Below are positions 1 through 64,000 of a stretch of DNA of 64,000 nucleotides, piece by piece. A program made the translations under genes and the position numbers. The notes beneath the pieces are model-generated. The model was given only the letters and a program-made list of their open reading frames with translations. It had not been told where the DNA came from and made no database searches. The stretch comes from Escherichia coli (GTDB taxonomy: Bacteria; Pseudomonadota; Gammaproteobacteria; Enterobacterales; Enterobacteriaceae), in NCBI RefSeq assembly GCF_003019035.1, contig NZ_CP027448.1; one strand, written 5' to 3'. Position 1 is the first letter of the stretch; every line of letters begins with the position of its first letter.

Positions 1-539
1 CGCTGTCTGTTTTCCCATTCAACACGACTGCGGCGCGCAGCAACCACTGCATCCTCAGACACATCAAGGGCGGCAAATAGCGCCGGTGTGAACGTGATAT
101 TGGTCGGAATGTAGCACCCGATAAGCGGATCATATTCCGTCTGGTAGGTAATCAGTCCCAGCTCTGCAAGGAACGTCAAGGCTCGGGTGGCCCGGGTGAT
201 GGAGAGTTTTCCGGCAGCAGACTCCGTCGCCAGTCCGCACTCAATGGCCAGCGTAGTGATGGAGCACTGGACGCGGTTGGCCAGCGGGTCATAGTGAAAA
301 CACAGCCCCTGCAGCAGCGCATCAATAGCCCGGCGACGCAGTACCGGTGGCATGCGCCGACGCAGTCCCTTCGAACGGGCATGTGCCACATGAATGGCGA
401 AATCAAAACGGGAGGTGAAGTCCACCGCCTTTTCCATCAGTTTTTCGCAGAACTTCAGCGTTCCGGCACCTTCACGGGGTGTGAATACCGGATTCGGGTT
501 CTTTACCTGGCGGTAATACGTTTGTTGAAGATCAGTCAC
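1..539 (-). CDS. repA1: RepA1 replication initiator, 5' part only (gene continues beyond window start)
   Basis: Manual minus-strand translation from a GTG at 539..537 gives [39 protein letters not shown]..., recognisable as IncFII RepA1; position downstream of copB/copA fits. Confidence 0.75.
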
Positions 540-606
540 ACCATCCTGCACTTACAATGCGCAGAAGGAGTGAGCACAGAAAGAAGTCTTGAACTTTTCC
601 GGGCAT
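532..606 (-). CDS. tap: Tap-like 24-aa leader peptide translationally coupled to repA1
   Basis: Minus-strand [27 protein letters not shown] whose stop overlaps the repA1 GTG; expected position in a RepFIIA control region. Confidence 0.5.
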
Positions 607-611
607 ATAAC

Positions 612-708
612 TATACTCCCCGCATAGCTGAATTGTTGGCTATACGGTTTTTAGATGGCCCCGGTAATCTTTCATGTCGCCAAACTTGAAGAAGATTATC
701 GGGGTTTT
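612..708 (+). ncRNA. copA: CopA-like antisense RNA (replication copy-number control)
   Basis: Two stem-loops on the plus strand (about 620..648 and 658..704) followed by a T-run at 705..708, antisense to the repA leader; ends approximate. Confidence 0.5.
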
Positions 709-822
709 CACTTTTCTGGCTCCTGTAAATCCACATCAGAACCGGTTCCCTGCCACCTTATGGCGTGGCCAGCCACAAAATTCCTTAAACGATCAGCAAT
801 CTATCACTCACGCCTGAGATAA

Positions 823-850
823 GCAATAATGTGAATATTCACATTATTGC
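823..850. promoter_or_regulatory. 28-bp perfect palindrome spanning the copB stop; candidate CopB operator at the repA promoter
   Basis: gcaataatgtgaat|attcacattattgc read directly; functional assignment is inference from RepFIIA biology. Confidence 0.4.
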
Positions 851-1096
851 TCTGCGTTTCAGCTCTGATTCAATCAGTTTTTCAAGCATCTGCGCCTGGG
901 TAATACCTTCCTCATCTGCCAGTTCACTCAGCCTGTCTTTTAAACGGGCCTGGATAACCGCATGAAAAGCCTTATGAGTGTTGCTTCTGCGAGCCAGAGA
1001 AGCCCTTTGCCTCTCTCTGGCCGGAACAGGGTTACCTTTCCGGTATGCACGCTTGTTACCTGATGAGGAAGTCACTGCATTTTCTGTCTGCGACAT
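839..1096 (-). CDS. copB: CopB/RepA2 replication regulatory protein
   Basis: 85-aa [16 protein letters not shown]...[19 protein letters not shown], recognisable as IncFII CopB; upstream of copA/repA1 as expected. Confidence 0.85.
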
Positions 1097-1335
1097 CTCG
1101 CCTCCTCAATACTTAAACAGGGATCATTTCGCAGAGGATACTACAGTTTTTTGAAATCAGCGACTTGAGAATTGTGACAAAGATCTGTGTTGGCGCACAA
1201 ATCAACGGGGATTACTGTCGTTTAATGTGATTTAAACTGTGAAATAGTATGGTTTTCAGTTATGGAAACGCCGGGAGCGGAGAAAACTTGCTTTTTCCCG
1301 TTTCCGGGGTTGGACAACTGAGCAACGCGAAGGCG

Positions 1336-1926
1336 TCAGCTACGATGTTCAGGTGGCTGCTGATCAGCCCCTGTTGTATTCAGCCATTCGCCGGTCATCT
1401 GCAGCAGTTTTCTGGCATCGTGGCTTCTGAGCAACGGTATACCAGCCTGCCTCATAACCTCTTCCAGAAGAATATCCCGGCGTCTGCGTTCCGGTCGTAA
1501 ATGGCTGGCATCATCCAGCTCTACTGCTGCAACAATACTGAACGAACGCCGCTCAACGATAACCACATCAACATGCCACTGGGACACCATCCTGAATAAC
1601 TGCCACCACTGACGTGATCGTGGCCGGATATTCCCGTTCAGCTGGACGATATCAGCGCCCCGTACCTGCGGGCACAGATACCACCGCTTCATATCCACAA
1701 TCCTGAACAACCCTTTCATGAAACTGACCTCTCTTTCTGTCAGCAACGTTTTCTGACGCTGCCAGTATTCACCGCTGACCAGTATTCGCTCAGCTTCACT
1801 GGGGCGTATGCCTGCTGCATGTAACCGTATCAGTGCGGGAGGACAGTTTTTACTCCTCCGGAATATTATCCGGACAGACAAAACAGCTATAATAATAACG
1901 ACTACAATGAAAATAATTAAATTCAT
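1336..1926 (-). CDS. Membrane-anchored hypothetical protein, possibly DUF2726/NERD-like nuclease fold
   Basis: ORF with N-terminal hydrophobic helix (MNLIIFIVVVIIIAVL) and motif HVDVVIVER...AAVELDD; likely start at 1926 rather than the track start 1995. Confidence 0.5.
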   Translation of the reverse strand: MNLIIFIVVVIIIAVLSVRIIFRRSKNCPPALIRLHAAGIRPSEAERILVSGEYWQRQKTLLTEREVSFMKGLFRIVDMKRWYLCPQVRGADIVQLNGNIRPRSRQWWQLFRMVSQWHVDVVIVERRSFSIVAAVELDDASHLRPERRRRDILLEEVMRQAGIPLLRSHDARKLLQMTGEWLNTTGADQQPPEHRS

Positions 1927-2077
1927 TATTATGTCCTTAATTACATATGAGTCCAGATGAACGAATGTAGTTTTCACCCGAAGTAAGACTCGCAATATTT
2001 ATCCCATGAATTACCTGAACGTTATCAGAAATACGACAAACCAGATCCGCAACAGATAATTCTGTTGTGATAAGGGG

Positions 2078-2740
2078 TCACCGCCTCGTTAACCAGACAA
2101 TTTTATCAGCCTGGATTTTAATTACCCCACGACGAACCAACTCACTACGTATACTAACAGCCCGTTCTTTATGCCATTCTCCTCGCATATGCGATTTTAA
2201 ATAATTATTAAACCCCTCCACTGACACCGGTAAATTCCGCACATCACTTCCGGATGCCTGCTGCATTCTGTTAGCCCACCGGATAATAACATCCCCCTCA
2301 GGGACAATCAGGTGAGATACCGGCAAATGACTCTCAGCGTGCTCTGGCGCAATACGTTCGCAACGAAAACCCCGTTTTTGCAGAGTATGAATTATTCCAT
2401 CATAGCCTTTATCGTTTGAAATAATATGCCAGGTGTTGTTTCCGGCACTGCAGCACGTCATCCTGCCGAGCTCCATAACAAGGTGAAAGTCAACATTATT
2501 CTTCGAAATGTTATCTATCTGTCTGATACTCACTCTGATATTATCTGGCCAGGTATCAGCAGGTAAGACCACTGTTTGCTGAAGAGGACCAGCAAATAAA
2601 ATCAAATCGGTATAATCAGCAAGCGATATATTTCTCAGATTGCAACAGTTTTCATAATCAATGAGCGCAATGCGTAATGCTTCATTTCTCATCATGTTTT
2701 CCATTATATATTCACCATAATAAAACAGAATAAACTGCAA
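2078..2740 (-). CDS. Hypothetical protein (possible NYN/PIN-like N-terminus)
   Basis: 220-aa ORF; N-terminal LIDYENCCN resembles a nuclease-like acidic motif; start may be an internal Met (MENMM). Confidence 0.5.
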   Translation of the reverse strand: MQFILFYYGEYIMENMMRNEALRIALIDYENCCNLRNISLADYTDLILFAGPLQQTVVLPADTWPDNIRVSIRQIDNISKNNVDFHLVMELGRMTCCSAGNNTWHIISNDKGYDGIIHTLQKRGFRCERIAPEHAESHLPVSHLIVPEGDVIIRWANRMQQASGSDVRNLPVSVEGFNNYLKSHMRGEWHKERAVSIRSELVRRGVIKIQADKIVWLTRR

Positions 2741-3115
2741 ACCCGACGCAGTGTATCTACCGGTCTGGTTAAGTTTTCATTATCGGAATATAAAATATTG
2801 TCTGCCGCCAGTCAGGCAGCCCGGAGTTCCGTGAGTGATATAACAAATCAATAAACCACCACTTAATTCATAAACATCCTTGTGTCACTATAAGCCGGTC
2901 GGTTATCCGGTGCGCCATGAGTAATCCGTTCTGAAGAACGGAAATACAGAGTGCCAGGTTGTCTCTCATAATACAAAAGCAAATTTCATGCATCATTCAG
3001 CCTCCTTACCCTGGAGAAACGGAGGCTGTTTTTTTATATTCCTGAAACACCATCCGCAATGATTCATCGCTGGTGAGTTTTATGAATTTAATCTCAAATA
3101 TGCCAGCCTCTTTAT

Positions 3116-3325
3116 TTATTCCTTCCGTCCATATTTCCGGCATCGTTCTGCGCGTAGCCGGGCAAATCGTCGCCAGTCCGCCCGGGGAGCAATTCCGGCG
3201 GCCTGACACCACGCCTCAGCAGCCTCCATCCAGAATCCACGGATTTCCAGATTAACAGCCCTGTGTCCGGTACGCTGCCAGCGCCAGACCTGGCCGTTTC
3301 GTGAACTGTTTCTGAATCCATTCAT
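3116..3325 (-). CDS. Small Arg/Trp-rich hypothetical protein
   Basis: 69-aa ORF preceded on the minus strand by AAAGGGGGACAGGAAA-ATG (good Shine-Dalgarno); no family recognised. Confidence 0.35.
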   Translation of the reverse strand: MNGFRNSSRNGQVWRWQRTGHRAVNLEIRGFWMEAAEAWCQAAGIAPRADWRRFARLRAERCRKYGRKE

Positions 3326-3429
3326 TTTCCTGTCCCCCTTTAGTTGTCAGTATTATTGTGATAAATAATTCAGTGGACTAGTTTTCTTTCGGGTACGGAA
3401 GTTATTTCCTTTTAAGCCTTATTTCCCTG

Positions 3430-3456
3430 CCTCCTCTCTCTGAGGGAGGCTTTTTT
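3430..3456 (+). terminator. Hairpin plus T-run (plus-strand orientation), role unclear
   Basis: gcctcc-loop-ggaggc followed by tttttt immediately before the finO stop region. Confidence 0.3.
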
Positions 3457-4016
3457 CATTTCTCATCAAGCACGGCCTGAAGTTCTGCCTTTATCCGGTT
3501 CTGGCGGCGGATTTTATCCAGACGCGTTGCCGCATACGCTTCCTCCTCCTGAGAAATATGCTCCGTCACATACCCTTCCGTGTCATACCGGCAGGCACCG
3601 GCTTTCATGGCACACAGATAGCTTTCTGAACGGGTGATGGCCTTCAGCGCCCTGCGCAGTTTTTTATGCGAGAGTGGGATATTCCGCTGCGCCACGTCTT
3701 CCATTAACACGTCCCGGATACCACAGGCCAGAAGCCGGGGTGTGTCACCGTCAAACAATCCCGGCCACCAGGGCTTCAGGGTGTTCACGGCCTCATCCAG
3801 CGTGGGCAGGTTCAGATAAATGGACAGCGCCTGTCTGGCCTGCGCTTTTTTTGCCGCCAGCTCCGCTTCCCGGGCTGCTTTCTCGGCCAGCTTCTGCTTT
3901 TTCACCTTCCATTTTGGTGGCGTGGTGACATTGATGATGGTTTTCCGGCTGCGGACAGGCGTCTCTCCTTCCGTTTTCCGCTTCAGTGTCAGTACAGGTC
4001 GTTTTTGCTCTGCCAT
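3456..4016 (-). CDS. finO: FinO fertility inhibition protein (RNA chaperone for FinP)
   Basis: ORF contains [40 protein letters not shown]..., near-identical to F/R100 FinO; start set at the internal Met, track ORF starts at 4091. Confidence 0.9.
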
Positions 4017-4118
4017 GCTTACTCTGACCTTCGTGAAAATATGCCCTGCAGGCCGTTGAAACAACTCATCGTAACAGGAAGTTAATTTCAACGACCTTTA
4101 ACGTATAAATACTGACAA

Positions 4119-4978
4119 TTAAAGATATTGTTTAAACCATTGTGTCTGCACAGCTACTACACGTTCAAAAAACGCGCCCTCATAAATATCATAATGGCAT
4201 GCATCAGCTTCCTCGTATAATTCCTTAGTACCAGAAGCAACAGCATCATATAATGCTCTTCCCTGTTCCGGTGGATTAACGCTATCCTGGCCGGCAATAA
4301 CAACCAAAACTGGGCACTGGACGCTGGCTGCACTCTCTGCCGGTTTATATTGCAACGTTTCCATGACCGTAAGGAAAGGTATTTTTATATCCATTTCGGG
4401 ATGCCGGGCTTTGATTTTCTCGAAGAATACCTTCGATTCATTATCACTTAGTACCCGTGTAACCCCCACAAACATCTCTTTCCCGGTGTTTTTCTTCTTC
4501 TCTGCCATTTTATTCAGCGTGGATAGAAAAGACGCTCTCTCCGATTCATTCATCTCTCCGGTAACCAGAACATCACCGTCAGCAAAAGCCAGCTGGCTGA
4601 CAATACATTTTACGCGTTGGTCCTGCGCAGCTGCACTGAAGACATGCCCCCTCCCAGCGATGTTCCCCATAACCCAATACGCTGATTATCAATACATTCC
4701 TGCTTTTCTGCCCAATTGATAACTGAAATAATATCTTCGGTCTGCATTGCAGGAACCAGACGCCCTCGTTCTCCATCACTCTCACCGAATCCTCGATAAT
4801 CAAAAGTAATCGTTGCGAATCCTGCTTCTGTGAAGGCATTCGCAAAGCAAGGGAGCAGAACATTCCTGATACCGCAAAACCCATGGCATAAGATAATCAA
4901 CGGATGTTTTATATTTCCTTCAGGAACACGAAATGTCAGGGCAATACCTTCAGAGAGTTTGTGATCCGTAATTTTCAT
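4119..4978 (-). pseudogene. Frameshifted alpha/beta-hydrolase (dienelactone-hydrolase-like) gene
   Basis: Two overlapping ORFs in different frames (4610..4978 with GxSxG elbow GLWGTSLGGG, and 4119..4670 continuing ...GHVFSAAAQDQRVK...) that read as one hydrolase if a 1-nt shift near 4620..4660 is corrected. Confidence 0.6.
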
Positions 4979-5036
4979 AAATATCCTGTGTTATGTTGTT
5001 TATTAATAATCAGAATCAGCGTCAGTATCATACCAG

Positions 5037-5783
5037 TCACAACGCCAGAATGCCCAGCACAGCCAGATGACAGGCATAGAACGTCGGGAAAAAATCCCCG
5101 GGCCAGAAACGGGGTAATGATTTCCCTGCACACGACACCAGACCAACGGTCAGCACCGTCATCACAAGACCAGCTACAGCCGCCACATCACTGATAGTAA
5201 GGTTAAGAGCAGGAATAACAGCCAGCAGGCATGTAACCAGAACCAGACTCTCCGCTCTGTATTCCGCCCGGTATACCCGGTAGCTGGCCGCTAACATCAA
5301 CACCCCGACAATACCGTAACTGGTACCGGACAAAGGCAGCCATACTGCCAGAAGCGACATAGTCCCTGCGGAACGCCACAGGCTGCGCGTTTCACACCAT
5401 GTCAGCACCTGTGCCGCAACGGCAAAGGCAAACAGGATATTCCCCTCATACCAGGGAAAGCCGGCCAGATAATATGCGAACTGGGCAATCACTGCCCATC
5501 CCCACAACCGGTTAATGGCCTCCTGCCGGATATGCGTATGACGGGACAGATTCAGCCCCCACACCAGGGCAAAAAGCGGAAAGGCTCCTCGACCGGCCAG
5601 AAACATCCACGTCTTGTCCAGATGCAGAATGCGGTTTGCATGGTCCAGTACCATCAGCACCAGTGCCACCGTTTTGATGATATCCCGCTGTCCGGGTGAC
5701 CAGACCAGCAACGACTGCAACCAGGTATCGGTCCGGGCAGCCAGTGAATCGTTACGTGTCGTGTTCGTGTTATCCGTTGTCAT
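5037..5783 (-). CDS. traX: TraX pilin N-acetylase
   Basis: ORF contains MTTDNTNTTRNDSLAARTDTWLQSLLVWSPGQRDI..., matching F TraX; start set at the internal Met. Confidence 0.9.
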   Translation of the reverse strand: MTTDNTNTTRNDSLAARTDTWLQSLLVWSPGQRDIIKTVALVLMVLDHANRILHLDKTWMFLAGRGAFPLFALVWGLNLSRHTHIRQEAINRLWGWAVIAQFAYYLAGFPWYEGNILFAFAVAAQVLTWCETRSLWRSAGTMSLLAVWLPLSGTSYGIVGVLMLAASYRVYRAEYRAESLVLVTCLLAVIPALNLTISDVAAVAGLVMTVLTVGLVSCAGKSLPRFWPGDFFPTFYACHLAVLGILAL

Positions 5784-5802
5784 CAGTGTTTGTCTTCCTG
5801 TA

Positions 5803-8800
5803 TCAGTCTCCGCCCAGGGTTTTCTCTTTCTGCAGGTCACGAACCATATCCCGCTCCATCTGCTGCAGACGCTCCTGCAGCAGATTTTCCCGGGCAACCT
5901 CCCGGACCGCTTCCCGCTCCCGTTGTGATTCACGCAGCACACTATCCGGCAGCGCGGCTTCCCGTTCAGTTATGGCAGCCCGGTCACGCTCCTGCCCGGC
6001 AATTTCCCTGACAGCCAGCTCTGTTTTGCCATCCGGCAGGTCAGGTTTGTTCTCTGCCATTTTACGGACAATTTCATCTGCGCGGCGTTCCGTTTCACGG
6101 CGGATGGCCTCTTCAGCCTGCCTCTGTGCCAGCACCTCTGCCGTGACCGGTTCGCCATTTCCGGCTCCCGGCTGGACGCTGTTGTCCGGGATATCCCCCC
6201 ACACGCGGCCACCGGTTATGGCACCGGGATTCCACGGACGGCCTTCACCGGCGATTCTTACCACCACACCACTGTCAGGATTATCACGGGCAATCCGGAC
6301 ACCATCCTGCATATTATCAGCCAGCAGGCTTTCTCCGTTACGGCTGCCCTGCAGGGCCACAAACTGTGCATCTTCACTGCCCTTCACCCGGCCTTCACCA
6401 CTGAATCCCCGCAGCCCGTTTCCGTCATCCGTGGTCAGCGGGTTCAGCCAGATACCGGCAGACTTGCCGTTACGGTCAAAAGCCGGCAGTGCCACATACG
6501 GCTGTGGGTATTTGCGCCCCGGAGCAATAAACCGTGCAGGACTGTCTCCCCCGGCCAGCCCCGCCTGACGAAGAACGGCTCGGCCTGCCGCCACGTCCCG
6601 CAGCTCCCGCGCCGTACTGAACAGCCGCTCTGCATTCATGACCTCCCGGTCCGATTTCGGCTCAAACACATCGTGGGCAGTTCCTTTCTGTTCGGCATTG
6701 TTAATGGCATCCGTCCAGCCCTGACGGTTATCGGTGTACACCTGCACATGCTGCTTCATACGCGACAGGGCCACGTAGGCTGACTCAAAGCCGGCCATCT
6801 GTTTCCGGCTGCCTTCCGTGCCTTCAAGCGCAATGGCAAAGGTTTCACTTGCCCCCTGCGCACCGTGGGCGGTGATGGCATAGGCCAGGTCAATATGTTG
6901 CTCTGCCCGCTCCTGACCGGGGCGAATCACCCGGGTCTGCTGTCCGCCCGACAGCGTGACACTGTCACCGGAAACCGCTGTCACCGTCCAGACGCTGTTG
7001 GCCACATAGCCGCGCTCCCGGTCACTCTTCGTGAAGCGCATCCGGTCACCGGTCCCCACCCGGATGGTGTCCGGGGTGTACAGTGTGACACCTTCAGCCA
7101 CCGCCTCCCGGGGCGAAATCAGCCGCGTGTTACCTTCCGCATCCTGCAGGGTTATCAGCCCGTCACCCTTACTGATACCGGCAATCCGGTGATACACATT
7201 ATCCACCAGGACAAGTGCGTCCCGATGTGTCTCCCAGGTGGAGAGACGACGCAACTCCCCGTCGCGTATATTCGCTGTGTTCAGGACAGGCACCATGACC
7301 TGCTCTTTCCCCAGCTCACCGGCCTTTTCCCGTGCATCATGAATCATGCTGTTCAGTACGCGCCGGTCCTCATTCAGGTGCGTGACAATAAGCGTCTGCT
7401 CCCGTGCTTCCGGCGTCCTGCCGGTATAGTCGCGGACAATGGCTTCATACAGTGTCATGGGGACATCCGGAAAAGCCTCGCCGTTCTGCATCGCCTTCTG
7501 CTGCGCTTCTGCCAGTTTCGCTTCCTGGCTGTGACTGAACTCCGTCACAGAGTGCTCCGGTACCCATGCGCCCTCCTGACGTGGCACCTGAGACGGTTTC
7601 ACACTCTCAAGCCCGGACAATGCCCTTTCCACATCCCGGTTAATCAGGCTGTATACCGCCTCCCGCAGTTCCGGCGTCTGACGCACAATCTCCTTCATGA
7701 TGGCCACATCGGCAGCGCTGCGCGTCTGCTGGAGACGGAAAGGCTGACCGGGCGCGATGGCCTGCAGCTGGTCCGTGTCACCGCTGGCCACTGCACGACC
7801 ACCACCGGCCGCAATCAGGGCATATGCCCGTGCCATGTCGGTATTGCCCACCATTGAGCTCTCATCGAGCAGGAACAGCGTGTTGCTGAAATCCGGCGTT
7901 TCTCCGCTGCGCAGCTGCAGCTGCGTGCCATGCAGAAAGGACGCCAGTGTCTGTGCATCCACGCCGGCGCTGCGCATCTCCCCGACCGCACGGTGCGTGG
8001 GCCCCAGCCCCACGACACGGGGACGCTCACTCTCCGGCAGCATGTTCACGGCTGACATCACCGCCCGGAACTGTGTGGTCTTACCCACACCGGCATAGCC
8101 CTGCACCACCGTGAAACGGTCGGACGTTTCCAGTATCATGCGGGTGGCGGCACGCTGTCCTGATGTCAGACTCTCCATGACTCCGCCAGGGACTCTCTCC
8201 ATCAGCGGCGTGACCGCCTCCTTACCTTCGAGAATATGGCGAAGAATGCTCTTTTCTGCCTCATACGACGCACGGGAAACCAGCAGGCCTGTGCCATAGC
8301 CTTTTGCCACATCCACATACAGTAAATCACCGCGTTTTATCTGCGCATTGATTTCCCCTCCCAGTTCAGTAAAACTGGTTCCTTCTGCAGCAAACGACTT
8401 CGCCTCTGTCAGCAGGTCCACCATGCTGAAGGCCAGGTTTTTACTTTCCAGCACAGGAAGGGCCAGATGAATGGCCTGCTGTGCCGGCGTGTGAAGCCCG
8501 GCTTTCTGCAGACTGATAGCGGTTTCCAGCAATGTCTCACCGGCACGCGCCTTTATCTGCTCAGAAACCACCGTAAAGGAGGGATGGCGGGCAAGGTTTT
8601 CCGCCGTACGGGTTTCATCCAGCGAGGAATACAGCCGGACATCACGACCGCTGCGGGCCAGACCGTTCAGGGTGGCGTTGTCCATTGCCATCTGTGTGAC
8701 GGAGGCAAAAACCTTCGCACTGTCGCTGACGGAATGCCCGGGCGTTTCCACCCAGCCGTTCTCCAGCTTCAGTGCCGTGAACGGTGAATCGCTCACAGGC

Positions 8801-11094
8801 AGGGAGGCCGGTTCAGCCCGCCCCGGCACAACAACCGTCATCGAATCTTCACTGACGGATGCCACCTGCAGGCGGTCACCGCCGGAGACGCGGAGTCCGG
8901 GAATTTTCCCTGTCACCCTCAGACGCTCGCCGTCTGCCACCGGCATTTTTTCCGGCCGGAACAGCGACCAGCTGCTGTCCAGGGAGGAAATACGCACCAC
9001 CTGCGTTTCGCCCTGCGCATCCCGCAGGGTCAGGCTGTGACTCTGCGCCGTCACCCGATCGATAACATAGAGGTCATGACTGCGTGTCTCCGGGTTCCAC
9101 TGCTCCATCACCATCCCCGGACGGTACATATCCCGCAGATAACGGCTCCGGCTGTCCAGCCAGACCGGTGACAGAGCGGTCATGGTCACCTCCGGGTGTC
9201 CGAGCACGCCCTGTGTTTTCAGCTCACTGCGAACGGCCTGTGTCAGTATGGCCTGTTCCCGTACCCCGCTGACCTGTGCCACGCTCTCTTCTCCGGCTTT
9301 CACGCTGGCCGCAAAATCTCCGGCCAGCCGGGCATAGCGGACATTACGGTCCGGTTCACTGATGATGGTGGCCGGTCGCTGTTCTCCCCCCTGCCAGCGA
9401 TATGTGTTCACCCCGGCATCTTTCATGGCCATCAGTGCACTGCCTGTACCGGTTCGCTGCCCGCTGTCGGTTATCAGGACCTGTACGTTATGACGTGCGG
9501 CACCGTCCAGCAGGGTTAACGTCTCTTTCAGGGAGAGTTTTTCGCCCTGGTCAACGATAACAGTACTGCCCAGCGTGAAGGCCATGCCTTCCAGCAGCTG
9601 ACGACGTCCGGTTATCAGCTCACCGGACAGCCGTTCATCCTGCTTCAGGTTCATCTGCGAGCGACGGTCAGCAGCGATAATCTGCACTTCCCGCCCCTGC
9701 TCCCGGGCCATCATGACCAGTTCAGCCACCCGCTCACGCTGCCCGGCTGCACCGCCCTGCCCGGACACAATGGCCAGCGACGGACGGTCCTGTGCCAGAA
9801 CACTGACGGCATCGCTGTAGCCGGCCGTCCGGGGGACACTTTTCTCCGGATGTACGGTCACCCGGTTCTGTTTCATGATATCGCGACTGAGTGCCCGGAC
9901 TGACAGTTCATCGAGCACATGAATCCCGGACGTGAACAGCCCCTTCTCACGGTCAAGGGGGATGAGTTGCTCACGGCTGATGGCCTCATCGATACCGGCG
10001 CGTGCCCGTTCAATCACACCATTTTCCGGCGGCAGTATACCGACCGTTCTGGCCAGCACGTCCGTGTACGTAAACTGCACTTTTCGTTCACTTAATCCGG
10101 CAATCGCCTGTGTCACCGCCTGCTGCACATCCGGCCCCTCCTGTGAAACAGCCCCGGGCGCCTGCGTGCGGGTCTCCGCACGCTGATCCGCCGCGTCACG
10201 ATATGCCCGGATGTCGAACCCGGTTTCCTTCAGCGTCTGCATCCATTCAGCCATTCTGACTTCAGGATCGACGTGCTGTTTGGATTTTCGCGTATCCAGT
10301 GCCGCCACATCCCGGGATTTCAGCGAGGCGTCCTCCCCGACGGCCTCCCGGATAGTCTGCGAGCGTCCAGAAAAGGCCTCCACCGGTATGCCCAGCATTT
10401 CCCACATACCGTGCTGACCCACCACTTCGGTTTCATAGCCCAGCGCCTCAACCTGCTCTTTCAGTTTTTCCCGGTAGAGCCTGCCAAAGGCAATCTGATT
10501 AGCGTACACATTCTCAATGAACCCCGTTTTCCCCACTTTGTCACTGCTCAGTGTCTTCCATTCGCCGTTATGCTGCGTGACATTAGCCACCACCGCATGC
10601 GTGTGTAACTGTGGTTCCTGATCGCGACTGGTGTCGTGGTTAAACAGTGCCATCACCAGATTACCGGTCAGCACCGTTTCTGACTGTCCGTCCGTCATCA
10701 CCCGTGTGGAGGCCAGCGCCTCCACCTGACGGACAGCAAAATCCACGGCCTGGTTATGTGCTTCAATAAGACGTTTGTCCCCCCCGAGCATGGCCATCAT
10801 GGAGACACTTTTGGGAGCGGAAAAGGTCAGGTCGTAGCCGGGACGATGCCTGTTACGGCCATCCTGCATGCGGCTTAAATCCGCCCCGTCTGGCAACCTG
10901 CCCTCCAGAAGGCGGGTAAAGACATCCTTATCGACACTGCCCTGCAGCCCCAGTTGTTCAGCCCCCTGGCCGGCCCAGCGTTCTCCCATGCTGCCCAGCA
11001 CATAGTAATTATCCTTGTCGGTATAATAGTTCCCGGCACTTCCGGCCGATCTGACCTGCGCAATACTCATCATAAACGTATATCCCTTTGACAT
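5803..11094 (-). CDS. traI: TraI relaxase/helicase
   Basis: 1763-aa ORF ...MMSIAQVRSAGSAGNYYTDKDNYYVLGSMGERWAGQGAEQLGLQG..., essentially F TraI; start may be a few codons inside the ORF. Confidence 0.97.
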   Translation of the reverse strand: MSKGYTFMMSIAQVRSAGSAGNYYTDKDNYYVLGSMGERWAGQGAEQLGLQGSVDKDVFTRLLEGRLPDGADLSRMQDGRNRHRPGYDLTFSAPKSVSMMAMLGGDKRLIEAHNQAVDFAVRQVEALASTRVMTDGQSETVLTGNLVMALFNHDTSRDQEPQLHTHAVVANVTQHNGEWKTLSSDKVGKTGFIENVYANQIAFGRLYREKLKEQVEALGYETEVVGQHGMWEMLGIPVEAFSGRSQTIREAVGEDASLKSRDVAALDTRKSKQHVDPEVRMAEWMQTLKETGFDIRAYRDAADQRAETRTQAPGAVSQEGPDVQQAVTQAIAGLSERKVQFTYTDVLARTVGILPPENGVIERARAGIDEAISREQLIPLDREKGLFTSGIHVLDELSVRALSRDIMKQNRVTVHPEKSVPRTAGYSDAVSVLAQDRPSLAIVSGQGGAAGQRERVAELVMMAREQGREVQIIAADRRSQMNLKQDERLSGELITGRRQLLEGMAFTLGSTVIVDQGEKLSLKETLTLLDGAARHNVQVLITDSGQRTGTGSALMAMKDAGVNTYRWQGGEQRPATIISEPDRNVRYARLAGDFAASVKAGEESVAQVSGVREQAILTQAVRSELKTQGVLGHPEVTMTALSPVWLDSRSRYLRDMYRPGMVMEQWNPETRSHDLYVIDRVTAQSHSLTLRDAQGETQVVRISSLDSSWSLFRPEKMPVADGERLRVTGKIPGLRVSGGDRLQVASVSEDSMTVVVPGRAEPASLPVSDSPFTALKLENGWVETPGHSVSDSAKVFASVTQMAMDNATLNGLARSGRDVRLYSSLDETRTAENLARHPSFTVVSEQIKARAGETLLETAISLQKAGLHTPAQQAIHLALPVLESKNLAFSMVDLLTEAKSFAAEGTSFTELGGEINAQIKRGDLLYVDVAKGYGTGLLVSRASYEAEKSILRHILEGKEAVTPLMERVPGGVMESLTSGQRAATRMILETSDRFTVVQGYAGVGKTTQFRAVMSAVNMLPESERPRVVGLGPTHRAVGEMRSAGVDAQTLASFLHGTQLQLRSGETPDFSNTLFLLDESSMVGNTDMARAYALIAAGGGRAVASGDTDQLQAIAPGQPFRLQQTRSAADVAIMKEIVRQTPELREAVYSLINRDVERALSGLESVKPSQVPRQEGAWVPEHSVTEFSHSQEAKLAEAQQKAMQNGEAFPDVPMTLYEAIVRDYTGRTPEAREQTLIVTHLNEDRRVLNSMIHDAREKAGELGKEQVMVPVLNTANIRDGELRRLSTWETHRDALVLVDNVYHRIAGISKGDGLITLQDAEGNTRLISPREAVAEGVTLYTPDTIRVGTGDRMRFTKSDRERGYVANSVWTVTAVSGDSVTLSGGQQTRVIRPGQERAEQHIDLAYAITAHGAQGASETFAIALEGTEGSRKQMAGFESAYVALSRMKQHVQVYTDNRQGWTDAINNAEQKGTAHDVFEPKSDREVMNAERLFSTARELRDVAAGRAVLRQAGLAGGDSPARFIAPGRKYPQPYVALPAFDRNGKSAGIWLNPLTTDDGNGLRGFSGEGRVKGSEDAQFVALQGSRNGESLLADNMQDGVRIARDNPDSGVVVRIAGEGRPWNPGAITGGRVWGDIPDNSVQPGAGNGEPVTAEVLAQRQAEEAIRRETERRADEIVRKMAENKPDLPDGKTELAVREIAGQERDRAAITEREAALPDSVLRESQREREAVREVARENLLQERLQQMERDMVRDLQKEKTLGGD

Positions 11095-11154
11095 ATCCCG
11101 GCATCAATCCCACAATGGATATACACAAGACATATCCACATAAGGAGGCAAATA

Positions 11155-11382
11155 ATGGAAACCACCGTATTTCTCAGCAACCGCAGCCAGGCGGTCAGAC
11201 TGCCAAAAGCGGTTGCATTGCCGGAAAACGTAAAACGCGTTGAAGTGATTGCTGTCGGACGAACCCGAATCATTACGCCTGCCGGAGAGACATGGGACGA
11301 ATGGTTCGACGGAAACAGTGTCAGCGCTGATTTTATGGATAACAGGGAACAGCCTGGTATGCAGGAAAGGGAGTCATTCTGA
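11155..11382 (+). CDS. vapB: VapB/VagC-type antitoxin (AbrB/SpoVT-like)
   Basis: 75-aa ORF immediately upstream of and overlapping a PIN-domain ORF; typical vagCD arrangement. Confidence 0.75.
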   Translation: METTVFLSNRSQAVRLPKAVALPENVKRVEVIAVGRTRIITPAGETWDEWFDGNSVSADFMDNREQPGMQERESF

Positions 11383-11780
11383 TGCTGAAGTTTATGCTCA
11401 ATACCAACATCTGCATTTTTACGATAAAGAACAAACCCGCCAGTGTCAGGGAACGTTTTAACCTGAACCAGGGGAGAATGTGCATCAGTTCGGTCACTCT
11501 GATGGAGCTGATATATGGTGCAGAAAAAAGCCAGATGCCTGAACGTAATCTCGCTGTGATCGAGGGATTTGTTTCCCGCATTGACGTTCTGGATTACGAC
11601 GCTGCTGCTGCCACACACACCGGCCAGATAAGAGCAGAACTTGCCCGTCAGGGACGCCCTGTCGGGCCATTTGATCAAATGATCGCAGGTCATGCCCGCA
11701 GTCGGGGACTGATTATTGTGACTAATAACACCCGGGAATTTGAACGTGTGGGCGGCCTGAGAATTGAAGACTGGAGTTGA
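11382..11780 (+). CDS. vapC: VapC/VagD PIN-domain toxin
   Basis: 132-aa ORF with PIN-like pattern (MLNTNICIF..., ...LIIVTNNTREFERV), start overlaps the antitoxin stop. Confidence 0.8.
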   Translation: MLKFMLNTNICIFTIKNKPASVRERFNLNQGRMCISSVTLMELIYGAEKSQMPERNLAVIEGFVSRIDVLDYDAAAATHTGQIRAELARQGRPVGPFDQMIAGHARSRGLIIVTNNTREFERVGGLRIEDWS

Positions 11781-11788
11781 CCTGTTCA

Positions 11789-13942
11789 TCAGAAATCATC
11801 TCCCGGCTCAACATCCTCCCCGCGCTCCCGGTGCACATTAATGTTCACCTCTTCACGACGCTGCATCTGCTGCTGGATGTCCGGATGATTTTCCTGTTGC
11901 CATGCCTCATAAGCGGCCATATCCACCACTTCACCGGATTCACTGATCCCGGGTGGCAGTTGCTGTTCCATCTCTTCTTCCGGTTTCATTTTCAGCTCCT
12001 GCTCGATCCCCCCTACCGGAACATTCACACCTGAATCTGACTTCTTATCGTTGATGGCAGGAGACACCGGCTGTTGCGGCTGTTCAGCCTGAGTCACGTC
12101 TTCTCCGGAAACAACCTCCGGGACATCCGGTTCGAAGAGGCTGGCCATCTGACGACCTTCTGCTTCCCTTGCGGCAAGTACGGCACTCAGACGGTTCTCC
12201 ATTTCCGGGTTGATGTCACGCGGAATAAACTCCGGAGCGACCTTCGGTCGTGTCTGATATTTCAGAGAGAGTTTTACTGCCGGATACGGTCCGGGCAGGG
12301 TGACATAACAGGTCAGATCCGGCAGAGACTGAATGTCGGAATAACTGACCAGCGTCTGGCGCTCCATATCCTTACCGGTCGATACCCCGTCACGTACCGG
12401 ATCAGCACCGTAGGAATACTGCTCGCTGGCTTTCAGGTGCTCTTTCTCACCAATTTCACCGGCAGCGAACTCTGCAATCTTATGGCTGGGAGAACGGAAA
12501 AAGGCACGGGTGTTCATGACGTCAAACAGCGAGGCAGCCGCTTTCTCACCGTAGATATCTTCCAGCTGGGCATAGGACTGGATACCAAACACATAACAGC
12601 CACCGAACTTACGGGCTTCCGGCAGGATCTCCACCAGGTCCGGCAGTTTGTGTAACGTGGGTAACTCATCACAGAAAAACCACACACGACGGTTACGGTT
12701 TTCTCCCATTGCCAGCAGACCACGAATGGCAATGGACAGCCACATGGAGATCACCGGCTTCAGGGAGGCATGGGTGTCGGCATTCGACGAAATAAACAGC
12801 CAGCCGTTTTTCTGATCTTCCCGGACACCACGCATCCAGTCACGGATGGTAAAAGACTCACCGTTATGCTCAATCCCCTGCAGGTAACGGATGGCTTTCA
12901 CGTAGTTGGTCAGCACAGCACGGATGGAAATCGCCGTTTTCTCAATTTTCTCTTCCACCAGGTTGGCCGCCGGTGAATTACGCAGGAAGGTACGCAGTTT
13001 TTCGATTTTGATGGAAAGCAGTGTGTCCACCAGTTTGCTGTAGCTGCGGTTGGGGTCATTACGCATCAGGTACGCCGCTTCCGCAAAAATGGTACGTCCT
13101 GACCCCTGCCAGAACGGGTCCTCTTTTGTGCCCATCGGGATCAGCGTGTTCGCGGTATTATCAAAATCCGGCTGTGTCAGGCACTCCTTCCACAAATCCC
13201 AGGCGGCACAGCGGGCATCCAGCGGATTCAGGATTTTATCGATGGAGGGATCATAGTAACTTTTAACAAATTCCCCTGAACGGTCATAAATCACCACCAT
13301 ATCTCCACGCTGACGGGCGTAGTTGGCCAGACGACGGATAACTTCCGACTTACCGGCCCCGACCGTGCCGTGCAGACAGAAGTTCTGGATTTCGGAATCC
13401 CGGATAATCGGCAGGTCGCCAATCCGTATATCGGAGTCCTTGCCGTCTTTTTTCAGCATCCGGGCAACGTCTTTCGGATTGTCTGTCAGCTGACGACCAC
13501 CTGTGACTTCATTTTCGCTCTGTTGTTTACCCTGACGCCCCAGAATCCAGGAGACAACAAAGAAGGTAATCAGGCAAATAACCAGTGCCACAACTGTGGC
13601 CAGAACGAATGCGGACCATAGCTGCTCTCCGCACCAGATCATATATTTATCATGCAGTACCTGAGCAGCATTCATCCGGAAGGTTTTGCCGTAATACTGG
13701 ATCTCATATACCGGCTGGGACTTGATTAAATCCCGCATGCCTTCCAGCGTGGTACACCACCAGTAAATACAGCCGTTCACAAACGTCTGCCAGCTTATTT
13801 TTACCCATAAAACCAGACCAACGAGTATCCAGAAAAAAATAAACAGGCAGTAAAGCATGATATTGGCGATCTGGCTGAACATGCGGATACGCATGGACGC
13901 AATCTGACCGCCCTGGGTCATATCCTTTGCGTTAAAACTCAT
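11789..13942 (-). CDS. traD: TraD type IV coupling protein
   Basis: 717-aa ORF with N-terminal TM segments, Walker A GTVGAGKS and Q/P-rich C-terminus; matches F TraD and gene order. Confidence 0.95.
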
Positions 13943-14193
13943 GATGATATTCCGAAGAAAAAAGTCAGTCGGACTGATTATTAATGATGAAAAGATTAAT
14001 AACCGTTAAATTCCGGCTTCGCCGGCAACACTTCACGGTCGCACAAAGAATTTGCACAACCGCTCAGTGTTTTCATATTTATTTCGGAAACGCCGGGGAG
14101 AAATAAAATTTATTTTATTTCTTTCCGGGGTTGGACAACGAGCAAAGCGAGGCGTCAGTCAGGAGGCCGGTCAGACCAGCCTCCGGAAGATAA

Positions 14194-14925
14194 TCAGAGA
14201 ATATTTGCGATTGATTTGGCCAGCTGGTCTTCGAGAACAGGCTTCGCCTCTTCAAATTTCAGGTTAACCTTGTTCGCACTGGAGACCACACGGGTCTGAT
14301 ATTTATGCTGGTTACCTGTTTCAGTACTGGTCTGAATTTTCGCACCTGAAGTGCCCTGACGCAGGGCGGCAACATTATCTGTTGTCACCGTTGTCTTAGT
14401 ACGCTCTGCAATCTGCACATCCGTGATCATGGTATAGTTCACATCTTCCACCATCGCATCTGCAGCCATACCCACCAGACCAGCAGCAAGGCCCACACCG
14501 AGTGTGGCACCGGCAGAATTGGAATTATATCCGGTAATACCGGCACCTAACGCTGCACCAACAGCTGCGCCTTCATAACCACGGTTCAGCCATCCCTGAG
14601 ACTCCCGCAGATCCATCTTATCGGCCTTCAGCACATTCGCCTGAATCCAGTAGTAGGCTTTATCCGGAGAAGTCACCACCTGATACCCTTTTGCTTTCAC
14701 AGCATCAGCAATTTTGCCCTGCAGCCCACTCATGTCTTTATCAGACGTGTTTTTGATCTGCAGAAATACCGTGCGTTCGCTGGCGGGTTCAAGCCAGATG
14801 GTCTCACTCATCTGGGTCTTCACCTCAAGGTTACGCTTCTTGATTGCTGTGCTCATCGCACCACACCCTGAAAGGGCCAGAGTGGAACTGACCAGTGCAA
14901 CCATCATCAATTTTTTTGTTTTCAT
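14194..14925 (-). CDS. traT: TraT surface exclusion lipoprotein
   Basis: 243-aa [50 protein letters not shown]..., matching F TraT. Confidence 0.95.
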
Positions 14926-14938
14926 CCAAAATATCCTT

Positions 14939-15448
14939 TTAACTAACAGACTCTTTTTTGAACAGCCCTATTACTGAGGCTATAGCTGAGAGATTATAAC
15001 GATTTATGTCTATAGCATAAATAAAGAAAAAGATTATAAACAAAGCAATTAATAAAAACTCATATAAGAGTGTATGGGCAAATGAAACCATTGAAAAAGC
15101 AATCAAAAATGACAAGATATAAGTTTTGTTCTTATCATACATAAAAGATATAACTTTCGACTCATCTCTGAATTTTTCAGGGATAGCAAGATACAACATC
15201 ATTCCATTAGTAATGGCAACAAAAAGGATAAAACCCATTACGCCACTAAAACATATATCAAATCCGGCATCTCGGATATCAATTTTATCTGCCAGCAAAC
15301 GAAGAAATGTTGGCCATAATAAAACCCATAAAAACACATACCCCCCTGGCTTTATGACCTGTAATAATGGCGGGATATTAACCCCGTCTACAGAGAGTAC
15401 ATCCTTTAGTTTCTGTGTCTCCATTTTTATATCATAGTGAGTGATCAT
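14939..15448 (-). CDS. traS: TraS entry exclusion protein
   Basis: Hydrophobic 169-aa ORF between traG and traT, the conserved position of traS. Confidence 0.65.
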
Positions 15449-18270
15449 AATGGCCCCTTCAGTCGTTCCTTTTTACCATCAATCATTTTTTTCACAGCCT
15501 CTCCTGATGGCTCAGGTATTATCTTTTGACTTTCTCGCTCTTCATTATATTTATTATTCTGAGATAATGCTTCTGTTTTATGGTGATTCTGCAGTTCAGA
15601 ATACTGTCCTCTTACAATATTTTCCTCGCCATGTATGCTGTTCTGAGTATCACCTATATTCCCTTTATATTCTGTGACCATATTATCAACCTGATGTTTT
15701 ACATCATTACGGATATTACTGTCCTGTGTTCTTTGATCAATAATGGCCTGATGCCCCTGATGGTCAGCAATAATATTCTGGCTGCCACCACCCGAAGGTA
15801 CGCTCTCCATTCCTTTACCAATATCGCCACGGGATTCACGCCAGGCATTATCAACACCAGGTTGTACCTGTTCTTGCACAAAAGACCATGCCATCGCCCG
15901 ACGGCGTTCTGCAATCTCCGGTGAACTGGTGTTTGTCAGAATAGCTTCTGCATACTGCGGCGCGTGTTTCATCACATACTGTGCAAACTGTTGCGACAGG
16001 TCTTCACTCATCTGCCCACTCATGCTTTCAGTACGGGATGCCATTTCAGCATATTCATGGCTGCGGGTCATATTCGTCGTGTACTGGTCGTAACTCTGTT
16101 TCGCTGAGTTCAGGGCTGCAGACAACTGGTCCACGCGGGAATCGGCATTATTGTCAGTATGGCTTCCGGATTCACTGACTTTGCGACTGGTAAAGTAATC
16201 GCTGGCCTCTTTAAAGTCCTTACTGGCTCTAGCGTCAATATCATGGCGAGCATCATGGGAAGCCCTGCTGCCACTACTGGCTTCATGTGAGTCCAGATCA
16301 CTACCGTCAATACTGGCTCGCCCACCAACCTTAGCGCCAACATCAACACGCACACCAAAAAGGCTGGGCTTTGCATCTAATCCGGCATGAGCATCACCAT
16401 ACAATCCAGCTGATGCAGTCGTACTTCTCGATGCCAGTTCTCTTGTCGCCTGCTCATTACTGATATTATGCGCCTTCGCATAGCTTTCCACTGCACTGCG
16501 CATACGGCTGGCCATCATGGAGTCCTGAGCACTCATCGTGCTGTCAGCACCACCGGTGACAGAATCACTGCTCCCCCGGTTAGAACCAAACTGACTGAGC
16601 GTGTTCCAGGCACTGGCAATACTGCTGCTGAACCCATGCAGGGCACTTTCTGCTCTGTTCGATGCTTCCCGGGCCATTTCCTGTTGTGCCGCCGCAATCT
16701 GACGCGTTGCATTGATGCCGACCGGTAACCGGGACATCGCTCCGCTTGCATCCATCACCATATTACCATCACGGGTCTGTGTGGCGGTTGCGCCACTGCC
16801 GGTCTGGTACATCATCTGACCAAACGACGTGGTGCTGTTGGTGCTCCAGCTGAAGCCGTTCACGTTCTCCGTCTGCATGTTGCCGTAGGAGTAATTACCG
16901 TCAACCACACTGCCTGCTGCACTGGCGGTCGGGCTGATAGCAGAGGAAGCGAAATGGCTGTACACACTGGAAAATCCTGCCCCGAGCCCCCTGACCATCA
17001 TCCAGGATAATGGCGGGATCATCATGGAAAGATACCCGGCAGTGGAAGCCAGATCGGAGTATTTCAGCTGTATCTGTGAAATTTCCGAGAGCACCACCGG
17101 TGCACCATTCTGCTTCGCATAAAATGTCATGGCGCTGTTCAGAATGGCGTACAACATTGGCCATGACTGCAACCACATCAGGGCAAACACATAGCCTTTC
17201 AGGACGGACAGCGTCAGTTTGTTGAAGACAGCCGCCAGTACCAGGAGCGGGAAAATACCGATGGCGATCCCCGTCAGGATGGTCTGCGTCATGGGCAGTG
17301 TCCGCATCGCCACATGACCGATGGAGACATGTGCCAGACGTTGCTTCTCCATCGATGATGTGGTGGCCAGATTCACCAGGCTGGCCGAATCACCATTACG
17401 TGCGGCATAACTGGTGATCCCCTCCTTCAGCGCATTGATGGTGACATTCTGGCGGATGATCTGGCTGGCTGATTTACTTGAGCCATAGAAGTAACTGTAA
17501 CTGTCGCCAATCAGCGTACTGAACAACAGGTTCGGATCAGGGCGTCCACCAAATAGCTGCTGGGCATAATAATGCCATGTTTTTCCGCCACTCTGTGTGT
17601 CCAGATTCAGCTTGTCTTTCAGCGAAACCGACGCGTCCTTACAGGTCACGAAATTATTATTGCTGTCATAAACGCCCCGCAGCGGACTGGGGCGGGAAAA
17701 AATCAGCGTGTAAGGATCAGCGGAGGCCATCAGTTCCTCCAGCGTGTATTTGTGGTTCAGGTAAATATCCCCCATCACGCAGTTCTGCACATAATCCTGG
17801 AAAAGATTGGCGATTTCCGGATTACGGGACAAAAAGTCGGTGCTTTTTGATACCAGTTCTGCGCCAAACAGCATCCCCGTTTTGCTGTAGGTGACACTGT
17901 CCGGTTGCGTGAAGATCATCTCGTAACTGGCCACCATTGCATGCCCGATACGGGTCGTCAGTGAAAGTGGCATCGCCAGTCCGACCGGCACATTATCCAC
18001 CCGGTGAATTTTGACCAGGTCACTGTTATCAATAATCTGCACCGATGTGCGGACATTAACCAGCAGGCTGATAAGCACAAACACGGCCACCCAGCCCAGC
18101 AAATCCATCACGTTGTGCCGCTGTACCCACATTACGGCCACCGCTAGAACAGACAATGTGAGCGCAATTTTTTCAATGGAATCCCACGTCCGGGTCCCCA
18201 TAAAGGCGGCAATGGCATTCAGGTTATTCCGCAACCACTCACCACCGGCAATCACATAAACTTCATTCAC
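15445..18270 (-). CDS. traG: TraG mating-pair stabilisation protein
   Basis: 941-aa ORF, size and position as F TraG. Confidence 0.9.
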   Translation of the reverse strand: MNEVYVIAGGEWLRNNLNAIAAFMGTRTWDSIEKIALTLSVLAVAVMWVQRHNVMDLLGWVAVFVLISLLVNVRTSVQIIDNSDLVKIHRVDNVPVGLAMPLSLTTRIGHAMVASYEMIFTQPDSVTYSKTGMLFGAELVSKSTDFLSRNPEIANLFQDYVQNCVMGDIYLNHKYTLEELMASADPYTLIFSRPSPLRGVYDSNNNFVTCKDASVSLKDKLNLDTQSGGKTWHYYAQQLFGGRPDPNLLFSTLIGDSYSYFYGSSKSASQIIRQNVTINALKEGITSYAARNGDSASLVNLATTSSMEKQRLAHVSIGHVAMRTLPMTQTILTGIAIGIFPLLVLAAVFNKLTLSVLKGYVFALMWLQSWPMLYAILNSAMTFYAKQNGAPVVLSEISQIQLKYSDLASTAGYLSMMIPPLSWMMVRGLGAGFSSVYSHFASSAISPTASAAGSVVDGNYSYGNMQTENVNGFSWSTNSTTSFGQMMYQTGSGATATQTRDGNMVMDASGAMSRLPVGINATRQIAAAQQEMAREASNRAESALHGFSSSIASAWNTLSQFGSNRGSSDSVTGGADSTMSAQDSMMASRMRSAVESYAKAHNISNEQATRELASRSTTASAGLYGDAHAGLDAKPSLFGVRVDVGAKVGGRASIDGSDLDSHEASSGSRASHDARHDIDARASKDFKEASDYFTSRKVSESGSHTDNNADSRVDQLSAALNSAKQSYDQYTTNMTRSHEYAEMASRTESMSGQMSEDLSQQFAQYVMKHAPQYAEAILTNTSSPEIAERRRAMAWSFVQEQVQPGVDNAWRESRGDIGKGMESVPSGGGSQNIIADHQGHQAIIDQRTQDSNIRNDVKHQVDNMVTEYKGNIGDTQNSIHGEENIVRGQYSELQNHHKTEALSQNNKYNEERESQKIIPEPSGEAVKKMIDGKKERLKGPL

Positions 18271-19643
18271 AGTGTGCTCCCTCCGAAGTGATAGTTGTTC
18301 TGGTAACGACTGAGCATGCGGGCGGAAAGCTGCTGACGCATGTAGCTCATCTGACGATCGACAACCAGCAGCGCATCCTGCTGTACCTGCACCTGTGACT
18401 GAAACGCCGCAATCTGCCGGGTGGCATCATTCATGTTGTCGTTAATATGCTCGATAACCGCTTCGTCATAATTTCCCGTGGCCACCATCGCCCGGGCCTG
18501 CTGTATCAGCTCCTGAATGTACTGCAGCAGGATGTCGTAACCGATATAGTCCGTCAGCTGGTAAATCATGCTGTTGGAAACGCCGAGCATCTGCGGGTCA
18601 ACCAGATATTTGAAGACGGGGATGGTGGTACTGGAAATAAAACCTTTTTCCTTGTCATCCAGAGGCGTGTCACTGACCGCTTTGTTCTGAATGCTGGCCA
18701 GAAGTTTAGTAATCTGAGACTTCAGTGCATTATCCCGGCTGATGGTCACCGGTGTGTCAGCCACCACTTTCAGGCATTTATCAGAATCGTTGCAGTGATA
18801 AATTTTTGCTGTGCCGCCTTCCATCATGGCCCGGATAATTGAGCGGTCAGAGGTTCTGGCTGACAGCGGTGTGATTTCGCCGTTGGGACCAAACACCAGT
18901 GAGCCGGTCAGCGTCATCACAAATTCTTTCAGCTCTTTGTTGCCGTCAAACATTCTGTTTTTGGAAAGCGCATTCCACATGATGTTGATGTTTTTGGTCA
19001 CCCGCTCCTTATCCTTGTCGCTGGCTTTATCCCTGACACTGTCAGATTTCCCGCCAACGGTACATCCCTGCCGGGAAGCCGCCCAGTCAGCAAAAATATT
19101 GCTCTCACCGGCAATGTCCTGACAGACTTTCTGCTGGGACACCTGCGTCCGGGGGAAAAGCCCGCCGATAATCCCCTGTGCAGCCTGGCAGGAACTGAGG
19201 TTCATACTGTTAATGTCGCTTGCCATTTTCTGCACGAAGTCTTTTGCGGTTTTTATTTCCGGCACCGTTGTCTGCAGGGCAAGGTCAAAAAAGTAACCGG
19301 CAGCATTGCTCATAATCTGCTTAACAAAACGCTGCAACTGCTCACCATTAATAAAACTGAACGAGCCGAGATAGGCGTCGATGCCGCCACATCCAGCATT
19401 GATATCCGGCAGCGTCATGGAAATTAGCTGAACATTTTTGACCTGAGTACGGGCATACAGGGAGCCACCGTAAGCATAGCCGGCGGCCTGCCCCTGCCAG
19501 ACGCCCGGCTGTGTGGTATTGGAAGCAAATCCCAGCTTATTAAAGAACTGATTCATGTCGCTGTTCACATCCGCTGACGCTGCAGGCGTCACCGTCAGTA
19601 AGGCGGCACAAAGAACCAGAAGAGGTTTAATGCGTGGCATCAT
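18267..19643 (-). CDS. traH: TraH pilus assembly protein
   Basis: 458-aa ORF with signal peptide, position between trbF and traG. Confidence 0.9.
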   Translation of the reverse strand: MMPRIKPLLVLCAALLTVTPAASADVNSDMNQFFNKLGFASNTTQPGVWQGQAAGYAYGGSLYARTQVKNVQLISMTLPDINAGCGGIDAYLGSFSFINGEQLQRFVKQIMSNAAGYFFDLALQTTVPEIKTAKDFVQKMASDINSMNLSSCQAAQGIIGGLFPRTQVSQQKVCQDIAGESNIFADWAASRQGCTVGGKSDSVRDKASDKDKERVTKNINIMWNALSKNRMFDGNKELKEFVMTLTGSLVFGPNGEITPLSARTSDRSIIRAMMEGGTAKIYHCNDSDKCLKVVADTPVTISRDNALKSQITKLLASIQNKAVSDTPLDDKEKGFISSTTIPVFKYLVDPQMLGVSNSMIYQLTDYIGYDILLQYIQELIQQARAMVATGNYDEAVIEHINDNMNDATRQIAAFQSQVQVQQDALLVVDRQMSYMRQQLSARMLSRYQNNYHFGGSTL

Positions 19644-20053
19644 TCTTGCCCTCCCTTAATGTGTTCTCCCGGTGCATACGACATTTCAGCAGGAATATCT
19701 TGATATTTCCGTATATTAATTCGTACATTGGGGACAGAAAAAAATGTAACAAGAAACCCGGCTGCAAGCGCATATAACGTATACGGAATGGCATATATCA
19801 GGATATTCCACATATAACTCGAATTATTTAATTCCGGGTCCGCTTTCCACGAATCAATACAGGCATCAAAAATAATATCCATAACTGTCCATAAAACAAT
19901 TCTGGCAGTCAGGAATACCAGAGACAACCCAGCATACCTGCCAGTAATTCTGGAAATGTATTTATAATCTCGTTCTGTACTTCTGATTTTGAGTTCAGGA
20001 TTACTTTTATTTTCTCTCATTATAAGCCCCCTCTGATATTTCCGATAATTCAT
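19640..20053 (-). CDS. trbF: TrbF
   Basis: Small membrane ORF directly upstream of traH; assigned by F gene order. Confidence 0.6.
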   Translation of the reverse strand: MNYRKYQRGLIMRENKSNPELKIRSTERDYKYISRITGRYAGLSLVFLTARIVLWTVMDIIFDACIDSWKADPELNNSSYMWNILIYAIPYTLYALAAGFLVTFFSVPNVRINIRKYQDIPAEMSYAPGEHIKGGQE

Positions 20054-20288
20054 TCAGACCGGTCATGCGGCTGTAATATATTTCAGACACCGAAATCCAT
20101 CCCACAATTGCCCCCACAAAAAACACAACAGAAACAGAAAAGGTAAGACTCAGAGAAACGACAATTTCTACAGGGCTGGCGGGATAAAAAAGCCCCTGAC
20201 GGATAAAGGGGATATTCAGGCTGACGATTATTCCCGTCACGATGCCGGATATTCCGGCAATGAGTAACACCACCTGCTTATTTCGCAC
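20007..20288 (-). CDS. trbJ: TrbJ
   Basis: 93-aa hydrophobic ORF between trbB and trbF; assigned by F gene order. Confidence 0.6.
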   Translation of the reverse strand: MRNKQVVLLIAGISGIVTGIIVSLNIPFIRQGLFYPASPVEIVVSLSLTFSVSVVFFVGAIVGWISVSEIYYSRMTGLNELSEISEGAYNERK

Positions 20289-20823
20289 CTTTTTTTCCTC
20301 CGTACATCTGCAAAACGGTATTCACCCGCGCCATAAAACCGGCGGCATCCGTTGCCCCCTGTAAAAGCGGTAATGCCTCAAGCGTGTTGACGTTGACCAG
20401 GAAGGTGGTCGGTGTGGCCACCGGGATATTCGGGAAGAAGGTCTGCATCACCTCCGGTGGCACCGGTAATGCTTCAGGAAAGGCCGTATCCCCCTGACCA
20501 TCCAGGGTGTAGGAAAAAACGGAAAAGCCGTACTGCTGTGCCAGCTGTTTCAGTACCGGGTCAAACTGGTGACAGTAAGGGCAATGCCCCTGCATAAACA
20601 GCACCACCTTCCAGTCGGCCAGGTTAACCTGCCTGCCATTACTGAGGCGGAACCAGCGGGGAGTCGGCTTTGCTGTCCTGGCTGACGTGCCTGCTGCCGG
20701 TTGTGCAGGCTGCGTAGCCATACCCTGCGGATTCCAGAGTCGCTCTATTTCATCCCGGGTGGAGGCCTGCACAGCAGCGGCGCTCAGCAACAGGGTGAAC
20801 AGCAGTGATTTAGTGAGAGACAT
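20278..20823 (-). CDS. trbB: TrbB periplasmic thiol-disulfide isomerase-like protein
   Basis: 181-aa ORF with signal peptide and CPYC thioredoxin motif; F order. Confidence 0.85.
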   Translation of the reverse strand: MSLTKSLLFTLLLSAAAVQASTRDEIERLWNPQGMATQPAQPAAGTSARTAKPTPRWFRLSNGRQVNLADWKVVLFMQGHCPYCHQFDPVLKQLAQQYGFSVFSYTLDGQGDTAFPEALPVPPEVMQTFFPNIPVATPTTFLVNVNTLEALPLLQGATDAAGFMARVNTVLQMYGGKKGAK

Positions 20824-21094
20824 GTCCGCCCTCCTGCTGCCCTTCCATCATGGCCTGTTGCCTGGCTTCCAGTGCCTCACGCTCTTCCCGGCTGACACGG
20901 GCAATCCATGCATCCAGCACCTGGTATGCGCCGAACAGTACGAGAATGGCCGCAATCAGCTCCGCCAGAAAAAAAGCCATCCAGGGTTTGCTGTAAACAA
21001 GACGGGCGACGATATGAAACCAGACACCCAGGGAAAATACCCACATTCCCGTAATATCAAGCCGGGGTAAAGAGAATCTGCGTTTACTTATCAT
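20810..21094 (-). CDS. traQ: TraQ pilin chaperone
   Basis: 94-aa membrane ORF at the F traQ position. Confidence 0.75.
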   Translation of the reverse strand: MISKRRFSLPRLDITGMWVFSLGVWFHIVARLVYSKPWMAFFLAELIAAILVLFGAYQVLDAWIARVSREEREALEARQQAMMEGQQEGGHVSH

Positions 21095-21174
21095 GTTAAA
21101 CTCCGGTTATTATTTACATGAGAGTATTCATGTCTGTAATATTCGCGTTTGTGTGATATTAATCAGAGGTACAA

Positions 21175-21489
21175 ATGGAAAAGCGATCTTTTAAAGAAAA
21201 ACTGGAAATAATCAGAAACATAATAAGAGAGTCGTTACTGGGAAATGCGGCAATTATTGCGCTGATATATGCAGCATCACATTCATTACCGGTCAATGCC
21301 TTCCCTGACTATCTTGTAATAACTTTATTAAGTATCGCAGCAGGCATCGTTGTATTATGGTTATTTTCAATTATCTATATTTATTTTTGTGAGCTATTCA
21401 GAAGCCACTGGATTGCGGTATGGTTTATCATATGGTCTTCAGTAATCAACCTCATTATTTTGTATGGTTTTTATGACCGTTTTATATGA
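21175..21489 (+). CDS. artA: ArtA-like ORF on the anti-tra strand
   Basis: 104-aa hydrophobic ORF on the strand opposite the tra operon between traQ and trbA, same size and location as F artA. Confidence 0.55.
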   Translation: MEKRSFKEKLEIIRNIIRESLLGNAAIIALIYAASHSLPVNAFPDYLVITLLSIAAGIVVLWLFSIIYIYFCELFRSHWIAVWFIIWSSVINLIILYGFYDRFI

Positions 21490-21490
21490 C

Positions 21491-21838
21491 TTAGCCTGTC
21501 ATAAGCCCCCTTATAAAAAACCACATCACTCCGGACCATACCGATGACAACACAATACAGATAAATATTCTTCTGAACCTGTCGAAGTTCGTAACGTCCG
21601 GTAATGCGGCCGCAACTATTGAAACAACCAGTGCTGCGCCCTGACTCATAATTGCACCACACAGAGACCAGAGACTGGCGGTAAGCACATATAAACACGC
21701 GATATTAATAACAAGGAAAACCAGTGAGCTCAAGAGAAACATTTTCCTGTCATTACGCTCAGAAAAGAAATAACCGGCAATAATGACAAATATTAACAGA
21801 ACAACACCTGTAAACATTTTCAAATAATCTTCACTCAT
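21491..21838 (-). CDS. trbA: TrbA
   Basis: 115-aa membrane ORF between traF and traQ; F order. Confidence 0.65.
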   Translation of the reverse strand: MSEDYLKMFTGVVLLIFVIIAGYFFSERNDRKMFLLSSLVFLVINIACLYVLTASLWSLCGAIMSQGAALVVSIVAAALPDVTNFDRFRRIFICIVLSSVWSGVMWFFIRGLMTG

Positions 21839-21853
21839 AAATCAAATCCGCGA

Positions 21854-22627
21854 TTAAAAATTGGGTTTAAAATCTTCAGAAACGTTCAGGAACTGTTTTG
21901 CCAGGTCGTCCTGCGAAATAAAGCCGTATGATAACGGGCGAACACTGCCCTGTTTCGGGTCAACCAGCATCATGGCCGGGAAATATTTCACGCCGAGGCG
22001 CTGCGCCTGCCCCTGGTCAGTCCGGGAATCCGGCAACAGCGGATTAATCACGCCATCCACGGAAACGGGAATAACACTCAGACCATACGTATCCCGGAAG
22101 CCATTAATGACCTGCGCCAGTTGCCCGTCGATGGGGTCCTGCCCCCGGTAAAAAAACATGATGCCGTAGTGTTCAGCCAGTTTCGCAATGGCCTGTCGCT
22201 GCTGCGCCTGGTCTGCTGCCAGCTGGTTCCGTACCGTGCCGTTGTAATGGCTGTACTGCAGGTTATAGTCCAGTTCAGGATGTGCCAGCATGGCCTTTCT
22301 GGCGCTCATGGTGAAAAGCCCGGCCTGCTGAGTCCAGTAATTTTGCAGCCGGAAATATTTCACAAAATTATCCACGCCGGGATACAGAATGGCTTCGTAC
22401 AGCGCCCGCTTTGTTGCCGTCTGCAGTGCGGCCAGTTTCTGCATAATATCCGGTTCCTGACGGGGGGCTGCAGGTACAGGTTTATTTTCTTTTTCCTTCG
22501 GATTTATTTTCTCGTTATACCACTGCCAGCCTGCATCTTTTCCTGACGCCGGAAAAATAAAGCAGCAGAGTAACAGTGGCAGTAATGCTTTATTCATCTT
22601 CATTCCTTTCATCACTTTTTCTTTCAT
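21854..22627 (-). CDS. traF: TraF pilus assembly (thioredoxin-fold) protein
   Basis: 257-aa ORF with signal peptide; size and position of F TraF. Confidence 0.9.
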   Translation of the reverse strand: MKEKVMKGMKMNKALLPLLLCCFIFPASGKDAGWQWYNEKINPKEKENKPVPAAPRQEPDIMQKLAALQTATKRALYEAILYPGVDNFVKYFRLQNYWTQQAGLFTMSARKAMLAHPELDYNLQYSHYNGTVRNQLAADQAQQRQAIAKLAEHYGIMFFYRGQDPIDGQLAQVINGFRDTYGLSVIPVSVDGVINPLLPDSRTDQGQAQRLGVKYFPAMMLVDPKQGSVRPLSYGFISQDDLAKQFLNVSEDFKPNF

Positions 22628-22850
22628 CAGGTTTCTGCAGGTCAGTCAGGGCAGAAAAACAAAAATACAGAATAAACAGGAGCACACCGGAGTAAAGGAT
22701 AACGAAAGCAGCGGCAAGCATCCCGTCTGCCGTGGTTTCTTTTACCGTATCCCACGACCAGATAATTACCGGAGAAATGACAATCGCTGTAATCAAAAGC
22801 CGGATAAGAAAATCAATAAAACGGTTCGACGTGAATATGACTTTCATCAT
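22590..22850 (-). CDS. trbE: TrbE
   Basis: 86-aa membrane ORF between traN and traF; F order. Confidence 0.6.
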   Translation of the reverse strand: MMKVIFTSNRFIDFLIRLLITAIVISPVIIWSWDTVKETTADGMLAAAFVILYSGVLLFILYFCFSALTDLQKPDERKSDERNEDE

Positions 22851-22873
22851 TTCCCCCGGTTATTTCCCATACC

Positions 22874-24682
22874 TTACTGTCCTGCCTGTTTCAGCTGGTC
22901 AGCAATCTGCTCTTTCACTTTCTGCGTCAGAACGCCACTGTCCGGGATTTTCTGGTTATTCATCAGGTCTTCGTAGAAGTTAGTGAAATCCAGTCTGTTG
23001 AACTGAATTTTCTGCAGCTCATCAACCGTAATCCCCCGACAGTCAGGATGCTTCGCTCTGCCAAAACTGATACGCAACTGACCGTTGCGCCCCTGCTGCT
23101 GGACTATCTGCGCCAGCTTCGAATCAAACTGACAGTAGCTGCGTTTTTTCTCCAGACAGACGCCCAGCACTTTCTTCGAACAGAACTCCCCGACGCTGAC
23201 GGTCAGTTTGTTTGATTTTGCTTTAGCCAGGGCTTTTTCATCACTGCTGCATTTGGCCAGCCCGATATCCTGTCCCCAGCCGCTGTCCTTACAGCAGTTG
23301 CTGTATCCGGCTGCAGCCTTCTTACAAAATTTCGCCTGACCGGTGAAAGCACGGACATCCACCCCGTTCAGCGCCGCAACATCCTTACCTGCAGCGGCCA
23401 GTGCTGCCAGCTGAGAAACAGCTTCAGCAAAATCATTACTCTTCCCGCCCTGAGCCTTATCGCATTCGCCATCGAGACAGAAGACGTCTCCCCCACAGAC
23501 CATCACTTTCCCTGATGTTTTTGACTCGCAGGAGTAGGTGGCATATTCATGCAGACAGGCACCTTCTTCGGAGTAAAAGGCGCACTGGTGTGACACCAGG
23601 GTACAGGCAGGATTGTCGGTGTAGGTCTGACAAGTTCCCTTGTCTGCTGACTGCGTGACATACGTGTCCCGGTATGCCCAGCAGCTCTGGTACATGCTGT
23701 ATGACTGACCATCTTTCACCAGCGTCCTGTTCCCGCCAGCCTCCGTACATTCTGTTTTTGTCAGTTTCCCCAGCTCCTTGCTGAACGGGCAGCTTTCAGA
23801 CCAGACAACATACGGGGTGTACGAGGCTTTTTTTACCCTGACAACCAGACGCAGCTTCATTGCCGTATGACGTTTGAATTTTGTATTCCCGACCCGGACG
23901 GGGTGAGATGACGTAAAAGCCACACCGGCAGTCAGTGTTTTCTGTACTGGTGTAAATGAGGCATCTGCTGAGTATTTGGCATTCCAGCTCAGTGGGGTTC
24001 CCAGTACTGTAATTGTCATAGGTACACTCTTCTGCAAGTAAGTACGACTCCAGCTGTAATGCGCATCGACAATTTCACCGGTAACGGGAGAGGTAATGGA
24101 GACAACATACTGACCATTCACTTCACGTGCAGGTAGCTGACTCATTTCATACTCCAGCGTCCGGGTTTCCCATGTGGTACTCCCCTGCAGCTTCATACGG
24201 GCAGTTCGTGTGCAGTACTGCTCCACCTGTAAATCCCGCTCACAGGTGTAATTCGTGTATTCACTCCTGCTAATCTCCTGCGCACTGCACTGCTGCCCGG
24301 TGTTTCCCACAATGCTGTCAGCCCGGTTCACCACATCCCTGCCGGTCTGGATAAACGGTGCATCCGGTGAAAGAATGTCTTTCGGCTTGTTCATGAATGA
24401 TTCTGTAATGGTTTTTCCGGTTTCACCGGTCGCCCATTCCGTGGTGCCGTCATTTTTCAGGCCGCCATCCCCGCCGGCAGTCACGCCACCGTAATATTTT
24501 GTCTCGTCCGGATTCGCGTTATAGCCGGGGATACTCTCCTGTGGCTTAAAGCCCTGAATACTGCTGCTTCCCTGCCCTTTGATCTGGTGAGCAAAATCAG
24601 AACCGGCCCGGTAATCACTGTTGCTGTCAGCCTGTGCCATGCCGGCAACCAGAGCCAGTATCAGAGGTAAAATACGTTTCAT
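22874..24682 (-). CDS. traN: TraN mating-pair stabilisation outer-membrane protein
   Basis: 602-aa Cys-rich ORF with signal peptide, as F TraN. Confidence 0.95.
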   Translation of the reverse strand: MKRILPLILALVAGMAQADSNSDYRAGSDFAHQIKGQGSSSIQGFKPQESIPGYNANPDETKYYGGVTAGGDGGLKNDGTTEWATGETGKTITESFMNKPKDILSPDAPFIQTGRDVVNRADSIVGNTGQQCSAQEISRSEYTNYTCERDLQVEQYCTRTARMKLQGSTTWETRTLEYEMSQLPAREVNGQYVVSITSPVTGEIVDAHYSWSRTYLQKSVPMTITVLGTPLSWNAKYSADASFTPVQKTLTAGVAFTSSHPVRVGNTKFKRHTAMKLRLVVRVKKASYTPYVVWSESCPFSKELGKLTKTECTEAGGNRTLVKDGQSYSMYQSCWAYRDTYVTQSADKGTCQTYTDNPACTLVSHQCAFYSEEGACLHEYATYSCESKTSGKVMVCGGDVFCLDGECDKAQGGKSNDFAEAVSQLAALAAAGKDVAALNGVDVRAFTGQAKFCKKAAAGYSNCCKDSGWGQDIGLAKCSSDEKALAKAKSNKLTVSVGEFCSKKVLGVCLEKKRSYCQFDSKLAQIVQQQGRNGQLRISFGRAKHPDCRGITVDELQKIQFNRLDFTNFYEDLMNNQKIPDSGVLTQKVKEQIADQLKQAGQ

Positions 24683-25320
24683 TTCCCGGCATCTCCTTTC
24701 CCTGCCAGTAAATCATGAGCCACCTGCCGGCAGTCACCCGTGGCGGCCACTTTCTCCAGCGCCTGGCCGACCCGCAGGTTTCCCCGGATGATGTCGTATC
24801 CCTGACTGCAGAACACCACCAGTGCCGGTACAGTGCGAATGCCGTACTGTGAAAACAGCGTCGGGTCGATCTGAACACCATCAGTCGCGCCGTCTTTCAC
24901 CAGGGACAACACAGCTTCAGCGGTGGTCTTCAGGTCATTGTTCACCATGCCCCGCAGTGTGGCCGGAATACCGTAGTGCCGGGTTTCGCCCAGCATTCGT
25001 TTCAGCCCCTCTTCGGGAATGGAAAACGACACAAAATACAGAGCACCCTGCCGGGGTTTCCCGTCCTGCGAAGCCTGCTGTTTACGAACCAGCTCATCCA
25101 GGAAATGGTTATCTGAACGCTGAAGGGGGTTTTCCAGCACCTGTTTCTCCGCCCAGGCTTTCAGCTGATGGTCAGGTTTTTCACGCAGTTGTCTGCTTAA
25201 ATTTTCCTGCTGCTTCAGGAACTGGCGGTTTTCAGGAGTGTTCACGTTTTCTGACGCCATAACCGCCCCGTTCAGCATCATCAGCAGTGCTGCCAGAGAT
25301 TTCATACTCAGCTTCATCAT
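24679..25320 (-). CDS. trbC: TrbC pilus assembly protein
   Basis: 213-aa ORF with signal peptide between traU and traN. Confidence 0.9.
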   Translation of the reverse strand: MMKLSMKSLAALLMMLNGAVMASENVNTPENRQFLKQQENLSRQLREKPDHQLKAWAEKQVLENPLQRSDNHFLDELVRKQQASQDGKPRQGALYFVSFSIPEEGLKRMLGETRHYGIPATLRGMVNNDLKTTAEAVLSLVKDGATDGVQIDPTLFSQYGIRTVPALVVFCSQGYDIIRGNLRVGQALEKVAATGDCRQVAHDLLAGKGDAGK

Positions 25321-25325
25321 TCACC

Positions 25326-26318
25326 TCACAGGAAGACACAGTTACGTTTACGCCACATCAGGTAGCCGAAGTTTTTCTTTGTGTTGGGCGGATTTTTCCC
25401 GGTTTCCCAGCGGGTCACGCTGCGCCCGAACGGGTGGCACTGCCCGCTGTCCGGATACATATTCACCATCTGGTAACGCCAGCGTTCTTTGGGCAGGATT
25501 GGGGACGGATATTCATTACAGACGGCGTTATTTTTCCCGATGGTTTCCATAATCATGCCCTGACGGTGCAGCTTGAACGCCATGCGTTCACTGACCAGCA
25601 GGGAGGACTGCAACGGACTGGACTCATTACTCACCCAGCCATTGAACGGGTACATACTTCCCTGCGAACCGGCACACCAGAACAGAACATCGAGAGGCAT
25701 ATTAAAGGCGCTGGCAATCGCATCTGCTGCGCAGGCTCCCTGTGCTATCGGATTGGCAAAGATGACAGCTTCCGGATTGAGAATGGTGGTCAGGCTGCTG
25801 TCCGTCCAGGTGGGGTCAATTTCAGAAAGATAAGCGATATCCAGGTCACCACCTTCCAGACAGCCCAGCGATGTGATGATGTTCAGCCAGTACGTCAGCG
25901 GGTATTTGTACCAGTGAACGTGATAGAACGCCCCATTTACCTGCTTCTCATCCTTTTTCGCCGTTCCCTGTGCCGTTTTACCAAAAGCCGGCAGGCTGAA
26001 GCCCAGGTTCACCATGCATCCCGGTGACCGGGTGACGTCCGTCAACGCCATCGGCTCCCAGTAACCAATGGCCAGCCCGATACGCCTGAACAGCGGCGGC
26101 GGTGCCGGACAAATCTGAATGGGCATCGACGGGTTCGCCGTGTCGGGGACCTTACCCTGACTGACTTTGATACTGCCCAGCGAGAGCGGGAAAATACAGC
26201 TCCAGCAGATATCTGTGATCGGGTTTACAAAACGCCCCTCACAGGCAGAATCCGCAGACGCCGCAGGGACATGACCGGCGAAAAGGAATAACATCAGCAG
26301 CCACAGCCTTCGCTTCAT
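25326..26318 (-). CDS. traU: TraU pilus assembly protein
   Basis: 330-aa ORF with signal peptide; F order and size. Confidence 0.95.
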   Translation of the reverse strand: MKRRLWLLMLFLFAGHVPAASADSACEGRFVNPITDICWSCIFPLSLGSIKVSQGKVPDTANPSMPIQICPAPPPLFRRIGLAIGYWEPMALTDVTRSPGCMVNLGFSLPAFGKTAQGTAKKDEKQVNGAFYHVHWYKYPLTYWLNIITSLGCLEGGDLDIAYLSEIDPTWTDSSLTTILNPEAVIFANPIAQGACAADAIASAFNMPLDVLFWCAGSQGSMYPFNGWVSNESSPLQSSLLVSERMAFKLHRQGMIMETIGKNNAVCNEYPSPILPKERWRYQMVNMYPDSGQCHPFGRSVTRWETGKNPPNTKKNFGYLMWRKRNCVFL

Positions 26319-26947
26319 TTTCTGCCCTCCTCTGCCGGAATAAATTCCACCTTCAGGAAGCGATCGCCGGGAACGGCGTTCACCCGTGCCGGGACCTGAT
26401 CAATGCCGAGGCGCTGGCAGAGCACACCGTTCTGGTCAAAGTAAACACGGCTGTCCAGAGACTTCTGCATCTCCGGGATACTGCCCTGCACGAGGATAAT
26501 TTTGCTCTCCAGTGTGGGCGGCGTCTGGCGTTTCATCCAGGCCACCTGCGCCGGATCATCGCCATTGATGAAATACAGCGTCTGGTTAAAAGGAACATAC
26601 TGCAGCGGATTCATCACTTCACCCTGACGGGCAAACACCCGCCCTTCGTTATCCCGGATATCCGCAGCCAGTCTGACGGACGGGTCAAACAACCGGCTGC
26701 CGTATTTCTCCGTGCGTCCGATACCGGGCACGGCAGGGGGCCGCAGACTGTTGCGGATCACCCGCTCCTTAAAGGCATCCATTTTCCGGCCCATCTCACC
26801 GGACTGCTCCAGTGCCGTCAGGCGCTGCATGATCACCGTCAGCATGTCCGGCTCCTTTACCGGCCACAGATCGCCCCAGGTACCAAGATCGGCGGCGGCC
26901 ACACTCTGCCCCCATATCAGCAGGGCAATCAACCCCCGGCATCTCAT
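26315..26947 (-). CDS. traW: TraW pilus assembly protein
   Basis: ORF 26315..27061; likely start at the internal Met (MRCRGLIALLIWG, signal peptide) giving about 210 aa as in F. Confidence 0.85.
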   Translation of the reverse strand: MRCRGLIALLIWGQSVAAADLGTWGDLWPVKEPDMLTVIMQRLTALEQSGEMGRKMDAFKERVIRNSLRPPAVPGIGRTEKYGSRLFDPSVRLAADIRDNEGRVFARQGEVMNPLQYVPFNQTLYFINGDDPAQVAWMKRQTPPTLESKIILVQGSIPEMQKSLDSRVYFDQNGVLCQRLGIDQVPARVNAVPGDRFLKVEFIPAEEGRK

Positions 26948-27330
26948 GGTTCCGCCCTCATTCGCCGGGCAATATCCTGCTGGATTTCCCGGGTGATATC
27001 CGGTGCCCCCTGTACCACAGCAGGCGACACCAGAATGACCGCGTGGTGTTTCTGCTGCCACGCCTGCAGGCTGGCTTCCAGTGCCGTGTTAAAACGCGCT
27101 GAAAGAGCTTTTGACTGCGCTTCTGACAGTTGTTTCTGACTGGCGCTGTCAAAAAACGCATCCACGGTCTGTTTCATGTTGAAGGCGACAGTCACCGGTG
27201 CGTTCAGTCTGACAATGCCGTAACTGACGGCTGCGTTCAGTAACACCATTGCCAGGCATCCCGGCACCGTCCACCACCAGTGGCTGCGTCGTTCTGCCGT
27301 GACGTCGGCGGGTTTCTGCGTTGAACTCAT
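26944..27330 (-). CDS. trbI: TrbI
   Basis: 128-aa ORF between traC and traW; F order. Confidence 0.8.
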   Translation of the reverse strand: MSSTQKPADVTAERRSHWWWTVPGCLAMVLLNAAVSYGIVRLNAPVTVAFNMKQTVDAFFDSASQKQLSEAQSKALSARFNTALEASLQAWQQKHHAVILVSPAVVQGAPDITREIQQDIARRMRAEP

Positions 27331-29954
27331 GCCACACTCCTGTATTTCTCATGTTCTTCCAGCCAGGCTTCCAGCGAAGCCATTTCCGGCCCTGACTTCT
27401 TCCACGCCAGCTGCCACACTGCCTCATGAATACTCAGCCCCTCTTTACGCTTCTGCTGCACAAACTCAAAATCCGGGCCGTCAGAGCTGTACATGGCGCG
27501 GCTTAACGGGTCCACAAACAGACGGTGCCAGGAGGAATGGTTTTCCACCTGCAGCAGGAAGGAACTGAACCACTGGTCTTTGGCCGCACCAAACTTACCA
27601 ATCATGTCACGCTGCAGTGGCAGGAACTGGTCCGGATACAGTTGGTTGTATTTCGCGAACTCCTTCGCACTCTGTTTGAGGATAATTTTGTAGGAGGAGT
27701 TACCCCATGCCGCGCGGGCAGCACTGGAGGCCTTATCAGAGTCAAAGTCGACGATGTTCTGTGTGATGGTGATATAGGCACCGGTATGACGGCGGGCCGT
27801 ACGGTAGCCTTTCTCAATAAATTCACCGACCTTGTGATTTTTGAAGTCCAGCAGACGCCAGCCTTCATCAATAACGTTCAGTTTCTTGAGGTTACGCGGC
27901 GTGCGGTACATCCTGTTCTCGATGTAGATAATCAGGGAGAACATCACCGCAACCAGCAGTGACGGACGGTCTTCCAGTCCGCCCAGCTCCAGCACCACCA
28001 TTTTTGCGTCATCCCTCAGGGACGGCTCATCAGAGTTAAAATACTGGCCGTAAGTGCCGTTGGCAGTGTACTGGTCAAGCAGCACAATCATTTCGTCCAG
28101 ACGGCTGCGTATAGTTGGTGACTCGGCATACTGCTCGCTGTCACTGGCGTTTTTCAGGAAATCCACCACGTCATCAATACGTGCTCTGTTCTCTTTGGCC
28201 AGCCAGGAGGCTCTGACCGCCTGCAACAGCAGACCTTCATGCACTTCATCCAGGTTACCGTTGGGGCTGGCCATCACTGACAACTGGTCACGGACACGCT
28301 CCGCTGACTGGTCAATATCGGTGATGTTCGCAAACGGGTTAAAACGCAGGGTTTCACCGTCCAGATACACCCCGCCCATGTTCTCACACAGGGACTTGTA
28401 TCCATCCCCCATGTCGAACACCACGGCAAAGCCTCCGGAGTCCAGCACGCTGCGGATAAGTGGCTGTATCAGCCCGGTTTTACCGGCCCCGGAGGTGCCA
28501 CAGACCGCCATGTTGTAGTTGGTGTTATTCATCCCCCGGAAGAAAATATCGATAAACGCCAGCTGGTTACGGTAGGTGGGTGCCAGCAGACCTGCCGGTG
28601 TCAGGGGGTTATCCGCCACTAACGGCATCAGGTTGGCAACATTAAAGCTCTCTGCGCGCTGAACCACTCCGGCCTCTTTCAGCTGTTTAAACAGCCCTTT
28701 CCCGGCCATAAAGGGCAGGCAGGTCAGGAAATTGCGCATGTGGTTAAAGCGCGGTGAAATCAGCTCAAAACCGTTTTTACGAAAGCTGTTCAGGATGTCC
28801 TGCTCCACTTCCAGCGCCGTTTCATTATTGTCCTTGCAGAATGCTGTGATGTTGAGGAAGTAGGACACCACGGAGGACTGACCGGAGCCCAGCCGCTGAC
28901 GCAGTTCCCCCCACTCCTTCGCCTCTTTCTCCACGGACGGAAACCATTTGGCATAGGAGGTCTTCGACTTTTTCTCCAGGTCCATGTACTTCAGGTTGGC
29001 TTCGCTGTGGGTTTTCACCTGGTCTTCCACCACCAGAGTCAGCGTCAGGATGAACGGACAGGAGATGGACAGTTCCGGGTTCAGCAGGTTGCTGTAGTTG
29101 TCGGCCATGTTCCACAGGAAAGCGATTTCCGGGTTACGGGCCAGATGGAAATTCAGGATGCGGGCCGTGCTGTTCCTGCCGTTCTCACGCAGGCCCAGCG
29201 TCAGGTAATCAGCCCGGACTTTCAGATCAAAACTGTCCTCCACACACTGATAATTCAGATCAGAATACGGGTCCAGCTGACGTCTTTTCGGGTACAGGGA
29301 GTCCGGGTTATGGTTAATCATCTCCCCGACAATATCGATAAAGACCTGTGCATCCACCGTCTGTGTGGTGATACTGGCCCCCTGTAACGACGCCCGGATG
29401 ATTTTCACCAGGTTTTCCATTTCCAGAATGTCGGCCCGGCTTTTTTTCTTCGAAGGAGAACAGTACGAGATAAACACCCGGTAATGGCGCAGGGTCAGGG
29501 GCAGATTCATCCCCTCCGGCAGCGGAAACTGTGTCGCTGCCGCTTTCATATAATAGGCCCGGGTAATGGCGTTAAACCGTTCAGCCTGTTCACCTGACCA
29601 GGAGAACTCACGCAGCCCGTATTCAATCCTGTCACCAACCAGCTGACTGGACATCAGATGGATACACAACGGAATACCGCGCGGCAGTTTGGTGCGCAGC
29701 ATGTGATCGAGGGCCTCCACAATGGACTCATTCGCCCCATTGATGGGAATGGCTTCCAGCATAAAGCCCATCGTGGTGTCATTCATGAACAGACCGGATT
29801 CCTGGTTGTAATCACGGTACGGCAGCAGACGGCTGAACTGCGGGAAGCTCATTTCGCCCAGAACTTCATTGGCCTTTGCGGATTCGTCAGGCAGTTTCAG
29901 TGCTGTGACGAGGGAGTTAACCGCCTGAGTGACGGCCTCAAGTGGGTTATTCAC
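27327..29954 (-). CDS. traC: TraC VirB4-like conjugation ATPase
   Basis: 875-aa ORF with Walker A GTSGAGKTG; size and position of F TraC. Confidence 0.97.
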   Translation of the reverse strand: MNNPLEAVTQAVNSLVTALKLPDESAKANEVLGEMSFPQFSRLLPYRDYNQESGLFMNDTTMGFMLEAIPINGANESIVEALDHMLRTKLPRGIPLCIHLMSSQLVGDRIEYGLREFSWSGEQAERFNAITRAYYMKAAATQFPLPEGMNLPLTLRHYRVFISYCSPSKKKSRADILEMENLVKIIRASLQGASITTQTVDAQVFIDIVGEMINHNPDSLYPKRRQLDPYSDLNYQCVEDSFDLKVRADYLTLGLRENGRNSTARILNFHLARNPEIAFLWNMADNYSNLLNPELSISCPFILTLTLVVEDQVKTHSEANLKYMDLEKKSKTSYAKWFPSVEKEAKEWGELRQRLGSGQSSVVSYFLNITAFCKDNNETALEVEQDILNSFRKNGFELISPRFNHMRNFLTCLPFMAGKGLFKQLKEAGVVQRAESFNVANLMPLVADNPLTPAGLLAPTYRNQLAFIDIFFRGMNNTNYNMAVCGTSGAGKTGLIQPLIRSVLDSGGFAVVFDMGDGYKSLCENMGGVYLDGETLRFNPFANITDIDQSAERVRDQLSVMASPNGNLDEVHEGLLLQAVRASWLAKENRARIDDVVDFLKNASDSEQYAESPTIRSRLDEMIVLLDQYTANGTYGQYFNSDEPSLRDDAKMVVLELGGLEDRPSLLVAVMFSLIIYIENRMYRTPRNLKKLNVIDEGWRLLDFKNHKVGEFIEKGYRTARRHTGAYITITQNIVDFDSDKASSAARAAWGNSSYKIILKQSAKEFAKYNQLYPDQFLPLQRDMIGKFGAAKDQWFSSFLLQVENHSSWHRLFVDPLSRAMYSSDGPDFEFVQQKRKEGLSIHEAVWQLAWKKSGPEMASLEAWLEEHEKYRSVA

Positions 29955-30113
29955 ATGAATTCCTTAGTTGAAAAATAAAGCGAGAAATGCGGTAGCCATG
30001 AAGGGAATACCTGTAATTAACGCACCATTTCCCGGCGCATATACAAAGATTTCTGTTTTCTGAATATCCACTCATGTTCATCCGGAATTAAATCACTATG
30101 TTCTGCGACTGAC

Positions 30114-30335
30114 TTATGCATAATGTTTTCTCTGTCTTTCCTGATACGCCTGACATTCAACGCACAACGTCACACCGGGAAATATTTTCCGCCGGGCTTC
30201 CGGAATAGGATTTCCGCATGCTTCACAGAGATAAACAGGAATACCATGAGCATTTATTTTCTGGCGTATCCGGTTTATTCCTGTCATGCTCAGTTGTTCT
30301 GTCACTGAATATGCTTCATCGGCTTCATCACTCAC
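30114..30335 (-). CDS. traR: TraR (DksA/TraR-family C4 zinc finger)
   Basis: 73-aa ORF with CEACGNPIPEARRKIFPGVTLCVECQ zinc-finger pattern. Confidence 0.85.
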   Translation of the reverse strand: MSDEADEAYSVTEQLSMTGINRIRQKINAHGIPVYLCEACGNPIPEARRKIFPGVTLCVECQAYQERQRKHYA

Positions 30336-30469
30336 GGAATATTCCTCCCGACATGTTCTGACACGCTACCGCCCATCCCTTTTCACGCACAGGGCACTCG
30401 TTTTACAGGCAGATTTTGAATACAGAAAGCCCGCCGGCATTGCCGGCTGATATACAACTTCAGGGCCAG

Positions 30470-30985
30470 TTAATTAATACGTGGTTTTCCCCATGCAGAC
30501 GGTTTAATAACAAAAAACACACTGGATGGCTGATGATAAACATCCTGATTATCAATATAAGGCGCTATCCATAATGCAGCCGTCTGCTCACCTGTTCTTA
30601 GCGGACGGGGAGGTGTTACCGGCGCAACTGAACTGACCGGAACAACCGTTTTCACTTCCCGGGCAGCGGTAAACAGCGGGCGTGGTGCCAGCAGTTTCTG
30701 CTCCGGATGAGCAGTCACTACAGGCCCGCTGCCGGATGGACTGGCCGTGCTGGCGGCCCGCACCGTGGTTGTCCGGAAGTTCCCTTCAGCCAGGCGCGGC
30801 AGTGATGCCGCAGCCGGCTTTGCATCTGCAGGCTGTTCCAGCTTTTTGGCCTTCTCGTTGGCCTGCTCCATCGTCATACAGGTATCGGATGTGGTGGCGT
30901 TACACTCAAATTCCGTACTGGTTCCGGCACAGCCGGAAAGTAATAAGGTCCCCAGCAGAGGAATAAATAAAGAAATCTGTTTCAT
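30470..30985 (-). CDS. traV: TraV lipoprotein (outer-membrane core complex)
   Basis: 171-aa ORF with lipobox LLSGCAG; F order. Confidence 0.9.
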   Translation of the reverse strand: MKQISLFIPLLGTLLLSGCAGTSTEFECNATTSDTCMTMEQANEKAKKLEQPADAKPAAASLPRLAEGNFRTTTVRAASTASPSGSGPVVTAHPEQKLLAPRPLFTAAREVKTVVPVSSVAPVTPPRPLRTGEQTAALWIAPYIDNQDVYHQPSSVFFVIKPSAWGKPRIN

Positions 30986-31233
30986 TGTCCCTCACCTTTC
31001 TCATCGCAGTTCACAAAATCCTTCTTCAAATCCCTGACCGTACAGGTTTTTACAATGTCAGGATTTTCAAAAACCGTACTCCGTGATGATTTATAAACAT
31101 ATGCCACAATGCGTTTTCCCCCCGCATCAGGTTCTGGTGCACTGACTTCACATAACGGAGGTGTTATTCCGGACTCATACAGCACCGGATAATTTATTTT
31201 TTTGACGCTGCCATCAGAAACCAGCTTATTCAT
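30982..31233 (-). CDS. trbG: TrbG
   Basis: 83-aa ORF upstream of traV; F order and size. Confidence 0.55.
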   Translation of the reverse strand: MNKLVSDGSVKKINYPVLYESGITPPLCEVSAPEPDAGGKRIVAYVYKSSRSTVFENPDIVKTCTVRDLKKDFVNCDEKGEGQ

Positions 31234-31244
31234 CGAAGGGTTCC

Positions 31245-31475
31245 TTATATTTCTGAATTCTTCATCACACCGACAGCAGTCATATTAAAATTGTCCGGCA
31301 ATGACTCAGAACCGAATTTCTCCGGTGCAGGAAGTACGATTCTTGTGGCGCAGTTACTGAGAACAGCATGCATAAAATCATCTGACACGGTTTTACCCGG
31401 CACAGAGAGGGCTGTAATAACATTAATATTACGCATGTTCATTTTTATCTCCGTTGTTTCTGTTTGTTCTGTCAT
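31245..31475 (-). CDS. trbD: TrbD
   Basis: 76-aa ORF between traP and trbG; F order. Confidence 0.55.
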   Translation of the reverse strand: MTEQTETTEIKMNMRNINVITALSVPGKTVSDDFMHAVLSNCATRIVLPAPEKFGSESLPDNFNMTAVGVMKNSEI

Positions 31476-32019
31476 CAGGAAGATAAACAGGGCATTTCCT
31501 GATTTTTCCCGGCAGGGAAGCGTCTTCCGTATAAACTTCCTTCAGATGTTCATCTGCGGTTACCCCCCGGATACATTTCATTTTTCCGGGTCGCACCGGA
31601 TATTTCCCGGTGATCGCTGCCAGCGAGACATACATCAGTGCCAGTGTTGCCCATAATGCGGTGACCAGTTGCATCAGTGACCGGTCAGTCTCCCTGACAT
31701 AATCTGCAGCATCAGCCGCACGGTAATGGCAGATATCCTGTATTTCTGATCTGCCTGAAGAATCAGAGGAAGAAAACCAGCATTCACTGACCGGGAACTG
31801 TCCGGCAGGTGCTGTTTGTCTTACGAAGTTAATCTCCTTAACCAGTAATTTCCCCGGCGTGGTGTTGTCCTTCCATAAAACAAACAGAGCCATCAGGGCC
31901 ATTGTGGCCAGTGGCAGAATGACTGTGTACTTCAGACACCAGAACAGTCCTCGCAGAACCCGGGCGACAACATACCGAGCGGCATGGCACGCCTGACGGG
32001 ACGACATATTATTTGCCAT
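31429..32019 (-). CDS. traP: TraP
   Basis: 196-aa membrane ORF downstream of traB; F order and size. Confidence 0.7.
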   Translation of the reverse strand: MANNMSSRQACHAARYVVARVLRGLFWCLKYTVILPLATMALMALFVLWKDNTTPGKLLVKEINFVRQTAPAGQFPVSECWFSSSDSSGRSEIQDICHYRAADAADYVRETDRSLMQLVTALWATLALMYVSLAAITGKYPVRPGKMKCIRGVTADEHLKEVYTEDASLPGKIRKCPVYLPDDRTNRNNGDKNEHA

Positions 32020-33436
32020 CGTTGCCCCCTCCCTGGCTGCCGGACATAAACTGCTGCGGATTCAGGTTGCCCAGCTGCTTCAGCATCTGGTCAGTATTAA
32101 AGCCGTTAAGATGACTTTCAGCCGATGGCGGAACAGGAACCGGACTTTCCGGATTGTCTTCTTCCGCTCTGCTCTGCGTGCGTTCCAGCGCCATCTCTTC
32201 CACGGTTTTCAGCTGGAAGCCGTCCTGGAACACCACGGTCACTTCGTTGCCCGCACCAATCGGTATCACCGGGTGATACTGTTCGGCACGTTTGATGTAG
32301 TAGTCACTGAGCGTCTGTGCGGCTTTCGATGCGCCGCCACCGATACCCATTTTCAGGACATCACCAGCCCCGTAAGCGGCTGTGGCACCCAGCCCGACAG
32401 CCGGCTGGGAGGCGCGCTCCATTCCCTGACCGATACCGTCAACAAATCCCGCGCCCCATGCCCAGCCGAGGATTTTGCCGTTACGCATCACCACTTCGCC
32501 CTTGATACCGTTTTTACCCCGGAAGCTGACATGCCCCTTAATCGGCATATCAATAGTTTTGCCGTCCTTCAGGCAACTGATATTGCGGGTGCGTACAATG
32601 GCACGCTCACTGGACACATCCCCCCAGGCTTCCAGACCCACAAAACATCCCGTTGCGTCATACGTCTTGCTGTTCGGCATTTCCACCAGGCCGGTGATAC
32701 GCAGCTGCATCGGCACCGTGGATTCATTACCGGTGACAGAGGCATTGGCATCCGCCCCTTCAATCAGCATGGCTTTCGCAAAACTTCCTGACGGAATGTA
32801 CGGCAGTGATGGTCCCTGTTTTCCCTCATTACGGGTAAACACCTTACGCTGTATCCGGTTAGGCACCGGCACAGACTGGTACGTCACCTGTGGTGGTGGC
32901 GTGACACCATTCCCGGGATAAAACGCCGTCGGCGGTGGAACAGCAACGCTGCCCTGCGGCGGGAAGGATACGGGGCTGTTTCCTGGCTGTGGTTCGCCTT
33001 CCGGGCCGGGCGGTGAGGCTGGCATCTGCGGTACTGGCTCACCGGTCGCCGTGACAGGATTAGCACCTAGGGCTTTCACCTGCTCTGCCAGGGCGGCATT
33101 GTCCTGTCCCAGCTTTTCAATACGACGCTGGTCATCACCGCGCTGTTTGTTCAGGACATCCAGCTCGCGACGGATTTCCTCATACTGCTTCTGCATCTGC
33201 GCTGCCGTCACCTGCATCTCTGTGGTGGCATGCTGACGCACCTTGTCATCAAAGGTCGTATCCACCACACCGGTCATATCCGGCACGGGTTCCTGTTCAG
33301 CCACGGCCTCACCGTTACCGGACATGTCCACATCAGACAGATACAGTGCACCACCAATCGCGGAGGCTGTACCGACAACCACAATCCCCAGCCACAGGTA
33401 CTGCTTGCGTTTCACAATGGTATTGATACTGGCCAT
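32009..33436 (-). CDS. traB: TraB (VirB10-like) inner-membrane core protein
   Basis: 475-aa ORF with proline-rich region; F order. Confidence 0.95.
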   Translation of the reverse strand: MASINTIVKRKQYLWLGIVVVGTASAIGGALYLSDVDMSGNGEAVAEQEPVPDMTGVVDTTFDDKVRQHATTEMQVTAAQMQKQYEEIRRELDVLNKQRGDDQRRIEKLGQDNAALAEQVKALGANPVTATGEPVPQMPASPPGPEGEPQPGNSPVSFPPQGSVAVPPPTAFYPGNGVTPPPQVTYQSVPVPNRIQRKVFTRNEGKQGPSLPYIPSGSFAKAMLIEGADANASVTGNESTVPMQLRITGLVEMPNSKTYDATGCFVGLEAWGDVSSERAIVRTRNISCLKDGKTIDMPIKGHVSFRGKNGIKGEVVMRNGKILGWAWGAGFVDGIGQGMERASQPAVGLGATAAYGAGDVLKMGIGGGASKAAQTLSDYYIKRAEQYHPVIPIGAGNEVTVVFQDGFQLKTVEEMALERTQSRAEEDNPESPVPVPPSAESHLNGFNTDQMLKQLGNLNPQQFMSGSQGGGNDGK

Positions 33437-34164
33437 CAGTTGCCCTCCCCGTCACGGATGACATACACATCCATGCGCGCACCTGCCAGTAACTGGCTGG
33501 CAGGCTGGCTGAACATCACGGCACGGGTTCCCGGCTGCCAGAAGTCACTTTCCCGGATATTCAGGGCAGACAGCGTTTTATTTTCCACGGCAAAGCGGAC
33601 CATCTTCAGGTGATTCCCCGTCCATACGGCATCTGCCACTGAAGACAGCCCCGCTGGGGCCTGCAGGGTTTCCTTTGTCACCGGGACCTGATACCAGCCT
33701 GCGGGTAATTTTCCGCCACGGACGGCCTGGCTGATGGTCACAAGCAGGGATTCGTAAGGCGTGGACGTTTCCCACGCACCGGCTTCTTCTCCGGTTCCGC
33801 GCAGGTCACTGACCAGCTGAATGGTACGCCCCGCGCCTTCACGGGGAACGGCCTGAATGGAAAGATTCAGACCACGTTCTGTTTCCAGAATGAACGTAAA
33901 GGGCTTTTTGTTGACGGTGGCAACCACCACACCGCCGGAGGCGGTCTGCTCATTATTGGTCAGGGCACCATCCAGACTGTTCACGGCGATAATCCGGTCA
34001 CCGGGAACGGTAAACAGATTCGGACTGGTATTGCTGATGGCAATACTGGCCTGACCACCGTTCACCATTGGCACCACGGTGGGGGCCAGCGTACCGTTTG
34101 CGGCCATCACGCTGCAGGAAAAAAACAGGCTGCCGAATATTATTGCCGTATTATTTTTTCTCAT
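33436..34164 (-). CDS. traK: TraK (secretin-like/VirB9-like)
   Basis: 242-aa ORF with signal peptide; F order. Confidence 0.9.
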
Positions 34165-34717
34165 CGTCTGTTTCCCCGAAATTATCCAGCCAGGTCACCC
34201 CGTTTTCCCGCTTCAGAATAAGGATGTAATGTTTGATATCAGTGAAAGGTTTTGAATCACCAATCCAGGTTTTAAGCACACCACGAATTTCCACACGGCC
34301 ATACTGAGGCCAGACACGAACACTGGTCTGGAAAAAGGCTGAGTTCACGTTATCGTTTTTAATACGCTTAGCTTCTTCAGCCAGAATAACTTTCATCTGG
34401 TTCTGTGCGCCCGGGCGGATATATTGCAGAAGCGCCTGATGTGAGGCATCGACGGTTTCTGATGAAACATTCAGACGGAGGGCAATAAATGACAGCGCCA
34501 TCTGCTGTAAATAAGAGGCGTCGGCACTGTTCTGTGACACGGCAAAGGGGGCATTAAATGCCATTGGCGTCACGGCAGTGCGTTGCTCATTCTGAAGACG
34601 GTAGTTATTCACCCCCTGAATGACGTTAACAGAGAGGCTGAGAACAATAAGCACTGACATAAATATAAAGGCGATGGCCATTACACGACTGGTACTTAAA
34701 CGGGCACCGTGTTCCAT
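34151..34717 (-). CDS. traE: TraE (VirB5/VirB8-like pilus assembly)
   Basis: 188-aa ORF with N-terminal TM; F order. Confidence 0.9.
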
Positions 34718-34738
34718 ATAACAATCCTGGTATCAGTT

Positions 34739-35050
34739 CTATTTAATCCACTGCCGGAAACACGAATCGGGAACATTATGAAAAATACCGCGCAGCAGGG
34801 CTGTTGGCATATACCAGTAAATCAGGTCTCGTAACCAGGAACTGCCCCGCCCTTTTTTCAGTTTTTTAATCCCGAAATAAACCAGAACCGCTGCACCAAT
34901 ACCGAACAGATATTTCGATGTTGTGATACCCCAGCCAATACAGATTGCTGCGGGGATCAGTTCATCCAGTGGCAGGCCAAACCAGCGGCTCTGGTTGGTC
35001 AGTGTTTCCGGGAAACGATATTTCTTAAGTTTATTCTCGTCTCCCGACAT
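34739..35050 (-). CDS. traL: TraL (VirB3-like)
   Basis: 103-aa membrane ORF between traA and traE. Confidence 0.85.
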
Positions 35051-35064
35051 CGTTTTATTTCCTG

Positions 35065-35430
35065 TCAGAGGCCAACGACGGCCATACCCACAGCAATAAA
35101 TACAGAGATGATGGCAAAACCGGCCAGGAACTTGACGTTTTTGGTCATCATGTACATGACAGCACCGACCAGAACTTCAGCCAGAACAACCCATTTAACA
35201 ACACTGGAGTCCTTACCGAAGGTCGCCTTAACCGTGGTGTTACCGCTTGCCATCAGGTCCTGACCACTGCTACCGGCGGCCATCGCCAGCTGCGGGAAGA
35301 ACATCATCAGAACAGCAGCCGGGATCACAGCGCGAGCCAGGCGAAGTATATTCAGACGAGTGAATTTGGAAAAAAACGATTTCTTTTTGACGGGCGAAGA
35401 AGCACCCTGAACACTTAAAACGGCGTCCAT
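35065..35430 (-). CDS. traA: TraA propilin (F-pilin)
   Basis: 121-aa [85 protein letters not shown]..., matching F-type propilin. Confidence 0.95.
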
Positions 35431-35463
35431 ATGATTCCTCTGTTTAATATTGATAGATAAAAA

Positions 35464-35691
35464 CTAAAGTTCTTTAAATGTTGACTCGCTCTCTTCGGTC
35501 ACCTCCCTGAATATTTCTTCGTTATAGAAATCAGGAAACCGTTTCAGATGATCTCTGAGACGGATCTGGACTTCTATCGTTTTACTTCTTCCACTACGAT
35601 CTTTGGCCTTAATAAGTCGGTTATTTGTATCCTCATCGAGATACACCGAGACCGTTCTGCTTATACCGCCTCTCGCGTTACGCCTCCTCAC
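35464..35691 (-). CDS. traY: TraY relaxosome accessory protein (ribbon-helix-helix)
   Basis: R100-type TraY sequence RRRNARGGISRTVSVYLDEDTNNRLIKAKDRSGRSKTIEVQIRLRDHLKRF...; probable GTG start at 35691, track ORF extends to 35784. Confidence 0.75.
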   Translation of the reverse strand: MRRRNARGGISRTVSVYLDEDTNNRLIKAKDRSGRSKTIEVQIRLRDHLKRFPDFYNEEIFREVTEESESTFKEL

Positions 35692-35784
35692 TAAATTCAC
35701 CTCTGTTTCCCGACTAATAAAATTATGATTGCACAGAAATCGGCGAAAAAAAACACGCCAAAATTGGCGTGTCTTATTTAACAT

Positions 35785-36471
35785 TTATTTAACACCATAA
35801 AATTCACGAATTATACTTAATAGCGAATCTATTTCTCCTTTATATATACATGACACTCTGAATAAATCAAAGTGTTCAAAAAACTCTTTTATTTTCCGTT
35901 TAACTGGTTTAATTCGATCCTCAGATGCTCTGTCTGTAATACCCAATTCTCTGGCAATTGTTGCGTGACCAACACCCAGCATATAAAAAGAGAAAACAAC
36001 CAATGTTCCTGGAGAAAGATCATTCCATATCGTTAATTGACCAGAAGTATTTGTATTACTTACACTCTGATTTAACGCAAAAAATGGATAATCAGGAAAC
36101 GGATTAATTTGCCATAAAACAACAGATTCGTCATTATAAAAAGAAACATTCTCCATCCTTATCTGATAGATTTCGCCATGAAAATTAAAACGACGACAAA
36201 ATGCAGAGCCATGTCCAAGAGCCTGGCATTCCAGTTCAAGTGATGAAAGAAAAATTTCAACCTGCAGACGTATATAACTCTCTCCGGATAAAGGTTTATC
36301 TTCTCTGGAAAAGAGTTCAATAAAAGCCCCATTGGCATAAAGGATTTTCCGGTTTTTGTTACGGACACAAACCGGAACGGGAGAATTTCTGTAGATATTC
36401 TGAACGTTAAGGATGTATTTATTTACAGATTGACTGTTTAGTGGCCTTTCTCTACGATCCAGCGCACACAT
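35785..36471 (-). CDS. traJ: TraJ transfer-operon transcriptional activator
   Basis: ORF contains [38 protein letters not shown]..., which I recognise as an R100-type TraJ allele; GGAGG Shine-Dalgarno before the ATG at 36471. Confidence 0.8.
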
Positions 36472-36540
36472 AGGAACCTCCAGTAAGGATTCTATGGACA
36501 GTCGATGCAGGGAGTTACAGCTCCCTGCATCGGCGATTTT
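36466..36540 (+). ncRNA. finP: FinP antisense RNA
   Basis: Plus-strand sequence antisense to the traJ RBS and start, with stem-loop gatgcagggag-ttacag-ctccctgcatc followed by ggcgatttt; ends approximate. Confidence 0.55.
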
Positions 36541-36660
36541 CAGTTTCAATTTTTAACGTGGTATTAACCACATAATTAATATACTAATTATCTGACGTAT
36601 TGTCATCTTTTTGAATCATAAAAATTCTTATATTTGAACCAACTCAAACTTCATTTTCAT

Positions 36661-37044
36661 TTATTCATCATCATTTTTTGGGAAAAACCGGTCCATCTCA
36701 ACAGACACTTTCTCTCTGATATCGTCAACCATACTGGCATATTCAAACTTCGGGTTTCCGGAGACATGAGGACTGAGAGACTCAATACCTAAAATTTTCG
36801 CTACTGATGATTGTGTTTTTACAACGCATTCAAGAAGTAATTTATTAAACTCAGTCTGATTAAATGCAGACTCTTTACGCTCCATCTGAGCGTCATATAC
36901 ACGGAGCCCTAATTCAAGAAGCATTGAAGCAGTTCCTGAAAGGCTTATATCTTTATCTCTTGCTCCCTCCTGACGACGCTTTTCAACAATCATGTTAATT
37001 TTTTCATGAACCTCATTACTGATATACAGATTTACTCTGGCCAT
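36661..37044 (-). CDS. traM: TraM relaxosome protein
   Basis: 127-aa ORF MARVNLYISNEVHEKINMIVEKRRQEGARDKDISLSGTASMLLELGLRVY..., matching F-like TraM. Confidence 0.9.
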   Translation of the reverse strand: MARVNLYISNEVHEKINMIVEKRRQEGARDKDISLSGTASMLLELGLRVYDAQMERKESAFNQTEFNKLLLECVVKTQSSVAKILGIESLSPHVSGNPKFEYASMVDDIREKVSVEMDRFFPKNDDE

Positions 37045-37120
37045 AAGACAGTACCTTTTAGATTCTGAAATAAGAGTTTTATTTCATCTACTCATAGTAT
37101 GGTCTGAAAAAATAAGAGCA

Positions 37121-37176
37121 CCCCTAGCAGCGCCCCTAGGGGCATACTATAAAAAAACGCACGGCGCTGCTAGGGG
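37121..37176. promoter_or_regulatory. 14-bp inverted repeat pair flanking a palindromic core upstream of traM; candidate TraM autoregulatory/relaxosome binding sites
   Basis: cccctagcagcgcc (37121..37134) and its exact reverse complement ggcgctgctagggg (37163..37176), with cccctagggg at 37133..37142. Confidence 0.4.
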
Positions 37177-37220
37177 CGGCCCTAATATATCCAAATGTTT
37201 TTCATGAAAATTGTCAAAAC

Positions 37221-37272
37221 TGACCCTAACAAGGGTCGTCATAGGGTCGTTATAGGGTCGTCAACGACCCTA
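37221..37272. promoter_or_regulatory. Three phased direct repeats (agggtcgt at 11-bp spacing) plus an inverted copy; candidate accessory-protein binding sites in oriT
   Basis: agggtcgt at 37232, 37243 and 37254, followed by caacgaccct; spacing of one helical turn. Confidence 0.4.
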
Positions 37273-37344
37273 TTTAATAATGTAAAATAAATTAAAATAC
37301 ATTATTTAGAACATAAACTAATGATTTAAAAAACAAATCAGCAA

Positions 37345-37400
37345 AAACTTGTTTTTGCGTGGGGTGTGGTGCTTTTGGTGGTGAGAATCACCAACCTGTT
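37345..37400 (+). other. oriT: oriT nic region (F-type relaxase site)
   Basis: tttgcgtggggtgt|ggtgcttttggtggtgag matches the F-family nic motif as I remember it, with the adjacent inverted repeat ggtggtga/tcaccaacc; lies between traM and gene X. Confidence 0.8.
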
Positions 37401-37458
37401 GAGCCTTTTTGTGGAGTTGGTTAAATTATTTACGGATAAAGTCACCAGAGGTGGAAAA

Positions 37459-37968
37459 ATGAAAAAATGGATGTTAGCCATCTGCTTGATGTTTATAAAT
37501 GAGATCTGCCATGCCACTGATTGCTTTGATCTTGCAGGCTGGGATTACAAAATAGATCCTGATTTACTGAGAGCAATATCATGGAAAGAATCCCGTTACC
37601 GGGTTAATGCCATCGGTATTAATCCGGTAACGGGATATGGCAGCGGACTGATGCAGGTAGATTCCCAGCATTTTAACGAACTGGCCCGCTACGGAATTAA
37701 GCCAGAACATCTGACAACAGATCCCTGCATGAACATTTATACCGGTGCTTATTATCTGGCAATAGCATTTAAAAAATGGGGCGTCACCTGGGAGGCCGTT
37801 GGTGCATACAATGCAGGATTCAGGAAATCCGAACGCCAGAACCAGAGACGTCTTGCCTACGCATCAGAGGTTTACCGGATTTATACCGGGATAAAAAGCA
37901 GTAAAGGTATCCGGCTTCCGGCCACGAAGAAATCACTTCCGGAAATTAACAGCGTGCAGAACAATTAA
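37459..37968 (+). CDS. Gene X / Orf169 lytic transglycosylase
   Basis: ORF contains [57 protein letters not shown]..., matching F orf169; start set at the internal Met, track ORF starts at 37366. Confidence 0.9.
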
Positions 37969-38220
37969 TCTTACAGATATTGTCAGATACCGGTTATGCC
38001 GCAAAAGCGGCATGGAAGGCCACACACAAAAATATCATATGAGTGACAATACTGACTGGCCGAAGCCCCGCGAAGAGGTAACCCATCTTATATATACCCG
38101 GTAACTGCGCAGCCTCCTGCCAGACCATTTTTCGCGGGCACAATATTTACAGACAACCGGAAATCCGGTCGATGAAATTGAGGTATATCAGACGACACAG
38201 CAATGCCGAAAAATGATAAT

Positions 38221-38260
38221 ATAAGTAAAGCCCCGAAAAATTTTTCGGGGCTTTACTTAT
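38221..38260. terminator. 40-bp perfect palindrome, candidate bidirectional terminator between convergent genes
   Basis: ataagtaaagccccgaaaaa|tttttcggggctttacttat; GC stem with A/T runs on both sides. Confidence 0.6.
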
Positions 38261-38378
38261 ATTATCATGACTTCCACTTTCTGAACTGTTCGGCAATCAC
38301 CCATAACGCCTTGTTGATTCTTATATCACCATCAATACCTGTAATGGCTCTTGTCCTGGTATTTTTCCCGGAGGCACT

Positions 38379-39167
38379 TCACCCCGATAATCCACCTTTT
38401 ATCATATTCTCCTGAACCCGCTGCCAGGTTGTCCAGAGATCGTTCTGTTTGTCTTCCCGACGACGGGGAGTAATTATCTGTTCAGGTGTCACTGGCGTTT
38501 TATTTTCATCTTCATACCTGACCATCAGTGCAGCTCTGCCAAATAAATGTTGCTCGTCACTGTTAAGATGAATTTCTTTCATCGCCTCCATATTATCAGT
38601 GACCTTATCAAAGACACCGAGCACTTCATACGCTCCCTCGATAACCTGCCCGACAATATCACCTTTATGTGGAACGCGGATTTCGCCAAAATTATTTCCG
38701 CACACCAGGCCATTTGTGCAGACAAAACGAAAAATTCCGGGGATCATCTGATAACTGGATGAACCATCATGTGAATTAAGCAGGATAATTTCAGGAGCTT
38801 CCTGTCCGTTAATATGCCCTTCCCTGCGAAGACGTAACATATGTTTACTGTATTCGCGACGTCCCAAATCACGAACCCGACTCTGACAGGCAAAGAATGG
38901 CTGGAAACCTTCATCACGTAACTTATTGATGATATTGATTGTTGGAATATACGTATAACGTTCACTCCGGGACTCATGTTTATCACCGGAAAATACCGAA
39001 GGCACGAACTGCATTAATTCATCATCCGTTAAAGGACGTTCACGGCGGATGGAATTATACCGACCAAAACGGGAAGCTAATCGCATAACAGCTACTCCTT
39101 TATGAAAGAATAAATTTAATAAAAAATTTTTCCGCTTAATATCATCCCCCCTGATCTCCATTAACAA
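38379..39167 (-). CDS. Leading-region protein, DUF932-like
   Basis: 262-aa ORF convergent with gene X, the position of F orf273; family assignment from memory only. Confidence 0.6.
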   Translation of the reverse strand: MLMEIRGDDIKRKNFLLNLFFHKGVAVMRLASRFGRYNSIRRERPLTDDELMQFVPSVFSGDKHESRSERYTYIPTINIINKLRDEGFQPFFACQSRVRDLGRREYSKHMLRLRREGHINGQEAPEIILLNSHDGSSSYQMIPGIFRFVCTNGLVCGNNFGEIRVPHKGDIVGQVIEGAYEVLGVFDKVTDNMEAMKEIHLNSDEQHLFGRAALMVRYEDENKTPVTPEQIITPRRREDKQNDLWTTWQRVQENMIKGGLSG

Positions 39168-39204
39168 GATTGCAACAATCAGGAGGGATATTCATCACAT
39201 CCGG

Positions 39205-39492
39205 TCAGCAGATCGCCCGGATATCGAGGCCGGCACGCTTAATCTGACGCAGGAACTGTTTGAAGTGATCGGCTTCCGCAATGTTGATATGGCGGAACTG
39301 CTTATCCACACCCTGACTGAGCGCGTAGCTATAACTGAAGGCCATCTTTTCCGGGTGGCTTTTGCGATATTTTTTCAGCTCAGTCAGGCTGCTGAATTCC
39401 AGGACGTCCCACTCTTCCCTGGTGTTTTTTTTCTTCCCGGCAACAAGAAGCGTGTACGACGCGGTGTTAACGTGGATATTTCGGGTACTCAT
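39205..39492 (-). CDS. Leading-region protein, DUF905-like
   Basis: 95-aa ORF directly downstream of repeat copy 1, with GGAG Shine-Dalgarno; family assignment from memory only. Confidence 0.55.
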   Translation of the reverse strand: MSTRNIHVNTASYTLLVAGKKKNTREEWDVLEFSSLTELKKYRKSHPEKMAFSYSYALSQGVDKQFRHINIAEADHFKQFLRQIKRAGLDIRAIC

Positions 39493-39514
39493 CCTGCTTT
39501 CTCCTCTCTCTGGT

Positions 39515-40142
39515 TTTCAGCCCCCATCATCTTTTGAGTTTCGGGAGCCGCGGTTTTGACGTTTTGCGGGGACCTGCCTTTTGTTCCCTCCGGTATTCAC
39601 CATCACCTTTTTGAGAACCTTCGCCGCAAGGGGCATCACTGCCACGGACGGAAACGACTGTCCGGGGGCAGACCGCAAAAGTTTTTGCCTGCTTTTGAGC
39701 AAAAAGTTTTGCGGGATGTACATTTCACCCCTGGACTGGCGGAGACGGTTGTGGCTGTATCAGCCCCCGGCGACAGGGGCTTAAACAGGTGAATGGCACC
39801 GGACAGAACAACGGGCAGGGACCCGCCGCAACGACGTGAAGCGCGGTTTGCGAAACGGCGTTGCCCCTTACATCCCGGCGGCCTTTTGCCGGGATGCCGG
39901 GAGCGCAGGCCACGGCGCGACAGAGGCGGCGCGACCGGAACGGTCGCTGCAAGCCCGGGGTTTTCACGCATCGGACCGTAGCGACAGCCCGAAACCGCGC
40001 CAGCGGGTTCGGCGGAGACTGGCAGGTGCGCCAGCAGCTGCCTGTCGGAGTCGGGCCTGACGACCGGATGCCGCCAAGCAGCCGGGAGCCGAAGGTGCGC
40101 CCGGCAGATAGGACAACACTGCAGTAGTCAGAATCAGAGCAG
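39515..40142 (-). repeat. Frpo/ssi-like structured repeat, copy 1
   Basis: About 620-bp GC-rich block shared with 44936..45565 and 48265..48880, each directly upstream of a minus-strand gene set. Confidence 0.7.
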
Positions 40143-40413
40143 AAAGAAAAAGAGAATAATCACAGGGAAGGTGATGTGATTTCTGACAGGCCATAACCAG
40201 AGAAGGCGGGGGAAAAGAACGGGCGCCGCAGGCGCGCGTTCATCCCCGTTCCTGAAGGGAAACGACCTTCCTGAAGTCAGGTTGTTCATGCCCGTACAAC
40301 ATCAGCAAGGAGAAAGGGGCTACCGGCGAACCAGCAGCCCCTTTATAAAGGCGCTTCAGTAGTCAGACCAGCATCAGTCCTGAAAAGGCGGGCCTGCGCC
40401 CGCCTCCAGGTTG

Positions 40414-40572
40414 CTACTTACCGGATTCGTAAGCCATGAAAGCCGCCACCTCCCTGTGTCCGTCTCTGTAACGAATCTCGCACAGCGATTTTCGTGTCAG
40501 ATAAGTGAATATCAACAGTGTGAGACACACGATCAACACACACCAGACAAGGGAACTTCGTGGTAGTTTCAT
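40414..40572 (-). CDS. hok: Hok-family membrane toxin
   Basis: Manual minus-strand translation gives [52 protein letters not shown]. Confidence 0.9.
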
Positions 40573-40630
40573 GGCCTTCTTCTCCTTGCGCAAAGCGCGG
40601 TAAGAGGCTATCCTGATGTGGACTAGACAT
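40418..40630 (-). CDS. mok: Mok (modulation of killing) overlapping reading frame
   Basis: 70-aa ORF overlapping hok in another frame, the canonical hok/mok arrangement. Confidence 0.65.
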
Positions 40631-40670
40631 AGGGATGCCTCGTGGTGGTTAATGAAAATTAACTTACTAC
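40600..40670 (+). ncRNA. sok: Sok-like antisense RNA (approximate)
   Basis: Inferred from hok/sok architecture, antisense to the mok start region; boundaries not resolved. Confidence 0.3.
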
Positions 40671-40851
40671 GGGGCTATCTTCTTTCTGCCACACAACACG
40701 GCAACAAACCACCTTCACGTCATGAGGCAGAAAGCCTCAAGCGCCGGGCACATCATAGCCCATATACCTGCACGCTGACCACACTCACTTTCCCTGAAAA
40801 TAATCCGCTCATTCAGACCGTTCACGGGAAATCCGTGTGATTGTTGCCGCA

Positions 40852-41571
40852 TCACGCTGCCTCCCGGAGTTTGTTCGGCACCATCCACCGCTCCATCTCA
40901 CGGACAGCGTGACCGGCCTCTCTTGCTGCAAGACTGGCTTCCGCAATAACCTGCCAGAACGGCATATCCTGCCACTGCCAGCGTTCCATTCCGGCCAGTG
41001 ACGGAAAACGCTCGCCCCACTGCCAGAACAGGGTTTCCAGGTCATGCTCTGCCACCCGGTCACTCCAGCGTGCATGCCAGCTTCCGACTGTTTCCGGCGA
41101 ATGGAATGCCAGTTCGATTTCAGCCTGAGCGACCAGCGCCTGGTACGCACGGGCTTTCTGCTCTGCCTCCCTCGCCTGCTGGCGGCTGTACTTCTGCATG
41201 ACCAGCGCGGATTTATGGCGACTGCGTTCCCTGACACGAAACCGCACCGACGGGAACAAGCGCTCTGCTGCATCACCGGGAAGGGGAAGGAGGCAGACCT
41301 CGCCCTGTGTTTCAATCAGCACATCGATGGCATACAGCCACTGAAGACGGTTGCCGTGCAGTTCTTCTGCGGTCAGGGACGGCATGAAAAATCGCAGGTC
41401 AGACAGCGATATCCTGCGGCTTCCGTTCAGACAGCGGAAAAACGCCCCCGCATACGGATATTCAGCCAGCGTGTTACCCTGATGGCGGCGTTTTTCGGTC
41501 TCCGCCACCGCCCGCCATACGGCCTGTTGCTCTGTGCTGAGGGGAACCAGTGCCTGTGAACGTGCGCTCAT
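40852..41571 (-). CDS. psiA: PsiA
   Basis: 239-aa ORF directly downstream of psiB, as in F-like leading regions. Confidence 0.85.
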
Positions 41572-42005
41572 GCCTGACCTCCTTCCGCCATCAGGATATG
41601 GATGATGTCACTGACGCTGTACCCCTGCGCGTCCAGTGACGCCGCCAGTGCCAGTGAATGGCTGACGGCTTCCGGTGCAAACCGCCGCTGTACCTGAACC
41701 ACCGCAAACGGCTCACCACCGGCATTCACCAGAACCAGCACCCAGACCTGAGAGACATCGCCCGGTGAACATAACGCCAGGTGAAAACGTTCGTGGGCAG
41801 GCGTGAAACGGACCTGGACGGGGAAAAATCCGCCAAACTCGCTGCCGTACTCGCCGTTCATCGTCCAGTTGTCCGGCGCATCCAGCTCCCGCATCACGGC
41901 GTGTGTCAGCTCACGGCGTTCATCACTTCCGGCAGCCCGGATATCTTCATATTCCTGTGTGTTCATGGTCTGTAATACATTCAGGGTCAGTTCAGTTTTC
42001 ATCAC
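41568..42005 (-). CDS. psiB: PsiB (inhibitor of RecA/SOS induction)
   Basis: 145-aa [67 protein letters not shown]..., matching PsiB. Confidence 0.9.
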
Positions 42006-42056
42006 GGTATCTCCCTTGCTGCCGCCCCGTCTCCGGCGGGGCGGTGTGGTTGTTCA

Positions 42057-44015
42057 TCAGGCGGCATCAGCCAGGTTATCGGTGCGTTCAGTGGCATCCG
42101 TCTGTGGGCGTGGTGCACACATCCAGCCAGGCACCCAGCGGTTGTCTTTCATATGGTGCTCTGCATGTTCAGCCGCATCGCCTTTCTTCATCTTCTCCGC
42201 GTCCCGTGCAGCACCGGACAGTCCTGCCTCATTCAGGGCTGCGATAATCTGCGGCTTTTTCAGGTGTCCGAAGAAGTTTGCTTTTGTCGGCTGCCACCAG
42301 TCGCGCATGTGAAAGCCGATGGCGCTTTCCAGCGAATCCAGCGGACTGCGTGACGTGTGACCATACTCACGGGTCTGAACACCGTGGATGCTGCATGCAG
42401 TGCAGAAACTGAGCAGGGACAACAGAACCTCCTGGCTGAGTGACAGGAACGTCGTCATATCCCGTGCCCATCCCTCCGGTAACAGGGCTGCAAGACGGGC
42501 TTTTTCTGCCATCATCGCCATGAATGCGGCACCGTCCTTCCCCGATGGCGCATCGCTGGTCAGCGCATAATGCTCACATTCCAGACGAATTTTTGCGGGA
42601 TTGCTGTACGCCCCGCTACCAAACACATTCAGGCAGAGCGTCCATGCCAGCAGTGCCAGGGATTTGTCCGGCTGTTGCATAAGCGCCGCCTGGACTGCCA
42701 GCGTGCGCTCTGAGGACATTTTCGTCAGCAGTGGCAGACTGATTTCCTCCACGGAGGCTTTCTCCTGCACCTGTTCCGTGTGGTCAGCGTCGTCAGCCAC
42801 ATCATCCTCACTGCGTAACTGCACACCACGCTGGACACATACGTTTCCATAACGCCAGGACACCACCACGCCACTTCCGGCACGCATCTCCGGCGTCCAC
42901 GCCCTGACCTTCGCCATGCAGTCAATCAGCTTCATTTCTGCTTCCAGCAGGTCGGATTCCTCACACTGGTTTTCCAGCGCATCGTAACGTGCCATCAGTT
43001 CGTTCAGGCGTTCTTCTTCTGCCTCCGTCAGCACCGCTTCCGGCTCCGGCAGACTGCGGTATGTTCCGGCATCCTCACGGCACTCACCAACGGCCTCCAT
43101 GCGTCCGGCACACCATCCCCAGCCCTCGGCTTCCCGAAGGTGTTCAGCAACAGCCTGGAGTTTTTCCAGCAGGGCAGCATCGAGCGCAACACAGTCCACA
43201 TAGCCACCCTCGTCGTCGCTGAACAAATCGGTGCGCAGTTCATCTGGCGAGAAGGCATCAGCCCCCACAAAGCGGAATTTAGTGTTCCCCACCACCGCCA
43301 CTTCACTTTCGGTCACCAGACGACGAATGGTCTGTACTCCCGGTTTTCCGCCCCATCCCGACTGACAGGCAGCTTCAAACACCTGCACCTGACGCGCGGT
43401 GTCGTTCTCCAGCGCCAGCGCCTGACAGTGCTCTGTGGTGATGCGGTCTTCTGCCAGCGCATCGAGGATGACAGGCGCAAGGTCTGCCAGTTTCAGCATT
43501 CGCTGAACGTGGCGGGGTGAATAGCCCAGCAAATCACCGATTTGTGCAGGCGTTTTGCCTTCCTGCGCCATTGCACGGAATCCGGCAATCTGTTCGGCAG
43601 GGTGCATATCCCGACGATGACCGTTTTCAGTCATTGATGCGGCAGTCGCCAGTTCCTGCGGAATAACCTTCACGCGGACAGGCCAGTCAGCAGGAAGGAT
43701 GTTGCGCTCTGCCAGCATGTTGAGTGCTGCCAGTCGGCGACCGCCTGCGGCGACACCGTAACGGTCACCTGGCAGGGCATGAACAACCAGATTCTGCAGC
43801 AGGCCGACGCCCTTAATGGACTCTGCCAGTTCGCTGACGGACTCCGCAGAATACGGCACCGTGCGCACATTCAGCGGTGACTTAATCAGCGAGGCCAGCG
43901 GCACGCTCACTTCAGCCGTCTCCGCCAGCAGGGCCGACAGGACTGTTTCCTGCGTTTTTGCAGGTTTACGGCTGGATTTACGCTCCGTTTTTACCTTAGA
44001 CTCTGTAACTGACAT
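42057..44015 (-). CDS. ParB-like nuclease-domain protein of the leading region
   Basis: Large ORF with N-terminal ParB-like region (GLLQNLVVHALPGDRYGVAAGGRRLAA); start set at MSVTESKVK, track ORF starts at 44111. Confidence 0.8.
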   Translation of the reverse strand: MSVTESKVKTERKSSRKPAKTQETVLSALLAETAEVSVPLASLIKSPLNVRTVPYSAESVSELAESIKGVGLLQNLVVHALPGDRYGVAAGGRRLAALNMLAERNILPADWPVRVKVIPQELATAASMTENGHRRDMHPAEQIAGFRAMAQEGKTPAQIGDLLGYSPRHVQRMLKLADLAPVILDALAEDRITTEHCQALALENDTARQVQVFEAACQSGWGGKPGVQTIRRLVTESEVAVVGNTKFRFVGADAFSPDELRTDLFSDDEGGYVDCVALDAALLEKLQAVAEHLREAEGWGWCAGRMEAVGECREDAGTYRSLPEPEAVLTEAEEERLNELMARYDALENQCEESDLLEAEMKLIDCMAKVRAWTPEMRAGSGVVVSWRYGNVCVQRGVQLRSEDDVADDADHTEQVQEKASVEEISLPLLTKMSSERTLAVQAALMQQPDKSLALLAWTLCLNVFGSGAYSNPAKIRLECEHYALTSDAPSGKDGAAFMAMMAEKARLAALLPEGWARDMTTFLSLSQEVLLSLLSFCTACSIHGVQTREYGHTSRSPLDSLESAIGFHMRDWWQPTKANFFGHLKKPQIIAALNEAGLSGAARDAEKMKKGDAAEHAEHHMKDNRWVPGWMCAPRPQTDATERTDNLADAA

Positions 44016-44079
44016 ATATTTCTCCTTTGACCGGGGTGGTTGTATGTCTGCCGGACGTGATCCCCGTCCGGCACCTCTC

Positions 44080-45565
<1,486 letters not shown>

Positions 45566-45667
45566 CAGGAAAAAGAAGAACAGTAGCAGTAGCAGTAGCA
45601 GGAACAACAACATCAGTAACAGACAAATGACAGGCATGAAGAAACAGAAGCCCCCATCAGAACGTCC

Positions 45668-45700
45668 GCGTAATGAAAGGGGCGGCGCGTGAGCGCGGCC
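45668..45700. terminator. GC-rich hairpin downstream of the methyltransferase gene
   Basis: gaaaggggcggcgcgtgagcgcggcccctttc inverted repeat. Confidence 0.4.
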
Positions 45701-45777
45701 CCTTTCAGCGCCACCGGCGCGCGGTCTTTTCCCGGCGCGGGCAGACGGGCATTTATCCTCCCGCCTGCCCGGCGTCT

Positions 45778-46341
45778 TCAGGCACGCAGACGAATAATCA
45801 TCGTCGGGACATCGGTATAAGCAAACGTGCCGCGCGGCAGCTCCTCGCGGACGTCAGAAAACGGTAACAGCTTCTCCTGCTGGCGTGGTCCGTTGAGACA
45901 GACGGCGACCAGCACGCCACCCGGACGCAACAGGGAAAAGGCCCGCAGGATATGCCGGATATCCTGCCCGTGGCTGAACGGCGGATTCATGATAACCCGG
46001 CTGTAATACTGCGCCGGCTGCCATTCCATGAAGTCGCCACACTGAACCCTGACACCGTTAAAATTTTCCCGCAGATACCGGACCAGCCCGCTGTTGATTT
46101 CCACCGCATCACACATGGCCCCCGGCGCGGTATCCCGAATCGCCCGCAGTATGGCCCCGGTGCCGGCAGAGGGTTCCAGAATGTGATCACGGTTGCTGAT
46201 CTCCGCCAGCATCACCAGGCGATCACAGACCGGGGCAGGAGTCACAAAAAGCTGAGATTCAGCCCGGATTTCAGCAACCGGCGCGGCGTTATCCAGCCTT
46301 GCGCGCATCAGCCGGATACGTTCTCTTAACTGACTGTGCAT
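45778..46341 (-). CDS. SAM-dependent methyltransferase (NPPF motif)
   Basis: 187-aa ORF with motif I-like EPSAGTGAI and motif IV NPPF. Confidence 0.75.
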   Translation of the reverse strand: MHSQLRERIRLMRARLDNAAPVAEIRAESQLFVTPAPVCDRLVMLAEISNRDHILEPSAGTGAILRAIRDTAPGAMCDAVEINSGLVRYLRENFNGVRVQCGDFMEWQPAQYYSRVIMNPPFSHGQDIRHILRAFSLLRPGGVLVAVCLNGPRQQEKLLPFSDVREELPRGTFAYTDVPTMIIRLRA

Positions 46342-46388
46342 GTCATTATCTCCGTCATCCCCCGGGGATTTTCCCGGGGGGATATACC

Positions 46389-47750
46389 TTATTTCTGTGG
46401 AATTTCCGTGATTTTCATGTCGGTGATATACACATTCACCAGGCGGAAATTATTGTCCATTGTGCGGCGGTAGCGGTATGCCCCGTGGTCTTCTGCTTCT
46501 GCCACACTGCGCACGGCCTTACAGTCCCGGGGCAGGGCGGCCCACTGTGCCTTTGTCATTTCCCGGAAACCTTCCCCCGGATAGTTGACTACCGGCGGAC
46601 GCTTCGCGGCCTGACTGGCGACGGCAGCCTCTTCTGCCGATGGTGCTTTGTAGTCCGTGATGCGATCGGGCGTCACTTTCATCGTGCCGCTGTACCCGAG
46701 AAAACTGTAATTTGGCGTTGTGACTGAACTCACCACCCCGTTGCTTTTGTTCACACGGATGATGGTCAGCCACTCGCCCCGGCTGAAAACCTGTCCGCCC
46801 GGCTCAAAATCCTGTGTCCGGGTAACCACGCCGCCGCTTTCGTCCAGCATGGCACGCTCATAGATCAGGCGGTTCTGATAGTGGTTAACCCAGCGTTGCT
46901 GACGCTGGATCTGCCGTTCATGACAGCGGATCGCAATTTCGCGGGCCTGCTCCGTGGTGATGATGTCATCATCCAGGGCCGACCATAACGATCGACTTCC
47001 TTCATACTGGCTTTTTTCTGCCGGGCGCGGATACGTATCCAGCGGGAAACAGGCGCTAATATGGTCATGACTGCTGATGAGTTTTGCCATATTCAGATCC
47101 AGCGATTCAGCCCGCCACATCGTCAGATATTTCTGCGACTGTGCGATGGTCTTTTCAGCCTTGCGCAAATCAGCTTCGATTTTTTTGATACGACGCCAGC
47201 GAACGTCCGGACGTTCTTTATACTTCGCGTGAAGCAGTGCCGACCGCGCGCGTTCTTCCCAGTATTCCGCACGTTCAAAGAGCATCACGGCACGTTTCAT
47301 GCCGTTTTCAATACGCTGCGCATCACGACGGGCGCGGCGTTCGCTGTGATGCCCCACAAGAATGGGCTGACCGGGCGGGATCATCGCGGCCAGTCTTTCC
47401 ACTTCATCAAGTGCCTGTGCGGATTCACTGGCCCGCTTTCCGCTGTATCCGGTAAACCGCTCCGCCCGTGCTTCCTGACGTTCAGCGAGCGTGCTGTCTT
47501 CATCCTCAATCTCTCCGGCAAGTGAGAGGAGCACGTCTTCCCGGCCCGGTGTCCAGGCTGGCGCGACAAACAGCGCCTGTTTGGGTGCCCAGCGAAAACC
47601 GGCATCATGCACTTTTTTATACGTCTCCGGGTCGAGGCGTGACGCGGCATACAGGCGCAGTTTGTTGTCATCCGGTGAGTAGGTCGCGCGGTACATCTGC
47701 ACAGGGCTGGCGGCTTCCGGGGCGGTCATGGTGATGGCTGCTAATGTCAT
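46389..47750 (-). CDS. Leading-region protein, DUF3560-like
   Basis: 453-aa ORF in the operon between repeat copy 3 and the methyltransferase; family assignment from memory only. Confidence 0.6.
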   Translation of the reverse strand: MTLAAITMTAPEAASPVQMYRATYSPDDNKLRLYAASRLDPETYKKVHDAGFRWAPKQALFVAPAWTPGREDVLLSLAGEIEDEDSTLAERQEARAERFTGYSGKRASESAQALDEVERLAAMIPPGQPILVGHHSERRARRDAQRIENGMKRAVMLFERAEYWEERARSALLHAKYKERPDVRWRRIKKIEADLRKAEKTIAQSQKYLTMWRAESLDLNMAKLISSHDHISACFPLDTYPRPAEKSQYEGSRSLWSALDDDIITTEQAREIAIRCHERQIQRQQRWVNHYQNRLIYERAMLDESGGVVTRTQDFEPGGQVFSRGEWLTIIRVNKSNGVVSSVTTPNYSFLGYSGTMKVTPDRITDYKAPSAEEAAVASQAAKRPPVVNYPGEGFREMTKAQWAALPRDCKAVRSVAEAEDHGAYRYRRTMDNNFRLVNVYITDMKITEIPQK

Positions 47751-47801
47751 AAAATGTTCTCCTTCCGTCTGTTGCCGCCCCTCGCGGGGCGGCTCACCTC
47801 A

Positions 47802-48032
47802 TCAGTTAAAAGCGCGTTTCAGTTCGAGTGTGCGGAGCACCTGCCCGAAGGCCGTGTTTTTCATGGCGGGGATGTGTACACCACGCCCCCGGTGAAAACT
47901 CCGGGCTATGTGTCGCCCGAAGGCTTTCAGCACGGGGTCAATTTCCGGCGCGGGGATGTCTTCGCGTCTGAAACGGGGATGACGGCGGGGCTTTACAGCC
48001 GCTGCGGAAGGTGAAACAATACTTACCGTCAT
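47802..48032 (-). CDS. Small hypothetical protein (76 aa)
   Basis: First ORF downstream of repeat copy 3, co-oriented with the operon; no family recognised. Confidence 0.4.
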   Translation of the reverse strand: MTVSIVSPSAAAVKPRRHPRFRREDIPAPEIDPVLKAFGRHIARSFHRGRGVHIPAMKNTAFGQVLRTLELKRAFN

Positions 48033-48264
48033 AAATGAAACTCCTTATGACTGTTGAATGGAACCGCAGAAACTGCTCGAACAGTTTTTGCGGTGTGGAT
48101 TAAGCAGGTCCTCCCCGGCCTGCTTTTTTCATATCTGCGTCTGACGTTCTCCGGTGTTTTCCTCCTTCTGTTCCTGCGTTCTCATTACCTGCCAGCCGGA
48201 TGACTGACAGAACAAATAAATGCGTATTGCCGGAGCCTGAAATAAATCCTGATTTTTAAAGAAC

Positions 48265-48880
48265 ATCACCCGTTGAGTTTCGGGAGCCGCGGTTTTGACG
48301 TTTCGCGGGAACCTGCTGCTGTATTCCCTGTGGTATGAACTTCACCCGTTTGAGAACCTTCGCCGCAAGGGGCATCACTGCCACGGCCTGACGCACCTGT
48401 CCTGGGCAGAACGCAAAATTTTTTACCGGGTTTGGGGTAAAAAATTTTGTGGGCTGTTCATTTACCCTGGACAGTCAGTGCGGCAGGTTGTGGCTGTATC
48501 AGCCCCCGGCGACAGGGACTCATACGGGTGTGTGGCACCCGGCAGGCAATGAGCAGGGACCCGCCGCAACGACGGAGAGCGCGTGCGCGAAACGGCGTTG
48601 CCCCTTACATCCCGGCGGCCTTTTGCCGGGATGCCAGGAGCGCAGGCCACGGCGCGACAGAGGCGGCGCGACCGGAACGGTCGCTGCAAGCCAGGGGGTT
48701 TCACGCATCGGACCGTAGCGGCAGCCCGAAACCGCGCCAGCGGGTTCGGCGGAGACTGGCAGGTGCGCCAGCAGCTGCCTGTCGGAGTCGGGCCTGACGA
48801 CCGGATGCCGCCAGGCAGCCGGGAGCCGAAGGTGCGCCCGGCAGACAGAACAACACTGCAGTAGTCAGAATCAGAGCAGC
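48265..48880 (-). repeat. Frpo/ssi-like structured repeat, copy 3
   Basis: Third copy of the repeat; 5' end slightly diverged. Confidence 0.7.
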
Positions 48881-49072
48881 AGATAAAGGAACAACAACAA
48901 CATCAGGAACAGTTCCACAACATAAGAAAGAAACACTCCTGAGTCAGACACATCACAGACGGGAAGGGTAACGGGCGACGCGCCAGCGTGGCCCGCTTCC
49001 CTTCCGGCAGGCGTCAGCCTGCCAGGGGTTTTCGCGCGGGCTGACAGGCGGCCTCCACCGCCTGCCCCTGTA

Positions 49073-49264
49073 TCACCTGTTTCTGCTGCCCTGTAAGATG
49101 TAGTGACCGCCCAGGAAAACCGCCTGCTGATTCGCCACAAAATCGCAGATTTCATCAACAATCTGCGCGGTGGTGAGCGGTTTCTGCCCCATTTCACGAC
49201 GCCGCGCATTAATCACGGCCCTGTAATTACGCAGAATTTCGCGGGTTTCTGTGCTGATATTCAT
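49073..49264 (-). CDS. Small hypothetical protein (63 aa), start overlaps upstream gene
   Basis: Start overlaps the stop of the 140-aa ORF upstream (ATGA); no family recognised. Confidence 0.45.
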   Translation of the reverse strand: MNISTETREILRNYRAVINARRREMGQKPLTTAQIVDEICDFVANQQAVFLGGHYILQGSRNR

Positions 49265-49683
49265 GACATCGTCTCCCCGTCCAGCGCCTGTAACACAACG
49301 TCCATTGCTTCGCGTTCCTCCCTGACGAATGCGTCACCGTCGCCCCCGTTCTCACTCCCGACGGCATACAGGCGCTTCATTTCACTGCCTGCCAGCGCCA
49401 TCACTTTTTCCAGCATCACCGCCGGGACTGTCACATGACGGCTGGCGCGCTTTTCTTCCATCAGTTCACGAACAACGTCGTGAACAACGCTGACATCCGC
49501 ACCATGCTCAAAGGCATCGTCCAGCCGCTGCATGACGGTTTCCAGCTCATCGTCTGCCAGACTCCAGTCCTGAGCTATGTGGCGCACATCCCCACGGGTC
49601 AGCACCACGGCAAAAACGCATTCACTGTCCGGCACGTCTGTATCCAGCACTTCGCGGATAATTTCTTTAACAGTACAGTACAT
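49261..49683 (-). CDS. Leading-region acidic protein, possibly DUF1380-like; paralog of 51390..51824
   Basis: 140-aa ORF MYCTVKEIIREVLDTD...VTVPAVMLEKV... sharing the MY.T N-terminus and VTVPA motif with the 144-aa ORF at 51390..51824. Confidence 0.6.
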   Translation of the reverse strand: MYCTVKEIIREVLDTDVPDSECVFAVVLTRGDVRHIAQDWSLADDELETVMQRLDDAFEHGADVSVVHDVVRELMEEKRASRHVTVPAVMLEKVMALAGSEMKRLYAVGSENGGDGDAFVREEREAMDVVLQALDGETMS

Positions 49684-49729
49684 GTTCTCGTCTCCTTTAC
49701 AGGGGCGGCATTGCCGCCCCGTCCGTTAA

Positions 49730-50155
49730 TCAGTCCAGTGCCGCGTAAATCGCGTTACATTCGGGGTGAAATTCGATGTGGCTCCACAACTGCGCATCGC
49801 GCATCCTGTACAGGTGAGTCAGTCCTGCATCACCGCTGTCGTGGTACAGCCACAACTGACGGTTAATCACAAGGGAAGTCACAATGATGCCTGCGGCATC
49901 GGCGCTGACCGTACGGTCAAACCAGTTTTCACCGTTCACCATGTGGAAACGGTCGCCATCCGGCATCATGTAACCGCCACCGTCCGGCAGGCGGATGAAG
50001 TGCCAGAATCCGCCTTCATATTCCGGCATCATTTTTTTCGCCAGCGCGTACACAGATGCCTCGGCATACAGAAAATCATTGCCAAACAGATACAGCAGAA
50101 AGGAGAGACGGTCGCATTCTTCAACATTCAGAGTGACAGGTTTCGCATACTGCAT
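49730..50155 (-). CDS. Putative antirestriction protein (ArdB/KlcA-like)
   Basis: 141-aa ORF from [41 protein letters not shown]... with GGAGG Shine-Dalgarno; family call from memory, moderate certainty. Confidence 0.55.
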
Positions 50156-50567
50156 GGGATTTCCTCCGTTGTTCACATATTCCGCGACACCGGGCGGTGC
50201 CGTGCCTCCATAAAAGCCGGGCGATAAGGCGGGGATGCACAGGGCGCAAGGGAAGCCGCAGCCTGACGCACACGGCTGACGGGAGTTGGAGGGGGAGACC
50301 GCGAAATCTGAGCGGGTGAACGACCGGAAAATCACGGCAGACGGGAAGGAGGGACCGGGTGACCGCAGCGTTCATTTTACCCTTGCATCCCCGCCAGCCC
50401 GGCTAAGATGGAGGCACGGCACAGCCCGCACACGACACGGTGGCCACATAACTGAAAACCCACAAGGCCATGCCTGCATGGCCGGGTAAAGCGGAGCCGG
50501 CGGCGACTTCCTTTGTGCTCTGTCCGGGGACCGGCAGAAAAAAAAGCGGGGATTTTCCCCGCCATCA

Positions 50568-51344
50568 TCAGCCCCTGATTTTTGCCAGGGCATCCGCCAT
50601 GCTGCGGATTTCGGCCCGGGCTTCCCGGACAACTTCCCGCAGAACACCACGGTCAAACCTCTGGCGGGGCGGTTCATCCGGTATACGCAGCACATCGCAG
50701 GCCAGCCCACTGGACAGGATATGTTCAATACAATCGCTGACCAGATACATTTCCACCGCCGAAAAACGTGCGCCCCGGTTCAGGATGGCATCGAGCACCA
50801 CGGGCAGGTTTTCGTCGTCCTCATCGAGCCAGCAGGGGTGATCGCTTTCCTTCACGACCAGGCGAAAGCGGCGCGTCTGGCGGGTCAGTAACGTCTGACC
50901 AGTGGTGGTCAGCGCCGCCCGGATACGCCGCGTATCTTCTGCCACCCGGCAACTGACACTGCGTACCGCATCGCGCACCGCCGCAAGTACAGCCCTGATT
51001 TCGTCTTCGGTCAGCCATTCACCGGCATACGGAAAAGACACCTGCGTTCCGTCTGCCGGAAGTACCGGCAGCGACTGCCACTGACTGCCGGACAGTACAA
51101 GTTCCTCCCCGGTTCCGGTCAGTTTGTGAATGGCGGAGGCCAGGAGCGGCGGCAGTACGCCGCCGTGACGGTTTATAAGTAACGTCGCCAGCTGGGGCGC
51201 ATCCAGCCGCACGTAAATGCTGATCCAACCCGGATAGTTCGGGTTTCGCTGGTCAACATCAGTCTCTTCCGGCCAGCCCTGCGCCAGCAGCAGGTCGCGG
51301 GCGTGACGACAAATCAGTGCATTCAGCGTTGTGTTTTCGTTCAT
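50568..51344 (-). CDS. Hypothetical leading-region protein (258 aa)
   Basis: Long ORF co-oriented with neighbours; no family recognised. Confidence 0.65.
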
Positions 51345-51389
51345 GATTAATCGTTCTCCCTGTATCGCCGCCCGGAGGCGGCGATAACA

Positions 51390-51824
51390 TCAGTCGTTTT
51401 CGTGTGTGTTGTTTTTCAGCAGGCTGCGGGTCTGATTAACCACCGCCTGACGGCGGGTGACGCATTCCGGGACGGCGAGGCCGTTATCACGGGCGGCCCA
51501 TTCACGCTTCCACAGTGCCTGTTCAGCGGTCTGAATCAGGGACGCCAGCAGTTCAGCAGGGACGGTCACCTGGCGGTTTTCACTCACGTTGCTGATAATC
51601 TCCATCGCCGCACAGGAAGAAATACCGGACTCAGTCCGCTGGTCTTCCGGGATGTCCTCCAGCCGCGCCAGGACGGTCCTGATTTCATGATCGGACAGGG
51701 AAATATCCATTCCGTCAGCGAGGGCCTGAGTTTCTTCCGGGGACCAGATAACCAGCATCAGCGGCGTGTCTCCCGGATACTGCGCTGCCAGCTCCCGGCA
51801 CAGCGTTTCGCATGTTCCGTACAT
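51390..51824 (-). CDS. Leading-region acidic protein, possibly DUF1380-like; paralog of 49261..49683
   Basis: 144-aa ORF MYGTCETLCRELAAQYPGDTPLMLVIW...VTVPAELLASL... Confidence 0.6.
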   Translation of the reverse strand: MYGTCETLCRELAAQYPGDTPLMLVIWSPEETQALADGMDISLSDHEIRTVLARLEDIPEDQRTESGISSCAAMEIISNVSENRQVTVPAELLASLIQTAEQALWKREWAARDNGLAVPECVTRRQAVVNQTRSLLKNNTHEND

Positions 51825-51837
51825 TCTCGTCTCCTTC

Positions 51838-52059
51838 TCAATCTTTGAAGCAGGAATCCAGTTCCAGAATTTCGGTATACGCCTCCATAAACAGGCGATT
51901 GGCGCGATACAGCGTCTGGCGTGTCAGGCGTTCAACAAGCACATCGGAATCAAAGCGACAGCGATGCTCCATATCGTTCAGCCTGGCCCGAAGGTCACAC
52001 ATGGTGTTGGCCACCTCCGCCACGTCGGCGCGAAGTTTTTCGTGTCCGGCATAGTTCAT
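51838..52059 (-). CDS. Small hypothetical protein (73 aa)
   Basis: ORF abutting the methyltransferase stop at 52060; no family recognised. Confidence 0.45.
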   Translation of the reverse strand: MNYAGHEKLRADVAEVANTMCDLRARLNDMEHRCRFDSDVLVERLTRQTLYRANRLFMEAYTEILELDSCFKD

Positions 52060-52743
52060 TTACGCAGCCTCCGGTTCAAACCAGTTATCATTCGCGGCCC
52101 CCTGCTGCATGGCCCGTTGCACGGCGGCCATTCGTTGCTGTCCGGCACGGTGATACTGTTCAAGCAGCTCGATACCGATATACCGGCGTCCGGACTGAAG
52201 GGCGACCACGCAGGTTGAGCCGCTGCCTGCAAACGGGTCCAGCACAATCGCGTTCGGATGTGTGAAGCTCTCAATCAGTGGTTGCAGGCTGGTAACGGGC
52301 TTTTCCGTCGGGTGATGGCGGTTGCCTGAATATTTCCAGCCCAGCACGTCCGGCAGCAGGTTTTGTGGCAGACGTGGACGGCCTTTTGCCAGGATGTAGG
52401 CGCATTCGTGGCGATAGCCCACATATGCGGCCTTCGATGTGTAGTTTTTGGTGAAGACCAGGTGCTCGACCACACTGAATCCCGCATTTTTCCAGGCGGC
52501 CATAAAGCGATCGACGCGGTTCCAGCCATAGAGGCTCACCATCAGCGCGTCTTTTTTCAGCACACGGTACATTTCATTACAGGCCGGTTGCAGCCATTCA
52601 TCGGTTTTATCACCCGCGATGGTACGTCCCTGACGGTCACGAAAACCGACGAGGTACGGCGGGTCAGTCAGCATGAAATCAATGGCGTTATCAGGGATAC
52701 GGGCCATAACATCGATGCAGTTACCGAGGACAAAACGGGACAT
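52060..52743 (-). CDS. Orphan DNA methyltransferase (beta-class N6A/N4C type, DPPY motif)
   Basis: 227-aa ORF with DPPY early and FAGSGST later (motif IV before motif I), YhdJ-like order; no adjacent restriction enzyme gene. Confidence 0.85.
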   Translation of the reverse strand: MSRFVLGNCIDVMARIPDNAIDFMLTDPPYLVGFRDRQGRTIAGDKTDEWLQPACNEMYRVLKKDALMVSLYGWNRVDRFMAAWKNAGFSVVEHLVFTKNYTSKAAYVGYRHECAYILAKGRPRLPQNLLPDVLGWKYSGNRHHPTEKPVTSLQPLIESFTHPNAIVLDPFAGSGSTCVVALQSGRRYIGIELLEQYHRAGQQRMAAVQRAMQQGAANDNWFEPEAA

Positions 52744-53126
52744 AACAACGCTCCTTCTTTCACAGAGGGCACCGGGAGGGCCCCCTGTGGTGCCCGTTCC
52801 CCGCTGCCTGTGGGCTGTTCACCGCGTCCGGTAACTGGTCAGGCCGACCGTGGAATACCGCAGCCGTCGTCTTTTTGACGGCAAGGTTATGCCGCGAAAG
52901 CGGCTTGAAGGGCGTTCATCAGAAAAGGGCGACGGGCTGGCGTACACTGTCACCGACGCCAGCCGGGAGCGGTAAAAGCGACCGTTCCGTGCCCGCCGGA
53001 CGCGGGACACTGACCACAGGCAGCGTTCCTGCCGCGCCGCGTCAGCCGGCGCAGTAAAAAGAGGAGCACGGCGACATCCTTTGTCGGAAAAGAAACGGGC
53101 GGTTGCCCGCCCGTCTCCGTCATACT

Positions 53127-54053
53127 TCATCCGCCATAATGCGCCACATTGTCGACTATCCACGCAGGTCCGGTGACCTCCGGCAGCTCATCGTCATCTG
53201 TCGGGGAAGACCATTCCTGTTCCCCCCACAGAACATCAACAAGCTCTCCACGCTCATATCGCTGCCAGCCACAGAAATTGCAGCCCTGTTCGGCATACCA
53301 GTGCTCCAGCGTGCAGCCGAAACGGCGGCTTAATTCTGCAACAACGTCGCTTTCCGGCTGACACCACGGCGTGTCAAAATCCACCTGAATGAAGTTTTCT
53401 CCCTGACGGCCGATATTCAGGTCATACCCACAAGGCCACTTCACGCCATACCGTTCCGTATACCAGTGATATGCAGAAGGAACACCGTTCAGAACACCAC
53501 CGTTAAAGCCGTTCACTTCAACATCCAGGCGGGTCGGCAGAACCGTCAGCAGGTCAAACGGCATGGTTTTTTCCGGCACTACGTTGTCACACAGACGGTT
53601 CCACCACACCGATACATCCTCGTTACTCCAGAAGCCACACCAGTCACCTCTTTTTGCGGTGAAAAGTGCGGTGATGGTATCCCTGACATCGTCCGGTAAT
53701 CCTTCCCAGCGACGCTGTCCAGTACCGCTCTGCAGCCAGAGTTCATGCAGCATCAGGCAGTTTTGCTCATCCAGCAGTACACCGTCCTGCAGATATGTCA
53801 GCCAGCGGGTGAACGCGATATTCTCCGGCGATACAACGCCACGCCCGGCAGCCGTCAGTCCGGGGCATGGTTCAAACCGCACATCTTCAGTGGTCTGCAG
53901 AAGTCCGGCACTTCCGGCCAGAAACAGCTGAATACCTTCATTTGTGGCGCGGCGATAAAGCGGTGTGACTGCGCCGCTGGCCAGTCGTTTAATCTCAGCG
54001 ATCTGTGCCGGTTCACCAGAAAAATACATACGATTCGAGCACCAGTTTGGCAT
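53127..54053 (-). CDS. Leading-region protein, DUF1281-like
   Basis: ORF with likely start MPNWCSNRMYFSG and GGAG Shine-Dalgarno; track ORF starts at 54098; family assignment from memory only. Confidence 0.6.
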   Translation of the reverse strand: MPNWCSNRMYFSGEPAQIAEIKRLASGAVTPLYRRATNEGIQLFLAGSAGLLQTTEDVRFEPCPGLTAAGRGVVSPENIAFTRWLTYLQDGVLLDEQNCLMLHELWLQSGTGQRRWEGLPDDVRDTITALFTAKRGDWCGFWSNEDVSVWWNRLCDNVVPEKTMPFDLLTVLPTRLDVEVNGFNGGVLNGVPSAYHWYTERYGVKWPCGYDLNIGRQGENFIQVDFDTPWCQPESDVVAELSRRFGCTLEHWYAEQGCNFCGWQRYERGELVDVLWGEQEWSSPTDDDELPEVTGPAWIVDNVAHYGG

Positions 54054-54375
54054 GGGAATTCTCCTCTCACATGCGGCCTCCATCAGGCCGTGCCGCACCT
54101 GTAACCGGGCGACCGCATACGAATGCAGGTGCGGCCCCGAAGCCGCAGCGCGTGGAGGAGGAACGACGAAACGTGACCGGGTGAGGAGGCCGGCGACAGC
54201 GACACACTTGCATCGGATGCAGCCCAGTTAACGTGCCGGCACGGCCTGGGTAACCAGGTATTTTGTCCACAGAACCGTGCACAAAATGCTGTGGATAAGC
54301 TGGACACAGCAGCCCACAGCAGGCATACAGCCACACCCTCAGAGAATTGAACGTTTTTTAGCCGCAACAATGACA

Positions 54376-54423
54376 TTTGACTGTATGTGGATTCAGTTAT
54401 TAGAATGCTGTATATGCATACAG
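54376..54423 (+). promoter_or_regulatory. imp promoter with LexA (SOS) box
   Basis: TTGACT (54376..54381), 18-bp spacer, TAGAAT (54400..54405), then CTGTATATGCATACAG (54408..54423), a perfect CTGT-N8-ACAG box; a half-like box CTGTATGTGGATTCAG lies at 54381..54396. Confidence 0.7.
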
Positions 54424-54446
54424 CAAAAGAAAAGAGAGATGAGAAC

Positions 54447-54695
54447 ATGATCCGCATTGAAATTCTTTTCGACCGCCAGAGCACAAAAAACCTCAAATCA
54501 GGCACACTTCAGGCGCTACAGAATGAAATCGAACAACGACTGAAACCACACTACCCGGAAATCTGGCTGCGTATAGACCAGGGCAGCGCCCCGTCTGTAT
54601 CTGTCACAGGAGCCCGCAACGACAAGGATAAAGAACGTATCCTGTCTCTGCTGGAAGAAATCTGGCAGGACGACAGCTGGCTGCCTGCAGCATGA
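54447..54695 (+). CDS. impC: ImpC (DinI-family SOS regulator)
   Basis: MIRIEILFDRQS...ILSLLEEIWQDDSWLP resembles the DinI C-terminus; first gene of an imp/umu-type operon; track ORF starts earlier at 54387. Confidence 0.75.
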   Translation: MIRIEILFDRQSTKNLKSGTLQALQNEIEQRLKPHYPEIWLRIDQGSAPSVSVTGARNDKDKERILSLLEEIWQDDSWLPAA

Positions 54696-55129
54696 GTACC
54701 GTTTATCACCGTCCGGCTGACCCTTCAGGCGATGACAGTTACGTGCGACCGTTGTTTGCCGATCGTTGCCAGGCCGGTTTTCCTTCGCCTGCCACTGATT
54801 ATGCTGAGCAGGAACTGGATCTGAACAGCTATTGCATCAGCAGACCTGCAGCCACCTTCTTTCTGCGCGCCAGCGGTGAATCGATGAACCAGGCTGACGT
54901 GCAGAATGGTGATCTGCTGGTAGTGGACAGGGCCGAAAAACCACAACACGGGGACATCGTTATCGCTGAGATCGACGGTGAGTTCACCGTCAAACGACTG
55001 CTGTTGCGCCCACGCCCGGCACTGGAGCCGGTTTCAGACAGCCCGGAGTTCCGCACACTGTATCCGGAAAACATCTGTATTTTTGGTGTTGTCACTCACG
55101 TGATACACAGGACGCGGGAGTTACGCTGA
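54692..55129 (+). CDS. impA: ImpA (UmuD-like S24 peptidase-domain protein)
   Basis: 145-aa ORF with LexA/UmuD-type Ser-Lys dyad context (ASGESM ... K) and overlap with impB start. Confidence 0.85.
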   Translation: MSTVYHRPADPSGDDSYVRPLFADRCQAGFPSPATDYAEQELDLNSYCISRPAATFFLRASGESMNQADVQNGDLLVVDRAEKPQHGDIVIAEIDGEFTVKRLLLRPRPALEPVSDSPEFRTLYPENICIFGVVTHVIHRTRELR

Positions 55130-55251
55130 TGTTTACACTGGCTGATATCAACAGTTTCTACGCCTCATGTGAAAAAGTTTTCCGCCCGGACCTTCGCAAC
55201 GAACCGGTCATCGTACTCAGCAATAACGATGGCTGTGTGATCGCACGCAGC
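55126..55251 (+). pseudogene. impB: impB (UmuC-like Y-family polymerase), 5' fragment cut by insertion
   Basis: MFTLADINSFYASCEKVFRPDLRNEPVIVLSNNDGCVIARS matches the UmuC N-terminus, then leaves homology and hits a stop at about 55284. Confidence 0.8.
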
Positions 55252-55301
55252 CCAGATTATGTGGAATTGCAAGTAACGTTGTAGTGCTGATGAGGAAAAT
55301 T

Positions 55302-57530
55302 TTATCTGACTACAATATTGATATCGTTTTCCGCAACAATCAGCATCACGGCAGGTAAACCCTCCACACGCATTTTCTGGTGTAATTTTTTGATTAAATT
55401 ATCATCTTCATTACTGGCTTTTGCGGAAAAGCCTTGTGGATGGGAGTGCCATTCGCCAACATAATCGACAACACGAGCGGTCAACTGGTGAACCCGTTCT
55501 AATGCTTCTTGTTGTCCCGCTTCTCCCCGGACAAAGGAGGCTGGAGAGGATTTACTGTCGATAGGTTCAGGGAGCACGTCAACCAGAATAATCGTTTTGT
55601 TCTTAAAATCTGTTATGCCAACAATTGCACCTCCTGTTTCATTAGGCAGTGCCTGTAAGCGGGTGTGCTGCAATTTTTGCGCTAAGCCCTGGTCATATTT
55701 AACAACCCATTCGCCAGAAATTATAGATACCACGGAATAGAGTTCAATTTCATGTGCATCCATCGCGCCTGATATTTCATCAGATACCCAGATACACAAT
55801 CGAGCATTTCCTTTGAGTGCAGTCTGGCGAAGTTGGCGTGAGAGGATACCGGCATGAACATGAATACATTCACTGGACATACGTACAGAAATATCCCGAC
55901 ATCCACCACCGACCCAACGATCGCCATAATTGTGCTGTAGGTGAGTACTTCCCCACTCACTGCTCAAAATTGCCCGATAGTATTGCCCCTCAATTGCATC
56001 AATTCGGCATTGTCTGTCTACATCCTCCATTAACATCACGCTAGACTGACCCGATGGAGTCAGAAACAGGCTAACTATTCTGGGTATATCATCTTTTAAC
56101 ACTAGAGTCCTCGGCACCTCAAAGGTGGTACTGACATCCACAACTAAGTCTGCCTCATTCATTGCCTTAGCAATATCATCATCGTCATCAAGAATACTTT
56201 TATGGATCGCCTGAGGGAGGGGCTCATGCGGATAAATAGATTTGGCAATATGCTGAATAATATGGGGTTTTGAGACTCCAATATGACAATCAAACCCAAT
56301 ATGGCGAGACAAATTATGTGGAAGAAGCCGATCTGGATCAATAAAAGTCCATGTCCCCCACCCCATTCGAATCCAAATATCAGCCAATGTACTACCAAGA
56401 GCGCCAACTCCAGCTAAAATACCTCGAAAAGCTGCACTCTCTGAATCAACAGCAGATATGTCTCTCGCATGTGTGGCCTTCATAGCCGAACGTATTTCAA
56501 CTGGTAAAAGCGGTAATTGTCGCCACTTGGTACTAATTGATCCGCCAAGAAGCCGTACGCGATGCTGTACTCCTCGCTCATTTTTTGGCGCCAGCATATC
56601 TAGTGCAGTGGCAAGTTCACCGAGTGAACTTTGCACAACATAGCCCATCACATCCGTACGTTCTGTTTCTCCGTTTCTTAGACGGGGGATCCAAAGCAGG
56701 ATAAGTAAGCCTTCTCCTTTACCAGACGTTGGGCGGATACCATCACTTGGTATTGCTTCATAAACAGCGTCAGTTAGTGGTTTTAGGAGCTCACTTCCCC
56801 ATTCATTAAGTTGTTCTTCTAATTTTCCCAGATTATCCGGGTATGTAGCCACCGTAGAAACATCGACAGGAGGAACAGCAATAGTTAATAAGCGAAATGG
56901 CTTAACGCTTGAGGTATCTTGTTCTGGTACAGCCCTTAAAATAATCGGTCGCCCCTCACTGACCATCTGGAGACTGAGCTTATTGTCAGTCGCGTGATGA
57001 TAATCGGGGTAATTGGCTGGCAAAATGAGCTGATAGGGACTCAAATAAAAAAGTTGCTCAAGTGGCTGATCTTCTCGATGTAGATGCAGTTCGGCCGATT
57101 CTCTAAGCCACCAAAAAATGCGCTCAAGGAATCTCTCGGGGGTCCAACTGCGCTCAACTGCGCTCCAGGAGGCCTCATATAGGCAAAGAATTCGTGGTGA
57201 GCCAGGTTCTCCAGCATGCTGGTGAGAAAGAACAGGGAAATCTTTCCGCAATGCATGAACCAAGATAGGTATGCTTGATTTGGGATTGACCTCAATAGCC
57301 AATCGTTCTTTACGACGAATACGGGCTTGATTACCAGAAGCCACAGTCCCATCAGCAGCATCAATGATTAGATATTCCGAGCGGTTATCATTTATTTCAG
57401 AAAATCGTAATTCTCTGACTGTGACGTAAGGATGATTCTCGCATGCTTTAAGCAGCGAAATCGTTTGTGGATAAAGGCTATCGCGCCCCGATGAATCGAG
57501 GCGCTCACCCAATTCGAAATATTCGATCAT
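55302..57530 (-). CDS. Fused E2-like / E1-like (ThiF/MoeB) / JAB-MPN peptidase protein
   Basis: 742-aa ORF: N-terminal H...C pattern (HQHAGEPGSPRILCLY, UBC-like); central Rossmann GILAGVGALGSTLADIWIRMGWGTWTFIDPDRLLPHNLSRH (E1 signature); C-terminal JAMM-like EWHSHPQGFSAKASNEDD. Confidence 0.75.
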   Translation of the reverse strand: MIEYFELGERLDSSGRDSLYPQTISLLKACENHPYVTVRELRFSEINDNRSEYLIIDAADGTVASGNQARIRRKERLAIEVNPKSSIPILVHALRKDFPVLSHQHAGEPGSPRILCLYEASWSAVERSWTPERFLERIFWWLRESAELHLHREDQPLEQLFYLSPYQLILPANYPDYHHATDNKLSLQMVSEGRPIILRAVPEQDTSSVKPFRLLTIAVPPVDVSTVATYPDNLGKLEEQLNEWGSELLKPLTDAVYEAIPSDGIRPTSGKGEGLLILLWIPRLRNGETERTDVMGYVVQSSLGELATALDMLAPKNERGVQHRVRLLGGSISTKWRQLPLLPVEIRSAMKATHARDISAVDSESAAFRGILAGVGALGSTLADIWIRMGWGTWTFIDPDRLLPHNLSRHIGFDCHIGVSKPHIIQHIAKSIYPHEPLPQAIHKSILDDDDDIAKAMNEADLVVDVSTTFEVPRTLVLKDDIPRIVSLFLTPSGQSSVMLMEDVDRQCRIDAIEGQYYRAILSSEWGSTHLQHNYGDRWVGGGCRDISVRMSSECIHVHAGILSRQLRQTALKGNARLCIWVSDEISGAMDAHEIELYSVVSIISGEWVVKYDQGLAQKLQHTRLQALPNETGGAIVGITDFKNKTIILVDVLPEPIDSKSSPASFVRGEAGQQEALERVHQLTARVVDYVGEWHSHPQGFSAKASNEDDNLIKKLHQKMRVEGLPAVMLIVAENDINIVVR

Positions 57531-58714
57531 TGGTTTGATACACCTGCCCTAGGAGCGGCGGCCGTAGCAGCACTTACCGCAGCTGAAACAGCACCAACAA
57601 TAGCGGGTATTAACTTCCCGTCTCCAGCCACTTCAAATTCAAGGAACGCTGTATCTTTAAGATCCCCCGTACAGCTAAACCAACCATCAACACTGTCCAG
57701 AATATCCTCATACTCACGCTTAGCCCGGATGCACGGTGGATCATAATCATCATCAAGTATCTGATTGCTACTCGATACAATTGTTGCCCCGGAACGAGCC
57801 TGACCTAAAGCATTACGGGCCGCATCACAAACTTCAGCATTCTCCCCCCATTGTGACCAGCTATCATAGGAAAGTGAATGCCATGAACAATGATGCGGTG
57901 TGAGGAGAAGATCATATTCTAGTGCCTCAGCATTGCTTTTGTAACGATCCCATAATCGCTCCCAGATGAGAACTTCTGCGTCTCCACCTAATAGAAAGTG
58001 CATAGGATTACGGGAATATGCAGAGGGCAGTATTTTCATGTTCATGATGATACTGGATTCGTTTTTAGAAAGAGCTTCTTCCAAATATTCATCATCTTCA
58101 TGTGGTGCGGGCGCCAGAAGCTGTGCGGAGAACACTTCTGAAATTTGCCCGTCAATTCTGGTGAATGTATCTCCAGCTTTGATAAGAATGGCACTCAGAT
58201 CATCTGTTTTGCCATTAATATCTTCACCCATGATAAGGATTCGATTACCGCTAGATGCATAACCATGTTCCCGCCAGTATTTTACTCGGCGCCGTGCTTC
58301 TGTATTAAATGCCTGAGCATCTTCGCAAAGTGTGTGACTTTTGGAACGACGCCGAAAAATCAATGGTGATGACCACAATTCTCGAATAATGATACGCTTT
58401 TCTGAACGTTTCACATCGTCATCTGGATAATCTTCAGGACGGCCCAGCCAGAAATGTTTACGCAGGCCACCGCAATGATCCTGATCGGGATGACTGAGCA
58501 TAAAAACATCAATAAAGGGACGATCTTTTTCATCATACTTCAATCTGCTACGTAATGCCGAGGCAACATCAGGTGTGTCATCATTGGGGTTATCAGCAGC
58601 AGAGCGAATATGTACATCAATCAGAATGGATGTGCCCCGGGTGTCGGCCAAACGTACCAGTGTCATATCACCGTTGCCGACTTGGAAAAAAGTAATTTTG
58701 GCTGCCATCGACAT
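57527..58714 (-). CDS. Metallo-beta-lactamase-fold protein
   Basis: 395-aa ORF with HPDQDHCGG (HxHxDH metal site); stop overlaps the downstream start (ATGA). Confidence 0.8.
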   Translation of the reverse strand: MSMAAKITFFQVGNGDMTLVRLADTRGTSILIDVHIRSAADNPNDDTPDVASALRSRLKYDEKDRPFIDVFMLSHPDQDHCGGLRKHFWLGRPEDYPDDDVKRSEKRIIIRELWSSPLIFRRRSKSHTLCEDAQAFNTEARRRVKYWREHGYASSGNRILIMGEDINGKTDDLSAILIKAGDTFTRIDGQISEVFSAQLLAPAPHEDDEYLEEALSKNESSIIMNMKILPSAYSRNPMHFLLGGDAEVLIWERLWDRYKSNAEALEYDLLLTPHHCSWHSLSYDSWSQWGENAEVCDAARNALGQARSGATIVSSSNQILDDDYDPPCIRAKREYEDILDSVDGWFSCTGDLKDTAFLEFEVAGDGKLIPAIVGAVSAAVSAATAAAPRAGVSNQ

Positions 58715-58767
58715 CTCCTTTAGGGATACGAAAGATTGAGGTTAAGAGCATCTATTGCTAAGATACA

Positions 58768-58796
58768 TCTAGTAATTATACTAGTCTAGTAATTAG
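58768..58796. promoter_or_regulatory. Direct repeats in the divergent promoter region; candidate operator
   Basis: tctagtaatta at 58768..58778 and 58785..58795, in the 128-bp gap between divergent operons. Confidence 0.35.
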
Positions 58797-58842
58797 ACGT
58801 ATATTTTGGACTTAAATTGTAAGTACAGGAAATTATTGATAA

Positions 58843-59697
58843 ATGAGTGATAAAATGGTGAGAACTGGTCATTGGAGCCAAGAAAGACGGCTTGAATTCA
58901 TCGATTTTCGCCTACTGTGGGAAGGTCGGCTTAACCGTGCAGATCTCACGACATTTTTCAGAATTTCAGTTCCGCAAGCCTCATTAGATTTGGCAAAATA
59001 TCAAGAAGTTGCGCCAAACAACATGGTGTATGATCGAACTCAGAAGGCTTACATTACGACTCCTGATTTCAAACCTGTTTTTACAAGCTTTGACAGTAAT
59101 CATTACCTGAATGAACTACTTGGGCGAGAAAATGAAATAGTGGATCCTGATGATAGTTTCATTGGGTGGGTACCCCCGGTAGCCAGCCTTCCTCTCCCTG
59201 CCAGGAAAGTACAACCTGAAATATTGATTGATTTAATTCGAGCCATGCAAAGAAAACAGGCTTTGGTTGTTGATTATCGCTCAATGACTAATGAACCAGC
59301 AATTCGTACGCTATACCCAACAGCATTTGCACATGATGGGCATCGGTGGCATGTTCGTGCTTATTGTTTTAAGTCTACAATGTTTAAAGATTTTGTTCTT
59401 GGTAGGTTTTTTAAAATCGTTGAATTTGTTTCCCCACCGACATCAATTCCACAAGATGTGGACTGGAATACATTTATTGACGTGGTAATAGGTCCAAACC
59501 CTAACTACGATATGAATAAACGGCTATCTATTGAACATGATTATCAAATGGTAAAAGGAGAAGCAAAAATCCACATACGTAAAGCGCAATTATATTATCT
59601 TAATCGTCGATTAAATTTGGATGTAAATAGCGATGGTTCAATAGATGACAAACAGCAGATCATCATGCTCAGAATAGACGAGTCTAAAACCTATTAA
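58843..59697 (+). CDS. wHTH-WYL regulator (BrxR/CapW-like)
   Basis: 284-aa ORF with N-terminal HTH-like region and WYL-like segment LVVDYRSMTNEPAIRTLYPTAFAHDGHRWHVRAYCFKSTMFKDFVLGRF. Confidence 0.65.
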   Translation: MSDKMVRTGHWSQERRLEFIDFRLLWEGRLNRADLTTFFRISVPQASLDLAKYQEVAPNNMVYDRTQKAYITTPDFKPVFTSFDSNHYLNELLGRENEIVDPDDSFIGWVPPVASLPLPARKVQPEILIDLIRAMQRKQALVVDYRSMTNEPAIRTLYPTAFAHDGHRWHVRAYCFKSTMFKDFVLGRFFKIVEFVSPPTSIPQDVDWNTFIDVVIGPNPNYDMNKRLSIEHDYQMVKGEAKIHIRKAQLYYLNRRLNLDVNSDGSIDDKQQIIMLRIDESKTY

Positions 59698-59709
59698 GGG
59701 AATATTTAT

Positions 59710-60228
59710 ATGAATGCGAATGATGTTAACAAACGGAATAAAGAATGGATGATTGTAATCATTATTATCTATCTTTTTATTTTGTTATGTATAGCAACAT
59801 ACGCTATTGGGGCTATGTCTCTAGGTTGGTTACCAACACCTTACGCACCATTAAGGGTGCCACTGATGTGCGGAGCAATTGCCTATATAGGTGGTTGTTT
59901 ATATTGTTTTCGTGCAATTTACCTCAATAAATGTATTAGAAAACAATGGGATCCAGATTGGCATGTATGGTATTTCATTCGCCCACTGACCAGTACAATC
60001 GCAGGTGCTATCAGTTATTTATTCCTTAAGGCGGGGTTGTTAGTTTTGGAGTCTAGTTCCAATGTAGGAGCTAGTGAAATGGGTTTCTTTGCGCTGGCAT
60101 TTATTGCTGGTTTTAACGTCGATAAATTTGTCGCAAAAATCGAGGAAGTTGCAAAGGCTGTCTGGGGTATTGAAAAAACTCGAAGCTCGACTAATAATGA
60201 TGCGAAAAATTCGGAAAAAAAAGAATAG
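59710..60228 (+). CDS. Small multi-pass membrane protein (about 4 TM helices)
   Basis: 172-aa hydrophobic ORF 13 bp downstream of the regulator gene. Confidence 0.6.
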   Translation: MNANDVNKRNKEWMIVIIIIYLFILLCIATYAIGAMSLGWLPTPYAPLRVPLMCGAIAYIGGCLYCFRAIYLNKCIRKQWDPDWHVWYFIRPLTSTIAGAISYLFLKAGLLVLESSSNVGASEMGFFALAFIAGFNVDKFVAKIEEVAKAVWGIEKTRSSTNNDAKNSEKKE

Positions 60229-60274
60229 TCTGGATGTATTTAAATTAAAATGAAATTAGTGCTGAGCTATTTTA

Positions 60275-61594
60275 TTACTTTCTCTTATTTCCTGGGGTCG
60301 CGCCCCCAGTGAGCTTATTCAAAAGTTTGTCCACTGCCTGTATATCGTTTTCTACAGCGGCTTGTTCGTCATCAGTCAAAGGGATTTCCTGCATCAGCTT
60401 GAGTAGATTCTGGCGACCTTCCAAGTATTGTGCTTCAGATGAAGATTTTGGCATATAAAATGAGCATTTTGCACATGCCATCCGATGGGGGCATTGCTCA
60501 AAAAAGTCATAAGTACAGAAACCGTGTCCAAGATCATAATAACGCCATGGCTTCCCGGATGCTACCAGCCCTTCAGCTATCGCGTCTTGATCAATGAGAA
60601 CTGAAACCATGCGGCGATTACATTCAAAGTAACCAGCTTTATCCAGTGATCCTGCCAACCTCGTCGGTGTAATTTCGACATAATGTCGGGTAGATTCAGG
60701 TGAAGAATGCCCCAACCATTTCTGTAGCTCAAAAATATCAAGTGGTTCCCTGGCGTTGTAAAGCTGACTGGCTATAGTGGCTCTTGCCCGATGGCTGGTG
60801 ATTTTACCTCTGGCATCCTGCTCAGGTATACCAGCCTTTCTGCATAGCAAAGGGATTAGCGAATTATTAATATAACTACTGTGTACCCGTTTCCCCCTGT
60901 GCATGAACAAAAAACGGACGCTTTCACCTGTTTTAGAATCTTCCTGGAGGGGGTGGGGGTTACGAACAAGTTCCCATTGTTCGATATATTCCCCGATAAT
61001 AGGGTCAACTGGCTTTGTGAATGCCGCGTAAGTCTTGCTAACGGGTACATCTATCAGACAGATACGGGATACATTATTTTCTTCTGGCTGTTGCCAGCGG
61101 ATACACCCACACTGCATACGTAGAATTTCATCACGTCTGAGGCCTCCAAATAACCAGAGAACGCTGAGTGCTCTGACCATCTCCAGTGGATAAAAATAAG
61201 GATATGCAACACAGTTTGGTAAATCCGACTCCTGCAGGTTCTGTCCGGCGTGAAGTAATTTACACCACATATCATCGGCCACAATACGAGGCTCTGGTCC
61301 AACCAGGGAAGTCAAGCTACGCGGTGCCCTGAAAACTCTTTCTGGGCTGAATCGTACAGGTATCCATCCCCATTCCTGCAAGTCATGAAAGAAAGTTCTA
61401 ATATGACCCAACATCCTGGCTCTCGCTGCAGGCATCATCATTTTGCCACGACGGTCACGATACATGCCCCCAGGGGTTGCCCATTCACCAACTTTCATTC
61501 TACAAGCGGCGGTCACCCAGACGATCGCGGTGTCCCGTGTCCAATCAGATGGTGACAGACAGGTTGGATAGCACTCAGCTAACCAGCTGACCAC
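60275..61594 (-). CDS. Tyrosine recombinase (large, with C-terminal Cys/His cluster)
   Basis: 439-aa ORF with GGLRRDE, HRARAT, LGHSSPESTRHY catalytic-type motifs and CPHRMACAKC cluster. Confidence 0.8.
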   Translation of the reverse strand: MVSWLAECYPTCLSPSDWTRDTAIVWVTAACRMKVGEWATPGGMYRDRRGKMMMPAARARMLGHIRTFFHDLQEWGWIPVRFSPERVFRAPRSLTSLVGPEPRIVADDMWCKLLHAGQNLQESDLPNCVAYPYFYPLEMVRALSVLWLFGGLRRDEILRMQCGCIRWQQPEENNVSRICLIDVPVSKTYAAFTKPVDPIIGEYIEQWELVRNPHPLQEDSKTGESVRFLFMHRGKRVHSSYINNSLIPLLCRKAGIPEQDARGKITSHRARATIASQLYNAREPLDIFELQKWLGHSSPESTRHYVEITPTRLAGSLDKAGYFECNRRMVSVLIDQDAIAEGLVASGKPWRYYDLGHGFCTYDFFEQCPHRMACAKCSFYMPKSSSEAQYLEGRQNLLKLMQEIPLTDDEQAAVENDIQAVDKLLNKLTGGATPGNKRK

Positions 61595-62525
61595 ACTTTA
61601 GCAAAACGTACCAACCGGACAAAATAGATGAAGGGCGAAGTACTGAGGTAGCACGCCACCGTTTGCACCATACCAGCCATTTAGTTGGTACATCAGCTGT
61701 TGCATTATATTCGCGGGGAGGACGGCGACGTTGTGTTATTCGGTAATCAACCCCTTCCTCAATAGTCCCTGATGCAGCCAGTATACGCGATAGAGTAGCT
61801 GAGGCTTCCCGGAGGGAATCCGGGCACGTTGCAGCAATCTGTTGCAACGTGGTCACGGTGATATGGTCTAGTTGAGCATCCCTTTGCAGAAGCATTGCCA
61901 TACACATGGCATTTCTGATGCCGTTGTTCCGACTATCACGAGGCACATATCCCAGAACCTGCATCATATTGTCAAGCTGGCTGACGGCAAAATCGGTGCT
62001 CTGTCGGCCAAAAACCTTAAGACAGAGCCGATATTGATAGAATATGCCACAGTGTTCCAGCCGCTCAAACCCACATAGCAACCATGCTAACGCTATAACA
62101 TATTGCCGACAGTTGCCGCTGGCTCCAAACCGTCGACGAAATTCCCCTTCGCTGTTGCAAATAACTTCTAACCACTCTTCTTGTGTCCAGGCCCAGTATG
62201 TTTTCCGGATGCGCTGCATCTCTAGGACTATATCGTGAATAGATGAATTGTAGGGGGCCTTGGCCGCATGCATTTTTGTTAGCGTGTCGCGTAGTGGTAA
62301 AAGAAGGCGGGAAAGCCGTTTTTGTATATCAGGTGACCAGTTTTTACCTCCTTGCTGGAAGTGGTCGACCAATGTATCCAGTGCCGCAAGCTCGCTTTCA
62401 GAGATCTCCGATCGGGTATCCCAAAGTAGGGCAGGAAGACTGAGTGATGTTGTCGGACAAGGCGCTGTATGTTCAGATTGCATCATGGAGAAGGATCCTG
62501 CTGTTGTAGTACAGTAAGGCGGCAA
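61575..62525 (-). CDS. Recombinase-associated ORF (overlaps both flanking recombinase genes)
   Basis: 316-aa ORF overlapping the upstream gene by 43 nt and the downstream gene by 20 nt; no catalytic motifs seen; could be an accessory protein or the frameshifted N-terminal part of the 439-aa recombinase. Confidence 0.5.
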   Translation of the reverse strand: MPPYCTTTAGSFSMMQSEHTAPCPTTSLSLPALLWDTRSEISESELAALDTLVDHFQQGGKNWSPDIQKRLSRLLLPLRDTLTKMHAAKAPYNSSIHDIVLEMQRIRKTYWAWTQEEWLEVICNSEGEFRRRFGASGNCRQYVIALAWLLCGFERLEHCGIFYQYRLCLKVFGRQSTDFAVSQLDNMMQVLGYVPRDSRNNGIRNAMCMAMLLQRDAQLDHITVTTLQQIAATCPDSLREASATLSRILAASGTIEEGVDYRITQRRRPPREYNATADVPTKWLVWCKRWRATSVLRPSSILSGWYVLLKCGQLVS

Positions 62526-63535
62526 GTATGCAAGGATGCGACCGTGTAATTGAAACGACTACTCAGATCACGTGCGCTGAGATGAATATAGAGCAGAGTT
62601 GACTGGATACGACGGTGGCCAGCGAATGCAGCAATTTCGTGGATGTCCCACCCCACGCGTGCCAGTTCTGTCAGACAAAGATGTCGGAATGTGTGGGTGC
62701 TGATGAGTGGAAGATCAGCCTTAATAGCTAAACCGCGAACTACTTTTGACCAAGTCCAGTTGCTAATAGGTTCTGCCCGATTACGCGGAGAGCGTGAGAG
62801 AAACAACGGACCGCGAGATGAGCTTAGCATACGACGTTCAGTGAGCCATGCTGTGTAGAGTTCCCCCGTCACAGGAGAATAGGGCACAACCCGACCAAAG
62901 CGGTTTTTGGTATGCTCAGCGCGCACAGTGAGCAAGCGTTGAGAAGGGTCAATATCTCCGGTAGCTACTGTGCAAAGTTCTTCTCTGCGTAATCCGCAGT
63001 CGTAGGCCAGTGCCAGCATAAAACGAGTACGGATATCAGCTTGTCCGGCTACCTCAAGAAAGCGCAACCACTCCGCATCATCCGGGATCCACGGTAGCCG
63101 CCGCTGCAACGGCACTATACCAGCTTTTCCTTTCCCTCCGTTTTTCCAGACACCTCGTCTGACAGGATTTCTCTCCCGTATCCCCTCCTCACAAAGCCAA
63201 TAGTTGTACAGTCGTACCACCGTCAGCCGGTGGCGGATAGTGGCAGCTGCCAGCTGGCGACCGGTATGCAGGCTGCGGACATAGAGTGCGACCGTATCAC
63301 GTCCAGCGACAGCAGCCGTCAGGGCAACAGAGTGACAGAAAGCGAGCCAGTCATTGACGCCACGGGCATAGGCATCAATGGTGTTTGGAGCACACAGCAG
63401 GTCCTCCTGCAGGCACACCCACCGGCAAGCTGAAGGATCGGCCGACAGAAAAGGCAGCGCATCCAGCAGTTTCTTGTGCACAGCATCCCCCTTTTCGATA
63501 ACAGAATGTGTTGTATGAAATATAGTCAATTCCAA
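62483..63535 (-). CDS. Tyrosine recombinase (XerC/D-like)
   Basis: 350-aa ORF with GLRREE, HTFRH, GHRRIQSTLLYIHL catalytic-type motifs. Confidence 0.85.
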   Translation of the reverse strand: MELTIFHTTHSVIEKGDAVHKKLLDALPFLSADPSACRWVCLQEDLLCAPNTIDAYARGVNDWLAFCHSVALTAAVAGRDTVALYVRSLHTGRQLAAATIRHRLTVVRLYNYWLCEEGIRERNPVRRGVWKNGGKGKAGIVPLQRRLPWIPDDAEWLRFLEVAGQADIRTRFMLALAYDCGLRREELCTVATGDIDPSQRLLTVRAEHTKNRFGRVVPYSPVTGELYTAWLTERRMLSSSRGPLFLSRSPRNRAEPISNWTWSKVVRGLAIKADLPLISTHTFRHLCLTELARVGWDIHEIAAFAGHRRIQSTLLYIHLSARDLSSRFNYTVASLHTCRLTVLQQQDPSP

Positions 63536-63543
63536 ATAACATA

Positions 63544-64000
63544 GAAGCGAAGCGGCTGGGCATAAAAATGGGAGTACCGTGGTTTCAGCTGAAGTCGGTG
63601 AAATTTCCGGAGCCGGTCATCGCCTTCTCCAGTAATTACGCGCTATACGCATCGATGTCGAACAGGGTTATGTCTCATCTCGAGGAGCTGGCGCCGGGCG
63701 TGGAGCAGTACAGTATTGATGAGATGTTTCTCGACGTGCGGGGTATTGACAGCTGCATCGATTTCGAGGATTTCGGCCGGCAGCTGCGTGAACACGTCAG
63801 GAACGGGACTGGCCTGACTATCGGTGTCGGAATGGGGCTAACCAAAACGCTGGCAAAGTCAGCACAGTGGGCTTCCAAAGAGTGGCCACAGTTTGGTGGC
63901 GTGCTGGCGTTAACGCCAGGCAATATCCGCCGTACGGAAAAACTGCTGTCACTGCAGCCGGTGGAGGAAATCTGGGGGGTAGGCAGCAGGATATCAAAGA
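63544..64000 (+). pseudogene. impB: impB (UmuC-like), 3' portion after the insertion (continues beyond window end)
   Basis: In-frame EAKRLGIKMGVPWFQLKSVKFPEPVIAFSSNYALYASMSNRVMSHLEELAPGVEQYSIDEMFLDVRGID... matches the UmuC region that follows the N-terminal fragment. Confidence 0.8.

Follow-up and report, generated by a model that had tools for sequence, protein, structure and literature searches.

An integrative element carrying a predicted 6A-MBL anti-phage system interrupts impB in Escherichia coli: an example of insertion at the umuC-family hotspot

Background

Genes of the rulB/umuC type constitute a known hotspot for integrase elements (PMC4542609, PMC8547460, PMC10121019), and umuC is also a published hotspot for elements carrying tmexCD-toprJ. 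Active insertion into rulB of pWW0 has been described for the ILE-FH1 and pGRT1 elements (Rhodes et al.). In Pseudomonas syringae pMUP32a, where rulB is interrupted in an ILE setting, the gene order is rulA, rulB stub, integrase, large recombinase, type III effector and the remaining part of rulB. In E. coli, umuC/umuD has been recognized as defence-island hotspot #23 (Hochhauser et al. 2023: PMC10121019), in which, as at the locus described here, defence systems occur at umuDC together with several integrase genes and without other mobility genes. That survey covered chromosomes only, gave neither junctions nor a recombinase family or mechanism, and referred to "unclear mechanisms of mobilization" (PMC10121019).

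In this study we analysed a stretch of 64,000 nucleotides from E. coli (contig NZ_CP027448.1; hereafter the window), for which an earlier note made from the sequence alone had proposed that a recombinase-driven element interrupts the SOS mutagenesis gene impB, and had likened it to site-specific elements known to insert in repair genes, a likeness for which the rulB/umuC hotspot provides the precedent. The segment 55257-63545 represents an integrative element whose family is characterized by two adjacent tyrosine recombinase genes, one for a Xer-like integrase (~330 aa) and the other for a larger recombinase (~740 aa). Taken as a whole, the identity of the element, its inferred mechanism and its consequences at this locus form what we regard as the best explanation, and one in which we place considerable confidence. 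Because this kind of element and its target gene had already been described, the locus is a clean example rather than a discovery: target, element type and cargo are all known, and current understanding is left unchanged.

Results

The imp operon is broken within impB, with its upstream part left intact (Table 1). The LexA box of the operon is the single match to CTGT-N8-ACAG in the window, the impC product is a 100% match to the DinI-like protein WP_000618110.1 of pEC224_2, and that of impA differs by one residue from UmuD of pEC224_2, in agreement with the earlier description of impC, impA and the LexA-box promoter as intact. The impB stub tracks ImpB through ...VIARSP, and the reading resumes in frame as EAKRLGIKMG... 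at about 63544-63546, where the earlier note had placed it (about 63544). The same note had the frame stopping after about 42 codons at 55251; the codon count holds, whereas on the left the target ends at base 55256 (or at any of 55254-55256, in view of the shared GA). Since GA is common to both junctions, three joins are equivalent, and the frame is open in all of them. Aligning the joined fragments to an intact homolog, a check that had been proposed, gave the anticipated continuous protein: the joined halves (194 residues) match residues 1-194 of ImpB without gaps (71% identity, E 1e-102), and are likewise ungapped against E. coli UmuC (60% identity). ImpB is inactivated by the insertion, because the stub holds residue D6 and the 3' part has no start of its own. 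In the orientation found in the window, the recombinase genes do not lie downstream of the LexA promoter.

Table 1. Coordinates in the window of the imp operon and of the features of the inserted element
Feature	Coordinates	Strand	Remarks
imp promoter-like site, TTGACT-18-TAGAAT	54377-54406	+	intact
LexA box, CTGTATATGCATACAG	54408-54423	+	directly 3' of promoter-like site; intact
impC, DinI-like, 82 aa	54447-54695	+	intact; also annotated in near-identical pSE11-2
impA, UmuD-like, 145 aa	54692-55129	+	intact
impB 5' stub, 42 codons + 2 nt	55129-55256	+	by sequence comparison with ImpB
Cargo-side (integrase-distal) terminal arm, TTATGTGGAATTG	55257-55269	+	
6A-MBL Cap2/Cap3-like fusion (E1-like adenylyltransferase + JAB isopeptidase), 742 aa	55302-57530	-	NF058523.1
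6A-MBL MBL-fold protein, 395 aa	57527-58714	-	NF058524.1
WYL-domain transcription regulator (BrxR/CapW-like), 284 aa	58843-59697	+	divergent from defence genes
Hydrophobic small membrane protein, 172 aa	59710-60228	+	without family match
Large recombinase, C-terminal 439 codons	60275-61594	-	core-binding and catalytic domains, Cys-rich tail
Large recombinase, N-terminal 316 codons	61575-62525	-	all-helical domain; without family match
Xer-like integrase IntA, 332 aa	62483-63481	-	start GTG preceded by AGGGGGA; open frame extends to 63535
Integrase-proximal terminal arm, TTATTTGGAATTG	63527-63539	-	inverted partner of TTATGTGGAATTG
Element-borne 6-nt spacer, TCTATG (+ strand CATAGA)	63540-63545	-	CATATA (+ strand) in diverged variant
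impB 3' part	63546-64000	+	in frame with stub; continues past window end

The insert comprises 8,289 bp after codon 42, with a G+C content of 35-50% against 54-60% in the flanks, and has the recombinases at one end of the block and the defence cargo at the other. The imperfect inverted repeats that the earlier note saw at its bounds were recovered as TTATGTGGAATTG and TTATTTGGAATTG: the inverted 13-bp arm motif has two sites in the 64 kb, one at each end of the element, against a chance expectation of 0.22, and two matches were reached in one of 100 shuffles. Comparison of insertions identified the hexamer at the cargo-side arm, CCCAGA (55251-55256, the final six nucleotides of the stub), as the target's own spacer, while the hexamer at the integrase-proximal arm travels with the element and is conserved as TCTATG or TATATG. 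No target bases are lost and none are truly duplicated; the flanking GA was considered as a target-site duplication and rejected, because the diverged variant has TA there in two independent insertions. End-to-end joining of the element ends would yield CAATTCCACATAA-TCTATG-TTATTTGGAATTG, a site whose layout, we presume, resembles that of the chromosomal dif site.

At the integrase-proximal end, three consecutive overlapping ORFs (350, 316 and 439 aa) lie where the earlier note had placed recombinase genes. The separation of recombinases and defence-like cargo stands, whereas the three ORFs correspond to two genes, one of them frameshifted. The first encodes IntA, with best scores against XerC/XerD models and no promoter-like site upstream in either the integrated or the joined-ends configuration. 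In the second, the 316-aa ORF corresponds to residues 3-300 and the 439-aa ORF to residues 301-737 of a single ORF in NZ_CP054225.1, the frame being broken at about 61588 by one extra A that the window and pSE11-2 have and that pAMSC6 and a Klebsiella copy lack, giving a 736-aa ORF. The extra base is missing in copies of 99.4% and 98.2% identity, and all more distant relatives have a single ORF of 710-750 aa. Residues R450, H565, R568, H593 and Y602 of the large recombinase (736-aa numbering) are invariant in 36 homologues, and both recombinases of the element have complete catalytic residues. A structure model of the large recombinase (pLDDT 83.5) has a fold matching XerA, the Tn1549 integrase, an integron integrase and Cre; in the fold search the C-terminal two thirds were assigned, and the N-terminal helical domain obtained no assignment. 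The large recombinase occurs in 607 plasmid records, near full length in 430 of them.

Our initial reading was that of a trio of the SE, GInt or RIT type, that is, a true three-recombinase element whose middle protein would be a non-catalytic tyrosine-recombinase fold. Such an element would account for the three ORFs, for the 13-bp imperfect inverted repeats with a 6-bp spacer, like those of described SEs, and for the length of 310-335 aa in about 20 of the 150 best N-terminal-domain representatives. It is nonetheless very improbable given that the 316/439 split amounts to a single base absent from close copies and from all distant relatives, that no fourth small gene is present, and that BLASTP against IntA, Tfp, IntB and Srap of the tmexCD2 SE and of the pGRT1 element returned nothing significant. 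Furthermore, pSE11-2, which hosts the same element, apparently scored 0 in a published SE survey table, and of the two short N-terminal-domain homologues whose context was checked, one belongs to a degraded locus and the other to contigs ending just past the gene. The alignment of relatives and the BLASTP comparison with the two SE-type quartets led us to reject the trio. The middle ORF, in which no integrase domain is recognized, forms the N-terminal part of the large recombinase, so the element is not a RIT, the latter having three recombinases each with a catalytic tyrosine and terminal repeats of about 34 bp, against the 13-bp arms found here.

In several umuC-family genes, near-identical or related copies of this two-recombinase element occupy the identical 6-bp position, which runs from the last base of codon 41 to the second base of codon 43. 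Insertions at the same hexamer were found in IncI impB, in plasmid umuC (two loci), in Comamonas and in E. coli chromosomal umuC (STEC299 and XJW9B263), the family being present in umuC on the chromosomes of three E. coli strains; a mucB-like gene of Klebsiella is also occupied at this codon, and a Klebsiella copy in reversed orientation was found at the hexamer. About 2,400 plasmids align across the junction uninterrupted, as does locus L013. Both the occurrence of the element at other umuC-like loci and the existence of empty sites, for which the earlier note had suggested searching, are thereby documented.

The copies differ in the state of the large recombinase. All five frameshifted copies sampled lie in one impB allele with the same 45-nt flank, and the four copies with an intact recombinase have several different flanks. 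The intact copies in several umuC-family genes indicate that the family is probably mobile and site-specific, while the copy in the window, to judge by the single allele shared by the five frameshifted ones, is probably stuck. Because a 1-nt insertion splits its large recombinase, it has most likely been inherited vertically as a relic; what had been called a recombinase-driven element is thus an integrative element, but its copy in the window is probably inactive. In the plasmid comparison the window's exact impB 3' allele was never seen uninterrupted, and because of this the insertion may have occurred in another replicon and then reached its present site by homologous recombination.

The immobility of the window's copy is only likely, because other families use separate proteins and the split recombinase might still function. 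Mobility would require that both halves be made, through re-initiation at the GTG at 61594, and act in trans. In favour of this, the frameshift separates the N-terminal helical domain from the remainder and leaves the catalytic domain whole in the downstream ORF, there is a 20-nt overlap of the two ORFs, and related systems do use separate proteins. However, the GTG has no Shine-Dalgarno-like sequence upstream, the frameshifted copies share their flank whereas intact ones are found in several genes, and the loss of cargo to IS1 in many copies of the window's lineage looks like decay, all of which makes a still mobile copy rather unlikely.

For the family with intact recombinases, we propose that the element would excise as a circle bearing the joined site, that both recombinases would pair this site with the conserved umuC sequence, and that the product would be fixed by an exchange of strands at one place only, the 5' edge of the spacer, where orientation may be decided by a match of 1-2 nt (T, then C or A). 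Between hosts, the element, which has no transfer genes, would travel on conjugative plasmids. The orientation rule has one reversed lineage as its basis, and the one-strand-exchange reading about seven insertions, perhaps not all independent. Among genomes, the exact joined-ends site was found once, inside a chromosomal array and not in a circle; it was absent from metagenomes, where a looser pattern matched 30 contigs whose ends in no case overlapped. These sequence searches yielded no circular form, no excision scar and no transposition event.

Two other mechanisms deserve consideration. A classical two-strand exchange over a heterologous 6-bp overlap, in the style of Tn916/Tn1549 or CTnDOT and with the heteroduplex resolved by repair or replication, would agree with the presence, among the closest solved structures, of the Tn1549 integrase in complex with circular-intermediate DNA, and with element and target spacers that are alike at the first 1-2 nt only, as in heterology-tolerant elements. 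Unbiased resolution, however, predicts the element spacer at either junction, whereas it was always integrase-proximal in the insertions examined, with the target spacer at the other arm; we consider this mechanism doubtful, while granting it real weight. Dependence on host XerC/XerD, with the joined ends acting as a dif-like site worked by the host enzymes, would be in line with the best scores of the integrase against XerC/XerD models and with the inner arm bases CATAA-N6-TTATG, which we take to match dif. Yet the two recombinases that the element itself supplies both have complete catalytic residues, and its target in umuC coding sequence is unlike dif, as are the outer arm bases, which renders host dependence extremely improbable. 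We favour exchange of a single strand by the element's own recombinases.

The cargo is a predicted anti-phage system. The fusion protein matches NF058523.1 with 661 bits (cut-off 320) over model positions 3-665 of 665, and is also matched by the PADLOC E1-E2 and JAB models, and the MBL-fold protein matches NF058524.1 over the full model length with 425.6 bits (cut-off 220). With both defining proteins full length and well above the NCBIfam equivalog cut-offs, the insert holds what is, at the level of sequence models, a complete 6A-MBL system. 6A-MBL is named in 10.1101/2025.09.30.679545 and PMC13276650, and its protective role is taken from the family name and from those two citing papers. In the present instance the system is accompanied by a WYL regulator, labelled "BrxR family" by RefSeq in a copy with 99.5% identity, and by the 172-aa membrane protein, which stays with the cargo in an 81-83% variant of the element, the whole being borne on a umuC-targeting element. 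The host would thus gain a predicted 6A-MBL anti-phage system together with its WYL regulator.

Discussion

Our results illustrate a route by which conjugative plasmids of E. coli, Klebsiella and Salmonella would acquire anti-phage systems, namely small integrase-only elements that have the conserved 5' region of umuC-family genes as their landing pad; with every defence island gained in this way, the plasmid would lose its mutagenic polymerase. They also supply exact junctions, a core-site model and the empty-site sequence for a class whose mobilization was left unclear in the E. coli survey. For genome annotation, they are a warning that apparent recombinase trios may be frameshifted pairs.

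The umuC elements with two recombinases share an adjacent integrase (~330 aa) and large recombinase (~710-750 aa), homologous across members, and the window element shares with them terminal arms of the form TTAnnTGGAAT and a fixed position in a umuC-family gene; this address is fixed per subfamily, at codon 42/43 here and at codon ~80 in the P. syringae / pY9645-166 subfamily. It is possible, and we suggest it tentatively, that they constitute a distinct and unnamed family that is widespread among Proteobacteria and Actinobacteria and differs from SE, GInt, RIT and Tn554. Such a family would combine a dif-like 13-6-13 joined site, integration by single-strand exchange with orientation given by the first 1-2 spacer bases, and a fixed umuC address proper to each subfamily; cargo cassettes lacking recombinases could be stacked between repeated joined sites, of which an effector/immunity array of Providencia stuartii would be an example, and the family would then be literally integron-like.

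Among the described systems, Tn554 (TnpA, large TnpB and TnpC; Firmicutes hosts) would fit, by description, in its two-recombinase architecture and in the lack of real duplication, and no TnpC-like third gene was seen in the window element. GInt (ginABCD; Tn6571 family) is set apart, again by description, by its need for three recombinase-family genes and a small ginD as well, the window element having no fourth gene. The E. coli hotspot #23 is likened to the window family by site and gene content, although its own examples possibly belong to another family.

ILE-FH1, the pGRT1 element and SEs resemble the window element as tyrosine-recombinase elements without transfer genes, with short imperfect inverted repeats and a 6-bp spacer, targeting the 5' third of umuC homologues and carrying adaptive cargo. 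SE-type elements, however, possess a core of four genes (IntA, Tfp, IntB, Srap), against two without detectable similarity here, and leave a variable 6-bp donor-site footprint at the integrase-distal arm, whereas the conserved foreign hexamer of the present element adjoins the proximal arm. Their insertion points also lie elsewhere, between SN and NDG for pGRT1 and between YSID and E for the tmexCD2 element; identity of the pWW0/pGRT1 site ("123 bp into rulB") with the one described here was considered and rejected, SN/NDG lying about nine codons upstream in the alignment.

The rulB insertion of pMUP32a has a pair of recombinases homologous to those of the window (43% identity for the integrase, 35% for the large recombinase). 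Like the present element, it interrupts a umuC-family gene on a plasmid, behind a LexA-type operon, and has an arm consensus TTAnGTGGAAT and an element-borne hexamer adjoining the integrase-proximal arm. In contrast to it, the pMUP32a element is inserted after codon ~80 (between SSNFAL and Y) instead of at codon 42/43, has the spacer AGTAAG and recombinases co-oriented with rulAB, and carries as cargo an effector, not a defence system.

Structure of the interrupted imp operon

The reading frame of impB, a gene of the umuC family, matches ImpB over 42 codons and then switches abruptly to ATTATGTGGAATTGCAAG... at the left junction, while at the right junction ...TCAATTCCAAATAACATAG is followed by AAGCGAAGCGG, translated EAKRLGIKMG. 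Once joined, the two halves form a 194-residue open frame that reaches the end of the window; a gap-free alignment pairs it with residues 1-194 of an intact ImpB at 71% identity and with UmuC at 60%, confirming that the gene, as the earlier note had proposed, is halted after about 42 codons and resumed in frame. The comparison with pEC224_2 likewise bore out that impC and impA are intact, and a promoter-like site with a LexA box (54377-54423) lies upstream of them and of the split polymerase gene. LexA still controls ImpA and ImpC, and transcription from the imp promoter would run into the element antisense to both defence genes. Y-family polymerases require an N-terminal catalytic aspartate, which is D6 in ImpB; because this residue lies on the 42-codon stub, the 3' part could not, even if expressed, give an active polymerase.

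The 5' part of impB and the first 49 nt beyond the junction match the impB common on IncI plasmids at ~96% identity. From ~63593 the 3' part (63546-64000) falls below megablast range against that gene, and no uninterrupted example of this 3' allele was found; the window gene looks like a mosaic made by recombination near the element. Within the integrase-proximal end, a plus-strand promoter-like site (63498-63526, ATAACA-17-TATAGT), recognized from its consensus match only (9 of 12), is directed outward to the 3' part.

Coordinates and properties of features in the window and in the Providencia stuartii array
Feature	Position	Strand	Remarks
Promoter-like site, imp operon	54377-54406		ahead of impC/impA
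LexA box	54408-54423		ahead of impC/impA
impC	54447-54695		intact
impA	54692-55129		intact
impB start	55129		42 codons match ImpB
6A-MBL protein, 742 aa	leftmost in element	minus	661 bits, cut-off 320
6A-MBL protein, 395 aa	second from left	minus	426 bits, cut-off 220
WYL-domain regulator	right of 6A-MBL pair	plus
Hydrophobic protein, 172 aa	after WYL regulator	plus
ORFs of 439, 316 and 350 aa	right end of element	minus	overlapping
Providencia joined-ends copies	L018 5193-5224 and 7580-7611
Providencia array locus	L019 4170-13418

Ends, cargo and recombinases of the element

The inverted repeats said to bound the insert are recognizable as terminal 13-mers (55257-55269 and 63527-63539); TTATKTGGAATTG occurs at these two places and nowhere else in the window, against 0.22 occurrences expected by chance. 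G+C is ~10-20 points lower inside the insert than outside. The description of recombinases at one end together with defence cargo also held, with two recombinases and a protein pair scoring above both cut-offs. These scores identify the 742- and 395-aa proteins as the pair that makes up the 6A-MBL anti-phage system. No family match was found for the 172-aa hydrophobic protein.

In a diverged relative (NZ_CP054225.1) one ORF covers both of the shorter ones, its residues 3-300 matching the 316-aa ORF and its residues 301-737 the 439-aa ORF, and a single 736-aa ORF is present both in the E. coli plasmid copy pAMSC6 (99.4% identical) and in a Klebsiella copy (98.2%). Relative to the pAMSC6 and Klebsiella copies, the window and the near-identical plasmid copy pSE11-2 have one additional A (GGTC[A]GCTGG) at ~61588, and on this comparison the element's recombinases are two, not three. 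The 350-aa ORF is Xer-like; the likely start of this integrase is a GTG at 63481 preceded by AGGGGGA, for a length of 332 aa that agrees with the annotation of relatives. Residues R450, H565, R568, H593 and Y602 of the large recombinase are invariant among 36 homologues. In its AlphaFold model (pLDDT 83.5), ~400 N-terminal residues form a helical region that is followed by a catalytic domain and a Cys-rich tail; XerA, the Tn1549 integrase, the integron integrase and Cre were matched over the C-terminal two thirds. Past the catalytic tyrosine the tail carries the motif ..C..CPHRMACAKC.. (window 60275-60700), which may bind zinc; C657, C671 and C674 are almost invariant among the same homologues.

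Distribution and probable mobility

Some part of the element is matched by 330 plasmid records; 37 have nearly all of it, and in ~100 IS1 has removed the cargo and left just the recombinase end with the 3' flank of impB. Among complete E. coli genomes it occurs in 129 of 5,426, at 16 chromosomal places. The same element was found at other umuC-like loci, both chromosomal and plasmid-borne: E. coli STEC299 and M18 carry it (99.4%) in chromosomal umuC, between hlyE-umuD and dsbB, and XJW9B263 likewise carries an 83% variant, whose proteins have accession numbers identical to those of the EcPF16 plasmid copy, there in another umuC. Relatives at the same umuC site occur in a Klebsiella IncFII/IncR plasmid with other cargo, in Comamonas (ars genes), in Pantoea and in Pseudochrobactrum. 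Empty sites, for which the earlier note had proposed a search of other plasmids, are abundant, the uninterrupted junction region aligning across in ~2,400 of them at ~96% identity. An identical 45-nt flank accompanies the frameshifted copies (five of five sampled), and several different flanks accompany the four copies with an intact large recombinase gene. From the distribution, the empty sites and the flank comparison, we conclude that the family is probably mobile and site-specific, and that the window lineage has apparently been inherited vertically.

In the M18 chromosome (NZ_CP010219.1, L015), the element has chromosomal umuC on its left, whereas on its right lies IncI-type impB and, beyond that, a ParA gene of plasmid type; a second element copy is present in the record. 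This arrangement suggests that a plasmid integrated into the chromosome via two element copies.

Junction rule and a proposed integration model

With junctions oriented integrase first (attL, integrase side; attR, cargo side), every attL had, after the flank, a hexamer not belonging to the target and then the arm TTAnnTGGAAT, and every attR had the arm, the target's own hexamer and then the flank. The attL hexamer is TCTATG in the window lineage, in a reversed K. pneumoniae copy (L003, NZ_CP023917.1) and in one plasmid umuC copy (L005), TATATG in another such copy (L002) and in a Pantoea stewartii plasmid (L010), and TATCTA in Comamonas. Separately, GA at the window junction was rejected as a target duplication, since a variant with TA there makes the dinucleotide element-borne.

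Joined, the ends would form a 13-6-13 site, the inner bases of which we take to resemble dif, and the observed attL/attR pattern is the one expected from a single exchange at the spacer's 5' edge. A two-strand exchange across a heterologous overlap is a less likely alternative: it should produce both junction types, whereas a single type was present at every insertion compared. Under the single-exchange model, orientation may also be readable from the spacer. In the one reversed lineage (L003, Klebsiella) the hexamer lies at an unchanged gene position and starts with TA on the sense strand of the target, as against TC on the antisense strand in all other targets, which suggests, on the thin evidence of that lineage, that the first spacer bases determine orientation. 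In L003 (10275-11459) the first ~40 umuC codons run in frame into the integrase gene, the whole being annotated as one 394-aa protein, so placed that the recombinases would be under the SOS-controlled (LexA) umuDC promoter; in the window copy, by contrast, the integrase is not behind the LexA promoter.

The Providencia stuartii NCTC11800 chromosome holds, outside umuC, two exact joined-ends copies (CAATTCCACATAA-TCTATG-TTATTTGGAATTG) 2,387 bp apart, separating pairs of effector (peptidase M23 and lysozyme) and immunity-like genes, with a truncated integrase homologue (63% identical) upstream of the pairs. This locus looks like a cassette array based on the element's recombination site. Metagenomic contigs L022, L023, L026, L033, L037 and L048, none of them circular, carry a complete arm-6-arm site 100-250 nt upstream of integrase homologues, followed by a large-recombinase homologue in all except L048 (integrase match only); the L022 spacer is AGTAAG, as in the subfamily inserting at codon 80. 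These loci may be tandem elements or members targeting sites like their own ends. In the P. stewartii plasmid (NZ_CP049117.1, L010 ~6672-15220), one umuC holds two related two-recombinase elements ~100 bp apart, of which the codon-42/43 site holds one and the codon-80 site the other, each with its subfamily-typical arm and spacer.

The junction rule, the Providencia array and the metagenomic core sites upstream of integrase are our grounds for tentatively entertaining, as a doubtful but conceivable reading, a distinct family with single-strand exchange that is able to build cassette arrays.

Comparison with known umuC/rulB insertions

Target gene, element type and cargo are all already published, and the rulB/umuC precedents support the earlier interpretation that this tyrosine-recombinase element in a repair gene resembles known ones; we found no publication that describes the two-gene family, and its junction rule, from plasmids of enterobacteria. 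Related integron-like elements (ILEs) insert actively and rulB-dependently into pWW0, and the disrupted homologues include impB, mucB, umuC and rumB (Rhodes et al., PMC4542609). Rhodes-type ILEs and tmexCD-toprJ carriers have the core gene quartet seen in SEs (strand-biased circularizing integrative elements), in contrast to the two genes of the window element. The quartets of one Rhodes-type element and one tmexCD-toprJ carrier, inserted at SN|NDG and YSID|E respectively, had no significant similarity to the window pair. umuC has been proposed as a hot spot for tmexCD1-toprJ1 (PMC8547460), and umuC/umuD is hotspot #23 of an E. coli defence-island survey, occupied in 9 of 1,297 genomes per its table (PMC10121019).

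Both umuDC loci of K. pneumoniae pKP18-231-1 (NZ_CP109608.1; L017, L050) are occupied, one by a two-recombinase element with CBASS and the other by an SE-type quartet with tmexCD2-toprJ2; counting pGRT1 (L051) as well, four different insertion addresses fall within ~105 codons of the start of umuC homologues.

A P. syringae pea plasmid has the order rulA, rulB stub, integrase, large recombinase, type III effector and remaining rulB. Its integrase and large recombinase share 43% and 35% identity with their counterparts in the window, and the insertion follows codon ~80 rather than codon 42; a Klebsiella plasmid carries restriction-modification cargo at this same P. syringae-type codon-80 site.

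Follow-up and report, generated by a model that had tools for sequence, protein, structure and literature searches.

A recombinase-borne 6A-MBL-type operon, pairing an MBL-fold enzyme with an E2-E1-JAB fusion, on an Escherichia coli plasmid

Results

Assignment of the operon to the 6A-MBL system

A two-gene operon in the 64,000-nucleotide stretch of Escherichia coli DNA analyzed here (NZ_CP027448.1, referred to as the window) is almost certainly a member of the 6A-MBL system, and it is carried as the cargo of a small recombinase-borne cassette on an F-type plasmid (Table 1). The MBL-fold protein scored 425.6 bits against the NCBIfam model NF058524.1 (anti-phage 6A-MBL system MBL-fold protein; cut-off 220), and the 742-aa protein scored 661 bits against NF058523.1 (6A-MBL system cap2_3 protein; cut-off 320). 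Both are equivalog models whose cut-offs were passed about two-fold, and chance is ruled out by the E-values obtained with these two curated families (2e-198 and 1.4e-127). The features of 6A-MBL membership found in the operon comprise the three domains of the 742-aa protein, the adjacent MBL gene, intact E2 and E1 cysteines, the adenylation and JAMM residues, and the metal ligands.

The same two-gene architecture appears as row 6a in Table 1 of Iyer, Burroughs and Aravind 2006 (PMC1779556), and later papers cite 6A-MBL from P. aeruginosa as a system whose activity against (jumbo-)phages has been validated by experiment, crediting van den Berg et al. (2024, Cell Host Microbe 32:1427). The operon type had been described by 2006 and has since been named. 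An initial annotation, made from the sequence alone, was correct about the biology, and the defence role that it suggested agrees with the way in which the family is cited, as the anti-phage system 6A-MBL. The novelty that it implied for the MBL-coupled form does not hold, in view of row 6a, the existing name, the NCBIfam equivalogs and the anti-phage work cited for the family.

Compared with the 6A-MBL loci of P. aeruginosa, the core is the same, with the MBL gene first and the triple-module E2-E1-JAB gene adjacent and co-oriented, and a divergent brxR gene and a membrane-protein gene are common to both. The setting differs in that the operon lies here in a recombinase cassette that interrupts umuC on an E. 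coli F-type plasmid. The E2-E1-JAB protein is 57–65% and the MBL protein 66–76% identical to the P. aeruginosa homologs. Of 80 loci spread over many phyla, 73 have an MBL gene directly upstream of the E2-E1-JAB gene and in the same orientation. Neighbours of homologous operons elsewhere include AbiTii, an SMC_N/AAA_23 protein together with MComp1 and CTD4 domain proteins, an MksE-domain protein, Tn7-like transposition genes and integrases.

Both open reading frames (ORFs) were recovered with the limits and lengths originally proposed. The overlap on which a claim of translational coupling had been based is legible in the sequence as ATGA (...AAC CAA TGA / ATG ATC GAA); RefSeq places the start of the MBL gene at 58708, two codons later than the first ATG. 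As had also been stated, neither a CD-NTase nor a separate ubiquitin-like gene was found among the ORFs of the 50–64 kb region, and when the four proteins of the cassette were scanned with PADLOC and NCBIfam, only E1-E2, JAB, MBL and WYL models matched.

Table 1. Features of the 6A-MBL cassette and their positions in the window
Feature	Position	Strand	Details
Inserted cassette (6A-MBL, brxR, membrane protein, recombinase module)	55257..63548		~8.3 kb; splits plasmid umuC; right boundary approximate
E2-E1-JAB fusion gene (Cap2-Cap3 fusion, cap2_3)	55302..57530	-	742 aa
JAB/JAMM metallopeptidase domain (Cap3-like)	55329..55682	-	aa 617-734; Pfam Prok-JAB, E 2e-9
E1 adenylation domain	55800..56500 (approximate limits)	-	ThiF core aa 369-472
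E2 (Prok-E2_A / UBC-like) domain	57009..57332	-	aa 67-174; Pfam PF14457, E 7.5e-22
6A-MBL system MBL-fold enzyme gene	57527..58714	-	395 aa from first ATG
Ala/Ser-rich disordered C-terminal tail of MBL protein	57530..57595	-	aa 374-395
Conserved promoter-region core, brxR-MBL intergenic	58758..58800	-	ACTAGAC-N3-GTATAAT-N-CTAGAyGTATCTTAG
Probable BrxR-family WYL transcriptional regulator	58843..59697	+	Divergent from MBL gene; Pfam WYL, E 8.6e-8
Conserved membrane protein	59710..60228	+	172 aa; downstream of brxR
Recombination module, three overlapping genes	60275..63535	-	RefSeq annotation, NCBIfam

Conserved modules of the E2-E1-JAB protein

Pfam detected all three modules that had been proposed for the 742-aa protein, namely E2, a ThiF/MoeB-type E1 (ThiF core, E 7e-11) and JAMM, and the JAB domain was also matched by the PADLOC JAB model (E 6.7e-23). 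The motifs by which these modules had been recognized (H...C, GxGxxG/NLSRH and HSH...S..D) consist of residues that are invariant in 111 homologs. Thus, H103 and C116 of the E2 domain are 100% conserved, and C116 is a candidate catalytic residue (the E2 cysteine of Cap2 is C109). The adenylation residues G374xG376xxG379, D398, N406-L-S-R409-H410, K421 and D465 of the E1 domain are likewise invariant, as are C544 (codon 55899-55901) and the JAMM residues E631, H695-S-H697, S706 and D709. Judged by residue content, the catalytic machinery of the protein is intact. C544 sits in a flexible loop that was modeled with low confidence (pLDDT <50 at residues 542–548), in which it resembles the crossover-loop cysteine of Cap2 and ATG7; it can be equated with Cap2 C548 by position only, as the sequence alignment to Cap2 spans no more than residues 367–480.

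Structural comparisons pointed to the same relatives. For the E1 domain, a profile search gave Cap2 as the best match (7tsq, 7tsx and 7to3; E about 1e-9), and the top Foldseek match of the fused protein was full-length Cap2 (7to3_A, E 1.8e-23). The Cap2 E1 domain matched the predicted fold at a TMt of 0.80, and Cap3 (9ild_A) matched the predicted JAB fold at a TMt of 0.73 and 23% identity.

RefSeq labels the E2-E1-JAB gene as a ThiF family adenylyltransferase, and weak matches to ThiF and MoeB models were obtained, as would suit a housekeeping operon for sulfur transfer or cofactor biosynthesis of the ThiF/MoeB/MoeZ type, a reading that had been named at the outset as one that could overturn a defence role. 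However, the ThiF and MoeB scores of 20–35 bits compare with cut-offs of 152–377, the protein contains E2 and JAB domains, neither a ThiS/MoaD partner gene nor a rhodanese domain was found, and the operon lies in a mobile cassette and is sporadically distributed. Domain composition and family scores refute the sulfur-carrier reading, and the chance that a housekeeping operon is at hand is negligible.

The best structural and profile matches were to Cap2 (E2-E1) and Cap3 (JAB) of type II CBASS (operon type 6b) and, like Cap2, the E2-E1-JAB protein has one E2 cysteine and one E1 loop cysteine. In contrast to type II CBASS, the Cap2 and Cap3 parts are joined here in one chain, the partner is an MBL-fold hydrolase, and both a CD-NTase and a cyclic-nucleotide effector are lacking. 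Type II CBASS was rejected on the ground that the 50–64 kb region holds no ORF for a CD-NTase or a nucleotide-activated effector. Bil (6c) and Bub (6e) share E1, E2 and JAB-type chemistry and defence-island or mobile-element settings with the operon, and in them a peptidase exposes or removes a C-terminal Gly. They possess a dedicated beta-grasp ubiquitin-like protein (Ubl), their E1 and E2 are individual proteins, and Bub has Ser in place of Cys, whereas here the enzyme itself bears the Gly terminus. Both were discarded, as the cassette has no small Ubl ORF and E2, E1 and JAB are fused; that the operon is neither a standard type II CBASS nor Bil/Bub had been suggested from the start.

The MBL-fold protein resembles the nuclease domain of ComEC

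The AlphaFold (AF2) model of the MBL protein had a pLDDT of 89, and its best match in the PDB was the beta-lactamase-like domain of ComEC (9ic4, E 1.3e-12, TMt 0.72), followed by the folds of Pce, RNase J and IntS11. The MBL fold proposed earlier was confirmed by this model and match, while the motif, given as HxHxDH, is actually HxDxDH, of the ComEC type. The ComEC-type metal motifs (D16, H75-P-D77-Q-D79-H80, D245 and H274-H275) are invariant in 53 homologs.

The C-terminal MBL (nuclease) domain of ComEC/Rec2 is the closest solved fold, and the motifs GxGD and (S/T)HPDxDHxGG are common to both. Unlike ComEC/Rec2, the MBL protein is soluble, lacks a competence channel and an OB-fold domain, and carries an insertion of ~100 residues and a C-terminal PRAG tail. 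Identity with the ComEC/Rec2 competence protein was rejected, given that the similarity is confined to the MBL domain and that the score for ComEC falls far short of the cut-off for that family, and the NCBIfam scan of the MBL protein gave no ComEC family match. RefSeq misleadingly labels the gene as a ComEC/Rec2 family competence protein.

Several other defence systems use related MBL proteins, namely LmuA, Avs1a, DRT RTasMBL and PDC-M48B. The MBL parts of PDC-M48 (a PADLOC candidate; gene B), Lamassu (LmuA), Avs1 (Avs1a) and DRT belong to the same ComEC-like MBL clade and act in defence contexts, but they have neither an E2-E1-JAB partner nor a PRAG tail, and their sequence similarity to the MBL protein of the operon is marginal (E 1e-4 to 1e-6).

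The C-terminal Gly of the MBL protein as predicted conjugation terminus

The MBL protein ends, as originally described, in ...AAAPRAGVSNQ, that is, P388-R-A-G391 followed by V-S-N-Q395 (Gly391 codon, 57542-57544), and the whole tail was modeled with a pLDDT below 50. A PRAG-type motif is present in 114 of 115 close homologs; in 24 of these the Gly is the last residue, and the rest carry 1–8 variable residues past it, save for one outlier with 32. Among the MBL proteins of such operons from many phyla, 71 of 73 have a C-terminal [P/A/S/H/L][R/K][A/M/H/V]G motif, with 45 stopping exactly at the Gly and 26 bearing 1–8 variable extra residues. MBL relatives without an E2-E1-JAB partner are also without the tail. 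The same signature, a disordered tail with a conserved Gly at its end, is reported for CD-NTases only where the operon also has Cap2 and Cap3 (PMC10097602). The short propeptide after the Gly in many 6A-MBL members sets them apart from type II CBASS, and it implies that processing by JAB would be obligatory in those members.

These sequence comparisons predict that conjugation takes place at Gly391 and that VSNQ is a propeptide. We consider it likely, with good confidence, that the C-terminus of the MBL protein is the conjugated end, since a near-universal Gly, a variable propeptide and a disordered tail are hard to explain unless this terminus enters the E1 site. The early proposal that the MBL protein is itself the E1/E2 substrate, by way of a JAB-trimmed Gly, thereby gains strong comparative backing.

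Alternatively, the ligase could act on a phage or host protein or on a modifier encoded elsewhere, the MBL C-terminus not being the activated end, or conjugation could serve only to sequester the MBL nuclease or keep it inactive until its release by JAB. In Bil, a separate Ubl is indeed conjugated to phage proteins, and fusion of JAB to the ligase could favour a switch of the release type. We regard these possibilities as unlikely: the first is opposed by the features of the MBL tail just described, which parallel the CD-NTase terminus in Cap2, and by a cassette that is devoid of a Ubl gene.

Regulatory region and proposed mechanism

The neighbouring regulator, which had been noted as a WYL protein, is probably of the BrxR family. 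Only WYL was reported by Pfam for the protein of the window, and its orthologs (44–67% identical) have precomputed WHD_BrxR, WYL and BrxR_CTD domains; near-identical E. coli RefSeq records name the gene as BrxR family, and its place ahead of a defence operon is that of BrxR regulators. Orthologs occupied the same position at all 5 loci first examined, and a BrxR homolog was found at 12 of 80 diverse loci. In an intergenic alignment of 5 loci, whose BrxR proteins are 43–67% identical to each other, TAGAC and GTAT are invariant, and a -10-like hexamer (TATAAT, 58775-58780, minus strand) lies between the TAGAC repeats. This conserved core is probably the promoter together with a putative BrxR operator.

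The explanation that best accounts for the data as a whole, and that we judge fairly probable, is a 6A-MBL defence system working as follows. The BrxR-type WYL regulator would control the divergent promoter, where TAGAC repeats bracket the -10 hexamer, and the MBL and E2-E1-JAB enzymes are probably co-produced, given the ATGA overlap of their genes. JAB would then strip the four-residue propeptide VSNQ and expose Gly391 at the end of the disordered tail. By analogy with Cap2, Gly391 would be adenylated by the E1 domain, and the MBL protein would pass as a thioester to Cys544 and then to Cys116 of E2 before ligation to a target nucleophile; JAB may also reverse the conjugates, as for Cap3, and so set the threshold of the system. 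Going by its fold, the MBL protein would be the effector, a ComEC-like two-metal phosphodiesterase and most likely a nuclease, and conjugation would switch its activity or location, halting phage replication. For the more specific view that the MBL protein is a nuclease effector activated by conjugation, which draws on the structural model, we place the chances at about even.

A conserved membrane protein as candidate accessory partner

The 172-aa membrane protein has 563 homologs and is 80–89% identical to its counterparts in the P. aeruginosa 6A-MBL loci; no Pfam, NCBIfam or PADLOC family was found for it. It occurs in 7 of 80 6A-MBL loci, at two different positions, and in three betaproteobacteria a homolog (62–65% identical) lies beside a PDC-M48B-type MBL gene without E2-E1-JAB. 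It may be an accessory partner to the MBL enzyme.

These associations bear on a CBASS-like signalling scheme, in which the conjugation-primed MBL protein would make or process a small-molecule signal and the membrane protein would be the killing effector; the membrane protein and MBL pair would then be a minimal “type I” system, and 6A-MBL a “type II” with Cap2/Cap3 added. A passage in PMC11601596 places MBL alongside CBASS and Pycsar among pathways conjugating “their respective signaling enzymes”; the gene for the membrane protein and MBL-fold genes occur together in three distinct layouts, and the membrane protein is more conserved than the enzymes (57–76% identity for the latter). Nevertheless, the low frequency of the membrane protein leaves the MBL protein as the sole effector candidate in most operons, the MBL fold is hydrolytic, with nucleases and phosphodiesterases as its closest relatives, related MBL proteins are effector-type parts of other defence systems, and NCBIfam and Pfam recognized no signal-binding domain in the membrane protein. 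We therefore find this scheme improbable.

Cassette and plasmid setting

The mobile element first proposed proved to be an insertion in the plasmid umuC gene. RefSeq annotates umuC as two fragments, at 55129-55256 and from 63549 onward, and the reading frame resumes across the junctions (...VIARSP followed by EAKRLGIKMG). Some 2,500 plasmids match the window at ~99% identity as far as position 55253-55256 and diverge thereafter.

Recombinase-in-trio (RIT) elements consist of three adjacent tyrosine recombinase genes between inverted repeats. In the cassette, tyrosine recombinases were recognized in two of the three overlapping ORFs, namely the outer ones (60275..61594 and 62483..63535; NCBIfam XerC/XerD-like matches), and the middle ORF (61575..62525, 316 aa) had no NCBIfam or Pfam match. 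A terminal inverted repeat discerned by eye has only 13 matching positions in 15 nt and does not rank with the top repeats.

The E. coli matches fall on plasmids at 1783 of 1821 places, most of the cassette is present in 170 plasmid records, and the cassette adjoins the plasmid leading region with its anti-restriction and methylase genes. Together with the fact that ComEC, the nearest structural relative, degrades DNA where it is taken up, this could suggest a ComEC-like nuclease by which a conjugative plasmid destroys incoming plasmid or transforming DNA rather than phage. Such a role appears very improbable, as the family is cited as phage-protective, many plasmid-borne defence systems do not target plasmids, and most homologs are found on chromosomes, within defence islands or transposons.

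Assignment of the operon to the 6A-MBL anti-phage family

A two-gene operon with translational coupling had been proposed in the initial annotation, and both ORFs were found, the junction between them reading ...AAC CAA TGA / ATG ATC GAA directly in the sequence, i.e., an ATGA overlap. The MBL gene can start at the ATG at 58714 (MSMAAK...) or, as in RefSeq, two codons later at 58708 (MAAK..., 393 aa), and since MBL homologs are mostly 391–396 aa long, the start is ambiguous by two residues.

Family membership was determined with NCBIfam release 20, which holds curated equivalog models for precisely this two-gene pair. The ligase scored 661 bits (cut-off 320, E 2e-198) with NF058523.1, "anti-phage 6A-MBL system cap2_3 protein", and the MBL protein scored 425.6 bits (cut-off 220, E 1.4e-127) with NF058524.1, "anti-phage 6A-MBL system MBL-fold protein". 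Type II CBASS and Bil/Bub-type readings of the operon, both already discounted in the initial annotation, were rejected, since the ORFs of 50–64 kb include no CD-NTase gene, the cassette has no small ubiquitin-like ORF, and E2, E1 and JAB are fused. A ThiF or MoeB identity of the ligase was likewise rejected, as scores with these NCBIfam models were far under their cut-offs; the NCBIfam Cap3 model also scored far under its cut-off for the window protein.

The 6A-MBL name traces to row 6a in Table 1 of Iyer, Burroughs and Aravind (2006; PMC1779556), a table whose row 6b later became type II CBASS. Citing van den Berg et al. (2024, Cell Host Microbe 32:1427), PMC13276650 presents 6A-MBL as a validated anti-phage component in Pseudomonas aeruginosa, and bioRxiv 10.1101/2025.09.30.679545, with the same citation, places it among "known jumbo phage defense systems". 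With its operon type described in 2006, a name, a report of anti-phage activity and curated models, the system was known before this analysis. The observation itself is confirmed and its functional reading gains support, but the novelty that had been implied for the MBL-coupled form does not stand. As a discovery this adds little; the practical value remains. Inside a small mobile cassette, the system is in circulation on conjugative F-type plasmids from E. coli, Salmonella and Klebsiella, public annotations still misname its genes, and the mechanism can be approached through the ...PRAG terminus with its optional propeptide, two invariant cysteines, the putative promoter/operator core and the membrane protein that travels with the operon.

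PADLOC-DB 2023 contained no dedicated 6A-MBL model and gave generic CBASS E1-E2 and JAB matches, together with weak LmuA and PDC-M48B matches; a defence finder of 2023 would therefore overlook or misname the system. RefSeq records of 2025–2026 for the pair (also at 12303-15709 of comparison locus L001) still name one gene 'ThiF family adenylyltransferase' and the other 'ComEC/Rec2 family competence protein', 'metallohydrolase' or 'hypothetical protein'. The curated 6A-MBL names have still to reach these records, and to call the protein a competence protein misleads.

Features of the cassette, domains of the ligase-peptidase and membrane-protein homologs in comparison loci (L numbers)
Feature	Position	Strand	Basis or remark
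Cassette insertion, ~8.3 kb	55257-63548		Right end approximate
umuC (impB-type) fragments	55129-55256 and 63549-64000		Split after codon ~43
E2-E1-JAB ORF, 742 aa	55302..57530	-	ORF present
MBL protein ORF, 395 aa	57527..58714	-	ORF present
BrxR-family WYL regulator, divergent	58843..59697	+	Pfam WYL; RefSeq name in near-identical records
172-aa membrane protein	59710..60228	+	ORF in cassette, beside brxR
Recombination module, three overlapping genes	60275..63535	-	Two are recognisable tyrosine recombinases
Prok-E2_A domain	Ligase residues 67-174		Pfam, E 7.5e-22
ThiF domain	Ligase residues 369-472		Pfam, E 7e-11
Prok-JAB domain	Ligase residues 617-734		Pfam, E 2e-9
Membrane-protein homologs	L002 6407-6991; L006 4424-4996; L010 6001-6459; L012 738-1214; L013 5001-5486; L019/L037 ~8263-8793; L035 7103-7558; L086 8173-8679		

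Conserved sites and structural relatives of the ligase-peptidase

Pfam placed in one chain all three modules that had been read from the sequence, UBC-like, ThiF/MoeB-type and JAMM. In an alignment of 111 full-length homologs (40–99% identical), the invariant residues were H103 and C116 in the E2 domain; G374, G376, G379, D398, D400, N406, R409, K421 and D465 in the adenylation core; C544 in a G-G-G-C-R-D motif; and E631, H695, H697, S706 and D709 at the JAMM site, with C116 and C544 as the only fully conserved cysteines.

The structural searches suggested in the initial annotation were also run and matched the ligase to Cap2 and Cap3 and the MBL protein to ComEC. The best solved structures for the ligase family profile were those of Cap2 (7tsq, 7tsx, 7to3; E about 1e-9). 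Further, the top structural match of the AlphaFold model (pLDDT 81.8) was full-length Enterobacter cloacae Cap2 (7to3_A, E 1.8e-23, 639 aligned columns), with TMt values of 0.80 against the Cap2 E1 domain and 0.73 against Cap3 (9ild_A). The E2 cysteine of Cap2 is C109 (bioRxiv 10.1101/2022.03.31.486616). C544, located in a low-confidence loop of the model (residues 542-548), would correspond by position to the crossover-loop cysteine of Cap2 (C548) and of ATG7. The catalytic assignment of C116 and C544 is based on invariance and position, the profile alignment to Cap2 spanning only residues 367-480.

Fold and predicted effector role of the MBL protein

The Pfam scan of the MBL protein gave no match. 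A plain sequence search of the PDB returned marginal ComEC matches only, and the fold therefore needed structure prediction for its confirmation. The AlphaFold model (pLDDT 89, pTM 0.89) had the ComEC beta-lactamase-like domain as its best match among solved structures (9ic4; E 1.3e-12, TMt 0.72), followed by phosphodiesterase Pce, RNase J, Integrator IntS11 and archaeal beta-CASP proteins. Thus, the fold predicted in the initial annotation was confirmed, but its HxHxDH motif had to be corrected: the metal motif is S-H75-P-D77-Q-D79-H80-C-G-G, that is HxDxDH, as in the ComEC counterpart THPDADHIGG.

We favour an effector role for the MBL protein, which would act as a nuclease or phosphodiesterase and have its activity or location switched by conjugation, because its metal ligands (D16, H75, D77, D79, H80, D245, H274 and H275) are invariant, its clade recurs in defence systems (LmuA of Lamassu, Avs1a, the MBL of DRT and the PADLOC candidate PDC-M48B) and its structural relatives cleave nucleic acids or phosphodiesters. 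Conjugation possibly regulates the protein in the opposite sense, or the protein may have a signalling role; with regard to the favoured effector role, most 6A-MBL operons are without any other candidate effector.

A C-terminal glycine motif as the predicted conjugation site

Among close homologs, 114 of the 115 full-length MBL proteins ended in a P-R-A-G-type motif, the glycine being the exact end in 24 of the 114 and followed in the others by 2–7 unconserved residues, except for one with a 32-residue extension. A wider sample comprised 80 loci with E2-E1-JAB homologs of 28–65% identity from many phyla, including Proteobacteria, Bacteroidota, Cyanobacteria, Chloroflexota, Acidobacteriota, Verrucomicrobiota and a candidate-phylum bacterium. 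In 73 of these loci a homologous MBL gene in the same orientation directly preceded the E2-E1-JAB gene, and in at least three of the remaining seven the contig ended at or just before the E2-E1-JAB match. A C-terminal [P/A/S/H/L][R/K][A/M/H/V]G motif was present in 71 of the 73 MBL proteins (PRAG in 58), with the glycine as exact end in 45 and 1–8 further residues in 26; the two exceptions were MBL ORFs stopping about 500 nt early. No PRAG-type tail was found in the compared ComEC-like MBL proteins lacking an E2-E1-JAB neighbour.

The window protein ends in ...AAAP388-R-A-G391 followed by VSNQ, within a stretch (residues 374-395) predicted to be disordered. The homolog comparison supports the proposal of the initial annotation that the MBL protein is itself the putative E1/E2 substrate. 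The residues beyond the glycine are optional and unconserved, implying processing at that point; the JAB domain fused to the ligase is the evident candidate enzyme.

A conserved core in the brxR-MBL intergenic region

Each of the five loci compared first, among them two P. aeruginosa alleles, a Shewanella and a distant metagenomic contig, had a divergent brxR gene ahead of the MBL gene, and brxR was present in 12 of the 80 diverse 6A-MBL loci. Across the five loci, the intergenic region (58715-58842) shared a core of ~45 bp, ACTAGAC-N3-GTATAAT-N-CTAGAyGTATCTTAG, at 58758-58800, although their BrxR proteins are only 43–67% identical to one another. In this core, repeats bracket what looks like a -10 hexamer, which points to a probable BrxR operator overlapping the likely operon promoter. 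This proposal is founded on cross-locus conservation; a consensus promoter scan gave no excess over the shuffled expectation and did not flag the core.

Insertion of the cassette into a plasmid umuC gene

The window was collinear with an IncFII F-type conjugative plasmid, with repA, finO and the whole tra operon (traX to traM) followed by the oriT-proximal leading region and then dinI-umuD (window 1-54700). The leading region, just beyond which the defence cassette is located, carries ssb, psiB, psiA, hok/mok, anti-restriction genes, two DNA methyltransferases and a ParB-like gene.

The location on a mobile element next to a WYL regulator, previously noted, was borne out by an ~8.3-kb insertion in umuC carrying the BrxR-family gene. 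The umuC frame breaks off after ...VIARSP at 55256 and is taken up again at about 63549 with EAKRLGIKMG. Some 2,500 plasmids were ~99% identical over the left flank (dinI-umuD-umuC') to 55253-55256 and then diverged, their downstream sequence not being detectably similar to the right flank of the window. Further, the right-hand umuC part was only 82–87% identical to other plasmids, and the split gene looks chimeric in sequence. The search gave no close uninterrupted umuC. The right end of the cassette and its target-site duplication are placed only approximately; terminal inverted repeats were too short to convince.

No domain was recognised in the middle ORF (316 aa) of the recombination module. 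One E. coli plasmid (NZ_CP126929.1) carried the module and right flank at 99% identity with the 6A-MBL genes absent, which suggests that the module can carry different cargo.

A co-travelling membrane protein

The 172-aa membrane protein matched no named family in Pfam, NCBIfam and PADLOC scans, and 563 homologs were retrieved. Between the window plasmid and P. aeruginosa loci it was 80–89% identical, whereas identities were lower for the MBL protein (66–76%), the ligase (57–65%) and BrxR (67%). It was present in 7 of the 80 6A-MBL loci, one of them from Bacteroidota, either beside brxR or directly 3' of the E2-E1-JAB gene. In Cupriavidus, Paraburkholderia and Allopusillimonas, homologs of 62–65% identity were immediately followed by a PDC-M48B-type MBL gene, with neither ligase nor brxR. 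As three separate arrangements tie it to MBL-fold genes, the membrane protein may be a functional, so far unrecognised partner of the MBL clade.

ATG7 and ATG3, the nearest eukaryotic relatives of the Cap2-like ligase, attach a C-terminal glycine to lipid. On a joint reading that we consider unlikely, the membrane protein would be the MBL partner and the ligase would tether the nuclease via Gly391 to the membrane or to the membrane protein, with destruction of entering DNA. If so, 6A-MBL would be a membrane-anchored entry-point nuclease system and not a CBASS-like priming system.

Distribution and variants

The 5.3-kb region 55000-60300 (operon, brxR and membrane-protein gene) was present over at least 80% of its length in 170 plasmid records and, at the same threshold, in 28 of 5,426 complete E. 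coli genomes, nearly always plasmid-borne. Degraded or diverged copies of both genes also circulate in Enterobacteriaceae (homologs P0146, P0008, P0066, P0087 and P0096; plasmid matches H40 and H42). A 580-aa ligase form without the E2 domain, 82% identical, represents 894 member sequences. In Klebsiella records the MBL protein was found as fragments of 220–300 aa and the ligase gene as an unannotated remnant of 1.5 kb, and a K. pneumoniae plasmid carried a full cassette copy, 82.7% identical, adjoining umuD.

What the first reader, a model, noticed from the sequence alone, without database searches (positions are those of the whole stretch)
58715..58842. Divergent promoter region with direct repeats between the two cargo operons
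The 128-bp gap between the MBL operon (minus strand) and the regulator operon (plus strand) contains two copies of tctagtaatta spaced 17 bp apart inside an AT-rich stretch with partial dyad symmetry (ctagtaattatactag). This is a plausible operator for the adjacent wHTH-WYL regulator controlling both transcription units.
Basis: seen in the sequence. Interest (0 to 1): 0.45.

Follow-up and report, generated by a model that had tools for sequence, protein, structure and literature searches.

The report
Repressor binding sites controlling a phage-defence cassette
The repeated sequence between the two divergent operons is very probably a pair of adjacent binding sites for the neighbouring CapW/BrxR-type repressor, placed on a two-way promoter so that one DNA-damage-sensing protein can switch the whole 6A-MBL anti-phage cassette on; this is a known kind of switch, seen here on a system where it had not been described.

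Summary
TCTAGTAATTA occurs at 58768-58778 and 58785-58795, 17 bp start to start, in a 30% GC gap. The flanking genes are a 6A-MBL anti-phage pair (MBL enzyme and E2-E1-JAB "cap2_3") on the minus strand. On the plus strand are a wHTH-WYL-WCX regulator closest to CapW and a 4-TM protein.

The direct repeat is a by-product of two tandem inverted-repeat operators:
- O1: ATCTA-GTAAT-TATAC, 58767-58781.
- O2: GTCTA-GTAAT-TAGAC, 58784-58798.
- A third site (O3) is decayed in this copy.

A weight matrix trained only on the upstream regions of 70 homologous regulators from other genomes (next to Wadjet, CBASS or 6A-MBL) has the consensus CGTMTA-N5(AT-rich)-TAKACG. It ranks O2 (27.0 bits) and O1 (23.8 bits) first and second in the whole 64-kb window. 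Across the family, sites come in arrays of two or three with centre spacings of only 15 or 17 bp. The experimentally validated E. coli CapW site fits the same motif.

The sites abut a conserved symmetric -10 (TAAGATA, 58759-58765) that fits a bidirectional promoter.

I file this as a new member of a known kind, of moderate interest. Binding and repression remain untested.

The parts
58768..58778 (+). It corresponds to the last 4 nt of the O1 left arm, the spacer, and the first 2 nt of the right arm.
58785..58795 (+). Direct-repeat copy 2 (TCTAGTAATTA). It covers the same part of O2.
58767..58781 (.). Operator O1 core, ATCTA-GTAAT-TATAC. The 25-bp site is 58762-58786, with its axis at 58774.
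   Evidence: 23.8 bits with the matrix trained without the window, second-best hit in 64 kb. Conserved at the same place in 17 relatives.
58784..58798 (.). Operator O2 core, GTCTA-GTAAT-TAGAC, with perfect 5-bp arms. The 25-bp site is 58779-58803, with its axis at 58791.
   Evidence: 27.0 bits, the best hit in 64 kb. The left arm GTCTA (58784-88) is invariant in all 18 aligned loci.
58799..58813 (.). Decayed third operator O3 (GTATA-TTTTG-GACTT). Relatives have GTATA-TTTTT-TATGC here; this copy lacks 2 bp of the T run.
   Evidence: Alignment A2. 7 of 9 close relatives score a third site 15 bp after O2. The only variation among E. coli copies lies here.
58759..58765 (.). Predicted shared, symmetric -10 element TAAGATA. 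It reads TAAGAT on the + strand and TATCTT on the - strand.
   Evidence: The -11 and -7 positions (A58760, T58764) and A58765 are invariant columns. Hexamers and 17-bp spacers are conserved. This is an inference; no start-site data.
58736..58741 (+). Predicted -35 (TTGAGG) of the regulator-operon promoter, 17 bp upstream of TAAGAT.
   Evidence: TTGAG is kept in 15 of 18 loci with a 16-17 bp spacer. Inference.
58783..58788 (-). Predicted -35 (TAGACT) of the MBL-operon promoter. It coincides with the O2 left arm.
   Evidence: TAGAC(T/G/C) is present in all 18 loci with a 17-bp spacer to TATCTT. Inference.
58771..58771 (+). Predicted transcription start of the regulator operon (A, inside the O1 left arm).
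   Evidence: 7 nt after the -10. T58770 and A58771 are invariant. Inference.
58753..58753 (-). Predicted transcription start of the MBL operon, 18 bp from the + strand start.
   Evidence: Geometry of the symmetric -10 (PMC10268837 introduction). Inference.
58843..59697 (+). wHTH-WYL-WCX regulator of the CapW/BrxR family, 284 aa.
   Evidence: Pfam WYL. Sm CapW 7TB6 E=1.2e-62 over residues 10-282, BrxR 7T8K 2.5e-38. The identical protein carries PF26109 WHD_BrxR and PF26107 BrxR_CTD.
59710..60228 (+). 172-aa four-transmembrane protein, co-transcribed with the regulator and a likely component of the 6A-MBL system.
   Evidence: 75-88% identical in Pseudomonas 6A-MBL loci. Found only there, and it changes position within the cassette.
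57527..58708 (-). 6A-MBL system MBL-fold enzyme. The longest ORF runs to 58714; the probable start is 58708.
   Evidence: NCBIfam NF058524, E=1.4e-127, 425.6 bits against a cut-off of 220. Start.
55302..57530 (-). 6A-MBL system cap2_3 protein, an E2-E1-JAB fusion.
   Evidence: NCBIfam NF058523, E=2e-198. Pfam Prok-E2_A, ThiF, Prok-JAB.

Best explanation
The repeats are two adjacent operators for the neighbouring CapW-like repressor.

Site anatomy. Each operator is an imperfect palindrome: a 5-6 bp arm (C)GTMTA, a 5-bp AT-rich spacer, and the inverted arm TAKAC(G). O1 is 58767-58781 and O2 is 58784-58798. Their axes are 17 bp apart, which produces the 11-bp direct repeat as a side effect. A third site present in relatives has decayed here.

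Binding (inferred). One repressor dimer binds each palindrome, with its two winged-helix domains in successive major grooves.

Promoter (inferred). The sites lie against and across a compact bidirectional promoter:
- shared symmetric -10 TAAGATA, 58759-65;
- -35 TTGAGG for the regulator operon;
- -35 TAGACT, which is the O2 left arm, for the MBL operon.
O1 then covers -4 to +11 of the regulator promoter and -14 to -28 of the MBL promoter. O2 covers the MBL -35.

Consequence (inferred). An occupied array shuts both units: MBL plus cap2_3 on one side, and the regulator plus the 4-TM protein on the other.

Induction (by analogy with CapW). Single-stranded DNA made during DNA damage or phage infection binds the WYL domain, the winged-helix domains swing apart, the repressor leaves, and the whole 6A-MBL cassette is induced.

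Status of each step:
- Shown here: the sequence anatomy, its conservation, the family-wide motif, and the family placement of the proteins.
- Inferred: binding, promoter positions, repression and the ssDNA signal.
For: 1. Gene identity. The MBL and cap2_3 proteins pass the NCBIfam 6A-MBL equivalog cut-offs. The regulator aligns end to end with CapW structures at 1e-62.

2. Conserved residues. R32, S42, Q45 and S47, the DNA-binding residues mutated in Sm CapW (PMC9122588), are invariant in alignment A1. S147, R188 and RWHVR 168-172 match Ec CapW S158, R200 and the ssDNA motif (PMC11662680).

3. Family motif. 64 of 70 non-redundant upstream regions of homologues carry the palindromic motif. TATACG is 109-fold enriched in a k-mer count that used no seed. 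Both arms remain conserved without symmetrisation.

4. Held-out test. The matrix never saw the window, yet its two best hits in 64 kb are O2 (27.0 bits) and O1 (23.8 bits). The next hit scores 16.6 bits.

5. Held-out close relatives. L081-L089 have sites at the same offsets, with 17 and 15 bp spacing.

6. Conservation in 6A-MBL loci. GTCTA of O2 is invariant in 18 loci spanning 47-92% regulator identity. O1 and O2 are invariant among E. coli copies, and all variation but one SNP (T58759C) lies in the O3 remnant.

7. Experimental precedent.
- The validated Ec CapW 30-mer contains CGTATA-ATAAT-GCTACG (PMC11662680). It lies in a cluster of four matrix hits in its own divergent gap.
- BrxR sites are two half-sites separated by 5 bp, with an AT-rich narrowed minor groove and base contacts at +/-6 and +/-7 (PMC9122589, PMC9122601). 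Those positions are the G and T of GTMTA here.
- CapW represses in both directions from a shared promoter (PMC9122588).

8. Promoter. The invariant columns are exactly the -11, -7 and start positions of a symmetric -10. The predicted starts are 18 bp apart, the commonest bidirectional layout (PMC10268837).
Against: - There is no binding, footprint, start-site or expression data for this locus.
- The promoter hexamers are only 4 of 6 matches each, and the tool's own sigma-70 scan did not report them. Other -10 candidates exist: TATATT 58800-05, TTAAAT 58812-17, and TATAAT on the minus strand at 58780-75.
- Arm complementarity within O1 is modest: 3 of 5 here, with a mean of 0.58 across relatives. 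The alternative pairing TATAC-NN-GTCTA is at least as complementary, at 0.70. The choice of which arms form one site therefore rests on homologous structures and on the constant 5-bp spacer, not on this sequence alone.
- Sites 15-17 bp apart have overlapping 25-bp footprints, so simultaneous occupancy is unproven.
- The matrix scores the validated Ec CapW site at only 7.3 bits.
- Enrichment figures on the training set are circular. Only the window and L081-L090 are independent.
Confidence: 0.75

Rival explanations
1. The regulator recognises the 11-bp direct repeats as such, or binds a single site on the dyad CTAGTA-ATTA-TACTAG (58769-58784, axis 58776.5).
For: - The dyad has perfect 6-bp arms, and their centres are 10 bp apart, which suits a winged-helix dimer.
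- It is perfect in 4 close relatives and 5 of 6 in one more.
- The 11-bp repeat is exact.
Against: - Complementarity on this axis falls to 0-2 of 6 in Pseudomonas loci, although the recognition helix is unchanged.
- The family matrix gives less than 7 bits for any axis between 58775 and 58790.
- Known CapW and BrxR sites have a 5-bp spacer, not 4 bp (PMC9122589, PMC9122601, PMC11662680).
- Dimeric symmetric proteins do not normally read direct repeats.
Confidence: 0.1
2. The conserved blocks are only promoter elements (-10, -35, AT-rich UP-like DNA) of the two divergent promoters. The regulator acts elsewhere or not at all.
For: - TAKAC resembles the -35 consensus.
- The arm-plus-spacer sequences resemble -10 hexamers.
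- The region is AT-rich.
- Several sigma-70-like hexamer pairs can be drawn through it.
Against: - The motif is palindromic, with both arms conserved.
- It recurs 2-3 times at fixed 15 or 17 bp phasing.
- It follows the regulator gene into loci with unrelated cargo (Wadjet JetA, CBASS cyclase, patatin) and into GC-rich genomes.
- It matches a site that a homologue binds in vitro (PMC11662680).
Confidence: 0.06
3. The regulator binds these sites but works as an activator, like the WYL proteins DriD and PafBC, recruiting RNA polymerase when it senses ssDNA.
For: It has the same domain family. ssDNA-sensing WYL activators exist (PMC10853764, PMC11804915).
Against: - The protein is far closer to the repressors CapW (1e-62) and BrxR (2.5e-38).
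- The sites overlap the predicted core promoter and start site rather than lying upstream of it.
- CapW's conformational change releases DNA when ssDNA binds (PMC11662680).
Confidence: 0.05
4. The repeats belong to the mobile element, as recombinase-binding or replication repeats, or they are a chance feature of AT-rich spacer DNA.
For: - The cassette sits in an element with three tyrosine recombinases.
- An 11-bp repeat arises in 0.3-0.8% of simulations.
Against: - The same sites occur upstream of homologous regulators that lack these recombinases.
- They lie 1.5 kb from the recombinase genes and more than 3 kb from either end of the element.
- The held-out matrix ranks them first and second of 64 kb.
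Confidence: 0.02

Closest known systems
CapW operator in the bidirectional CBASS promoter (E. coli upec-117, S. maltophilia C11, P. aeruginosa PA17; PMC9122588, PMC11662680)
   Same: - The regulator is a close homologue: 39% identity to Ec CapW, E=1e-62 to Sm CapW, with an identical ISVPQASLD recognition helix.
- It is divergently transcribed from the defence genes.
- The site is an imperfect palindrome with a 5-bp AT-rich centre, next to or over the -10.
- In CapW, repression acts in both directions and an effector-like gene shares the regulator's operon.
- The ssDNA-binding residues are conserved.
   Different: - The cargo is a 6A-MBL system, not CBASS.
- Two strong adjacent sites (three in relatives) are predicted, whereas the papers tested single 30-bp probes. 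For Sm CapW they found that only one of two palindromes bound.
- Nothing here has been tested at the bench.
BrxR R-BOX / BrxR target (Acinetobacter NEB394 structure 7T8K, PMC9122589; E. fergusonii pEFER, PMC9122601)
   Same: - Same wHTH-WYL-WCX dimer.
- Two half-sites separated by 5 bp, with an AT-rich narrowed minor groove.
- Base contacts at +/-6 and +/-7, where this motif has its conserved G and T.
- The site lies at or just downstream of the promoter.
- PGAP names this very protein 'BrxR family' in some records.
   Different: - BrxR is more distant than CapW (E=2.5e-38) and has a different recognition motif: SRQQ in Acinetobacter against SVPQAS here.
- BrxR heads a co-directional BREX operon rather than a divergent pair.
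- BrxR half-sites are 10-11 bp and occur once per promoter, with a second box elsewhere in pEFER.
Symmetric bidirectional promoters (Warman et al. 2021, as summarised in PMC10268837)
   Same: - A 7-bp TAnnnTA element (TAAGATA) in which -11A and -7T of the two strands pair reciprocally.
- Predicted starts 18 bp apart, both on A.
- The window is plasmid-like. That paper reports such promoters about three times more often on plasmids than on chromosomes.
   Different: - Here both directions feed protein-coding operons.
- Each direction has its own conserved -35-like hexamer.
- The start sites are predictions only.
WYL activators DriD and PafBC (PMC10853764, PMC11804915)
   Same: The WYL domain senses ssDNA, and the protein binds a pseudo-palindromic target near a promoter.
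   Different: These proteins activate by recruiting or reprogramming RNA polymerase from upstream sites. This protein groups with the repressors, and its sites overlap the core promoter.

Membership tests
CapW/BrxR-type repressor-operator module | The regulator has the wHTH - WYL - WCX architecture over its full length | tested here: met
   Residues 10-282 align to Sm CapW 7TB6 (E=1.2e-62). It also hits 7TB5, 9C5G, 7T8K and 7QFZ. Pfam WYL. PF26109 WHD_BrxR and PF26107 BrxR_CTD are recorded for the identical protein.
CapW/BrxR-type repressor-operator module | DNA-contact residues of the recognition helix are conserved (Sm CapW R32, S42, Q45, S47) | tested here: met
   R32, S42, Q45 and S47 are invariant in 23 homologues. 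Numbering is 1:1 with Sm CapW.
CapW/BrxR-type repressor-operator module | The regulator gene is next to a defence system and (for CapW) on the opposite strand, sharing the intergenic promoter | tested here: met
   MBL and cap2_3 on the - strand and the regulator on the + strand, separated by 128-134 bp. The same layout occurs in 20 or more other loci.
CapW/BrxR-type repressor-operator module | An imperfect palindrome of about 19-25 bp with a 5-bp AT-rich centre in that promoter region | tested here: met
   O1 and O2. The motif CGTMTA-N5-TAKACG is shared with the validated Ec CapW site (PMC11662680).
CapW/BrxR-type repressor-operator module | The site overlaps core promoter elements | tested here: inconclusive
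   It overlaps the predicted -10 flank, the start site and a -35, but the promoters are predictions with 4/6 hexamers. No start-site data.
CapW/BrxR-type repressor-operator module | The protein binds the site and represses transcription | not testable with these tools
   Needs EMSA or fluorescence polarisation, and reporter assays.
CapW/BrxR-type repressor-operator module | The WYL domain carries the ssDNA-binding residues (Ec CapW S158, R200, RWHVR motif) | tested here: met
   S147, R188 and R168-W-H-V-R172 align to them. R188, R168, W169 and R172 are invariant in A1.
6A-MBL anti-phage system | MBL-fold enzyme matching NF058524 above its cut-off | tested here: met
   425.6 bits against a cut-off of 220, E=1.4e-127.
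6A-MBL anti-phage system | E2-E1-JAB fusion (cap2_3) matching NF058523 above its cut-off | tested here: met
   661.1 bits against a cut-off of 320, E=2e-198. Prok-E2_A, ThiF and Prok-JAB domains.
6A-MBL anti-phage system | Protects against phage | not testable with these tools
   Listed as a known jumbo-phage defence in P. aeruginosa (bioRxiv 10.1101/2025.09.30.679545; PMC13276650). The primary paper is not in the library.
Symmetric bidirectional promoter | Shared -10 in which -11A and -7T of the two strands pair (TAnnnTA) | tested here: met
   TAAGATA at 58759-65. A58760, T58764 and A58765 are invariant in 18 loci.
Symmetric bidirectional promoter | Divergent transcription starts about 18 bp apart | not testable with these tools
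   Predicted at 58771 (+) and 58753 (-). Needs 5' end mapping.
Iteron-like direct-repeat binding sites | Asymmetric units repeated head to tail, with no internal dyad | tested here: not met
   Each unit is itself an inverted repeat, and both arms are conserved in unsymmetrised logos.

The most novel reading that the evidence does not exclude
The whole CapW clade, whatever defence system it guards (6A-MBL, CBASS, Wadjet), may use an array of two or three overlapping palindromes locked at 15 or 17 bp centre spacing, rather than one operator.

In this reading, several dimers load on alternating faces of the DNA and act cooperatively. That would give a sharp, switch-like release when ssDNA appears. 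The arm sequence TAGAC doubles as the -35 of the guarded promoter. Loss of the third site in this E. coli lineage would then retune the basal level of the cassette.
Probability: 0.4. Interest if true: 0.55.

Novelty: new member of a known kind. Interest (0 to 1): 0.35.

Why it matters
- It gives the 6A-MBL ubiquitin-like defence system a concrete, testable control circuit: two defined sites, a predicted two-way promoter, and a predicted DNA-damage/ssDNA signal. That tells experimenters how to switch the system on. It also warns that cloning the two enzyme genes without the regulator and the 4-TM gene may misrepresent the system.
- It gives a family-wide "CapW box" (CGTMTA-N5-TAKACG, in arrays phased at 15 or 17 bp). 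The box can be used to find regulated genes next to any CapW homologue.
- It raises the question of whether these repressors act as multi-dimer assemblies.
- The principle is not new. A WYL repressor on a bidirectional defence promoter is already established.

Tried and rejected
- **Tool's sigma-70 hit.** The only reported hit, TTGCTA(58755)-16-TATACT(58782), is rejected as the main promoter. Neither hexamer is conserved in relatives.
- **RNA element.** The Rfam scan of 58500-59000 found nothing beyond one sub-threshold snoRNA-like chance match.
- **Hairpin or cruciform.** Folding 58755-58810 as DNA gives -4.2 kcal/mol, z=-1.3. This does not support a structural palindrome.
- **Matrix hit at 36565-36589.** It scores 16.6 bits in an AT-rich gap and is at chance level for 64 kb.
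- **ACTTA-AATTG-TAAGT (58810-24).** This perfect inverted repeat is not conserved beyond close relatives, and 24% of simulations contain one.
- **4-TM protein as Cap19.** I tested whether it is the CapW-associated three-TM protein Cap19. There is no similarity.
- **Published probe sequences.** The 2022 CapW paper and its supplements do not hold them as text. The Ec CapW 30-mer was found in the 2024 paper.
- **Exact published loci.** None of L001-L080 is the published Sm or Pa CapW locus, so only the Ec site could be checked.
- **Primary 6A-MBL paper.** It is not in the searchable library.
- **Alternative pairing TAKAC-(0 or 2 bp)-GTMTA as the dimer site.** I considered this and rejected it. 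The arm spacing would have to vary, the half-site centres would be only 5-7 bp apart, and the conserved G and T would fall at +/-1 and +/-2 instead of the +/-6 and +/-7 contacted in the BrxR-DNA structure. Complementarity alone cannot exclude it.

Full report
**The observation**

The sequence is as described. TCTAGTAATTA occurs at 58768-58778 and 58785-58795, 17 bp start to start. These are the only two exact copies in 64 kb. The 128-bp gap is 29.7% GC. An exact repeat this long within 40 bp arose in only 57-157 of 20,000 simulated versions of the gap. The repeat finder also reports a 46-bp imperfect palindrome, 58760-58805, centred on ACTAGT at 58780-85.

**The neighbouring genes**

On the minus strand:
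- 57527-58714 is the MBL-fold enzyme of the "anti-phage 6A-MBL system" (NCBIfam NF058524, E=1.4e-127).
- 55302-57530 is its E2-E1-JAB partner cap2_3 (NF058523, E=2e-198). Both are well above the curated cut-offs.

On the plus strand:
- 58843-59697 is a WYL protein that aligns over residues 10-282 with the crystal structure of S. maltophilia CapW (E=1.2e-62). It also matches Pa CapW and Rl CapW, and more distantly BrxR at 2.5e-38. Newer PGAP records name it "BrxR family".
- 59710-60228 is a 172-aa membrane protein with no family hit.

Homologues and PGAP start the MBL gene at the ATG at 58708, with AGGAG six bases upstream. The real gap is therefore about 134 bp.

**Comparative evidence**

A database search found 1,673 homologues of the regulator. 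An alignment of 23 of them shows that the recognition helix ISVPQASLD is essentially invariant. A scan of representative genomes returned 80 loci.
- About a dozen have the same cap2_3 - MBL | regulator layout (Pseudomonas, Stenotrophomonas, Nitrospirales).
- The rest do not. Of the ten divergent neighbours I scanned, four are Wadjet JetA (DUF3375), four are CBASS cyclases (SMODS), one is a patatin phospholipase, and one has no Pfam match.

Read by eye, the upstream regions share a repeated element. I seeded a palindromic weight matrix with GTCTA-N5-TAKAC and refined it on 70 non-redundant upstream regions. The window was not included. It converged on A-Y-n-C-G-T-M-T-A-n-W-W-W-n-T-A-K-A-C-G-n-R-T.
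- 64 of the 70 regions have at least one site, and 56 have two or three.
- Distances between neighbouring site centres are 17 bp (54 cases) or 15 bp (30 cases), and almost nothing else.

Three controls:
- An unseeded 6-mer count finds TATACG enriched 109-fold and TCTAGT 41-fold upstream of the regulators.
- A 15-bp core-only matrix gives the same 15/17 spacing, with 144 hits against about 8 in shuffles.
- Logos built without forcing symmetry keep both arms: 5.3 and 6.1 bits.

**Independent tests**

The matrix never saw the window. Its two best scores in the whole 64 kb are 58779-58803 (27.0 bits) and 58762-58786 (23.8 bits). The third-best hit scores 16.6 bits, which is about chance for this length.

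Nine closer relatives were fetched afterwards (Cronobacter, Klebsiella, Pectobacterium, Aeromonas, Providencia, Siccibacter, Yersinia, P. aeruginosa). All carry the same four-gene cassette (in Providencia L086 the 4-TM gene is missing and a transposase fragment follows the regulator) and score sites at the same offsets. Seven have three sites, spaced 17 then 15 bp.

In the 18-sequence alignment of 6A-MBL gaps, GTCTA at 58784-88 is invariant across 47-92% regulator identity. Among E. coli copies, O1 and O2 are invariant, and all differences but one SNP (T58759C) fall in the remnant of the third site.

**Revised anatomy**

- O1 is ATCTA-GTAAT-TATAC (58767-58781).
- O2 is GTCTA-GTAAT-TAGAC (58784-58798), with perfect arms.
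- Two bases separate them.
- The 11-bp direct repeat is simply the equivalent part of two tandem palindromes.
- Relatives have a third site abutting O2 (GTATA-TTTTT-TATGC). This copy and Cronobacter lack 2 bp of the T run, and the right arm is gone.

Which arms pair within one site cannot be settled by complementarity. The pairing TATAC-TA-GTCTA is as complementary as O1 or O2. I choose the 5-bp-spacer pairing for three reasons:
- That spacer is constant in the family, whereas the other gap is 0 or 2 bp.
- Arm centres 10 bp apart match a winged-helix dimer.
- Published data agree. Acinetobacter BrxR binds two half-sites 5 bp apart, with an AT-rich narrowed minor groove and base contacts at +/-6 and +/-7 (PMC9122589). 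E. fergusonii BrxR binds 11-bp repeats with a 5-bp spacer (PMC9122601). The E. coli CapW probe TAAAAACTGATCGTATAATAATGCTACGCT contains CGTATA-ATAAT-GCTACG (PMC11662680).

In the E. coli CapW locus itself (L090), four of the eight best matrix hits in 8 kb lie in the capW/cdnC gap, at spacings of 17, 18 and 15 bp. The validated site is one of them, though it scores only 7.3 bits.

It decays to 0-2 of 6 in Pseudomonas even though the recognition helix is unchanged.

**Promoter**

The tool's single sigma-70 hit is not conserved. The conserved blocks are TTGAG(G/A), then 16-17 bp, then TAAGATA, and on the other strand TAGAC(T/G), then 17 bp, then TATCTT. TATCTT is the reverse complement of AAGATA, which overlaps TAAGATA.

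TAAGATA (58759-65) has the TAnnnTA form in which -11A and -7T of the two strands pair. That predicts starts at A58771 (+) and 58753 (-), 18 bp apart. This is the commonest bidirectional layout described by Warman et al., and it is reported about three times more often on plasmids than on chromosomes (PMC10268837). The invariant alignment columns are exactly A58760, T58764, A58765, T58770 and A58771.

On this model:
- O1 covers -4 to +11 of the regulator promoter and -14 to -28 of the MBL promoter.
- The O2 left arm is the MBL -35.

This is inference. Each hexamer matches only 4 of 6, and other -10 candidates exist.

**Mechanism**

By homology, a repressor dimer on each site blocks RNA polymerase in both directions, as shown for CapW (PMC9122588). 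The residues that bind ssDNA in CapW are conserved here: S147, R188 and RWHVR 168-172. The likely inducer is therefore ssDNA from DNA damage or infection (PMC11662680; bioRxiv 10.1101/2025.11.13.688357).

Whether dimers 15-17 bp apart bind together, cooperatively or exclusively is unknown. The Acinetobacter BrxR study noted higher-order complexes at high protein concentration (PMC9122589).

**Comparison and novelty**

This is a CapW/BrxR-type repressor-operator module on a bidirectional defence promoter. That kind is known. What I could not find described:
- its pairing with 6A-MBL;
- the explicit family consensus;
- the array phasing at 15 or 17 bp.

The CapW paper tested single 30-bp probes, and for Sm CapW it found that one of two palindromes bound (PMC9122588). 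I rate it a new member of a known kind, interest 0.35. All functional claims need bench tests.

Noticed in passing
window 55129-55284 and 63529-63915; element about 55285-63530: An element of about 8.25 kb splits a umuC/impB-type Y-family polymerase gene. It carries cap2_3, MBL, the regulator, the 4-TM gene and three tyrosine-recombinase ORFs (60275-61594, 61575-62525, 62483-63535, all on the - strand). Residues 1-51 of the polymerase are encoded at 55129-55281, and residues 38-166 resume at 63529-63915, so residues 38-51 are encoded on both sides. The same element splits chromosomal umuC between umuD and dsbB in E. coli AMSCJX02, so it looks site-specific for umuC-family genes.
   Followed up: partly
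window 59710-60228; L001-L007, L009, L081-L089: The 172-aa four-TM protein is the best-conserved gene of the cassette: 75-88% identity to Pseudomonas, against 47-69% for the enzymes and the regulator. It occurs only in 6A-MBL loci. It changes place, following the regulator in most loci but lying downstream of cap2_3 in L006, L007 and L009. It has no Pfam, NCBIfam or PADLOC family and is unrelated to Cap19. It is probably an unlisted third component or effector of 6A-MBL.
   Followed up: partly
window 58706-58719: The longest MBL ORF starts at 58714. Homologues and PGAP use the ATG at 58708 (393 aa), which has AGGAG (58719-58715) six bases upstream.
   Followed up: yes
L008-L070 (for example L014, L019, L021, L024), upstream of the regulator start: Many Burkholderiales CapW homologues, next to Wadjet jetA or CBASS genes, have a TGn-extended -10 (such as TGAGACAAT or TGTGAAAAT) ending 6-7 nt before the ATG. 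Their mRNAs are probably leaderless. The 6A-MBL-linked regulators instead have a leader with a Shine-Dalgarno sequence.
   Followed up: no
window 58799-58813; A2 and A3 alignments: This E. coli lineage and Cronobacter have lost the third operator through a 2-bp deletion in the T run. Among E. coli copies, all sequence variation in the gap lies in this remnant, apart from one T58759C change in the predicted -10 of plasmid pN25d.
   Followed up: yes
L090 3526-3694 (E. coli EcPF14 = the published upec-117 CBASS locus): The published CapW promoter also contains a cluster of motif hits, with centres at 3549, 3566, 3584 and 3599 (spacings 17, 18 and 15 bp). Only the last of these was tested in the papers.
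   Followed up: partly
window 36565-36589: TAACCACATAATTAATATACTAATT scores 16.6 bits with the operator matrix. It lies in an AT-rich gap between two minus-strand ORFs. That is about chance level for 64 kb, and no related regulator is nearby.
   Followed up: partly
window 58769-58789: Three CTAG tetranucleotides fall within 21 bp (58769, 58781, 58786). From my own knowledge, not tested here, CTAG is strongly under-represented in E. coli, which makes this cluster conspicuous.
   Followed up: no

Follow-up and report, generated by a model that had tools for sequence, protein, structure and literature searches.

The 6A-MBL system, operon type 6a of Iyer et al. 2006, is given two genes in the available descriptions and two models in NCBIfam, one for an MBL-fold protein and one for an E2-E1-JAB fusion. 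It is a validated anti-phage system, for which PMC13276650 cites van den Berg et al. 2024, and it is listed among jumbo-phage defences (bioRxiv 2025.09.30.679545); the literature searched yielded no mechanism for it, and no solved structure was found. The second point of comparison is the CapW/BrxR family of repressors. CapW was reported to bind palindromes that cover the -10 box, with repression of both divergent directions, and mutational evidence backs the DNA-binding roles of its residues R32, S42, Q45 and S47 (PMC9122588), while ssDNA-contact roles have been described for the WYL-domain equivalents of S147, RWHVR and R189 (PMC11662680). PDC-M48, which consists of a small 3-TM protein (A) and an MBL-fold protein (B), is one of 145 untested defence candidates of PADLOC (bioRxiv 2024.01.29.577857), and a literature search for 'PDC-M48' found nothing. 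Finally, in the DNA-uptake channel ComEC/Rec2 the MBL nuclease domain is fused to, and functions from, a polytopic membrane domain.

The stretch of Escherichia coli DNA analysed here, 64,000 nucleotides that we call the window, contains both 6A-MBL genes (Table 1). The MBL-fold protein scored 425.6 bits (1.4e-127) against NCBIfam NF058524, for which the curated cut-off is 220, and the E2-E1-JAB fusion scored 661.1 bits (2e-198) against NF058523 (curated cut-off 320), so that both are clear members of the system, well above the cut-offs. The two genes lie on one strand and overlap by 4 bp. The divergent transcript carries a gene for a WYL-domain regulator and, after a gap of 12 nt, a gene for a small membrane protein, which we refer to as MEM; a Shine-Dalgarno-like AAGGGA overlaps the TAA stop codon of the regulator gene. 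All four genes reside in an integrative element that splits umuC. The umuC stub (55129-55284) ends with VIARS, and umuC picks up again as EAKRLGIKMG at ~63.55 kb; two E. coli strains have the same insertion in their chromosomal umuC. Across the element the GC content falls to 0.38-0.47, and the WYL, MEM, MBL and E2-E1-JAB genes are its sole non-recombinase cargo. The four genes travel together, and they were also found side by side in Pseudomonas, including P. aeruginosa. The regulator and MEM are not part of the available descriptions of 6A-MBL, and an annotation pipeline that searches for two genes only would leave half of the cassette undetected.

Table 1. Positions of the genes, the carrier element and the putative regulatory features in the window
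Feature	Position	Strand	Basis and remarks
WYL regulator gene	58843..59697	+	ORF list; ATG start; 284 aa
MEM gene	59710..60228	+	ORF list; ATG start; 172 aa
MBL-fold gene, 6A-MBL system	57527..58714	-	395 aa; NCBIfam NF058524
Codons for the MBL C-terminal ...PRAG/VSNQ, ubiquitin-like Gly tail	57530..57553	-	Motif comparison
E2-E1-JAB fusion gene, 6A-MBL cap2_3	55302..57530	-	742 aa; NCBIfam NF058523, PADLOC E1-E2 and JAB
Regulatory region common to the WYL>MEM and MBL>E2E1JAB transcripts	58715..58842		128 bp
Imperfect palindrome, candidate operator for a WYL repressor dimer	58760..58805		26-nt arms, 77% complementary; repeat search
Promoter-like site, WYL>MEM	58755..58782	+	TTGCTA, 16-nt spacer, TATACT; consensus match only
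Promoter-like site, MBL>E2E1JAB	58775..58803	-	TATACG, 17-nt spacer, TATAAT; relaxed scan, consensus match only
Integrative element, ~8.3 kb	~55270..63550		Four genes and tyrosine recombinases; splits umuC; limits approximate

An earlier note on this DNA had taken the 284-aa protein for a regulator of the BrxR/CapW type and had proposed a profile search for WYL/WCX domains, and the searches bore this out. The Pfam WYL domain was detected at residues 127-189 (E 8.6e-8), and the PADLOC WYL models matched the protein at 9e-12. When the PDB was searched with phmmer, residues 10-282 aligned with residues 10-284 of CapW (7tb6, E 1.2e-62), and there were further matches to 7tb5 (4.3e-62), 9c5g (1.8e-49), the BrxR structure 7t8k (2.5e-38) and 7qfz (2.5e-30). 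The homology to the solved CapW and BrxR proteins spans the full length, from the wHTH through the linker and the WYL domain to the WCX domain. The regulator is 39% identical to Stenotrophomonas maltophilia CapW, and in the gap-free alignment the DNA-contact residues R32, S42, Q45 and S47 of the wHTH stand at identical positions; the ssDNA-sensing motif RWHVR is found at residues 168-172, and the ssDNA-contact residues S147 and R189 are also kept. The Pseudomonas orthologue has the Pfam domains WHD_BrxR, WYL and BrxR_CTD. Judged from these alignments, the 284-aa protein is a predicted transcriptional repressor of the CapW/BrxR family, wHTH-WYL-WCX in layout and of the homodimeric type. It thus shares with CapW/BrxR its length, the three-domain layout and both sets of contact residues, and its neighbour is a Cap2/Cap3-type (E1-E2, JAB) system, as is the case for many CapW proteins. 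It differs in that the system predicted to be under its control is 6A-MBL rather than CBASS or BREX, and in that it shares a transcription unit with a membrane component of that system.

The earlier note had also pointed out that the regulator is transcribed divergently from the MBL and E2-E1-JAB genes and may repress them, and the 128-bp region between the two transcripts fits such a role. Alignment of E. coli, Pseudomonas and metagenome loci revealed conserved blocks in this region, among them an imperfect palindrome that is kept in the homologous loci while the flanking non-coding DNA diverges; conservation covers its outer half-sites, GATAC(A/G)T.TAG and (A/G)CGTAT, as well as the GTCTAG at its centre. 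The -10 hexamer of the WYL>MEM promoter-like site sits at the centre of the palindrome and is overlapped by the minus-strand -10 (58780-58775), and the palindrome covers both promoter-like hexamers, although the promoter scan found such sites to be no commoner than in shuffled sequence (8 versus 6.9 ± 3.3). Because a conserved palindrome spans both putative -10 boxes, repression of the divergent MBL/E2-E1-JAB operon by the WYL regulator is the natural reading of this sequence. A regulator divergent from the operon that it would control, and a candidate operator across the putative -10 box, recall the arrangement of CapW, but the candidate operator is a composite palindrome of ~46 bp, whereas the published sites are about 20 bp. 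The putative CapW-type switch of 6A-MBL comes with a defined candidate operator.

The AF2 model of the MBL-fold protein had a pLDDT of 89.5, with values below 50 in a disordered C-terminal tail (residues 371-395). Its best fold match in the PDB was 9ic4, the beta-lactamase-like domain of ComEC (E 2e-13, target-normalised TM 0.74), well ahead of RNase J. From fold similarity alone, we infer that the protein may be a ComEC-like nuclease. The motif [AP]P[RK][AVM]G was present at or near the C-terminus in all 88 of the 88 MBLs encoded directly upstream of E2E1JAB, and among 70 other MBLs a single one had it, L120, whose gene has a split E2E1JAB gene as a neighbour. Since a PRAG tail occurs on every E2-E1-JAB-linked MBL, the tail is probably the substrate end for the E1/E2/JAB protein, and the MBL is itself a probable conjugation substrate. 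In type II CBASS, the conjugation substrate is the CD-NTase.

MEM had been described in the earlier note as a protein of roughly four TM segments, and the AF2 model and hydropathy agree in placing four hydrophobic segments at residues ~14-36, 48-70, 88-113 and 122-135; behind the last of them comes an amphipathic helix (137-152). Because lysine and arginine occur only in the two termini and loop 2, the model indicates an inner-membrane protein with four TM segments, oriented N-in/C-in, with the amphipathic helix in the cytoplasm. Homologues numbered 563 when clustered at 90% and 730 when clustered at 50%, and 27 diverse sequences shared 47 invariant columns, with a mean column identity of 57%; MEM is therefore not a chance ORF. 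The invariant columns gather in loop 2 and in the C-terminal amphipathic helix, and the TM helices contain the invariant charged or polar residues R68, N73, R91, E114 and E123. Tandem MEM-MEM proteins were found, as was one MEM fused to a trypsin-like domain; together with the high conservation, these favour a specific role for MEM and not that of a generic pore.

MEM had no match in Pfam (E ≤ 10), NCBIfam, PADLOC or PHROGs, and no PADLOC match at E ≤ 10 was obtained with MEM and seven of its homologues. The earlier note had raised the question of homology to a housekeeping transporter subunit; none was detected in Pfam or NCBIfam, and no profile, PDB sequence or fold match (Pfam E ≤ 10, NCBIfam, PDB) connected MEM to a transporter or permease. 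Both a sequence profile search and Foldseek against the PDB yielded noise only, without a significant fold match. Foldseek against AFDB50 returned uncharacterised members of the family only, two of which carry an automatic 'Holin' label. We rejected this label, as no phage genome was found to encode the family: tblastn against 50,697 phage records gave no match, and neither did PHROGs.

Among 64 loci found through MEM, a gene for an MBL-fold protein adjoins MEM in 58, whereas a WYL gene is present in 15; E2E1JAB is present in about 29. In almost all of these loci, which represent at least seven phyla, MEM stands beside an MBL, and it does so in several gene orders, which include MEM>MBL2 (17 loci), MBL>E2E1JAB>MEM, MEM>MBL>E2E1 and WYL>MEM; the gaps are often 0-4 bp, and the genes are often translationally coupled. 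In at least six lineages MEM closes an MBL>E2E1JAB operon while the WYL gene stands alone on the divergent side. We conclude that MEM is probably a dedicated partner of MBL-fold defence hydrolases and not of the WYL regulator. The proposal that the regulator and MEM form a second candidate defence module was therefore not upheld. Given that the conserved partner of MEM is the MBL, that the two are co-transcribed elsewhere, and that the four genes make up the whole cargo of one element, they are one system, a mobile 6A-MBL-type anti-phage cassette composed of a regulator, the core and an accessory membrane partner.

The same neighbourhoods link 6A-MBL to PDC-M48 through the MEM family, as a TM protein paired with an MBL. 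In two-gene MEM>MBL pairs, the partner MBLs match PADLOC PDC-M48B at 3e-169, 1.2e-154 and 4.4e-142, and MEM-partner MBLs also gave weak matches to NCBIfam ComEC_Rec2. Like PDC-M48, these pairs combine a small multi-TM protein with an MBL-fold hydrolase encoded alongside it, often with translational coupling, and many 6A-MBL operons have a cassette of PDC-M48 A and B immediately behind E2E1JAB. The likeness does not extend to homology of the membrane proteins, since MEM had no match to the PDC-M48A HMM at E 10 and an hhalign probability of 0.1% against T2, a family of the PDC-M48A type. The MBL of the window matches PDC-M48B weakly (2e-6 and 1e-3 with the PADLOC models) and differs from it in that it belongs to the 6A type and carries a PRAG tail.

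A sample of 80 6A-MBL loci, drawn independently through E2E1JAB alone, contained MEM in 4 and a WYL gene in 11. MEM as a core 6A-MBL gene was rejected on this reverse sampling, and we conclude that the WYL regulator and MEM are lineage-specific accessories of 6A-MBL and not core components. Another multi-TM ORF directly follows E2E1JAB in 23 of 67 eligible loci, a share that is not clearly above the genomic background of ~20-25% membrane proteins, so the argument is carried not by this share but by the recurrence of families in one fixed place. Five or more TM families that are unrelated to one another occupy it, one of them PDC-M48A, and hhalign comparison of MEM with other families found there (T1 and T2) gave probabilities below 1%.

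The best explanation of these observations, to which we assign a probability of roughly 55%, is that a CapW/BrxR-type repressor and MEM, as the partner of the MBL, belong to one 6A-MBL cassette. By homology, the repressor would shut off both transcripts, that of its own gene and MEM and that of MBL and E2-E1-JAB, and it would be released from DNA when its WYL domain binds ssDNA arising from phage replication or DNA damage. By analogy with ComEC, the conserved cytoplasmic loop 2 and the C-terminal amphipathic helix of MEM might keep the ComEC-like MBL nuclease at the inner membrane or gate it there, a proposal that we make tentatively and with somewhat less than even confidence. Such a 'split ComEC' arrangement would let the enzyme act where phage DNA enters, and E2-E1-JAB would separately process the MBL and conjugate it through the PRAG tail. 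The comparison with ComEC/Rec2 is an analogy offered as a hypothesis, with no membership claimed: the membrane part here is a separate 4-TM protein without detectable similarity to the competence domain, and the context is defence, not competence. Counting against this best explanation, 76 of the 80 sampled 6A-MBL loci lack MEM, and the core does not need it. For a validated anti-phage system, the analysis adds three handles, namely the putative CapW-type switch, the PRAG tail and a membrane partner family.

A bolder and rather doubtful extension is that MEM is a cross-phylum family of membrane subunits that would make soluble ComEC-like MBLs into membrane-resident anti-phage nucleases, with the 6A branch armed via PRAG conjugation and placed under a CapW-type ssDNA switch. 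If true, this would be a 'split ComEC' in reverse, a defence located at the membrane and directed at phage DNA entry or at the early vesicles of jumbo phages.

Alternatively, MEM could be a terminal abortive-infection effector that oligomerises and, upon activation of the MBL/E2-E1-JAB arm, makes the inner membrane permeable or depolarises it. Its small size, four TM segments and charged hydrophilic C-terminal tail are in keeping with such a function, the tandem MEM-MEM proteins suggest oligomerisation, and two relatives carry the automatic 'Holin' label. MEM would also be repressed tightly together with its own regulator according to the CapW logic, as toxic effectors often are. The sharing of the slot after E2E1JAB by at least five unrelated TM families is typical of swappable effectors. 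Interchangeable effectors usually show such swapping, the TM effectors of CBASS being an example, and this observation favours a pore or effector. However, the conservation of polar and aromatic residues in MEM across phyla is far above that expected of holin-like pore formers, MEM is almost never without an MBL neighbour, which is not the behaviour of a free-standing effector, the 'Holin' label is unsupported by the phage records and PHROGs, and Foldseek gave no significant match to a solved structure. A membrane-disrupting effector, as the earlier note had suggested, is conceivable, but conservation of this unusual degree speaks for a more specialised function, and we regard the abortive-infection model as unlikely.

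An improbable alternative is that MEM is a sensor of a membrane event, such as DNA injection, a perturbation of the superinfection-exclusion or holin type, or the early vesicle of a jumbo phage, upon which it would release or activate the MBL. The two-gene MEM>MBL modules, which have the MBL as their sole enzyme, need both sensing and executing; the five invariant charged or polar TM residues of MEM and the place of 6A-MBL among jumbo-phage defences are also consistent with this view. The model is purely inferential, however, and computation does not separate it from the proposal that MEM tethers or gates the MBL. It is highly improbable that the WYL regulator and MEM make up a second, independent module, for defence or of the toxin/regulator kind, and just happen to lie beside 6A-MBL: they do form their own transcription unit, and BrxR-type regulators are reported beside many different systems (PMC9122601), but 9 of the 11 WYL-containing loci in the 80-locus sample are without MEM, 49 of the 64 MEM loci are without a WYL gene, MEM ends the MBL>E2E1JAB operon in the lineages described above, and no WYL-MEM pair was seen away from an MBL gene among the loci examined.

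The umuC-targeting element with the cassette was present on 179 PLSDB plasmids, of which 125 are from Klebsiella, and in ~0.5% of complete E. coli genomes, and the cassette is for this reason relevant to the phage susceptibility of clinical Enterobacteria.

The earlier note had described two open reading frames, coding for a regulator and, directly 3' of it, an approximately 4-TM protein, and had described the regulator gene as divergent from an operon for an MBL-fold protein (MBL) and an E2-E1-JAB fusion protein (E2E1JAB). This layout was borne out: both ORFs are present in a mechanical ORF list, the AF2 model and hydropathy of the downstream protein (hereafter MEM) give four hydrophobic helices, and a 128-bp intergenic region separates the regulator and MEM genes from the MBL and E2E1JAB genes on the opposite strand. 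Twelve bases lie between the regulator and MEM genes, and AAGGGA, a ribosome-binding-like sequence ahead of MEM, overlaps the stop codon of the regulator gene. The GC content at ~55-61 kb is 0.38-0.47, against 0.57-0.60 upstream. In NCBIfam searches, the MBL-fold protein was identified as NF058524, 'anti-phage 6A-MBL system MBL-fold protein' (E 1.4e-127; 425.6 bits, cut-off 220), and the fusion protein as NF058523, '6A-MBL system cap2_3 protein' (E 2e-198; 661 bits, cut-off 320); neither the regulator nor MEM matched an NCBIfam model. Operon type 6a was described as 'usually two genes', for an E2-E1-JAB triple-module protein and a specialised MBL (Iyer et al. 2006; PMC1779556), and later papers count 6A-MBL among validated defences and, in P. 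aeruginosa, among known jumbo-phage defences.

Features of the four-gene cassette and its divergent intergenic region
Feature	Coordinates	Strand	Details
E2E1JAB	55302..57530	-	742 aa, ORF list
MBL-fold protein	57527..58714	-	395 aa, ORF list
Promoter-like site: TTGCTA, 16-nt spacer, TATACT	58755-58782	+	consensus match; -10 at palindrome centre
Promoter-like site with perfect TATAAT	58803-58775	-	consensus match; -10 at palindrome centre
Imperfect palindrome	58760-58785 and 58780-58805		26-nt arms, 77% complementary
Regulator (WYL gene)	58843..59697	+	ATG start, 284 aa, ORF list
MEM	59710..60228	+	ATG start, 172 aa, ORF list

Sequence comparison places the regulator in the CapW/BrxR family, as the earlier note had supposed. 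A Pfam profile search found the WYL domain at aa 127-189 (E 8.6e-8), with which the PADLOC WYL models agree, and PDB sequence searches gave full-length matches to CapW of S. maltophilia (7tb6; E 1.2e-62, aa 10-282, 39% identity) and of P. aeruginosa (7tb5; E 4.3e-62), to CapW 9c5g (E 1.8e-49), to Acinetobacter BrxR 7t8k (E 2.5e-38) and to 7qfz (E 2.5e-30). The four residues whose mutation abolishes CapW DNA binding, R32, S42, Q45 and S47 (PMC9122588), are all found at identical positions in the regulator, which also keeps S147, R189 and the RWHVR motif (aa 168-172); this motif and the Ser and Arg residues that accompany it function in ssDNA sensing (PMC11662680). The Pseudomonas orthologue carries the Pfam domains WHD_BrxR, WYL and BrxR_CTD. 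The regulator adds a new member to a known family and lies in a kind of place where one is expected.

The palindrome in the intergenic region has at its centre the -10 hexamers of promoter-like sites for both strands, these sites being consensus matches that occur no more frequently than in shuffled sequence. The blocks AAGATAC(G/A)T.TAG, GTCTA(G/C) and CG(T/A)ATATTTT are kept in homologous loci from E. coli, several Pseudomonas species and metagenomes, and the non-coding DNA around them diverges. CapW binds palindromes overlapping the -10 box and represses in both directions (PMC9122588), and ssDNA relieves the repression (PMC11662680). The palindrome is a candidate operator, placed as CapW operators are, and by homology to CapW we strongly infer that both transcripts would be repressed by the regulator. 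It would probably also respond to ssDNA.

The new element of the finding is MEM, a widespread and undescribed protein family that none of the four profile libraries searched contains: nothing was matched in Pfam, even at E 10, or in the NCBIfam, PADLOC or PHROG libraries. No PDB relative was found by sequence profile or by fold, and no match among 50,697 phage records; the AFDB50 relatives are uncharacterised proteins, apart from two with automatic 'Holin' labels. At 90% identity the family makes up 563 clusters, and at 50% it has 730 representatives. Behind the hydrophobic helices, the AF2 model (pLDDT 76.8) has an amphipathic helix at the C-terminus (137-152); the confinement of Lys and Arg to the N-terminus, loop 2 and the C-terminus indicates an N-in/C-in topology. 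For a membrane protein of this small size, MEM is unusually well conserved: 47 columns are invariant among 27 sequences with identity down to 53%, many of them in loop 2, on the cytoplasmic side (YLNKC.RK.WD..W..WYF.RP), or within the amphipathic helix (NVDKF..KIE.VA.A.WGI). Tandem MEM-MEM proteins occur, and one protein (P0144, L152 6001-7431) has a trypsin-like domain fused C-terminally to MEM (GDSG motif; weak Pfam Trypsin_2 match, E 0.025). The gene for this fusion lies in a five-gene operon, which opens with a patatin-like phospholipase and may be a further uncharacterised defence operon.

Scanning one genome for each GTDB species yielded 60 MEM loci, from Pseudomonadota, Bacteroidota, Verrucomicrobiota, Omnitrophota, Desulfobacterota, Poribacteria and a Heliomicrobium. 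Four Pseudomonas loci were added, and ORFs were called in all 64 and searched with iterative HMMs seeded with the window's four proteins. An MBL-fold gene adjoins MEM in 58 of the 64 loci, an E2E1JAB gene is present in about 29 and a WYL gene in 15. The gene orders (a slash marks divergence) were MEM>MBL2 (17 loci), the window type <E2E1JAB <MBL / WYL> MEM> (9), <WYL / MBL> E2E1JAB> MEM> (6), MEM>MBL>E2E1 (5), MBL>E2E1JAB>MEM> without WYL (3-4), and MBL>MEM or MEM>MBL1 (several), and the gap between the MEM and MBL genes is often 0-4 bp. By these counts and gene orders, the constant partner of MEM is the MBL-fold enzyme, not the regulator, and in evolution MEM has been a dedicated neighbour to defence proteins of the MBL fold. 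The proposal that the regulator and MEM form a second defence module therefore has to be abandoned; the four genes are one unit. The MBLs of two-gene MEM/MBL pairs strongly matched PADLOC PDC-M48B (3e-169, 1.2e-154 and 4.4e-142), PDC systems being untested 'phage defence candidates' (bioRxiv 2024.01.29.577857). In P. alcaligenes and P. mendocina (L006-L009 ~11640-12460, minus strand), a ~270-aa family, 'c13', recurs beside the second MBL found downstream of MEM; it also adjoins the WYL gene in P. sputi (L013), and it matched nothing in NCBIfam or PADLOC.

An independent reverse sample of 80 metagenome loci was retrieved via the E2E1JAB protein alone. The MBL>E2E1JAB core was present in 73, the remainder being truncated contigs, and a WYL gene was found in 11/80. 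Only 4/80 carry MEM, which rules it out as a 6A-MBL core gene and makes it an accessory, an optional add-on to the system. An operonic multi-TM ORF directly follows E2E1JAB in 23 of the 67 loci with enough downstream sequence, a raw fraction not clearly above background; these ORFs belong to families that recur and are unrelated to one another (T1 in 11 loci, T2 in 5, also T3, T4 and MEM), and hhalign detected no homology between MEM and T1 or T2 (probability below 1%). Since T2 is PADLOC PDC-M48A (E 4.7e-67) and the MBL following it is PDC-M48B (3.5e-144), 'small TM protein + MBL' is a recurring cassette often appended to 6A-MBL. MEM fills the TM slot of this cassette, on the basis of the same families recurring at the same position; it is a link between 6A-MBL, a validated system, and the untested PDC-M48 candidates, and it suggests that a membrane step is involved.

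The motif [AP]P[RK][AVM]G ends all 88 of 88 distinct MBLs encoded directly upstream of E2E1JAB, right at the C-terminus or 1-9 residues short of it, the window MBL terminating in ...AAAPRAG-VSNQ (codons for PRAG-VSNQ at 57530-57553, minus strand). Of the 70 other MBLs, only that of L120 has the motif; a split E2E1JAB gene lies beside it. The tail (residues 371-395), disordered in the AF2 model (pLDDT 89.5), resembles a ubiquitin-like end for conjugation carried by the enzyme itself, and work by Ledvina and colleagues in 2023 is said to provide an analogue in the CD-NTase C-terminus of type II CBASS. By this analogy, MBL itself would be the substrate adenylated and conjugated by the E1 and E2 domains, and the JAB domain would trim or release it. 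Downstream of E2E1JAB, many 6A-MBL operons encode a small TM protein together with another MBL, which lacks the tail (L079, L081, L099, L108, L109, L113, L114, L124), in one family PDC-M48A and PDC-M48B; because these continue many 6A-MBL operons, PDC-M48 seems to be a frequent 6A-MBL add-on, beyond a stand-alone candidate.

The closest solved structure to MBL is the ComEC beta-lactamase-like domain 9ic4 (E 2e-13, TM 0.74 on target), with RNase J far behind (1.8e-6). The nuclease domain of ComEC functions while joined to a membrane channel. This analogy, the extreme and surface-specific conservation of MEM, and its near-obligate adjacency to MBL even without E1/E2/JAB lead us to favour, tentatively (probability about 0.4), the reading in which MEM tethers the ComEC-like MBL to the inner membrane or gates it there. 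A less favoured alternative, in which MEM itself would be a membrane-permeabilising effector, draws mainly on the unrelated TM families that replace MEM in its slot. MEM might also itself be a sensor, again a less favoured alternative to tethering or gating.

pSE11-2 and a further 36 plasmids share at least 80% of the region's length at 99% identity or more. The four genes lie on an element of ~8.3 kb (window ~55270-63550) that splits umuC between ...VIARS and EAKRLGIKMG and whose cargo, apart from recombinases, is the four genes only. The insertion point is the same in the chromosomal umuC of E. coli G3/10 and AMSCJX02 (L146, L147); with its tyrosine recombinases, the element sits at one umuC codon in both F-type plasmids and chromosomes, and its targeting therefore appears to be specific to a conserved umuC stretch. 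It was found in 28-33 of 5,426 complete E. coli genomes. MEM is carried by 179 PLSDB plasmids (125 from Klebsiella), and the same four-gene arrangement occurs in P. aeruginosa and other Pseudomonas in other contexts. The window ORFs 60275-61594 and 61575-62525 (minus strand) correspond to a single 736-aa tyrosine-recombinase CDS in AMSCJX02 (L147 10562-12772), which is broken by a 1-bp indel near 61575-61594 in pSE11-2 as well as in the window. What looks like a 'recombinase trio' actually consists of two genes, of which one carries a frameshift, and the window's copy of the element may therefore be immobile. The element directly follows a DinI-like gene and umuD (window 54387-55284), both SOS-regulated, in the plasmid leading region, which would embed an ssDNA-sensing CapW-type switch in a DNA-damage-inducible operon.
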